Positions 1 to 32,750 of a DNA stretch of 32,750 nt are shown piece by piece; positions within the stretch are counted from its first letter, which is position 1; each line of letters starts with the position of its first letter. This DNA is from Sulfurihydrogenibium sp. (GTDB lineage: Bacteria; Aquificota; Aquificia; Aquificales; Hydrogenothermaceae): NCBI GenBank assembly GCA_037442825.1, contig JBBIPN010000006.1, positions 1-32,750 on the forward strand. Reading direction: 5' to 3'. A program made the translations under genes and the position numbers. The notes below the pieces were generated by a model. The model was given only the letters and a program-made list of their open reading frames with translations, was not told where the DNA came from and made no database searches.

Positions 1-1
1 C

Positions 2-157
2 TCCTGCTTTTAAATCTTTTATATCTTTAGCTTTCCTGATAAAAGTTAAATCATTTTCACCAGCTGTTTCTATACTTTTAATTCCCTTTATTTCAATATC
101 TTCTTTAAAGTTTATAATACTACCATTAACAATTTTTGCAATCTCTCCTAACTTCAT
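2..157 (-). CDS. lpxD: UDP-3-O-acyl-glucosamine N-acyltransferase LpxD, N-terminal part (runs off window edge)
   Basis: Manual translation MKLGEIAKIVNGSIINFKEDIEIKGIKSIETAGENDLTFI matches the LpxD N-terminal pattern. ATG (157-155) overlaps the skp TGA stop (ATGA). Conserved bamA-skp-lpxD order. Confidence 0.85.
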   Translation of the reverse strand, partial: MKLGEIAKIVNGSIINFKEDIEIKGIKSIETAGENDLTFIRKAKDIKDLKAG

Positions 158-654
158 TTTTGCTTGTTATACTCCTTCAAAACTTCATCTGTTATGTCTA
201 TTTTTTTATCTGCATAAAGTACACCACTTAAAAGACCACCGTAAAATACTATATCTATATTCTTATTTTTTGCTACTTTAGCTGCTACACCTTTTATCTC
301 TGATATCATTTTCTTTTCAGCTTCTGCTTTCATTTTAGCTAACTCTTCATTTGCTTGAGCTTCAAGGTTTTGTAACTGTCTTGCCAAATCTCTAAGTTCT
401 TTTCTCTTTTCTTCTTTAACCTTATTGTTTAATGTTGGACTTTGAAGTTGCTTCTGTATGTTTTCAATCTTATCTTGTAATTCTTGAGCTTTTGTTTGAT
501 AGTATCTTAATTTTGACTCTAAATTTTGTTTATAATTTTTCCCTTTCTCTGAATTATTCATAACTTTATCAATCTCTACATAAGCAAATGTTGCTGCTTT
601 AGAATAACTTAAAAATGCCAATAAAATTAAAAAAATAGATAAGAACTTTTTCAA
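154..654 (-). CDS. skp: OmpH/Skp periplasmic chaperone
   Basis: Signal peptide, AYVEIDKV motif, long coiled coil, C-terminal VLYADKKIDITDEVLK. TTG start with GGAGG 8 nt upstream. Lies between bamA and lpxD. Confidence 0.9.
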   Translation of the reverse strand: MKKFLSIFLILLAFLSYSKAATFAYVEIDKVMNNSEKGKNYKQNLESKLRYYQTKAQELQDKIENIQKQLQSPTLNNKVKEEKRKELRDLARQLQNLEAQANEELAKMKAEAEKKMISEIKGVAAKVAKNKNIDIVFYGGLLSGVLYADKKIDITDEVLKEYNKQK

Positions 655-675
655 CTCACAAACCTCCTAAAATTA

Positions 676-3042
676 TTAAAAGAATGTTCCTAAAGTAAAT
701 CCAAACCTTGAATCACTAACACCATCAGGTGGATTTAATACTTTACCATAGTAAATTTCAATTGGAGCAAATGGTGTAATTATTTTAAGCCCAGCACCTA
801 ATGAGTTGTACATATTAGAAAAAATATTTCCTTTATCAAAACCTTTACCTTGATCTAAAAAGACATATCCCCATAAAAATCTTTCTACTATAGGATGTGA
901 TAACTGATAATTTAAAATGATCTCTCTTTTTGCACCAGCTGGTTCTTTATTACTATCAATTGGACCTGCTCTACCCCACTCAAAACCTCTTAGTGTAAAA
1001 TCCCCACCAACAAAGAAAAGCTGGTCAAGAGGAATCTCTTTAGATATTTTTTCTACAAAACCAAATGTACCTTTAATAGAGAATATAAAATCTGTGTAGA
1101 AAAATTTATCTGGGAATAACTTTGTTCCTGAAATAACAGCTTTATAGTAATCTCTTTTCCCCGTACCTACAGACAATGTTAATGATACATCACTACCTTG
1201 TGTAGGTAGAAGTGGATTATCTATAGTATTCCTATTTATAAACCAATATGTAGAATATAAGTTATATTTACCTGCTTGCTTTTTTATGTAATCTGAAGCT
1301 GTGCTTTGTATATCCTTATATTCGCCTTTTTCCAACGTTAAACCTACACCTGTAGTCCAAAAATCTTTAAACTGATATGAAATGGTTGGAGAAAATCCTG
1401 TTTTTGTAGCAATGAACGAAGTATAATCTATATAGTTATCATAGAGATTTAATCCCAAATCAAGCGGTTTGTAAAACGCCCATCTATGTAAGTAAGAAAG
1501 AGAATTATTTCTGTACTTAGAACCTATAGATAATGATAGTCCAGCTGTATCCCCTGTACCTAAAAAATTACCTTTTTTAATAGATGCAAAGAAAGATAAA
1601 CCTGTTAACTGACTATAACCAGCACCAATAGACATCTGACCAGTAAACCTTTCTGCTACTTTTACATCAACATTCATCTCATTTTCAGACTTAACTTGAG
1701 GGTCAAATCCAATCATATCGTAGTATCCAAGTTTATAAAGCTTAGCTTGGGATTTATAAAGAGTATCTTTTTTAAATACATCTCCTGGAGCAAAGAAGAG
1801 CTCTCTTCTTATTGTTGAATCTCTGGATTCATAATTTCCAGAAATATCTACTTTATCTACATAGAAAATATTACTTTTATTTATATTAAATACTAAATCT
1901 ACTTCTTTTTTATCTTTGTTAACAATCTTATTAACTTCTACATTTGCAAATATATATCCAAGGTCATTATACTTTTCCATAATATTTTTCTTTATAAATT
2001 CAACCTTTTCACCATCATAGTATTCACCTACATTTATCTTTTTCTTTTTTGTAACTTCCAACAACTCTTTACTTGTATAAAGATCATTATTTTCAACTTT
2101 CACAGAAGAAACTTTATATCTATCACCTTCTTTTACTTTTATTACAATTTTATATCTTTTACCATCTATTAAGTCTATCTCTGGTTGAGATATTTCAACA
2201 TCAAAAAATCCTTTACTTATATAAAACTCTTTTACTTTATCTATGTCTTCATATAGTGTTTCCTTTACAAGTCTTGGTCTAAACTTTAACTTAAATATAT
2301 TTCTTTCTGATGTCTCCATTACAGAAAGTATCTCTTTTGTTTTTATGTTTTTGTTACCAACAATTTCAATTTTATCAACGTAAGCTTGAGATCCTTCTTC
2401 TATTTTAAAAACTAACGTGTTTCCTTTATAATGATATTTTGCTTTTACACTATAGTAACCTTTTTTTTCATAAGCTTTTTCTAATCTTTTTATCATTTGA
2501 CCAATTTCATCGTTAGATAAAACTCTTCCGAGACCTTTCTTTATAGATGAAAGTTTCTCATTTAGTTCTGGACCTAAAGGAGAAAAAGGCAATCCTTTAC
2601 CTGTTTCAAACTTCTCTTCTAAAGAAATACCTATCTCTTTTAATAAATCTTCCCTTGAAAATGCCTTATTTCCTTCAAACTCTATCCTTTGGACAACTGG
2701 AAGTTCTCTAAAAACAAACGTTATATCTATTCCATTCTCAGTAAATCGTGTATATGTCTCAACATTAGCAAAGTATCCTAACTTATAAAGGTCTCTTATA
2801 GTATTTTCTATTGTGTCCCTTGTAACTACTGCACCATTACCAAAAGGGATAAGAGGTTTAATAATCTCTTCATTAAAATACTTTAATCCTCTTATCTCTA
2901 TTTTTCCTATTCTATATACTTTAGAAACTTCCTCTGAAATTGTTCCTGTTTTTATTTCTGATGTTTGATTTTCTTGGGCTGTAGATTTTTGAGAAGAGAA
3001 GAGAATAGCTGCAGCCAGCGATATGGCTGCAACTTTATTTAT
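676..3042 (-). CDS. bamA: Outer membrane protein assembly factor BamA (Omp85); start revised from 3297 to a probable ATA at 3042
   Basis: POTRA repeats, [12 protein letters not shown] (VRGF-like) motif, C-terminal Phe. The signal-peptide-like segment [22 protein letters not shown] begins at 3042; the track start at 3297 lies deep inside clpC. Confidence 0.9.
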
Positions 3043-5483
3043 GCCATTTGAAACTCTTTCTTTTTCCTGCCTCTTCTTATTACTTTTATAGGTTTCAACA
3101 TTACCTTTCCATCTTCCATGGTTACTTCCACAGTCTGTCCAGGCTGTATTTTCCCAGCTAATATCTCTTCTGCTAACAGATCTTCTACTTGAGATTGTAA
3201 AGATCTCTTTATGCTTCTTGCACCATATTCTGGTTTGAACTCTTTCTCTATCAAGTACTCCACAAAGGAAGGGTTTAATTTTACTTTTATTTGCCATTCT
3301 TTTAACCTTTCATTTATTTCTTTAATTTGTATATCTATTATACCTTGAATTACAGATTTGTCTAAAGGTTTGAAAACTATTATTTCATCAAGCCTATTTA
3401 TAAACTCTGGGTTAAATGCTTTTCTAACTTGATCTAAAACGTTCTTCTTTAAATCTTGATAATCTAAGAGGGATGATCTTGTTTCAAATCCCATTTTACC
3501 ACTGTCAAGTATCAACTTAGCTCCAAGGTTAGAAGTCATAATTATTATTGTATTACTAAAATCAACAACTCTACCAAGAGAATCTGTTAATCTTCCATCA
3601 TCAAATATTTGTAAAAATATATTAAATACATCTGGATGAGCTTTTTCTATTTCATCAAATAGTATTACAGAGTAAGGCTTTCTTCTTACAGCTTCTGTAA
3701 GTTGTCCACCTTCTTCATATCCTACATATCCTGGAGGTGCACCTATCAATCTTGAAACTGTATGTTTTTCCATATATTCACTCATATCAAATCTAATTAA
3801 AGCATCTTCTTTTCCAAATAAGTATTCAGCTAAAGCTTTTGCTGTTTCTGTTTTACCTACACCTGTTGGTCCTAAGAATAAGAAAACACCAATAGGTCTA
3901 TGTCTACCTTTTAGTCCAACACTATTTCTTCTGATAGCTTTTGCTATTGCACTTATAGCTTCATTTTGGTCTACAACACGCTTATGTAATTCCTCTTCTA
4001 TATGTAAAAGTTTTTCTTTATTTGATTCTGTAAGTCTTGCTATAGGTATTCCAGTCCATCTTGCAATTACTTCAGCTATATCTTTTTCTGTAACTTTTGG
4101 TTTACTTTCTTTCATCTCTTCTTTCCATTTCAATTTTAATGTCTCAAGTTTTGCTCTTAATTTTACTTCCTCATCTCTTAACTTGGCTGCTCTATCAAAA
4201 TCTTCTTTCTTAATACTTTCTGTTTTTTTATCTTCAATATCTTTTATCTTTTCTTCAAGTTTTTTTAAGTTTTCTGGTAGTTGTAATTCTCTTAATCTTA
4301 CTAATGCACCAGCTTCATCTAATAAGTCGATAGCTTTATCTGGAAGTTGCCTGTCAGATATGTACCTTACTGAAAAATCTACAGCTTTTTCTATAGCATC
4401 TTTTGTAAACTCAACATTATGAAACTCTTCAAATTTATGTTTTAAACCTTCAAGTATTAAAATAGTATTTTCAGGTGATGGTGGATCAACGATTACAGGT
4501 TGGAATCTTCTTTCTAAAGCACCATCTTTTTCTATATACTTTCTGTATTCATCTAAGGTCGTAGCACCTATTACCTGTATCTCTCCCCTTGCTAAAGCTG
4601 GTTTTAACATATTAGACGCATCCAATGAACCTTCTGCTGAACCAGCTCCTACAATAGTATGTAACTCATCTATAAATAAAATTACAGAAGGATTTTTTTC
4701 TAACTCTTTTAGTATTGTTTTTAATCTTTCTTCAAACTGACCTCTATACTTTGTCCCAGCAACTAAAGATGCAAAGTCAAGAGCTACAACTCTTTTATTT
4801 AAAAGTGTCTCTGGTACTTCCTTGTTTACAATTCTTTGAGCTAAACCTTCTACAATTGCTGTTTTACCTACACCAGGTTCTCCGAGTAATACTGGATTAT
4901 TTTTTCTTCTTCTTGATAGAATTTGTATAACTCTATCTATTTCTCTATCTCTACCTATTACTGGATCTAATTTTCCTTCTTTTGCAAGAGCTGTTAAATC
5001 TCTTCCATATCTATCAAGATTTGGTGTTGGTATCTGTTTTGTTTGCTCCTGTGGCGGTATCTCCCCAAGTAAAGACAATACTTCTCTTCTTATTGAGTAC
5101 TCATCTATTCCAAAATTCCTTAAAATTCTACCACCTAAGCCAGACTTTTCTCTTGCTATACCTATTAAAAGATGTTCTGGACCTACAAACTGGTGATGAA
5201 GTATCCTTGCTTCTTCTACTGCATACTCAAGAACTCTTTTTGCATCAGGAGAAAATAGTATCTCTCCAGAATGTGTCCCCCTTGGAATCTGAGATATTAG
5301 TGTCTTCTTAACCTTATCTGGAGATAAGCCAAACTTTGATAACACTAAAACAACCATATCATCTTCTTCAATCAACGATAATAGAAGATGTTCACTTCCA
5401 AGGTAGTTATTTTTATATTTTAATGCATACTCTCTTGCATTTAGTATTACTTTCCTTGCTTTTTCTGTAAATTTTTCAAACAT
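3039..5483 (-). CDS. clpC: ATP-dependent Clp protease ATP-binding subunit ClpC
   Basis: Clp N-terminal repeats ([12 protein letters not shown]), two AAA+ modules ([16 protein letters not shown]), short UVR-type middle domain ([11 protein letters not shown]), ClpP-docking-like loop MGF. Confidence 0.92.
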
Positions 5484-5528
5484 AGCTTTTTACCTCATGT
5501 TTATTTTGACAATAAAATTTATTCCTTT

Positions 5529-6212
5529 TTATATTTTTTCAATTTTTTCTATTAAACCATCTCTTAAAAAGTAAATATAATTACAATATTTTGCTATTTC
5601 AATATCATGTGTTGCGATGATTACAGTCATATCATACTTTTGATTTAGCTTCTTAAATAACATTATAACATTTTTGGCATTTTCTGAATCTAAATTTCCA
5701 GTTGGTTCATCTGCGATTAATATTTTCGGATTATTAATAATAGCCCTTCCGATAGCTACTCTTTGTTGTTCTCCACCAGATAGTTCAGAAGGTAGATGAT
5801 TTATTCTATCTTTTAATCCTAATAAGGTTAAAGTTTCTATAACTTTATCTTTAAAATCTTTTTTATTTGCAATTTGTAGTGGCATAGCTACATTTTCAAA
5901 AGCAGTAAACTCTGGCAAAAGATAATGAAACTGGAATACAAAACCTATATTTTCATTTCTAAATTTTGATAATTTTTCATCATCAAACTTATTTATGTTT
6001 TCACCATCTATAAAAATATCACCTTCAGTAGGATAATCAATACCACCAATAATATGCAAAAGTGTACTTTTCCCAGAACCAGATGGTCCCATTATAGCAA
6101 CCATATCACCTTTTTTTATCTCTAAATCAATACCTTTTAATGCCACAACAGTTTCACCATCAGTTTTATATACCTTTTTTAAAAATTTAGATTTAATAGC
6201 TAAATCATTCAT
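5529..6212 (-). CDS. lolD: Lipoprotein-releasing ABC transporter ATP-binding protein
   Basis: Walker A GPSGSGKST, LolD motif GFVFQFHYLLPEF, signature LSGGEQQRVA, adjacent to lolC/E. Confidence 0.9.
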   Translation of the reverse strand: MNDLAIKSKFLKKVYKTDGETVVALKGIDLEIKKGDMVAIMGPSGSGKSTLLHIIGGIDYPTEGDIFIDGENINKFDDEKLSKFRNENIGFVFQFHYLLPEFTAFENVAMPLQIANKKDFKDKVIETLTLLGLKDRINHLPSELSGGEQQRVAIGRAIINNPKILIADEPTGNLDSENAKNVIMLFKKLNQKYDMTVIIATHDIEIAKYCNYIYFLRDGLIEKIEKI

Positions 6213-7416
6213 ATCTTAAAACCTCTGCAGGTATCTCTTTTGAAGCAGATATAGCTGGAAAGATTGAAGAGAGGAAACATATTAACATTGATGAAAAGAT
6301 TATTGTTATAACCTCTAAAAATCCTATTTTCATAGGAAGATATTCTATAAGGTATACTTCTGGATTTAGTTTAACTAAATGGAACGTATCACCAATATAA
6401 ACTACTAAAAGACCTAATATAGTTCCTGATGTGGTACCAATTAAACCTATGATTAAACCTTGTATTAAAAATATCTTTAATATAAATTTTCTATTGGCTC
6501 CAATAGTTTTTAAAATGGCTATCTCTTTTCTTTTTTCTCTACTTTTCGTTGCTATTAAGCTTGATATATTAAATGAAGCTACAACTACAATTAAAGCAAT
6601 AACAATAAACATTGCAAACTTTTCAAGTTGTAAAGCTTGAAATAAACTTTTATTCATATCAATCCAAGATTTTATTATAAAAGGAAAATCTATATATTTT
6701 TCTACCTTAGATTTAACTAAATCTGGATTTAAAGGATATTTTATCTTAAGTTGAATACCTGTTATTGTATCTGACATACCAAAAAAGCTTTTTGCAAAAT
6801 CTAAATCCATAGCAATAAATGTAGAATCATACTCATATATACCAAATTCTACTATACCTACTACCTTTACTTCTACCATTTTTGGTAAAAAACCTATTGC
6901 AGTTTTTCTACCAATTGGTGTTAATAGATTAAAACTATCTCCTACCCATACACCAAGAGCTAAAGCTAAATCTTTACCTATTATCACGTTATTTTCTTCT
7001 AAATCATACTTTCCTACCATTAACTTTTTATCTAAAGCCATAAAATATTTATCTTTAACTGAATCTATACCTCTTACATAAACAGGAATCATATTTGATT
7101 TATAGTTTGCAATTCCTTGAGAGTATATAAAAGGTTGATAATCTAAAACATCGGAAATATTTTTTAACTTTTTTTCTATATCATTGTAATCTTGTGTATT
7201 AAAACTGTTATCAATTTTCAATATCATTATATGTGGAGCAGTTTCTAATAATTTTGTCTTTATTCCATACATAAAACCACTCATAACAGCCATTGTAATA
7301 ATTAAAGCTGACACACCAAGTGTTATACCAATTATTGATATGATTGACATAAAAGATAATAACCTTGATTTAGTATGGAAAAGATACTTTAAAGCGATTT
7401 TAAAATAAAGTGGCAT
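6205..7416 (-). CDS. lolE: Lipoprotein-releasing ABC transporter permease (LolC/E/F family)
   Basis: N-terminal TM with AVMSGF, MacB-like periplasmic domain, C-terminal FtsX TMs ending PAEVLRYE. Confidence 0.85.
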   Translation of the reverse strand: MPLYFKIALKYLFHTKSRLLSFMSIISIIGITLGVSALIITMAVMSGFMYGIKTKLLETAPHIMILKIDNSFNTQDYNDIEKKLKNISDVLDYQPFIYSQGIANYKSNMIPVYVRGIDSVKDKYFMALDKKLMVGKYDLEENNVIIGKDLALALGVWVGDSFNLLTPIGRKTAIGFLPKMVEVKVVGIVEFGIYEYDSTFIAMDLDFAKSFFGMSDTITGIQLKIKYPLNPDLVKSKVEKYIDFPFIIKSWIDMNKSLFQALQLEKFAMFIVIALIVVVASFNISSLIATKSREKRKEIAILKTIGANRKFILKIFLIQGLIIGLIGTTSGTILGLLVVYIGDTFHLVKLNPEVYLIEYLPMKIGFLEVITIIFSSMLICFLSSIFPAISASKEIPAEVLRYE

Positions 7417-7468
7417 TACTCTCCTTAGTGTAAAATATTTAAGTAAAATTATATCATAGGAGAGGTTT

Positions 7469-8656
7469 ATGATAATAGGAACACCTTTATCTTCAAATAC
7501 AACAAAAATATTGCTTCTTGGTAGCGGAGAACTTGGAAAGGAATTTGTTATAGAAGCTTTAAGATTAGGATTAGAAGTTATTGCTGTTGATAGCTATCAA
7601 AATGCACCTGCTATGCAAGTAGCACAAAGAAGTTATGTAATAGATATGAAAAATGGACAATTTATAAAAGATATTGTATACAGAGAAAAACCAGATTTTA
7701 TCGTTCCAGAGATTGAAGCTATAGATACAGATGCATTAATAGATTTAGAAAGAGAAGGATTTAATGTTGTACCATGTGCAAATGCAGTTAAACACACAAT
7801 GAATAGAATTAGTATAAGAAGACTTGCAGCTGAAAAAGTTGGTTTAAAAACATCAAAATATGCATTTGCTTCAGATATAGATACATATAGAGAAAAAGTT
7901 AAAGAAATAGGTATTCCTTGTGTAGTAAAACCTATAATGAGCTCTTCTGGAAAAGGTCAATCTGTAGTAAGAAGTTTTGAAGAGATTGATAGAGCTTGGT
8001 ATTATGCCCAAGAAAACGCAAGAGGTAAATCTGGAGAAGTTATTATAGAAGAGTTCATAAACTTTGATTATGAGATTACTTTATTAACTGTAAGAACAAA
8101 AAATAAAGGTACATTATTCTGTGAACCTATTGGGCATATACAAGTTGATGGAGATTATTGGGAAAGTTGGCAACCTCATCCTATGTCAGAAAAAGCTTTA
8201 GAAAAAGCAAAAGAGATAGCTTATAAAATTACAGAAGAACTTGGTGGGTATGGAATTTTTGGTTGCGAAATGTTTGTAAAAGGTGACGAAGTTTGGTTTA
8301 ATGAAATCTCACCACGACCTCATGATACTGGAATGGTAACTTTAATATCTCAAAATATGTCAGAATTTGAAATACACTTAAGAGCTATTTTAGGTTTACC
8401 AATAAATATAAAACTTTTATCATCATCTGCTTCTTACTGCTTCCATGCATCTGATTACGGAGTGGCACCAAAATATAAAGGTTTAGAAGAAGCATTATCT
8501 ATAGAAGACACAAAAATTAGAATATTTGGAAAACCAAACACAAGACCTAAAAGAAGAATGGGCGTAGCACTTGCAGCAGGTAATGATATAAACGAAGCAA
8601 GGAAAAAAGCAAAACAAGCTGCACAACGTATAAAAATTTTAGTTGATAAATTATAA
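7469..8656 (+). CDS. purT: Formate-dependent phosphoribosylglycinamide formyltransferase
   Basis: [42 protein letters not shown] and RRMGVALA motifs. AGGAG RBS. Confidence 0.96.
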
Positions 8657-8707
8657 AAAAAGTTGTATTATTAAATATGTTATTATTGTTAAAAATGGAG
8701 GAAAAAG

Positions 8708-9292
8708 ATGAAAAAATTATCAGTAATGGCATTGTCAACGCTGTTATCAGCTTCACTTATTTTAAGTTGTCAAAAGAAAGAAGAAACATCTACTGAAACT
8801 GAGCAATCACAACAAGAAACCATATCACAGCCAACCCAACAACCAGAGCAACAACAAACTCAGCAGGAAACAGTTCAACAACCAGAGCAAAAACTTGTAC
8901 AAAAAGAAGAACAACCAGTTCAACAGCAACAACCAGCTGAAAAACAGTTAGCAAATAAAACAACCGAAACAAAAGCAGCTGAAAGTAAAAAAGTAGAGGA
9001 GAAAAAATCAGAAGAAAAAACTGTAGCAAAAGTTGATGGAGAATCTATTTTTAAATCAAAAGGATGTACAGCATGTCACCAAGCAGCTGCTGATACAGTC
9101 GGACCTTCTTTGAAAAAGATAGCTGCTACCTATTCAGGAAAGAAAGAAGATTTAGTTAAGTTCTTAAGTGGAGAAGGAAAAGCTATAGTTGACCCAGCAA
9201 AAGAAGCTATAATGAAACCACAACTTGAAGTTACTAAAAAGTTAAGTAAAGAAGAAAAAGAAGCTTTAGCAGATTTTATTTTAAAACATTAA
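8708..9292 (+). CDS. Lipoprotein-anchored monoheme class I cytochrome c (c555/c552-like) with long Q/E/P-rich linker
   Basis: Lipobox-like LILSC, low-complexity linker, single CTACH haem motif, VGPSLK and IMKPQ (probable axial Met). Confidence 0.85.
   Translation: MKKLSVMALSTLLSASLILSCQKKEETSTETEQSQQETISQPTQQPEQQQTQQETVQQPEQKLVQKEEQPVQQQQPAEKQLANKTTETKAAESKKVEEKKSEEKTVAKVDGESIFKSKGCTACHQAAADTVGPSLKKIAATYSGKKEDLVKFLSGEGKAIVDPAKEAIMKPQLEVTKKLSKEEKEALADFILKH
8837..8890 (+). repeat. 15-bp direct repeat CAACAACCAGAGCAA (QQPEQ) x2 within the cytochrome linker
   Basis: Identical copies at 8837-8851 and 8876-8890, with degenerate QQP units nearby. Confidence 0.8.
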
Positions 9293-9314
9293 TTAAATTT
9301 GGAGGTGTGTTGTC

Positions 9315-9437
9315 ATGGAGATGACTTTTGGTGGTATTCCAAGCGCTGAAGTAATATTATTAGCTTTAATGTTGACTCAGCTTGTATTTTTGTGGGGTTC
9401 AATAATGTATAAAATGGGGACAAAAGAAGAAAAATAA
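9315..9437 (+). CDS. Small single-TM membrane protein, 40 aa (not in ORF track)
   Basis: GGAGGTG RBS at 9301-9307 and ATG at 9315. MEMTFGGIPSAEVILLALMLTQLVFLWGSIMYKMGTKEEK has one hydrophobic helix and a charged tail. Followed by a hairpin. Confidence 0.75.
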   Translation: MEMTFGGIPSAEVILLALMLTQLVFLWGSIMYKMGTKEEK

Positions 9438-9457
9438 TTGAAAAAAAACTCATTTAA

Positions 9458-9483
9458 AAGGCTGAAAATCTATATTCAGCCTT
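9458..9483 (+). terminator. Probable intrinsic terminator after the cytochrome c/small peptide pair
   Basis: AAGGCTGAA-N8-TTCAGCCTT inverted repeat; U-tract is weak. Confidence 0.55.
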
Positions 9484-9513
9484 AACCTTTAAAAAAATTA
9501 GAAAGGAGATTTT

Positions 9514-9762
9514 ATGGAGAAGAGAGCCTATGCTTTTGTTATTCCTGGATTTTTTATTACATCTGAAGATCCAAATACCATCTTCAAAGAAGATGTAACT
9601 GCTGAAGATATGGAAGAGATAGAAAATCTTTTAAAGGAAAAGTTATTTAAAGAAGGTGTAGATGTAGCAATAGCCCCTTCTATAGTACCACCCCATCAAG
9701 CAAATGAAGTTTTAAATGAATTTTCAAATGTTATATTTGGAACTGGAGAAAATAATGGTTAA
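9514..9762 (+). CDS. Hypothetical acidic protein, 82 aa
   Basis: AGGAG RBS, host-like codon use, stop overlaps the dapB start. Confidence 0.7.
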   Translation: MEKRAYAFVIPGFFITSEDPNTIFKEDVTAEDMEEIENLLKEKLFKEGVDVAIAPSIVPPHQANEVLNEFSNVIFGTGENNG

Positions 9763-10561
9763 TATAGCCATATCAGGTATTATGGGGAGAATGGGTAAAA
9801 AGATAGCAGAACTTGCTTCTGAAGATAGTAATTTAAATATTGTTGCTGGTATAGAAAATCCAGATTGTGCCCATTTACATAATACTGTAGGAGAAATAAT
9901 ATCTAAAAATATAGAGGCTCCAATAACGTCAGACATATCAAAAGTCATTGAAAATTTTGATGTACTTATAGAGTTTGCAAACAACACAGAAGCTGTTTTA
10001 GGTCATCTTAGGATACTTGCTGCAGATGAAAATAAAAAAGCAGCTGTGATAGGTACAACAGGTTTTTCTCAAAACCAAATAAAAGAAATAGAAGATCTTT
10101 CAAAAGATATACCTATAGTTTTAGCACCAAATATGAGTATAGGTGTAAACCTTTTGTTTAAATTGGTAGAAAAAGCAGCAAAAGTTTTAAAAGATAAAGG
10201 TTTTGATATTGAAGTTATTGAGATACATCATAGATTCAAAAAAGATGCACCTTCTGGTACTGCAGTTAAAATTGTTGATATCCTAAAAAAAGAAACAGAT
10301 ATTGAAAAAGTAGTTTATGGAAGAGAAGGTTTAACAGGGGAAAGAGATATTAAAGAAATCGGTGTTTTTGCTCTTAGAGGTGGTGATGTTGTTGGAGAAC
10401 ACACTGTAATATTTGCAAGTTTTGGGGAAAGAATAGAACTTACACACAGAGCAACATCGAGAGACATTTTTGCTAAAGGAGCTTTAGAAGCTGCAAAATG
10501 GATAGCTGATAAACCGGCTGGTCTATACAATATGCAAGATGTTTTAAATCTAAATGAGTAA
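9755..10561 (+). CDS. dapB: 4-hydroxy-tetrahydrodipicolinate reductase (start revised to ATG 9755)
   Basis: GIMGRMG, GTTGF, APNMSIGVN, EIHHRFKKDAPSGTA and RGGDVVGEH motifs. GGAG RBS before 9755. Confidence 0.95.
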   Translation: MVNIAISGIMGRMGKKIAELASEDSNLNIVAGIENPDCAHLHNTVGEIISKNIEAPITSDISKVIENFDVLIEFANNTEAVLGHLRILAADENKKAAVIGTTGFSQNQIKEIEDLSKDIPIVLAPNMSIGVNLLFKLVEKAAKVLKDKGFDIEVIEIHHRFKKDAPSGTAVKIVDILKKETDIEKVVYGREGLTGERDIKEIGVFALRGGDVVGEHTVIFASFGERIELTHRATSRDIFAKGALEAAKWIADKPAGLYNMQDVLNLNE

Positions 10562-10781
10562 TAATGTAAATAAAACATTTTCCTTTTTAACTATAGGATT
10601 ACATTTAGTTTCTGGTATAATTGTAGGTGTTGCTATAGGGTATTTTCTTGATAAATTTTTCGGAACATCTCCTTACTTAACGTTAATATTTTTCTTTTTA
10701 GGTCTTCTTGCAGGCTTTAAAAATATGTATGTAGATGCTAAAAAATATATAGAAAGTCAGGAAGAGAGTAAAAAGAAATAA
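10554..10781 (+). CDS. AtpZ/AtpI-family (ATPase gene 1) small membrane protein
   Basis: Two TM helices with pattern IGYFLDKFFGTSPYLTLIFFFLGLLAGF. Confidence 0.75.
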   Translation: MSNNVNKTFSFLTIGLHLVSGIIVGVAIGYFLDKFFGTSPYLTLIFFFLGLLAGFKNMYVDAKKYIESQEESKKK

Positions 10782-10901
10782 AACATTCTTTTTCTTTATC
10801 TTTTTTTTCAAAATTTTTATTCATTACACAAAACCATTGATTTTAAAGAAAAATAACTTATTAATTAGTATTGATAAAAAACTTTAAAAGGAGGATTTAA
10901 G

Positions 10902-11336
10902 ATGAACTTTGAAAAGTATGTAGAAAAAGGAAACATCTTTTTGAAAGAACTTGCTGAAGAACTTGGTATTCCAGAAGATAAAGAAAGAGCAGGAAGAATA
11001 CTTAGAACTGTTTTACATACTCTTAGAAGAAGGTTAACATTAGAAGAATCTTTCGATTTAATATCTCAACTTCCAATGTGTATAAAAGCAATATATGTTG
11101 ATGGTTGGAAACCTTCACCATTTCCAGATAAAACTATAAAAACAGCAGAAGATTTTATAAATGAAGTTTTAGAAGAAGATAAAAGATCTGCTGGAAAAGA
11201 TTTTGGAAATGAAGAACATGCAAAACAAGTTATAAAAGCAGTTTTTAGAGTTATAAAGGGACATGTTTCTGATGGTGAAATCCAAGATATAAAAGGAGAT
11301 TTACCAAAAAGTTTAAAAACTTTATTTGAAGATTGA
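10902..11336 (+). CDS. DUF2267-like helical protein
   Basis: RTVLHTLRRRL...LISQLP...GW and AVFRVIKGHVSDGEI...LP motifs, typical of this family. GGAGG RBS. Confidence 0.75.
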   Translation: MNFEKYVEKGNIFLKELAEELGIPEDKERAGRILRTVLHTLRRRLTLEESFDLISQLPMCIKAIYVDGWKPSPFPDKTIKTAEDFINEVLEEDKRSAGKDFGNEEHAKQVIKAVFRVIKGHVSDGEIQDIKGDLPKSLKTLFED

Positions 11337-11531
11337 TTATATATTATTATCTTTTTCTATATTTTTCTTTTCATACTTTTTAGCTCTTTCGTCTTGCTGT
11401 TGATGTTTTTTAACAAATTTAAAGATATAAACTAAGATAATAATAGCTATTGTCCATCCAATGAAATGTACTATACCTTGCATTGCAGTGTAATTGTGAG
11501 CAAGATTAACTATTCCTTGATACGGTTCCAT
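11337..11531 (-). CDS. Small single-TM hypothetical membrane protein, 64 aa
   Basis: GAGGTG RBS upstream, one TM helix followed by a basic tail, divergent from mrp. Confidence 0.7.
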   Translation of the reverse strand: MEPYQGIVNLAHNYTAMQGIVHFIGWTIAIIILVYIFKFVKKHQQQDERAKKYEKKNIEKDNNI

Positions 11532-11567
11532 ATATTCACCTCATATTTAAGACTTTCATATCTCGAA

Positions 11568-11581
11568 ATGACTTCAATCAT
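11568..11581. promoter_or_regulatory. TGA-N6-TCA palindrome (Crp/Fnr-like) upstream of mrp
   Basis: ATGACTTCAATCAT. TATAAT at 11584 and TATTAT at 11603. A similar site occurs before iscU. Confidence 0.4.
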
Positions 11582-11632
11582 AGTATAATTAAATATATAG
11601 TTTATTATATCATAACTAAAAAGGAGGTTTAT

Positions 11633-12709
11633 ATGGCACTTCAAGGAATAGTAGATACCTTAAAAAAAGCAACATTAGAAGAAATAGGTATTAGTTTTTC
11701 ATTAGCAGATTTAATGAAAGATTTAAAAGTAGAAGGTGATAATGTATATATACTAATATTCTCTCCAAGTGAAAAATACCATGACTATTTAAAAGAAAAA
11801 GTAAGAAATACCCTTGGTTCTATTGGAGCTAAAGATATAACTGTGGAGTTTACAGATAAACCACCTGTCAGTAAACAACCACCGACACCACCTCCTCAAC
11901 CACAGAATCCATTTGAAACAAGGAGAAGAATACCTAACGTTAAAAACGTTATAGCAGTAGCTTCAGGTAAAGGTGGCGTTGGAAAATCTACTGTTGCAGT
12001 TAATTTAGCATCTGCACTCAAAAAACTTGGATACAACGTAGGATATTTAGATGCTGATATGTATGGTCCAAGTGGTCCAACCATGTTTGGTGCTAAAGAT
12101 AAGAAAGTAATGGCAAGGCAAACACCAGAAGGAGATAAAATCATAGCACCAGAAGCACATGGTGTTAAAGTTATGTCTATAGGTTTCTTACTTCCTTCAG
12201 AAGATACACCAGTTATATGGAGAGGACCTGTTTTATTTAAAGCGTTAACACAGTTTCTATTTGACATTGATTGGGGTGAAAAACCTTTAGATTTCTTAGT
12301 TATAGATTTACCACCAGGAACAGGAGATGTTCAGATTACATTAGGTCAAACTGCTGAGATTGATGGAGCTGTAATTGTAACTACACCACAAGACGTTGCA
12401 CTTATTGACGTTAAAAAAGGAATACAGATGTTTAACGAAGTCAAGATTCCTATTTTAGGTGTAGTTGAAAATATGAGTTACTTCGTTTGTCCTGATAGTG
12501 GGAAAATATATGAAATATTTGGAAAAAGTAAAACAGAAGAAGTTGCAAAAAGTTATGGAACAGGTCTTTTAGGTAAAATACCTATTGAACCAAAGGTAGC
12601 AGAGTTTTCAGATTTAGGTATTCCAATTGTATTTGCAAAGGAAGACTCTCAGTCTACACAAGAATTTATAAATATAGCAAGAAAAATTGCAGAGAAATTA
12701 AAAGCTTAG
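11633..12709 (+). CDS. mrp: Mrp/NBP35 (ApbC) Fe-S carrier ATPase with N-terminal DUF59-like domain
   Basis: ASGKGGVGKST, DADMYGPS, WRGP, DLPPGTGD, TTPQ and ENMS motifs. Confidence 0.92.
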   Translation: MALQGIVDTLKKATLEEIGISFSLADLMKDLKVEGDNVYILIFSPSEKYHDYLKEKVRNTLGSIGAKDITVEFTDKPPVSKQPPTPPPQPQNPFETRRRIPNVKNVIAVASGKGGVGKSTVAVNLASALKKLGYNVGYLDADMYGPSGPTMFGAKDKKVMARQTPEGDKIIAPEAHGVKVMSIGFLLPSEDTPVIWRGPVLFKALTQFLFDIDWGEKPLDFLVIDLPPGTGDVQITLGQTAEIDGAVIVTTPQDVALIDVKKGIQMFNEVKIPILGVVENMSYFVCPDSGKIYEIFGKSKTEEVAKSYGTGLLGKIPIEPKVAEFSDLGIPIVFAKEDSQSTQEFINIARKIAEKLKA

Positions 12710-12718
12710 GAGGTTACT

Positions 12719-13930
12719 ATGAATAAAAGGATATATGTAGACCATTTAGCAACTACACCAGTATGTGATGAAGCAATAGAAGCTATGATGCCATATTTAA
12801 AAGAAAAGTTTGGTAATCCAACATCATTACATGAAATGGGAATAGAAGCAAAGAAAGCAATAAATAGAGCAAGAGAGCAAGTTGGAGAACTTTTAAACAT
12901 TTCTAAACCTGAAGAAATTGTTTTTACATCTGGAGCGATAGAAGCAAATAACCTTGCTATTAAAGGTTATGCAAAAGCACCAGGTAGAAGAGGAAAACAT
13001 ATTGTAGTTTCAGCAATAGAACATCACTCTATTTTACACTCCTGTAAAACACTCGAAAAGGAAGGCTTTGAGATTACAGAAGTCCAACCTGACGAATATG
13101 GAATTATAAGTCCAGAAAAACTTGCTGAAGCTGTCAGAGATGATACCATACTTGTATCTGTAGGGTTTGCAAACAGGGAAATAGGTACAATTCAAGATAT
13201 GCCAGCATTAGTAGCTGCTGTAAAAGAGAAAAACCCAAGGGTAGTTTTCCATTCAGATATAGCTGCTGCTGTTGGACATATGCCTGTAGATGTTGAAGGA
13301 TGGGGTCTTGATATGGCATCCTTCACAGGTCATTACTTCTATGCACCTAAAGGTGTTGGTGGTTTGTATATTAAAAAAGGCATCAGAATAAAACCACTTA
13401 TAGAAGGTGGAATACAAGAAGGTGGTAGAAGAGCAGGTACAGAAAACGTACCTGGCATTGTAGGAATGGGAGCTGCAGCAGAACTTGCAATAAAAGAAAT
13501 GGATGATAGAGTAAACAGATTGAAGTACCTTAGAGATAAACTAAAAAAAGGAATTGAAGAAAGGATACCTTACATAAAATTTACAGGACATCCAGAAAAA
13601 AGATTACCAAACCATCTATCTTTAATTGTTATGTATATAGAAGGTGAAGCAATGTTACTTATGCTAAATATAAAGAAAACCTACACAGCTTCAGGTTCTG
13701 CTTGTGTATCTTACGCTTTAAAACAATCTCACGTTTTAGCAGCTATAGGTGTTGAGAAAGAAGCATCAAACGGTTCTATCGTATTTTCTTTAGGTAGAGA
13801 CAACACTAAAGAAGATATAGATTATATAATAGAAGAATATCCAAAAGTAATAGCAAGATTAAGGGAGATTTCTCCATTTAACCCAGAAAACTGGGAAGAG
13901 TTTACAAAGAAAGCATCAAAATTTAAATAA
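12719..13930 (+). CDS. iscS: IscS/NifS-family homologue lacking the PLP Schiff-base lysine (probably not a canonical cysteine desulfurase)
   Basis: Fold motifs ATTP, GNPTSLH, RAGTENVP and SGSAC (Cys329) are present, but GHK is GHY (Tyr206). Confidence 0.85.
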   Translation: MNKRIYVDHLATTPVCDEAIEAMMPYLKEKFGNPTSLHEMGIEAKKAINRAREQVGELLNISKPEEIVFTSGAIEANNLAIKGYAKAPGRRGKHIVVSAIEHHSILHSCKTLEKEGFEITEVQPDEYGIISPEKLAEAVRDDTILVSVGFANREIGTIQDMPALVAAVKEKNPRVVFHSDIAAAVGHMPVDVEGWGLDMASFTGHYFYAPKGVGGLYIKKGIRIKPLIEGGIQEGGRRAGTENVPGIVGMGAAAELAIKEMDDRVNRLKYLRDKLKKGIEERIPYIKFTGHPEKRLPNHLSLIVMYIEGEAMLLMLNIKKTYTASGSACVSYALKQSHVLAAIGVEKEASNGSIVFSLGRDNTKEDIDYIIEEYPKVIARLREISPFNPENWEEFTKKASKFK

Positions 13931-13944
13931 GTGATATTAATCAT
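13931..13944. promoter_or_regulatory. TGA-N6-TCA palindrome (Crp/Fnr-like) upstream of iscU
   Basis: GTGATATTAATCAT, centred 29.5 bp before TATTTT (13967-13972), matching class II (-41.5) geometry. Confidence 0.4.
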
Positions 13945-14001
13945 TGGAATGAAAATTTTAAAGGAATATTTTAAAGTAAACTAAATCAGGAGGTTTTTGA
14001 A

Positions 14002-14463
14002 ATGTTTGAGTATACAGAAAAAGTTATGGATCACTTTATGAATCCAAGGAACCTTGGAGAAATACCAAATCCAGATGGTTATGGTCAATGTGGAAATCCA
14101 TCTTGTGGTGACGCTATGTTATTTACAATAAAAGTAGATAAAGATACTGATATAATCACAGATGTTAAATTTAAAACATTTGGTTGTGGTTCAGCTATAG
14201 CAGTGTCATCAGTATTAACAGAGATGGTAAAAGGTAACTCTATAAATTATGCTTTAAATCTTACATACAAAGAGATATTTGAAGAGTTAGGTGGATTACC
14301 ACCACAAAAGATTCATTGTACAAACTTAGGACTTGAGACCTTACACGTTGCTATAAAAGACTATCTATTAAAACAAGGAAGAGTTGAAGAAGCAAATAAA
14401 ATTCCTGACTGTATAGAAGAAGATCACGAAGAAGAAACCATATCTTTAGAACATATAGGATAA
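14002..14463 (+). CDS. iscU: Fe-S cluster scaffold IscU/NifU-N
   Basis: HFMNPRNLG, CGD (C35, D37), KTFGCGSAIA (C62), LPPQKIHC (H105, C106). Confidence 0.93.
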   Translation: MFEYTEKVMDHFMNPRNLGEIPNPDGYGQCGNPSCGDAMLFTIKVDKDTDIITDVKFKTFGCGSAIAVSSVLTEMVKGNSINYALNLTYKEIFEELGGLPPQKIHCTNLGLETLHVAIKDYLLKQGRVEEANKIPDCIEEDHEEETISLEHIG

Positions 14464-15521
14464 TGAAAAGAAAAGCTGTAGCACTTTACTCAGGAGGGCT
14501 TGATAGTACTTTAGCTATCAAGCTTATCCAAAATCAAGGAATAGATGTTTTAGCTATTCATTTCTATACAGGATTTTGTATAACAGAAACAAAAAGAAGA
14601 AGAGGAGAAAAAAAAGAAGACGGTACATACTATATGAACCCAGCTTTAAAGTATGCTGCAAAGTATGGATTTAAATTAGAAATAGTAGATATATCAGAAG
14701 GTTATATGGATGTTATTCTAAACCCTAAGTACGGTTATGGTGCAAATATAAATCCATGTATAGATTGTAGAATATACATGCTTAAAAAAGCAAAAGAGAT
14801 AATGAAAGAAATTGGAGCCGACTTTGTAATTTCTGGAGAAGTCTTAGGTCAGAGACCAAAAAGTCAAAAATCTTTTCCTATGAAAATAATAGAAAAAGAT
14901 TCTGGATTGGAAGGTTTGATACTAAGACCTCTTTCTGCAAAAAAACTACCACCAACAATTCCAGAAATTAAAAAGTGGGTTGATAGAGAAAAACTTGAAG
15001 GAATAGTAGGAAGAAGTAGAAAAAGACAAATTCAACTTGCAAAAGAGCTTGGTATAGAAGAATATGAATCTCCAGGAGGCGGTTGTTGTTATCTTACTGA
15101 TGAAAATTATGCTTTTAAATACAAAGAAACATTAGAAAGGGAACATAAGATAACGTACGATGACTTAGTTTTATTTACAGTTGGAAGACATTTTAGATTA
15201 GATTCTGGAACAAAAGTTATAGTATCAAGAAATGAAGGAGAAAATAACTTTCTATCAGGGTTTAAGAAAAAATATCATTTCTTTGAACCAGTTGGTAAAG
15301 GACCAGTAGCAATAATAAAAACTTTAGAAGATTCCTACTTAGATGAAGATGATAAACAGATTATAGCCAATATAATAGCAAGATATTCTAAAACAGACAA
15401 TGGAAAAATTGATGTAAAATATTATTATGTGGATAATGTTGAAACGTTGGTAGGTTTTCAAATAGAAGATGAAATTTTAAATGAATGGAGGATATCACAA
15501 TGGAAATCAAAGCAGACATAG
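14463..15521 (+). CDS. PP-loop ATPase of the ThiI/MnmA-like sulfurtransferase group, THUMP-less, with a probable C-terminal DUF814/NFACT-R-like domain
   Basis: SGGLDS PP-loop, NPCIDCR, GEVLGQRPKSQ, LRPLSAK, GGGCC, GRHFR and RNEGEN motifs. Confidence 0.75.
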   Translation: MKRKAVALYSGGLDSTLAIKLIQNQGIDVLAIHFYTGFCITETKRRRGEKKEDGTYYMNPALKYAAKYGFKLEIVDISEGYMDVILNPKYGYGANINPCIDCRIYMLKKAKEIMKEIGADFVISGEVLGQRPKSQKSFPMKIIEKDSGLEGLILRPLSAKKLPPTIPEIKKWVDREKLEGIVGRSRKRQIQLAKELGIEEYESPGGGCCYLTDENYAFKYKETLEREHKITYDDLVLFTVGRHFRLDSGTKVIVSRNEGENNFLSGFKKKYHFFEPVGKGPVAIIKTLEDSYLDEDDKQIIANIIARYSKTDNGKIDVKYYYVDNVETLVGFQIEDEILNEWRISQWKSKQT

Positions 15522-15733
15522 TACACGATGCAACGGGAACATACTGCCCAATACCAATAACAGAGCTTGCAAAGGTAGCAAAGAAAGCAGAAAAAGGACA
15601 AATAATAGAACTTTTAGCAGATGATGAGGGTGCTATTCAGGATGTACCAGCATGGTGCCAAACAACTGGGAATGAATATTTAGGTTATAAAGAAGAAGAT
15701 GGAGTTTATCACTTTTACGTTAGGAAGGTATAA
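15500..15733 (+). CDS. tusA: TusA/SirA-family sulfur carrier (start revised to ATG 15500)
   Basis: DATGTYCPIP motif, ADDEGAIQDVPAWC. GGAGG RBS before 15500. Confidence 0.85.
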   Translation: MEIKADIVHDATGTYCPIPITELAKVAKKAEKGQIIELLADDEGAIQDVPAWCQTTGNEYLGYKEEDGVYHFYVRKV

Positions 15734-15954
15734 TGAAGTTGACAGTAGAAAGTAAAATATCAGATATATTTAAAGAGCTTCCTAAAATTGAGGAAATTTT
15801 GAAACCACATTTAAAATATTTTTACGACGAAAGACTTGATAAAATTATTTTTAAAAAAATTAGTCTATTAGGTGCATTAAAATTGATAAATATTTCTCAA
15901 GAAGATAGAGAAAAAATTATTCAAGAGTTTTATAAGATCGTGAATAAACATTAG
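15733..15954 (+). CDS. Small hypothetical helical protein (DUF1858-like appearance)
   Basis: TAATG stop/start coupling to tusA. Pattern KISDIFKELPKIEEIL...SLLGALKL loosely resembles DUF1858. Confidence 0.6.
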   Translation: MKLTVESKISDIFKELPKIEEILKPHLKYFYDERLDKIIFKKISLLGALKLINISQEDREKIIQEFYKIVNKH

Positions 15955-15963
15955 GAGTCAAAA

Positions 15964-16218
15964 ATGGTAGATTTAGATAGGGAACAAGAAGTTAGAGTAA
16001 TTTTAGAAAAAATCAGACCAGCACTTTTAGAAGATGCTGGCAATATAGATCTTGTTAAAGTTGAAGGAGATGAGGTTTTTTTAAAACTTTATGGAACCTG
16101 TCAAACCTGTCCTGTTGCTGATATGACAATGAAAAACCTTGTAATTTACACAATAAAAGAATCTTTACCTTGGGTTAAAGCAGTAAACATAGGAGAAGAA
16201 AAATATCAGATAACATGA
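15964..16218 (+). CDS. NifU C-terminal (Nfu) domain Fe-S carrier
   Basis: LEKIRPALLEDAGNIDLV...LKLYGTCQTCP (CxxC). Confidence 0.88.
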   Translation: MVDLDREQEVRVILEKIRPALLEDAGNIDLVKVEGDEVFLKLYGTCQTCPVADMTMKNLVIYTIKESLPWVKAVNIGEEKYQIT

Positions 16219-17060
16219 TAATTAACGGAGAAACAAAAGTATACGGAATTTTTGGTTATCCAGTAAAACACTCAAAATCTCCTTTATTTCAAACAGAAGC
16301 ATTTAAACATTGTGAAATAAATGCGGTTTACGTTCCATTTGAAGTTAAACCAGAAAATATTCAAAAAGCTGTTGAATCGGTAAAAGCATTAAATATTCAA
16401 GGTATAAATATAACAGTGCCCCATAAAGAATCTGTTATTCCTTATTTAAATGAGCTATCAGAAGAAGTAAAGATAATAAAAGCTGTAAACACAATAAAAA
16501 ATGTAGATGGATATTTAATTGGTTATAACACAGATTGGTATGGTTTTATAGAAGGTTTAAAAGAAATTTTCCCAAACATTTCTGGTAAGAGAGTTTTAGT
16601 TATAGGAGCTGGTGGAAGTACAAGAGCTGTCATTTATGGTTTATTAAATGAAGGTGTAGGAAAGGTTTACATTGCAAATAGAACTATTAATAAAGCACAA
16701 CAGATAATAGAAGATTTTTCGGAAGTTTATAGAATAGCTAAAATGATTTTGAAATCCATAAGTTTAAAGGATATTGAAAATATCATTGATGAAGTAGACT
16801 TAATTGTCAATACTACTTCAGTTGGTTTGGTGGAAGATGATTTACCTATATTTAACTATGATATACTAAAACAAAAACATACAGTTGTTGATATTATATA
16901 CAAAGAAACACCATTACTAAAAAAAGCAAAAGAAAAAAATCTAAAATATCAAAATGGTTATCCTATGCTTATATACCAAGGTGCTAAATCTTTTGAAATA
17001 TGGACAGGACAAAAAGCACCTATAAATGTAATCAAAAAAGTTTTAGGTATTGAAAAATAA
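16215..17060 (+). CDS. aroE: Shikimate dehydrogenase
   Basis: HSKSP, NITVPHK, AVNT, NTDWYGF, GAGG, NRT and MLIYQG motifs. ATGA overlap with the nfu gene. Confidence 0.95.
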   Translation: MIINGETKVYGIFGYPVKHSKSPLFQTEAFKHCEINAVYVPFEVKPENIQKAVESVKALNIQGINITVPHKESVIPYLNELSEEVKIIKAVNTIKNVDGYLIGYNTDWYGFIEGLKEIFPNISGKRVLVIGAGGSTRAVIYGLLNEGVGKVYIANRTINKAQQIIEDFSEVYRIAKMILKSISLKDIENIIDEVDLIVNTTSVGLVEDDLPIFNYDILKQKHTVVDIIYKETPLLKKAKEKNLKYQNGYPMLIYQGAKSFEIWTGQKAPINVIKKVLGIEK

Positions 17061-17077
17061 ATTTTTTAGTGTATAAT
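17050..17077 (+). promoter_or_regulatory. Sigma70-type promoter of the DEAD-box helicase
   Basis: TTGAAA-N16-TATAAT. Confidence 0.55.
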
Positions 17078-17093
17078 AGATACAAGAATATAA

Positions 17094-17166
17094 AAAGAGG
17101 AAAAAAGTCCTCACAAATCCCATTAGATTCAAATCTAATGACAGTCTGAAGATTCTTTTCCTCTTT
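17094..17166 (+). promoter_or_regulatory. Structured 5' leader RNA (long outer stem enclosing inner hairpins)
   Basis: AAAGAGGAAAA pairs with TTTTCCTCTTT (11 bp). Inner CATTAGAT/ATCTAATG hairpin at 17121-17140. Confidence 0.55.
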
Positions 17167-17196
17167 AAAAATAAAATTTTTTAAGGAGGCATTTTT

Positions 17197-18384
17197 ATGT
17201 CAAATCATCAAAAAACATTTAGAGATTTAAACATTTCTAAGGAAACTTTAAAATCTCTTGAAGATTTAGGTTATTTAAAACCAACAGAAATTCAAGAGAA
17301 AGCAATCCCATTAGTTATGGAAGGAAAAGATTTAGTAGCACAAGCACAAACTGGTACTGGAAAAACAGCTGCATTTGGAATACCAATAGTTGAAAAAGTA
17401 AATCCTAAACAAAGAAAAATCCAAGCTCTTATTTTAGTTCCTACAAGAGAGTTGGCTATACAAGTAGCAAAAGAGATTAGAGACATTGGAAAAAATAAAA
17501 AAGTTTATACATTAGCTGTGTATGGCGGTAAATCTATACAACATCAAATAAACTTTTTAAGGAAAGGTAGTGATGTTGTTGTAGTAGGAACACCTGGTAG
17601 AGTAAAAGATCTATTAGAAAGAGGACATTTAAAATTAGATAATGTAAAAATGTTTGTTCTTGATGAAGCAGATAGAATGTTAGAAATGGGATTTATTGAA
17701 GATATTGAAGATATAATGTCATATTTACCTGAAAATCAACAAAATTTACTATTTTCTGCTACTATGCCAAAAGAAATTTTAGATTTAGCACAAGAATTTT
17801 TAAATCCTGATTATAATACTATTAAAGTAAAACCAGATGAAGTTACTGTTGAAAAGATAAAACAGGTAATCTATAGAGTTAATATGAGAGATAAGTATAA
17901 AAAATTAACAGAAGTTTTATTTCACGAAGAAGAATCAGATAAGATAATAATCTTCACTCAAACAAAATTAGAAGCTGATGACCTTGCAAATCAACTTAAA
18001 GATGAAGGATTTAGTGTAAGTGCGATACACGGTGATTTTTCACAAAAGAAAAGAGAAACTGTTTTAAACAACTTTAGAACAGGTAAATTAAAAGTATTAG
18101 TTGCTACAGATGTTGCGGCAAGGGGATTGGATATTAAAGGTGTTAGCCTTGTTATCAATTATGGTTTACCAAGAGATACAGAAAGTTATATACATAGAAT
18201 TGGAAGAACTGGTAGAGCTGGCAGAGAAGGAACTGCAATATCTATTATGACACCATCAGAAGATAAACAACTTTTAAACATCCAAAGAAAGACAAAAGCT
18301 AATATAGAATTTATCAATCAAGTTGAAGAAAAAGTCCATACCGAAAGAAAGCAGACAAGAAGAAGATTTTTAAAAAGAAGTTAA
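17197..18384 (+). CDS. DEAD-box RNA helicase (CshA/DeaD-like, short C-tail)
   Basis: Q motif, AQTGTGKT, PTRELA, DEAD, SAT, ARGLD and HRIGRTGR motifs. Confidence 0.95.
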   Translation: MSNHQKTFRDLNISKETLKSLEDLGYLKPTEIQEKAIPLVMEGKDLVAQAQTGTGKTAAFGIPIVEKVNPKQRKIQALILVPTRELAIQVAKEIRDIGKNKKVYTLAVYGGKSIQHQINFLRKGSDVVVVGTPGRVKDLLERGHLKLDNVKMFVLDEADRMLEMGFIEDIEDIMSYLPENQQNLLFSATMPKEILDLAQEFLNPDYNTIKVKPDEVTVEKIKQVIYRVNMRDKYKKLTEVLFHEEESDKIIIFTQTKLEADDLANQLKDEGFSVSAIHGDFSQKKRETVLNNFRTGKLKVLVATDVAARGLDIKGVSLVINYGLPRDTESYIHRIGRTGRAGREGTAISIMTPSEDKQLLNIQRKTKANIEFINQVEEKVHTERKQTRRRFLKRS

Positions 18385-18393
18385 TATAAAAAA

Positions 18394-18416
18394 TCCCCTA
18401 TTTTTTAGGGGACTTT
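18394..18416 (+). terminator. Intrinsic terminator, possibly bidirectional
   Basis: TCCCCTA-N5-TAGGGGA hairpin just after the helicase stop, with A-tract before and T-tract after. Confidence 0.7.
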
Positions 18417-19208
18417 ATAAAATATGAGAGTTGCTACCATAGCAATAGAGATACTATATAAAAAAGCCAGATTAAATCCATAATTTCCCTAAATAAAATC
18501 CATTAATATATTAGTTGGAAACAATATTAACCTACTAAAGCGTGATATAAAAGCTCTCATATCTCCATCTGTAAAACCAAACTAAATCTAGATTTTTATT
18601 AAAAACAAATGTTGTACATAATAAAGTCAAAAAATATAATATTTTCCCTTTTAAATTTATCAAATAATACACCAGCAGAATAACTCCAAAGAAAGTAAGA
18701 GATATTAAAAAGAAGCCAAATCTTTTGCCCTTAAGATCGAATAAGATATAAAAAAATCATTGTAATTTTTAATCTCTTTTTTCTCCTTTACTCCAAATAT
18801 AATAAAATAGCTAAAAATACTGGGATAAAAGAAAAAAGTGATTAAAGGATCTATTACTACTCCTAAGGTATCCCTGAAATCCATTATTAATACATCTCTT
18901 GACCCAGTTCTTATACCTTTACCAAATCTATCTAAAAATACATGCCATTTTGTATATTGATAGAAAAAGTAAACCTTTAGATAAAGCCGAAATAAAATAT
19001 CTAGCAAAAACTAAACTTTTCCCTTGATTTAATTTGTCAGAAAAAATACCAACTTACTGTAGACTCTGAAAAAGCTTCAATAAATCCTATAAATAATAGT
19101 TGATCTTTTATGTTAAAAACAATTTATGTTATCTCCGTTGAAATATCCCTTAATAGACTAACAAAAGCAGGGAAAATGATATTTCTATTTAAAACTGTTA
19201 CTTTTCAT
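18405..19208 (-). pseudogene. Decayed MFS transporter
   Basis: Fragments in different frames: LNRNIIFPAFVSLLRDISTEI*, FIGFIEAFSEST, GIFSDKLNQGKSLVFARY, FLDRFGKGIRTGSRDVLI, YSAGVIFDKFKRENII and NYGFNLAFLYS. Multiple stops and frameshifts in about 800 bp. Confidence 0.8.
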
Positions 19209-19308
19209 TTAAATCACATATTTAGCGTTAAACATGATATCATATTATCTAACTCTAAACAAAATTTAAACTATAGAAGTTAAAAGCTATATAAGATATA
19301 ATAAAACT

Positions 19309-21738
19309 ATGGAATATGAATTATATAAGAATGAATTATATAAGAAAATAGCATTTAGTAAAACTATAAAAGCAAGCTTTCCAGAATATGCATATTATGA
19401 TTTTCAATCAAAAAAGATTGTAGATTTTTTAAATAGAAAAAATATAAAACTTTTTTCCCATCAAGTTTTAGCTATTGAAAACATTCTAAAAGGTAAAGAT
19501 GTTGTTATTACGACCCCAACAGCTTCTGGTAAGTCTTTAATTTATATACTATCTTTCCTTGAGAAGTTAGAAAAAAATCCAGGAAAAACAGCAATCTTAG
19601 TATTTCCTTTAGTAGCACTTGCAAGGGACCAAAAAAACAAAATAGAAAACTTAATTAGGGAAATTGGCATAAAAGCATCGGTGGAGACTTACTATGGAGA
19701 TACTCCAAAAAATAAAAGAATGAAAATAAGAAAAAAACCACCAAATTTTTTAATTACAACACCAGATATGTTGAATGTTGGGATATTACCATACCATCAT
19801 CTATGGGAAAATTTTTTTAGAAATTTAGATATGGTTGTTATAGATGAAGTTCATGTTTATAGAGGTGTCCTTGGTTCTCATGTAGCAAATATTATAATGA
19901 GATTAAACAGAATTTCAAAGTTGTACACTGGTGAAAAACCTCAGTATGTATGTAATTCAGCTACTGTAAAGAATCCAATTAAATTTGTTTCTAAATTTAT
20001 TGAGAAAGAAGATCTGATAGAGGTCTCAAAATCTGGCACCACGTCACCTGAAAAAGATATATACATAACAGAACCTATATCATCAAAAAGTTTAGTAAGT
20101 TTTATAATTCAGCAACTTTTAAATGATATATCTACAATTTTATTTATTGATAGTAGAAAAGATTTAGAAATTCTATATCTAAACGTAAAAAAAGAGCTCA
20201 AAAAGAAAGGTTTATATAACTTAGTTGATAAAGTTAAACCTTACAGGTCTGGGTATAAACAAGAAGAGAGAGAAGCTATAGAAAAAGGATTAGCTAATGG
20301 TGATATAAAGGTTGTTTTATCAACAAGTGCTTTAGAGATGGGTATTGATATTGGAGAGATAGATTGTGTAGTATTGAAAGGTTTTCCTGGAACGTTATCT
20401 GCAATGTGGCAAAGGTTTGGAAGAGCTGGAAGAAGAAATAAGAAAGCTTATAACTATCTTATAACAAAATTAAATGCATTAGACCAATACTATTTAAAAA
20501 ATCCAGAAGAAATTTTCAACAGGCAAGTAGAAGAACCTATTATAAATCCACAAAATAAATATATTTTAAAAAAACATCTATTTATAGCTGCAATAGAAAA
20601 ACCTATTGAGTTTAAAGAAATAGACGAAATTAAAAAAGATGTGATAAAAGAGCTTTTAGAAGAAAATAAACTTTATTTCATAAATGGAAAATTTTATCCA
20701 AAGAAAAATGTAAAACCCTTTTTTAGTATAAGGTCAGCAGGTGATACATACGACATTATTGATATCAAAAAAAATGAAATAATAGGAAATATAAACCAAG
20801 AGTATGCATTTTATGAAGCATTTAAAGATGCAATATATATTCATTTAGGAAATACGTATATAGTTTTGGATAGAGATGATATAGACAAAAAAATATACGC
20901 AGAGGAAAGGAACATAAACTACTATACAACACCAGTTTTAGAAACAGAAGTAGAAATATTAGATATTTTAAAATTAAGAAAATACAAAGATATTGAGATA
21001 TACTATGGAGAGGTAAACGTTAAATCTACAATCGTTGGTTATTCATCCATAGAGATAGAAACCAATCAAAGAATAAAAGATAAAATTTTTGATGAATTTT
21101 ATCAAAGAAATTTTTCTACAAAAGCTTTTTGGTTTAAAATACCAGATTATTATGAAAAGTTAATTAAAAAATATTGTAAAGAAAAAAGATTTGAAAAAAT
21201 TTTAAATATTGTAAGAAAGAAACTTGATTATACCTACTATGAGGTTGCAGAAAGTATTATTAAATCAAATAAAAATTTTATAGAAAAATTTAAAATATTA
21301 TTTAACCCTGCAAATCCAAATTTAAAAGATAAAATAGATCAAAAAAGTTTAGATTTTTTACAAATACATATTTCAAAATTGGAAGATGATAATATATTTA
21401 TAGGCAGTTTACATGCTGTTGAGCATGGAATGATAGGTATATACTCTATATTTGCTATGAATGATAGATGGGATATAGGTGGAATGTCTACAAATTTCCA
21501 CTATCAAACAAAAAGCCCTACAATTTTTATATATGACGGATATGAAGGTGGTATAGGTTATAGTGAAGTTGGATTTAACAATCTTGAAAGTATACTTATG
21601 GCTACATATAAAAATATAAAAAATTGCAAATGTATAAATGGCTGTCCTTCTTGTATTCTCTCACCAAAATGTGGTAATGCTAATGATCATCTTGATAAAC
21701 TTGGTAGTGAAGTTTTATTAGAGTTATTGATACAATGA
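19309..21738 (+). CDS. MrfA/Hrq1-like SF2 (DEVH) helicase with C-terminal DUF1998 Zn-binding domain
   Basis: TPTASGKS, PLVALARDQ, DEVHVYRGVLGSHVA, SAT, ALEMGIDIG, QRFGRAGRR, LHAVEH, IFIYDGYEGGIG and CKCINGCPSC motifs. Confidence 0.9.
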   Translation: MEYELYKNELYKKIAFSKTIKASFPEYAYYDFQSKKIVDFLNRKNIKLFSHQVLAIENILKGKDVVITTPTASGKSLIYILSFLEKLEKNPGKTAILVFPLVALARDQKNKIENLIREIGIKASVETYYGDTPKNKRMKIRKKPPNFLITTPDMLNVGILPYHHLWENFFRNLDMVVIDEVHVYRGVLGSHVANIIMRLNRISKLYTGEKPQYVCNSATVKNPIKFVSKFIEKEDLIEVSKSGTTSPEKDIYITEPISSKSLVSFIIQQLLNDISTILFIDSRKDLEILYLNVKKELKKKGLYNLVDKVKPYRSGYKQEEREAIEKGLANGDIKVVLSTSALEMGIDIGEIDCVVLKGFPGTLSAMWQRFGRAGRRNKKAYNYLITKLNALDQYYLKNPEEIFNRQVEEPIINPQNKYILKKHLFIAAIEKPIEFKEIDEIKKDVIKELLEENKLYFINGKFYPKKNVKPFFSIRSAGDTYDIIDIKKNEIIGNINQEYAFYEAFKDAIYIHLGNTYIVLDRDDIDKKIYAEERNINYYTTPVLETEVEILDILKLRKYKDIEIYYGEVNVKSTIVGYSSIEIETNQRIKDKIFDEFYQRNFSTKAFWFKIPDYYEKLIKKYCKEKRFEKILNIVRKKLDYTYYEVAESIIKSNKNFIEKFKILFNPANPNLKDKIDQKSLDFLQIHISKLEDDNIFIGSLHAVEHGMIGIYSIFAMNDRWDIGGMSTNFHYQTKSPTIFIYDGYEGGIGYSEVGFNNLESILMATYKNIKNCKCINGCPSCILSPKCGNANDHLDKLGSEVLLELLIQ

Positions 21739-22835
21739 TAAAAGGTCTTTATATTCATATCCCTTTTTGTAATCTGAAATGTCCTTACTGTGATTTTACA
21801 TCATTTGTTTGGCAAGAAGAAGATTTAAAAATAAAGTATTTGGATTTTCTAAAAAGAGAGCTATCACTTTATAAAGATTTAAATTTCAATTTAGAAACTA
21901 TTTACTTTGGAGGTGGGACGCCTTCTGTTATAAAATCTGAAAAACTTGCATCTTTTATAGAGTATTTAAAAGAAGATTTAAAAGTATCTTCAAACCTTGA
22001 AATAACTATTGAAGTAAACCCAAAAACTTATGATTATAACGATTTTAAAATACTAAAAGATGTAGGTGTAAATAGGGTAAGTATTGGAAATCAATCGTTT
22101 TTAGAAAAAAATCTAATCTCTCTTGGTAGAGGTCATAAATCAATAGATAGTTTTAAAACAGTAGAAAATTGCCTTAAAGCAGGTATAAACAATATAAATC
22201 TTGATTTAATATATGGCATACAAAATCAAACACTAAAAGATTTAGAAGAAGATTTAAAAATCTATACATCATTAAATATAAAACATATATCTGCATACCT
22301 TCTGACAGCTTATGAAGATACACCACTTGGCTTATTAGTTGAAAATGGATCTTACAAGCTTCCAGATGAAGATACTATTTATGAAATGTTTTTAATGATA
22401 GATAAAAGATTATCAAATAAGGGATTTGAAAGATACGAACTTTCAAACTGGGCAAAAGAAGGTTTTGAATGTAAACATAATATTTTTTATTGGAAAGATA
22501 TAAACTTTTTAGGTATTGGTGTTTCTGCTTGGTCATACGTAAATAATGAAAGGTTTGGTAATACAAAAAATATTAATGAGTACTTTAATATGTTAGAAGA
22601 TTTTAAAAAACCTGTTAAATTTAAAGAAGTTTTAGATGAAGATGAAAAAAGAAAAGAAAAAATATTCTTAGGTTTAAGATTAAGAGAAGGTATAGATTTA
22701 GATATTTTAAAAGGTAAAAAAGAAATCCTTTATCAACTTATAACTGAAGGTTACGGAGATATAGAAAATGATAAATTTTTTCTTCTACCAAAAGGTATCA
22801 TGGTAATAAATAAGATTGTTTCCCTCTTGATTTAA
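21735..22835 (+). CDS. hemW: Radical SAM family haem chaperone HemW (HemN-like)
   Basis: LYIHIPFCNLKCPYCDF, YFGGGTPS, YELSNW and HNIFYW motifs. Confidence 0.88.
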   Translation: MIKGLYIHIPFCNLKCPYCDFTSFVWQEEDLKIKYLDFLKRELSLYKDLNFNLETIYFGGGTPSVIKSEKLASFIEYLKEDLKVSSNLEITIEVNPKTYDYNDFKILKDVGVNRVSIGNQSFLEKNLISLGRGHKSIDSFKTVENCLKAGINNINLDLIYGIQNQTLKDLEEDLKIYTSLNIKHISAYLLTAYEDTPLGLLVENGSYKLPDEDTIYEMFLMIDKRLSNKGFERYELSNWAKEGFECKHNIFYWKDINFLGIGVSAWSYVNNERFGNTKNINEYFNMLEDFKKPVKFKEVLDEDEKRKEKIFLGLRLREGIDLDILKGKKEILYQLITEGYGDIENDKFFLLPKGIMVINKIVSLLI

Positions 22836-22923
22836 AACTACTATTTATCAACAGTCTTTAAATTATGATACTTTAAATATTTAATAGAATTTTAATTGCT
22901 AAGCATCTATCTATTTTTCTTAC

Positions 22924-23712
22924 TTAAGAAAGTTCTTTACTTCTTTTTGTTGCAGATTCTATAGCTGATATTACAGCATCTTTGAAATTTCTTTTTTCAA
23001 GTTCATGTAAACCATATATAGTTGTACCTGCTGGCGATGTAACTTTATCTCTTAATAATACTGGATGTAAACCTGTTTCTTTAACAAGCTTAGCAGAACC
23101 TATAACTGTGCTTGTAGCTATTTTTAATGCTAAATCATAAGGTAGGCCCATCTTTACTCCACCTTGAGCTAAAGCGTCTATAAAGTTAAAAACATAAGCA
23201 GGTCCACTGCCAGATAGTCCTGTTATCACATCTAATAAATCTTCTTCTACTTCATAAACTTCACCTAAACCTTTAAGTAGATTTGTTAACTCGTCTTTTT
23301 TATCTGTATCTCTTTCAAAAGAAACACCTATTACACCTTCTCCAATTAAAGCTGGTGTATTTGGCATAGTTCTAACTATAAATGGTTTTTCTACTACTTT
23401 TTTAATCTTGTCTATCTTTATACCAGCTAAAACAGATATTAAAATTTGGTTTTCTTTAAATTTATCTTTCACTGGTAATAATGTTTTTTCTAAATCTTTT
23501 GGTTTTACTGCTAAAAATATTATTTCAGATAAACTGACCACTTTATTAATATCAGAACCAGCTACATTATAGATCTCTATAAGATTTTTAACTTTTTCTT
23601 TATCAATATCTGTAATCACTATATCAGTACTTTTAATATTTGCTTTTTCTATCAAACCTTTTATGATAGCTTGTCCCATATTTCCACAACCAACAACACC
23701 TATTTTAAACAT
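22924..23712 (-). CDS. proC: Pyrroline-5-carboxylate reductase
   Basis: GCGNMG, AVKP, RTMPNTP, GLSGSGPAY and VTSPAGTT motifs. Confidence 0.95.
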   Translation of the reverse strand: MFKIGVVGCGNMGQAIIKGLIEKANIKSTDIVITDIDKEKVKNLIEIYNVAGSDINKVVSLSEIIFLAVKPKDLEKTLLPVKDKFKENQILISVLAGIKIDKIKKVVEKPFIVRTMPNTPALIGEGVIGVSFERDTDKKDELTNLLKGLGEVYEVEEDLLDVITGLSGSGPAYVFNFIDALAQGGVKMGLPYDLALKIATSTVIGSAKLVKETGLHPVLLRDKVTSPAGTTIYGLHELEKRNFKDAVISAIESATKRSKELS

Positions 23713-24322
23713 ATCTTCTCCTTTTTGAAGTTTGTTTTAAGTTTTTACCATTTGATAGCCTAACTATATCCATTACCTTGTTTATATTATAGTATTGTAA
23801 ATATTCAACTATCTTTTTAAAAAGCTCATAAGTAACTTCAGCATCTGACAATGCTCTATGTTTACGTCTGTATGTTATGTTAAAGTAATATGCTAAATGT
23901 GATAAAGATTTACTTCTTAAATCTGGAAAAAGTCTACTTGAAAGTATTAAAGTACATATAACTGGGTTTTGTATAAGTTTTCCTGTAAGTTGATAAGAAG
24001 TTTCATTTAAAAATGATAAATCAAATTTTGCATTATGGGCGATGATTATGCTATCTTTTATAAAATCTAAAAATTCAGGAAAAACTTGTTCTATTTTTGG
24101 TTTATCTATTACTAAAGGATTTGTTATTCCAGTTAGTTTAGTTATGTTTTCAGGGATAAAACCAATAGAAGGTTTTATTAATGTATCAAATTTTTCGGTA
24201 ATCACTCCATCTTTTACTTTTACAGCTGCTATCTCTATAATTTCACTTGTTTTAGGATTTAGGCCAGTTGTTTCTAAATCTACAACTGTAAATGTTGCTT
24301 CATCTATGGTAAGGTTAAACAT
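23705..24322 (-). CDS. DEDDh 3'-5' exonuclease (DnaQ/PolC-exo-like)
   Basis: VVDLETTGL, AHNAKFD and HRALSDA motifs. Confidence 0.9.
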   Translation of the reverse strand: MFNLTIDEATFTVVDLETTGLNPKTSEIIEIAAVKVKDGVITEKFDTLIKPSIGFIPENITKLTGITNPLVIDKPKIEQVFPEFLDFIKDSIIIAHNAKFDLSFLNETSYQLTGKLIQNPVICTLILSSRLFPDLRSKSLSHLAYYFNITYRRKHRALSDAEVTYELFKKIVEYLQYYNINKVMDIVRLSNGKNLKQTSKRRRYV

Positions 24323-24357
24323 TTTTTAAAATCCTTTAATTTTTCTGATAAATTATA

Positions 24358-27159
24358 TTACATTTTCAAAATATTTAAAAATTTTTCTAAATTTTCTAAA
24401 TTAAAATATATCTTATCTGACTCTATCTTTATAGGGTTTAAATATTTTACCAGCTTTAAGATAAAATCTGGTTCTGTATCTTTTGAAAAATATAAAACTG
24501 CCAAATATTTTTTAGTAAAAAATTTCTTAACTTTTTTTTCACTAAGCATTTTCTTTATTTCAGATATTATTAGGTAAAAGTTGAACACTTGTGGAAGTTC
24601 TGTGTAAAATTCTTTTAAATATTTTCTTAATCTTTCAATCTCTTCAAAACTTTCAGCTTGAGAAACAGCCATGTATATATTTAACCTTTCAGAAGGATCT
24701 TTTATAAAATCTTGTGGTATATAGTAATCAAAATCAACATCTATCTCAGTTTCTACATCACTATAACCTTTTTCTTCTCTTATTGTTTCTTTAAGCAGTT
24801 TTAAGTACATTTGAAAACCTAATTTATTTATAAAACCACTTTGTTCTACACCAAGTATATTCCCAGGTCCTCTTATATTCATATCTTCTATAGATATTTT
24901 AAGTCCAGAGCCTGGTCTTGTTAGTCTTAAAAGTGTATCTATTCTTTTTTTTGCATCTCCTGTTATATTTTTTGGAACAAATAAATAACAGTAAGCTTGA
25001 ACGTTTCCTCTTCCTACTCTTCCTCTTAGATGATAAAGTTGAGCTAAACCAAATAAATCTGCTCTTTCTACTATTAAAGTGTTTGCTGTAGGTATATCTA
25101 CACCTGTTTCTATTATAGACGTTGAAACTAAAATATCAATCTCTCCATTAATAAAATTAAGTATTCTTTTTTCTATTTCTGAAGGCTTCATCTTTCCATG
25201 AATAAAATCTATGTTAGCGTCTTTAATAAGATTTTTAATATAGTCTACCCTTTCCTTTATGGTTTCGACTCTGTTGTGTAGATAAAAAACTTGTCCATTT
25301 CTTTCTAATTCAAATTTAATAGCTTTTTTTACAAATTCATCGTTAAACTCTGAAACATACGTTTTTATCTCATACCTTCCTTCTGGTGGTGTATTTATAA
25401 TAGATATATCTTTTAAACCAGATAAAGCCATATTTAATGTTCTTGGTATTGGTGTGGCTGTAAGATAAAGAGTATCAATATTACTTTTTAGCTGTCTTAT
25501 TCTCTCTTTTGCTCTAACACCAAATCTATGTTCTTCATCTATGATTAAAAGTCCTAAGTTTTTAAATTTAATATTATCTTGAAGTATTTTGTGAGTAGCT
25601 ATAATAACATCTATCTTTCCTTCTTCAAGATTTCTTATTATCTCTTCACTTTCTTTTTTTGTTTTTAGTCGTGATAAATTTTCTACAACTATTGAAAAAG
25701 GCTCTAACCTGCTTTTAAATTTTTTATAATGCTGATAGGATAAAACAGTTGTAGGAACAAGTACCAACGTTTGATAACCATTTACAGCCATTATAAAAGA
25801 TGATCTTATAGCTACTTCCGTTTTACCAAATCCGACATCCCCACATATTAATCTTTCCATAGGTTTTGATTTTGATAGGTCCTCTTTTACCTCTTTGATA
25901 GCTTTCAACTGATCTTGTGTCTCTACATATTCAAAAGTTCTTTCAAACTCATCTATAAGTGGGTCATCAACTTTCAATATTCTTCTTGTTATACTTTGCC
26001 TTTGAGAATATACTTTGATTAAATCCTTAGCTACATTCTTTAAAGATTCTTTTACTTTCTTTTTAAGGTTTCTCCAAGAGGTTCCACCTATCTTATCAAG
26101 GTTTATATGTCCAGATGTTTTATATTTGTGTATCTTATCAAAATGAAGATAAGAAACATAAATCTTTTCACCTTCAGCATACTCCAAAATCATAAAATCA
26201 TATAATTTACCTCTAATTTCTTTCGATTCTATACCTCTATATATACCAATTCCAAAATCTTCATGAACTATATAATCACCTTCTTTTAAAGGTTCCACAT
26301 CTAAAGAGATTTTCTCTTCAGCAGAAGGGATGAAAGCTACTTTTTCTTCTTTTAAAATAAGGCTTTTTTTTAAAGGTAGATAGTAAATTTTAAAATCTTT
26401 ATCTATATCCTTTTCTGTTCCAATATTTTTATCTGTAAATTTTGATATATACTTTTTCTCAACCTTTAATCCTAAATCTTCATATATATCTAACGTATAG
26501 ACACTACCTTTTATATACTCTAAAATAGTTGATTTTTCTTCATCATAGAATGTTAAAGGATTTTGTGATTTAACATTAAAGTCATATAAAGAAAAAATAG
26601 TAATATTTTGTATTTCTCTTCTTGTTAAAAGTTTTGATTTTAAAAATATATTTTCAACAAAATCTCCAAAAAGGTCTATATCAACAATACCTACTTTTGG
26701 AATATTTATAGATATAAAACCACCTTTTACAGAAAATTCTCCTTCATTTTCTGGAAAATCTGTCCTTATATACCCTAAATGATAAAGTTTTTCTATAAAT
26801 TTATCTCTATCTATATTTACAGATTTTTCTAAGTAAATAAGATTTTTCAAAAAAACATTACTACTTCTAATAGGTACATTTAAAGCATCCTTAGGAATAA
26901 CTACAAAATTTTCTTTTCCTTTAAGAATTTTCATTAACGTATGATTTCTCTCTATCTGACTTGCTAAATCTAATACATTTTTAGAAGATGGGAAGAAAGA
27001 AATTTCTGTGTTTCTATTGAAAAAATCTCTATATGCTTTTAGATTAACTAAACATTCCTTTGCTCTTTTTTCGTTCTCAACAATTAAAAAAATAGTTTTT
27101 TCACCACTTTTTACAATATCGTATTCAAAAAAAGAACTATTTCCAGTATAAATATTCAT
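24358..27159 (-). CDS. mfd: Transcription-repair coupling factor Mfd (compact form)
   Basis: UvrB-homology segment, RID (GDYIVHEDFGIG), GDVGFGKTEVA, DEEHRFGV, HLRGRVGR, RGPGNILG and C-terminal TRCF domain. Confidence 0.92.
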   Translation of the reverse strand: MNIYTGNSSFFEYDIVKSGEKTIFLIVENEKRAKECLVNLKAYRDFFNRNTEISFFPSSKNVLDLASQIERNHTLMKILKGKENFVVIPKDALNVPIRSSNVFLKNLIYLEKSVNIDRDKFIEKLYHLGYIRTDFPENEGEFSVKGGFISINIPKVGIVDIDLFGDFVENIFLKSKLLTRREIQNITIFSLYDFNVKSQNPLTFYDEEKSTILEYIKGSVYTLDIYEDLGLKVEKKYISKFTDKNIGTEKDIDKDFKIYYLPLKKSLILKEEKVAFIPSAEEKISLDVEPLKEGDYIVHEDFGIGIYRGIESKEIRGKLYDFMILEYAEGEKIYVSYLHFDKIHKYKTSGHINLDKIGGTSWRNLKKKVKESLKNVAKDLIKVYSQRQSITRRILKVDDPLIDEFERTFEYVETQDQLKAIKEVKEDLSKSKPMERLICGDVGFGKTEVAIRSSFIMAVNGYQTLVLVPTTVLSYQHYKKFKSRLEPFSIVVENLSRLKTKKESEEIIRNLEEGKIDVIIATHKILQDNIKFKNLGLLIIDEEHRFGVRAKERIRQLKSNIDTLYLTATPIPRTLNMALSGLKDISIINTPPEGRYEIKTYVSEFNDEFVKKAIKFELERNGQVFYLHNRVETIKERVDYIKNLIKDANIDFIHGKMKPSEIEKRILNFINGEIDILVSTSIIETGVDIPTANTLIVERADLFGLAQLYHLRGRVGRGNVQAYCYLFVPKNITGDAKKRIDTLLRLTRPGSGLKISIEDMNIRGPGNILGVEQSGFINKLGFQMYLKLLKETIREEKGYSDVETEIDVDFDYYIPQDFIKDPSERLNIYMAVSQAESFEEIERLRKYLKEFYTELPQVFNFYLIISEIKKMLSEKKVKKFFTKKYLAVLYFSKDTEPDFILKLVKYLNPIKIESDKIYFNLENLEKFLNILKM

Positions 27160-27171
27160 AAACTTTTATAA

Positions 27172-28092
27172 CTAAACATCCTCTACATTAAGTAAATAGT
27201 TTACTAATTTACCATAACCTTTTGGTACATATAAGTTATACTCTTCTCCATCATTTGGTATTTTTTTCTTTAAAAAATGTGGATTTAAATGGATTAGTTC
27301 TTCTTTTGGAATGTAGGTAAGTTTAGATACTTTATCTAATGTATACCCATTACCTTTAACTTTTACAACTTCAAAATTTACAGATTTCTCGTTTATATTC
27401 TTCTCTTCAATTATCTCTTTTGATGCTTCAACTATTGCAGTGAACTTTAAAACATAGTTTTTTGTCTGTTTTGGAATAAAGTTTTTTATATCGTTAAATG
27501 TATCTCCATGAAAGCTAACTTTCCTTATTATCTTGTTATGACCAGCATTATAAGCTGCCAAAACTAAGTACCAATCTCCAAATATACCATATAAGTTTTT
27601 CAAATATTTTACTGCTGCTATCGTTGATTTAACTGGGTCTAACCTTTCGTCAACTTCTTTATTTACTTTTAAACCTAAATTTTTAGCTGTTTGTGGCATA
27701 AGTTGCCATATACCAGCTGCACCTTTTGGAGATTTAGCAAGTATTTTGTAGTGACTTTCAATTATAGGTATTAAAGAAAGCTCCGAAGGTAATCCATGGT
27801 CTATTAGTATCTTTTTTATAATAGGAATGAGATTTTTTCCATTTTCTATATAGGTAGCTAACTCTTTTTTATGTTTGGATAAAAATTCATCTTTTGCTTT
27901 TTTAATTTCAATTTTAATAATCTCTTCCTCTGAACTGTTTAAATAATCTTCAAGTGTTTTTAGACTTTCAGAACTTTCTAAATTCTTTTCTACAAATAGC
28001 GATATTTCTTTTTCATTTAACACTTCTGCCTTCAAAACATTCATACCAAAAGTCAACAAAAATAAATATAAAATTATCAATAACTTACTCAT
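27172..28092 (-). CDS. Lytic transglycosylase (SLT domain, MltD-like)
   Basis: Signal peptide, IPIIESHY, GAAGIWQLMP, DERLDP and LAAYNAG motifs, LysM-like C-terminus. Confidence 0.85.
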   Translation of the reverse strand: MSKLLIILYLFLLTFGMNVLKAEVLNEKEISLFVEKNLESSESLKTLEDYLNSSEEEIIKIEIKKAKDEFLSKHKKELATYIENGKNLIPIIKKILIDHGLPSELSLIPIIESHYKILAKSPKGAAGIWQLMPQTAKNLGLKVNKEVDERLDPVKSTIAAVKYLKNLYGIFGDWYLVLAAYNAGHNKIIRKVSFHGDTFNDIKNFIPKQTKNYVLKFTAIVEASKEIIEEKNINEKSVNFEVVKVKGNGYTLDKVSKLTYIPKEELIHLNPHFLKKKIPNDGEEYNLYVPKGYGKLVNYLLNVEDV

Positions 28093-28139
28093 TTCAATAC
28101 CTCCTTAAGTTTAAGATATTATAAAATATTTTTTTTAGA

Positions 28140-28168
28140 TTGACAATCTTTAAAATATGTATTATATT
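28140..28168 (+). promoter_or_regulatory. Sigma70 promoter for the tRNA and downstream genes
   Basis: TTGACA-N17-TATATT. Confidence 0.7.
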
Positions 28169-28186
28169 ATTATTCTCAAAATTAAA

Positions 28187-28260
28187 GGGCCCGTAGCTCA
28201 GTTGGTTAGAGCAGACGGCTCATAACCGTCCGGCCGGGGGTTCGAGTCCCTCCGGGCCCA
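28187..28260 (+). tRNA. tRNA with CAT anticodon, most likely tRNA-Ile2 (lysidine); CCA not encoded
   Basis: Cloverleaf with GGGCCCG/CGGGCCC acceptor stem, GACGG-CTCATAA-CCGTC anticodon arm and TTCGAGT T-loop. G1:C72 pair and no GGG/CCC anticodon stem, so not an initiator. C4:G69 and C5:G68 are Ile2-type determinants. Confidence 0.9.
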
Positions 28261-28284
28261 TAAAACCAAAAATCTGGAGAAAAA

Positions 28285-28995
28285 ATGGACAGTAATACAG
28301 TATCAAACCTTTTAAAACTTCAAGAAATAGATATCAACATTGAAAAAATAAAATCAGAATCAGAAAAGATACCTTCTGAGATAAAAAAGATAGAAGAAAG
28401 GAAAGAAAAAATTATTAGAGAATATGAAGGAAAGTTACATAAGAAAAGAGAGTTAGAAGTTCAAAAGAAAGAGAAAGAGTTAGATATACAAAGCTTAAAA
28501 GATAGAATAAATAAAGTAGAAAACGCACTTAACAAAGTAAAAAGTAATGAAGAGTATAAAGCCCTTTTAAGAGAAAAAGCAACAGCTGAAGAAAGTATAA
28601 TTCATTTAGAAGATGAAATAATTCAGATAATGGAAGATATTGAAAATTTAACACAAGAAATAGAAAACCTAAAACAAAGTAAAGAAGAAAAATTAAAAAC
28701 ATTAGATAACGAAATATCTTACCTAAAATCTAAAGAATCTAAACTAAACCAAGAATTAGGAAATTTACATATAGAAAAAGAAAATATTTCAAAAAATCTA
28801 AAACCTCAAGAGATAGCCCAGTATGAAAATATAAAAAAGAGAGTTAAAAACAAAGTTATTGCTATAGTTGATGATCAAGTTTGTACTGGTTGTTTTATGG
28901 TTATTCCACCAAAAGTATACACAGAGCTTTTAAAAAGTGAAAAACTCTTAACATGTCCAAACTGTGGAAGATATCTATACTACGAAGCAAAATAA
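28285..28995 (+). CDS. Coiled-coil protein with C-terminal C4 zinc ribbon (CT398/DUF164-like)
   Basis: LLKLQEID start, long coiled coil, CTGC...CPNCGRYLY. Confidence 0.85.
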   Translation: MDSNTVSNLLKLQEIDINIEKIKSESEKIPSEIKKIEERKEKIIREYEGKLHKKRELEVQKKEKELDIQSLKDRINKVENALNKVKSNEEYKALLREKATAEESIIHLEDEIIQIMEDIENLTQEIENLKQSKEEKLKTLDNEISYLKSKESKLNQELGNLHIEKENISKNLKPQEIAQYENIKKRVKNKVIAIVDDQVCTGCFMVIPPKVYTELLKSEKLLTCPNCGRYLYYEAK

Positions 28996-29005
28996 AGGAG
29001 AATTT

Positions 29006-29845
29006 ATGCTTGGAATAATAGGTGGTAGTGGATTATATCAAATAGATGGTTTGGAAATTTTAGATGAAATTGAAATAGATACACCTTTTGGAAATCCTTC
29101 AGATAAGTATGTATTAGCTCAATATAATGGTAAAAAAGCTATCTTTTTGCCAAGACATGGTAAAGGACATAAATATCCACCTCATCTTATAAACTATAGA
29201 GCTAATATCTGGGGTTTTAGAAAACTAAATGTAGATAGGATACTTTCAATATCCGCTGTAGGTGGTATAAATCCTTTACTTAAACCTGGTGATTTTGTTA
29301 TATCAAAACAGTTTTTAGATTTTACAACATCTCGAACAAAGACATTTTATGAAGGTGTTTTATCGAAGTGTGATGATACTAACATAAATGATGATGTTAA
29401 TGATTTTTTAAATAGTAAAAAGGTAGTTCATATAGATGTTACAGATCCATTTTGTTTCCATATGTCAAAGATTTTATCAAATATTTTAGATGAAAATAGT
29501 TTTAGATACCATAATAATGTTACATACGTAACTACAGAAGGGCCAAGACTTGAAACAGCAGCTGAGATTAGAATGTTCAAAATCCTCGGTGGTGATGTTG
29601 TTGGTATGACATTAGTTCCTGAGGTTATACTAGCAAGAGAATTAAATATTCATTTTGTATCTTTAAATGTAGTTACAAATCCAGCAGCTGGCACATCAGA
29701 AGGTAGATTAACATCAGATGAAGTTGTAGAGATGATGAAAGAAAAAATAGAAAATATAAAGAAAATAGTTCTTGATTTTATAAATAAGGGTGATACTGTA
29801 TTAAAATGTAACTGTGAAGAAGTTTTAAAAGGAGCTGCTATTTAG
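29006..29845 (+). CDS. mtnP: S-methyl-5'-thioadenosine phosphorylase (PNP/MTAP family); start revised to ATG 29006
   Basis: GIIGGSGLY, TPFGNPS, FLPRHG, NYRANIW, EGPRLETAAE and VVGMT motifs. AGGAG RBS. Confidence 0.85.
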   Translation: MLGIIGGSGLYQIDGLEILDEIEIDTPFGNPSDKYVLAQYNGKKAIFLPRHGKGHKYPPHLINYRANIWGFRKLNVDRILSISAVGGINPLLKPGDFVISKQFLDFTTSRTKTFYEGVLSKCDDTNINDDVNDFLNSKKVVHIDVTDPFCFHMSKILSNILDENSFRYHNNVTYVTTEGPRLETAAEIRMFKILGGDVVGMTLVPEVILARELNIHFVSLNVVTNPAAGTSEGRLTSDEVVEMMKEKIENIKKIVLDFINKGDTVLKCNCEEVLKGAAI

Positions 29846-29855
29846 CTCCTTTTTT
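29827..29855. terminator. Bidirectional terminator embedded in the overlapping 3' ends of mtnP and the ferritin-like gene
   Basis: AAAAGGAGCT-GCTATTT-AGCTCCTTTTTT. Confidence 0.65.
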
Positions 29856-30767
29856 AAATAAACTTCCTACTGTAAAGGCAGATATTATTTTTGATACATC
29901 CTTATCACTTAAGTTATTATTATCAAGAAAATCTTTTAAATCTTTATAATGTATCTCTCTTTTTGATATTCTCTCTAAAATCCATTTTAATCCACTATCT
30001 GATGTTTGACCTGAAAGTTCTTTAAATGTTTTTGATGATTCATTTTTATTGTTGAGATTATAACTAATGATATCATTTATATTGTTTATTTTTTCAAAAT
30101 TAGGTAAATTTACATCAATTTCTACACCTTTTTCAGATAACTCTTCAGCTATCCATCCAAAATGTTTCATACTATCAATAGCTTCTTGTTCTAATTCATC
30201 GCTTAAATGTGGATTTTTAAATCTTGTTATAAATGACTGATACAACTCTTCTAATATTTTTTTATACTGCTTTTGAAGAACATTATTTAAAAGGCTTGCA
30301 ATTTCCATCCTTTCAGTCTCAGCTTGTGATGAAGATGTCTTTATAAGATTTTTAAGATTTTCTTTTATCTTTAAAAATATTTGACTATGGGCTGTTTCAT
30401 CATCAATCACTCTTGTAAGTATTCTTTTACTTGATTCATCTGAAATGTCATTAAGTTGATCTGTATACTCTCTTATAGCCATAAGTTCAGCATCTATGTT
30501 TAACTGCATAAGTTCTTCCAACGTTGGAGCATGTAAGAAAACAGAAGCTCTCTCTGATATAGCTGGTTCTCCACCAAGTTCAACTACTTTGTGGGCAAAC
30601 ATTCTTAAATGTTTCATTTCTTCCCTTGCAACTTCTTCAAGCTCGTTTTCTGCTTCCGCTTCACCTATTGTGTAAGCATGGAAAAGGTATTGAATTATGG
30701 CACTATGTTCTAAGGAAATGTTGTAATTAAAGTAATTTATTATCTTTTCCCTTTCTAAATCTTTCAT
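29838..30767 (-). CDS. Tandem (two-domain) ferritin-like protein with a C-terminal encapsulin-type targeting peptide
   Basis: Domain 1 has E20, EEMKH, AELMAIREY and DETAH (di-iron set). Domain 2 is degenerate (DSMKH, REIHY). C-terminus is FTVGSLFKKGAK. GGAGG RBS directly after the mnmG stop. Confidence 0.8.
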   Translation of the reverse strand: MKDLEREKIINYFNYNISLEHSAIIQYLFHAYTIGEAEAENELEEVAREEMKHLRMFAHKVVELGGEPAISERASVFLHAPTLEELMQLNIDAELMAIREYTDQLNDISDESSKRILTRVIDDETAHSQIFLKIKENLKNLIKTSSSQAETERMEIASLLNNVLQKQYKKILEELYQSFITRFKNPHLSDELEQEAIDSMKHFGWIAEELSEKGVEIDVNLPNFEKINNINDIISYNLNNKNESSKTFKELSGQTSDSGLKWILERISKREIHYKDLKDFLDNNNLSDKDVSKIISAFTVGSLFKKGAK

Positions 30768-30777
30768 AGTTACCTCC

Positions 30778-32640
30778 TTATCCCGTTTTTTTCCTCTCTC
30801 TCATCTTTTCTATATGTACAAGTATAGCTGTTATAGCTGCAGGTGTTATACCTTCCAACCTTGAAGCTTGTCCAAGTGTCATAGGTTTAAATTTGGTCAA
30901 CTTTTGTATAGCTTCTTTTGTAAGTCCTGCAACTTGGTTATAGTCTATATTTTCTGGTATTTTTATACTTTCTAAATACTTCATCTTTTCATTTAACTTT
31001 TGTTCTCTTTCAAAATAACCATCATATTTTATATTTATCTCTACTTCTTCTGTTATATAGTCTGATTTAGGTATTGGTATATTTATATCTTTTAATATGT
31101 CAAAGCTAACTTCTGGTTTTTGTAGATATGTAAAGATAGATACTTTTTTATCTTTGTCTTTAATGTATGTTTCTTTATATGTATTAATCCAACTTTCTAT
31201 CTCTTCTTCATTTTCTTTAACAAATCTATACTCAGATTCTGTCAACATTCCTATGTTATAAGCTTTTTTGTATAATCTTAATATGGCATTATCTTGTCTA
31301 AGGTGTAGTCTATACTCAGACCTTGATGTAAATAATCTGTATGGCTCTATAACACCTTTTGTAGTTAGGTCATCTATCATAACGCCTATATATCCTTCAT
31401 CTCTTCTAAATACAAATGGTTCTTCTTTTCCTAAAGCTCTTAATGCAGCATTTATTCCTGCAACTATACCTTGTCCTGCAGCTTCTTCATAACCTGTTGT
31501 ACCATTAAAGTTTCCAGCATGGAATAGACCTTTTATTTTTTTAGTTTCTAATGTTGGATACAACTCTGTTGGCATAACTATATCATACTCTATCGCGTAA
31601 GCTGGTTTTAAAAGGATTACATTTTCAAGTCCTGGAATACTTCTGTACATCTGCCACTGTATTTCTTCAGGTAATGATGTACTTAAGCCGTTTGGGTATA
31701 TACTAATTCCATCTTTTGTTTCTGGTTCTAACCAGATAGTATGTCTCTCTTTACCTTCAAATTTTACTATTTTATCTTCAATAGATGGACAGTATCTTGG
31801 TCCTATACCTGTTATAGCACCACCATAAAGTGCTGTTCTGTGGAGGTTATCTTTTATTATCTTGTGTGTTTCTGGTGTTGTGTAGGTTATATAACAAGGT
31901 ATCTGCTCTTTCTCTTTAAACCAGTATGAACCTTTTGGTTCTGTCCAGAATGAAAATTTTGGTGGTGGTATATCTCCTGGTGCTTCTTCAAGTATAGAAA
32001 AGTTTATCGTATTTTTATCAAGTCTTGCAGGTGTTCCAGTTTTAAATCTGTATAAATTAAAACCAACTCTTTTATAAAATTCTGGCAATTTTGTTGAAGG
32101 TTTTTCTTCCATTCTTCCAGCAGGAAATCTTTTATCTCCTATATGTATTAATCCGTTTAAAAACGTTCCAGTAGTAACAACTACAGACTTTGTTACTATT
32201 TTTAAACCTTTATCTGTTATTACACCTTCTATTTCATTTGTATTTTTCTTTAAAACTATATCAATAACTTCATCTTCTATAATTGTAAGATTTTCTGTAT
32301 TACTTACTTTATTTACCATATATTTTCTATACTCTTCTTTATCTGCTTGTGCTCTTGGGGATCTAACAGCTGGACCTTTTCTCGTATTTAGCACTTTAAA
32401 CTGTATTCCTGTTTTATCTATAGCTTTTGCCATTTCCCCACCAAGGGCATCAACTTCTCTAACAACTATTCCTTTAGCAATACCACCAATTGATGGATTA
32501 CATGGCATAAGTCCAACTTTTTCTCTATCTAAAGTTATCAAAGCTGTTTTAGCTCCTAATTTTGCAGAAGCTAAAGCTGCTTCAATACCTGCATGACCTC
32601 CACCAATAACTACTACATCAAAGTATGCATCGTATACCAA
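30778..32640 (-). CDS. mnmG: tRNA uridine 5-carboxymethylaminomethyl modification enzyme MnmG (GidA)
   Basis: GGGHAGIEA, MPCNPSIGG, KGPAVRSPRAQAD, GPRYCPSIEDK, NGTTGYEEAAGQG and EPYRLFTSRSEYRL motifs. TTG start with GGAGG. Confidence 0.97.
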   Translation of the reverse strand: MVYDAYFDVVVIGGGHAGIEAALASAKLGAKTALITLDREKVGLMPCNPSIGGIAKGIVVREVDALGGEMAKAIDKTGIQFKVLNTRKGPAVRSPRAQADKEEYRKYMVNKVSNTENLTIIEDEVIDIVLKKNTNEIEGVITDKGLKIVTKSVVVTTGTFLNGLIHIGDKRFPAGRMEEKPSTKLPEFYKRVGFNLYRFKTGTPARLDKNTINFSILEEAPGDIPPPKFSFWTEPKGSYWFKEKEQIPCYITYTTPETHKIIKDNLHRTALYGGAITGIGPRYCPSIEDKIVKFEGKERHTIWLEPETKDGISIYPNGLSTSLPEEIQWQMYRSIPGLENVILLKPAYAIEYDIVMPTELYPTLETKKIKGLFHAGNFNGTTGYEEAAGQGIVAGINAALRALGKEEPFVFRRDEGYIGVMIDDLTTKGVIEPYRLFTSRSEYRLHLRQDNAILRLYKKAYNIGMLTESEYRFVKENEEEIESWINTYKETYIKDKDKKVSIFTYLQKPEVSFDILKDINIPIPKSDYITEEVEINIKYDGYFEREQKLNEKMKYLESIKIPENIDYNQVAGLTKEAIQKLTKFKPMTLGQASRLEGITPAAITAILVHIEKMRERKKTG

Positions 32641-32740
32641 CTATAAAACCTCCTTCTAATCTTGTTAATTAATTTCAATTTTGCTAAAATTATACCAAAT
32701 TAATTTATTCACTTTTTTTATTATTAAAAGGAGGTTTTTT

Positions 32741-32750
32741 ATGCAGGGTG
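32741..32750 (+). CDS. Start of a gene divergent from mnmG (truncated by window edge)
   Basis: GGAGG RBS at 32730-32735 followed by ATG CAG GGT. Confidence 0.5.

Follow-up and report, generated by a model that had tools for sequence, protein, structure and literature searches.

Does the dense array of sulfur-handling genes in the genome of this hot-spring Sulfurihydrogenibium sp. form one pathway, and how would Fe-S clusters be assembled when the desulfurase-like protein encoded beside the scaffold has lost its catalytic residues? Both questions are raised by positions 11633–16218 of the window, the whole stretch of 32,750 nucleotides analyzed here.

Organization of the locus

Seven closely packed ORFs lie on the + strand between 11633 and 16218 in the list of ORFs and translations, contiguous and in several cases overlapping, as the first-pass annotation of this DNA had described. 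The first, mrp* (11633–12709; 358 aa), encodes a non-canonical Mrp/ApbC-type P-loop ATPase (PF10609, 4.6e-98), the second, iscS* (12719–13930; 403 aa), an IscS/NifS-like class-V aminotransferase (PF00266, 9.9e-72), and the third, iscU (14002–14463; 153 aa), an IscU scaffold (PF01592, 7.9e-51) whose translation contains the canonical C35, D37, C62, H105, and C106, LPPQK, and an acidic C-terminal tail. The PP-loop gene (14463–15521; 352 aa) matches ThiI (PF02568, 7.9e-12) and the MnmA HUP domain (5.4e-08) and carries a C-terminal NFACT-R_2 domain (PF18297, 5.4e-19) that the earlier annotation had left unnamed. It is followed by tusA (15485–15733; 82 aa; PF01206, 2.1e-22), with a likely start at the second Met (15500), orf6 (15733–15954; 73 aa), and nfu (15964–16218; 84 aa), which encodes an Nfu-type Fe-S carrier domain (PF01106, 4.8e-20) with a C46-x-x-C49 motif. 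From the first gene to the seventh, the junctions are gaps of 9 and 71 nt, overlaps of 1, 37, and 1 nt, and a gap of 9 nt; taking the second Met as the TusA start, as in its relatives, shortens the overlap between the PP-loop gene and tusA from 37 to 22 nt. An eighth + strand gene, aroE (16215–17060), encoding a shikimate dehydrogenase (TIGR00507, 263.5 bits, above the cut-off of 200), overlaps nfu by 4 nt, so the unit comprises eight genes and runs past 16218. No hscAB, fdx, iscA, iscR, or sufBCD was found among the ORFs between 9000 and 19000 of the window, which agrees with the earlier description of the cluster.

A desulfurase look-alike and an Mrp-type ATPase with a broken CxxC

An alignment of 20 orthologues of IscS* and 14 paralogues placed Y206 of IscS* at the position of the PLP lysine, with R153 in place of Asn, A183 in place of Gln, and V355 in place of Arg, while Cys329 is kept within the SGSAC loop; the "pseudo-IscS" of the first-pass annotation was thus an apt description. 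The losses are common to all 20 Aquificales orthologues, in which the Lys site is Tyr in 11 Hydrogenothermaceae and Leu in nine Aquificaceae. Among the second paralogues fetched, 13 of 14 are canonical. The NifS model TIGR03402 scores 470 bits on IscS*, under its cut-off of 530. IscS* is thus Lys-less and very probably PLP-free. A Lys-less IscS is of an already known kind, that of A. fulgidus. In a PDB sequence search, the closest solved match to IscS* was the 9wfy series (3e-190, ~75% identity), and A. fulgidus IscS (4eb5/4r5f; 6e-103 to 7e-103) was the best match from outside the Aquificales, with 348 bits versus 312 for E. coli IscS.

The adjoining Mrp* retains an intact Walker A (GKGGVGKS), but the second Cys of its CxxC is gone: the position reads C286-P-D-S289, and where PDB homologues have CSNCG or CPNCG, the window protein has CPDSG. 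Mrp* also scores below the equivalog cut-offs of ApbC (291 against 348) and MrpORP (294 against 450). The second Cys is absent from the Mrp adjoining IscS* in 20/20 Aquificales orthologues, one of which lacks the first Cys as well; a non-Aquificales Mrp (locus L024) reads CPHCG. Its loss from every Mrp adjoining IscS* is a new observation, and it makes the carrier role of Mrp* uncertain.

Conservation of the gene order

The first-pass annotation regarded the seven genes as one self-contained pathway and did not know the combination as a characterized system. The full array is conserved in Hydrogenothermaceae only (10/11 loci), in one genus an oppositely oriented ClC channel gene breaks it up, and in Aquificaceae it is split into mrp-iscS* (9/9 loci) and iscU-PPloop-tusA-DUF1858-nfu-aroE, which speaks against a single pathway. 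In other phyla, outside the Aquificales, the PP-loop gene and tusA alone stay paired: they adjoin in 61/80 loci, and IscS was found within ~8 kb in none of the 80. A separate count of ORF pairs gave adjacency in 66/90. In one family of the order, 7/8 genomes encode the PP-loop protein, and IscS* was found in none of these eight. The supposed tie of the PP-loop/TusA pair to IscS* is not supported by this distribution. Nor is the combination new, as Aquificae IscS-like and IscU/NifU genes beside ThiI+DUF814/TusA were noted in 2014 in the accessible text of PMC4075521. The operon is a lineage-specific arrangement and not a new system, and nearly all of its parts have already been described. In both families, aroE accompanies the genes from iscU to nfu, which weighs against explaining the operon by function alone; its presence shows that co-transcription here need not imply a common function.

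The small protein encoded by orf6 is all-helical and Cys-less (AF2 pLDDT 93.2). Its place between tusA and nfu is conserved in both Aquificales families, with orthologues at loci L100–L110 and L020/L021/L080. The window copy has no Pfam match; PF08984 (DUF1858) was recovered in nine of 17 orthologues, at best with 8.8e-09. The top solved fold, 2fi0, was retrieved with a probability of 0.97 and a TM of 0.65, but with an E of 0.34. The assignment of orf6 as a divergent DUF1858 domain is new here.

Sulfur source for Fe-S assembly

Searches of this genome (G000), of the closed genome G032 of the same genus, and of G045 and G065 turned up no canonical cysteine desulfurase. SufBD was found neither in this genome nor in four genus relatives, and a NifU_N search of G000, G032, and G062 matched the operon IscU and no other protein; IscA is encoded elsewhere than in the operon. 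Absences in G000 alone are weak, because this 137-contig assembly also lacks mnmA, which 6/6 genus relatives have, and the case therefore rests on the closed relatives. Among Aquificaceae with closed or near-closed genomes, 4/5 carry only IscS* and a weaker match of ~100 bits, with no canonical desulfurase found. With no canonical desulfurase or SufBD found and the sole IscU in the operon, these genomes are most naturally read as assembling Fe-S clusters without a desulfurase, a reading supported at the genome level. A canonical IscS paralogue is, however, carried by 4/8 genus members, and a second IscS-like match is listed in 26/35 other family members, canonical wherever checked, so that across most of the family a real desulfurase could supply sulfur. 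Desulfurase-independent assembly, as proposed in the first-pass annotation, is accordingly supported for this genome and its closed relatives but not for that half of the genus; the canonical IscS encoded elsewhere, which the annotation had set against its own proposal, is present in the latter and was not found in the former.

The PP-loop/NFACT-R enzyme and its TusA partner

The PP-loop protein contains SGGLDS (10–15), GRSRKRQ (183–189), and C99-x-x-C102. Across 40 diverse homologues, C99, C102, and C209 never vary, bearing out its earlier description as Cys-rich. Its family comprises 838 cluster representatives at E≤1e-30. The AF2 model is confident (pLDDT 94.1), and a fold search retrieved PP-loop enzymes of sulfur insertion and their relatives as the nearest solved structures, none of them a close match. 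The protein occurs in 60/61 genomes of the order, and a THUMP-type ThiI was found in none of the 61. MnmA is present in 58/61, so s2U34 is already provided for, and a TtuA-like protein and TilS were also found. Aquifex tRNA reportedly contains s4U8. Sequence features make the PP-loop/NFACT-R protein a candidate [4Fe-4S]-dependent tRNA thiouridine synthase. In the accessible text of Burroughs and Aravind (2014, PMC4075521), the ThiI+DUF814 (NFACT-R)/TusA pair is predicted to make tRNA s4U by an alternative pathway, and Fe-S-dependent, ATP-dependent thiolation with sulfide has been shown for the C-type MnmA of T. thermophilus (PMC7025502).

In TusA, C21-P-x-P and W57-C58 are conserved, and C21, P22, and P24 are invariant in 34 sequences. 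Complex modeling of TusA with the PP-loop protein, suggested in the first-pass annotation, gave a score of 0.68 versus 0.01 for the best of three controls, a mark reached by 116/157 solved complexes and 2/215 mismatched pairs, although these counts are rough because the analysis used its own alignments. At least 95% of contacts are shared between the runs, with a partner pLDDT of at least 86. TusA residues 20–23, including C21, lie within the modeled interface, which occupies residues 31–76 of the enzyme, away from the three-Cys site. The modeling supports binding between the two proteins, and a fold model backing this is new here. A separate tusA-tusDCB-like cluster with a MoeB-like gene is located on contig C25.

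Alternative explanations and proposed model

The first-pass annotation had envisaged that sulfur from the environment or from dissimilation travels along a single relay, through TusA to Cys329 of IscS* and thence to clusters on IscU and to RNA thiolation by the PP-loop enzyme. All the players adjoin in the window and in most Hydrogenothermaceae loci, IscS* retains the persulfide-carrying Cys loop, and E. coli TusA and IscU are each described as binding IscS in the accessible text of PMC2854127 and PMC11302665. This relay nevertheless appears distinctly unlikely: IscS* is apart from tusA in every Aquificaceae locus, outside the Aquificales no IscS was found within ~8 kb of the PP-loop/TusA pair, and the PP-loop protein occurs in a family of the order where IscS* was not found. 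TusA tracks the PP-loop enzyme and not IscS*, so routing from TusA to Cys329 is not supported. Sulfur transfer is known to run from IscS to TusA, not in reverse. That IscS* still mobilizes sulfur catalytically by a non-canonical route, such as a non-covalently held PLP or another cofactor, is highly improbable. Its fold and Cys loop are strongly conserved (63–97% identity across two families), indicating selection on the protein, but four PLP- or substrate-holding residues have been replaced jointly in all orthologues, and the A. fulgidus counterpart of IscS*, likewise Lys-less, is described as inactive in the accessible text of PMC8918507. A PDB mutant series that puts K, N, and Q at the lost sites suggests, without showing it, an attempt to restore function.

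The PP-loop/NFACT-R enzyme could also make a product other than tRNA s4U8, such as a different thionucleoside, a modification in rRNA, or a thio-cofactor, and sit beside iscU and nfu only for its cluster need. The nearest solved folds are scattered over the PP-loop superfamily ([4Fe-4S] LarE, MnmA, ThiI, TtuA, NcsA, argininosuccinate synthase; TM ~0.3–0.5, 13–21% identity), the ThiI and MnmA family scores are both weak (45.6 and 33.2 bits), and a literature search found no experiment on the family. We consider such a product rather unlikely, as the distribution is complementary to that of THUMP-ThiI, both here and in the accessible text of PMC4075521, the enzyme carries the ThiI-type CxxC and internal Cys, and other positions are already covered by MnmA, the TtuA-like protein, and TilS.

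The best explanation of the whole, to which we assign a probability of about 0.65, combines two joined blocks, a PLP-free IscS*, sulfide-fed MIS-type (minimal ISC) assembly, and the PP-loop enzyme as a separate client. An Aquificales bacterium resembling Sulfurihydrogenibium would use the unit as its housekeeping operon for Fe-S biogenesis, in which an older block of a PLP-free pseudo-desulfurase and an Mrp minus one of its two cluster-binding cysteines (mrp*-iscS*) became joined to another running from iscU through the ThiI-like PP-loop/NFACT-R gene, tusA, the DUF1858 gene, and nfu to aroE. IscS* would no longer cleave cysteine and may serve as a dimeric platform for IscU, lending Cys329 as a cluster ligand by analogy with A. 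fulgidus IscS-IscU. Sulfur would come from free sulfide, of which these sulfur oxidizers have plenty in both their habitat and their metabolism; the accessible text of a review (PMC13066941) states that MIS and SMS can use sulfide. Clusters may be handed on via Nfu, Mrp*, and the IscA encoded elsewhere. As a client and a module of its own, the PP-loop enzyme may use C99, C102, and C209 to ligate a [4Fe-4S] cluster, adenylate a tRNA uridine, most likely U8, in replacement of the missing THUMP-ThiI, and insert sulfur from sulfide on the free iron of the cluster and/or a persulfide on its dedicated TusA. Its gene would then stand beside iscU and nfu because the enzyme requires a cluster, and not because sulfur is relayed via IscS*.

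Comparison with known systems

The PDB entries 9wfy/9wfe/9wf8/9wfb/9wew/9wer/9wep describe a 406-aa "cysteine desulfurase" that is an orthologue of IscS*. The 9wfy chain, with Leu in place of the Lys and with NRE and AAPS, is identical to the Aquificaceae orthologues at these sites and comes from the sister family, unlike the window protein of Hydrogenothermaceae; other chains of the series, in which the lost sites hold K, N, Q, or R, are engineered variants. A literature search found neither a paper describing these entries nor biochemistry on any protein of this lineage. A. fulgidus IscS-IscU (PDB 4eb5, 4eb7, 4hvk, 4r5f) offers the same type-I desulfurase fold without the PLP lysine, a retained Cys loop, and a gene beside IscU, and the accessible texts of PMC8918507 and PMC13066941 present this IscS as an inactive paralogue whose own Cys ligates the [2Fe-2S] cluster on IscU. 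The A. fulgidus protein is, however, archaeal and the window protein bacterial, its substituting residues differ from the Tyr or Leu here, and the constant neighbor of Aquificaceae IscS* is the non-canonical Mrp, not IscU. The ApbC/Mrp/Nbp35 carrier ATPases (PDB 8zkc, 2ph1, 3kb1) have the fold and the deviant Walker A of Mrp*, which matches 8zkc at 247 bits, but bridge their cluster through a CxxC; the window protein has CPDS at this position, and all 20 orthologues read C-P-x-x, with the second Cys missing.

MIS (MisS/MisU; Garcia et al., 2022, cited in PMC13066941) likewise pairs an IscS-like with an IscU-like protein, and its cluster lacks HscAB, Fdx, IscA, and IscR, a likeness drawn from its published description. 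In the accessible text of PMC13066941, MisS is described as a desulfurase and MIS as having no carrier, whereas IscS* lacks the catalytic residues and the window operon has two carriers (Mrp* and Nfu). In the E. coli IscS-TusA-TusBCD-TusE-MnmA relay, a TusA with a Cys-Pro motif also serves a PP-loop thiolase, but no active IscS was found in this genome to load TusA, and TusA is modeled in direct contact with the thiolase. The system of PMC4075521, as far as its accessible text goes, shares with the window the domain architecture, the CxxC and internal Cys, GRxRxxQ, the TusA neighbor, and the lack of THUMP-ThiI; it assumes that the adjoining IscS is an active desulfurase charging TusA, in contrast to the Lys-less IscS* here, and proposes no Fe-S cluster on the three Cys, unlike the present reading. 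The [4Fe-4S] enzymes TtuA, NcsA, C-type MnmA, and LarE differ from the window enzyme, for which the cluster is predicted, in their RNA-binding domain (NFACT-R here) and are only 13–21% identical to it, but they are among its fold matches and, like it, combine a PP-loop with three conserved Cys (CxxC...C).

Gene array and its genomic setting

The seven plus-strand ORFs that the first-pass annotation had claimed at 11633–16218 of the window are all present in the ORF listing, in the order mrp, iscS, iscU, PP-loop ATPase gene, tusA, orf6 and nfu, with spacing between neighbours ranging from a gap of at most 71 nt to an overlap of 37 nt. An eighth gene, aroE (16215–17060), overlaps nfu by 4 nt and matches TIGR00507 above its cut-off with 263 bits. 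The window is contig C6 of the source genome (G000), a 1.35-Mb assembly in 137 contigs that is rated 99.16% complete; the GC content is approximately 30%. Scans of 10800–17400 for promoters (23 promoter-like sites vs 32.2 expected) and terminators (4 terminator-like sites vs 2.1 expected) were uninformative, and a plus-strand stem-loop at 17160–17189 overlaps the following gene's ribosome-binding site. Outside the array, the product of the ORF at 8708–9292 is lipoprotein-like, has a long linker rich in Gln, Glu, and Pro, and carries a haem-binding CxxCH motif in its C-terminal part; it is probably a membrane-anchored cytochrome c.

The IscU translation contains the complete ligand set (C35, D37, C62, H105, and C106) together with LPPQK (PF01592, 171.9 bits, 7.9e-51), and scores slightly under the TIGR03419 cut-off (172.3 < 187.9). 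Nfu carries the NifU C-terminal domain (PF01106, 4.8e-20, 71.9 bits vs a cut-off of 27) with the motif C46-Q-T-C49. The small orf6 (15733–15954, 73 aa) is retained between tusA and nfu in both Hydrogenothermaceae, the family of the source organism, and the sister family Aquificaceae. Its window copy matched no Pfam or NCBIfam family, whereas PF08984 (DUF1858) is matched by 9 of 17 orf6 orthologues, at best with 8.8e-09. This link was derived from orthologues taken out of the loci, and a word-based homologue search gave only six close relatives. The AF2 model of orf6 is a five-helix bundle (pLDDT 93.2), whose top solved fold in Foldseek is 2fi0 (probability 0.97, TM 0.65, but a weak E of 0.34), with no Foldseek match at E ≤ 0.001; we take 2fi0 to be a DUF1858 member. 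On the basis of sequence and fold, orf6 is probably a divergent, Cys-less DUF1858 protein.

A Lys-less IscS is always paired with a single-Cys Mrp

The IscS-like protein has the class-V aminotransferase fold (PF00266, 9.9e-72, profile positions 1–370 of 371) and falls under the NCBIfam equivalog cut-offs for NifS (470 < 530.75) and IscS (381 < 643). It was aligned with 14 second paralogues and with 20 orthologues, of which 11 come from Hydrogenothermaceae and 9 from Aquificaceae. The PLP-binding lysine of the HK motif, K206 in E. coli numbering, is absent from all 20 orthologues, the motif being GHY in the window and the 11 Hydrogenothermaceae sequences and AHL in the 9 Aquificaceae sequences; canonical paralogues have GHK. 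Three further positions are changed in every orthologue: the Asn of NNE is lost (NRE), the Gln of VQS is replaced by A or P (AAA/APS), and the Arg of VRFS is V (IVFS/VVFS). The SGSAC loop with the persulfide-forming Cys (Cys329 in the window) is retained in 20/20. Thirteen of the 14 second paralogues are fully canonical. The exception, ORF 2154–3350 of locus L127 (G114:C112:1-6329), is a third, differently degenerate IscS-like copy that shares 49% identity with the Lys-less IscS; its Lys site reads GHY, and its Cys loop is also degraded (SSNSPC).

A crystal structure of an orthologue has already been deposited. A 406-aa "cysteine desulfurase", represented in the PDB by seven entries (9wep to 9wfy), matches the Lys-less IscS with E-values as low as 3e-190. 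Leu occupies the Lys site in one chain, which also has NRE and AAPS, as in the Aquificaceae orthologues, and K, N, or Q is found in other chains at the sites lost in the Lys-less IscS; from these sequences, we read the set as the wild type plus engineered variants. A literature search by PDB codes found no paper for these entries, and a search for Lys-less IscS in Aquificales returned nothing.

The Mrp encoded beside it (PF10609, 4.6e-98) has a ParA-like fold with the deviant Walker A motif GKGGVGKS, and its cluster-bridging CxxC motif is not intact, reading C286-P-D-S289 (window 12482–12502, residues 284–290). The second Cys is absent from 20/20 Aquificales Mrp orthologues located beside the Lys-less IscS, one of which lacks both. 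Compared with Mrp/ApbC/Nbp35 carriers, whose solved homologues have CSNCG or CPNCG, and with a non-Aquificales Mrp (L024) having CPHCG, the window protein has CPDS. The two genes adjoin in all 20 loci. This constant pairing of a Lys-less IscS with an Mrp that has lost a single ligand provides a concrete, testable lead on cluster hand-off in such a system.

The operon as a probable fusion of two gene blocks

The seven genes had been proposed to form one module, a reading that synteny contradicts. The array, including aroE, is kept around the Lys-less IscS in 10 of the 11 Hydrogenothermaceae loci, the remaining one (L104) having mrp-iscS only, and all 9 Aquificaceae loci have only mrp-iscS. Approximately 2 kb separates iscS from iscU in two loci of one Hydrogenothermaceae genus, L109 and L110; in L109, the insert (6238–8255) carries two genes on the opposite strand, one for a ClC chloride channel with CBS domains and a small one that is winged-helix-like, and L110 appears to be arranged likewise. 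A second block, iscU-PPloop-tusA-orf6-nfu-aroE, was found on the Aquificaceae contigs L020, L021, and L080, although iscU can be seen only in L021, in which the sequence continues upstream.

The PP-loop gene has its own, wider distribution. A scan built from a 40-sequence alignment confirmed 592 relatives. The 80 best loci were retained, and these span Gammaproteobacteria, Myxococcota, Acidobacteriota, Planctomycetota, Omnitrophota, and further groups. Among these best 80 of 592, tusA lies directly beside the PP-loop gene in 61 (tblastn), nfu and aroE occur in 3, all from Aquificaceae, iscU and mrp occur in 1 each, and IscS was detected in none by tblastn. By phmmer on ORFs, a TusA gene lies within 400 nt on the same strand for 66/90 PP-loop genes. 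In a third family of the order, the PP-loop protein is present in 7/8 genomes and the Lys-less IscS in 0/8. The operon is most likely the housekeeping Fe-S operon of the lineage, formed by fusion of mrp-iscS with iscU-PPloop-tusA-orf6-nfu-aroE, and the seven-gene "system" is not new biology: parts of known kinds have been joined in an operon specific to this lineage.

Other sources of sulfur for cluster assembly

The sole other class-V protein above cut-off in the source genome is a 384-aa aminotransferase with an SGSQK motif, for which the best model is aspartate-glyoxylate aminotransferase. This enzyme, of the glyoxylate/serine type, is encoded at locus L002 (G000:C20:5910-9851; ORF 1459–2613) and is directly followed by a histidine-phosphatase-family gene (ORF 2617–3252), an arrangement that looks like a serine-pathway pair and not a desulfurase. 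A tblastn search of the genome with five canonical desulfurase paralogues from relatives matched the Lys-less IscS only, and SufBD was not found there. The genome also yielded no mnmA, vs 6/6 genus and 26/26 family relatives with MnmA. The mnmA gap is probably an assembly gap, and since a gene that all six genus relatives have is missing, absences in this fragmented 137-contig assembly are weak alone. Genus members that do have a canonical desulfurase, such as the closed genome G062 (ORF 3001–4131 of L121, G062:C1:1592916-1600037), encode it immediately behind the N-terminal half of a split leuS. In the source genome, contig C31 carries the leuS half and continues for 3.7 kb past it; the neighbouring genes are on other contigs.

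Relatives extend the picture in both directions. The closed same-genus genome G032, together with G045 and G065, has only the Lys-less IscS and the aminotransferase; G062 has the canonical paralogue in addition to the Lys-less IscS. SufBD was not found in any of these four genus genomes. For Aquificaceae, the Lys-less IscS is the only strong class-V match (266–280 bits) in 4/5 closed or near-closed genomes, with the next match at 92–107 bits and covering the same profile span as the aminotransferase. The source genome, G032, and G062 each have one IscU, which is the copy in this operon, and one IscA, which is encoded away from it. A second IscS-like match is listed in 4/8 genus members and in 26/35 other family members with a match. 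More than one is listed in 19/72 Aquificaceae genomes with a match, some of these second matches being contig-end fragments or containing in-frame stops. For this genome, and for several relatives with closed genomes, desulfurase-independent assembly as first proposed has good support, but it is not valid family-wide, given the second IscS-like matches.

The PP-loop/NFACT-R enzyme and its TusA

The PP-loop domain of the enzyme is ThiI/MnmA-like, and NFACT-R_2 forms the C-terminal domain (PF18297, 5.4e-19, residues 241–343, 68.7 bits vs a cut-off of 26.9). Its description as a Cys-rich PP-loop ATPase is borne out by 40 sequences of 39–60% identity, in which C99, C102, and C209, the PP-loop residues S10, G11, G12, L13, and D14, and G183, R184, R186, and Q189 of a GRxRxxQ motif are invariant. 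The closest named homologues are from Sulfurihydrogenibium, Persephonella, and other Hydrogenothermaceae, and the family comprises 838 cluster representatives at E ≤ 1e-30. The AF2 model (pLDDT 94.1) gave superfamily-level Foldseek matches only, to [4Fe-4S] LarE, MnmA, ThiI, TtuA, NcsA, and argininosuccinate synthase, with a TM of 0.40 and an rmsd of 3.8 over 222 columns against ThiI (4kr6).

The combination had been regarded as unfamiliar as a system, yet its core has been in print since 2014. Burroughs and Aravind (2014; PMC4075521) defined the ThiI+DUF814 family, named its CxxC, internal Cys, and GRxRxxQ motifs, and described a distribution nearly exclusive of THUMP-ThiI. They give TusA as the only conserved neighbour, fused to the enzyme in Francisella, note that the neighbourhood in "several aquificae" also includes an IscS-like desulfurase and IscU/NifU, and predict a tRNA s4U pathway (PMC4075521). 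The window enzyme resembles this family in its PP-loop, NFACT-R_2 domain, CxxC plus internal Cys, GRxRxxQ motif, and adjoining tusA. A full THUMP-type ThiI was not found when 61 genomes of the order were searched with PF02568. In the 60 genomes that gave a match, the best one reaches only profile position ~144 within a frame of ~330–380 aa, which is the PP-loop/NFACT-R protein, and five weaker extra matches are also partial. With no full ThiI found and the PP-loop/NFACT-R protein in 60/61 genomes, the survey agrees with the 2014 prediction.

The s4U8 modification has reportedly been observed in Aquifex tRNA. Synthesis of s4U in tRNA is the predicted function of this enzyme. The idea that it replaces MnmA, suggested by the missing mnmA of the source genome, was rejected because MnmA is present in 58/61 genomes of the order, including 6/6 of the genus. 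The three-Cys pattern appears to be that of [4Fe-4S] thiolases, among which the T. thermophilus MnmA is reported to require the cluster, ATP, and sulfide for activity (PMC7025502). The literature search found no experimental test of the family since the 2014 prediction, and Aquificales, lacking ThiI, offer a clean place to test s4U synthesis and its Fe-S dependence. The source genome also carries a TtuA-like protein, TilS, and QueC. A 411-aa ORF at G000:C24:4261-5496 has a weak PF03054 PP-loop match, a Cys-rich N-terminal part, and a long extra domain, and may be QueH-like.

TusA (PF01206, 2.1e-22, 79.2 bits vs a cut-off of 28.6) has an invariant Cys-Pro active site (C21 and P22) and lies under the NCBIfam TusA equivalog cut-off (45.9 < 78). 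Complex modelling of TusA with the PP-loop enzyme, which the first-pass annotation had suggested, predicted binding with a score of 0.68 vs 0.01 for the best of three controls. The score mark of this model is reached by 116/157 solved complexes and 2/215 mismatched pairs, counts that are rough, with own alignments used. At least 95% of contacts recur between runs, the partners have a pLDDT of 86 or higher, and the modelled interface places TusA residues 20–23, 25–26, 29, and 47–61 against enzyme residues 31–76. The model supports, but does not demonstrate, binding; we know of no solved complex of such a pair. The relay from TusA to Cys329 of the Lys-less IscS, also proposed earlier, gained no support. 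Elsewhere in the genome, the minus strand of L012 (G000:C25:5467-8679) encodes a MoeB/ThiF-like E1 (275 aa), a TusA (77 aa), and three small ORFs that are DsrE/TusD-, TusC-, and TusB-like, named by look alone. This moeB-tusA-tusDCB-like cluster may be a separate second sulfur-relay set, in a genome in which no desulfurase was found to charge it.

Proposed assembly route and comparison with known systems

Most work to date on desulfurase-independent assembly concerns methanogens and A. fulgidus. The most likely route in the source organism would be assembly of the minimal iron-sulfur system (MIS; MisS/MisU) type on the Lys-less IscS and IscU with free sulfide, followed by cluster delivery via Nfu, the single-Cys Mrp, and IscA. 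A separate Fe-S-dependent tRNA thiolase, the PP-loop/NFACT-R enzyme, would operate alongside and be served by its own TusA. Each biochemical step here is drawn from relatives, and the present analysis itself contributes sequence, conservation, and genome content.

A bolder proposal, to which we give roughly one chance in four, is that the Aquificales Fe-S core is sulfide-fed and desulfurase-free, with the Lys-less IscS, the Mrp always beside it, and IscU forming an obligate complex. The nascent cluster would be held between cysteines of different proteins and freed by ATP hydrolysis on Mrp, and this would be the only Fe-S machinery of the cells. Such a core, if it exists, would show in a living bacterium the kind of sulfide-based assembly that has been proposed for early life, and if all Aquificales clusters are built on a PLP-free IscS with sulfide, the order would offer a cultivable bacterial model of desulfurase-independent assembly.

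Three elements are already in print or in the PDB: the Lys-less IscS, the use of sulfide by the MIS, and the ThiI-NFACT-R/TusA module together with the genes that adjoin it in Aquificae. As far as the literature search reaches, four points appear to be new: many Aquificales with a probably PLP-free IscS only and without SUF, the single-Cys Mrp as constant partner of this IscS, the probable DUF1858 protein in the module, and the three-Cys Fe-S reading of the NFACT-R thiolase.

The closest comparison is with A. fulgidus, whose IscS is the best non-Aquificales PDB match of the window protein. According to two reviews, that IscS is an inactive paralogue whose Cys ligates a [2Fe-2S] cluster on IscU (PMC8918507, PMC13066941). 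The window and 10/11 Hydrogenothermaceae loci share with the A. fulgidus-type/MIS pair a Lys-less IscS encoded next to IscU and a lack of ISC accessory genes. The Aquificaceae differ from that pair, with iscU located away from the Lys-less IscS in 9/9 loci.
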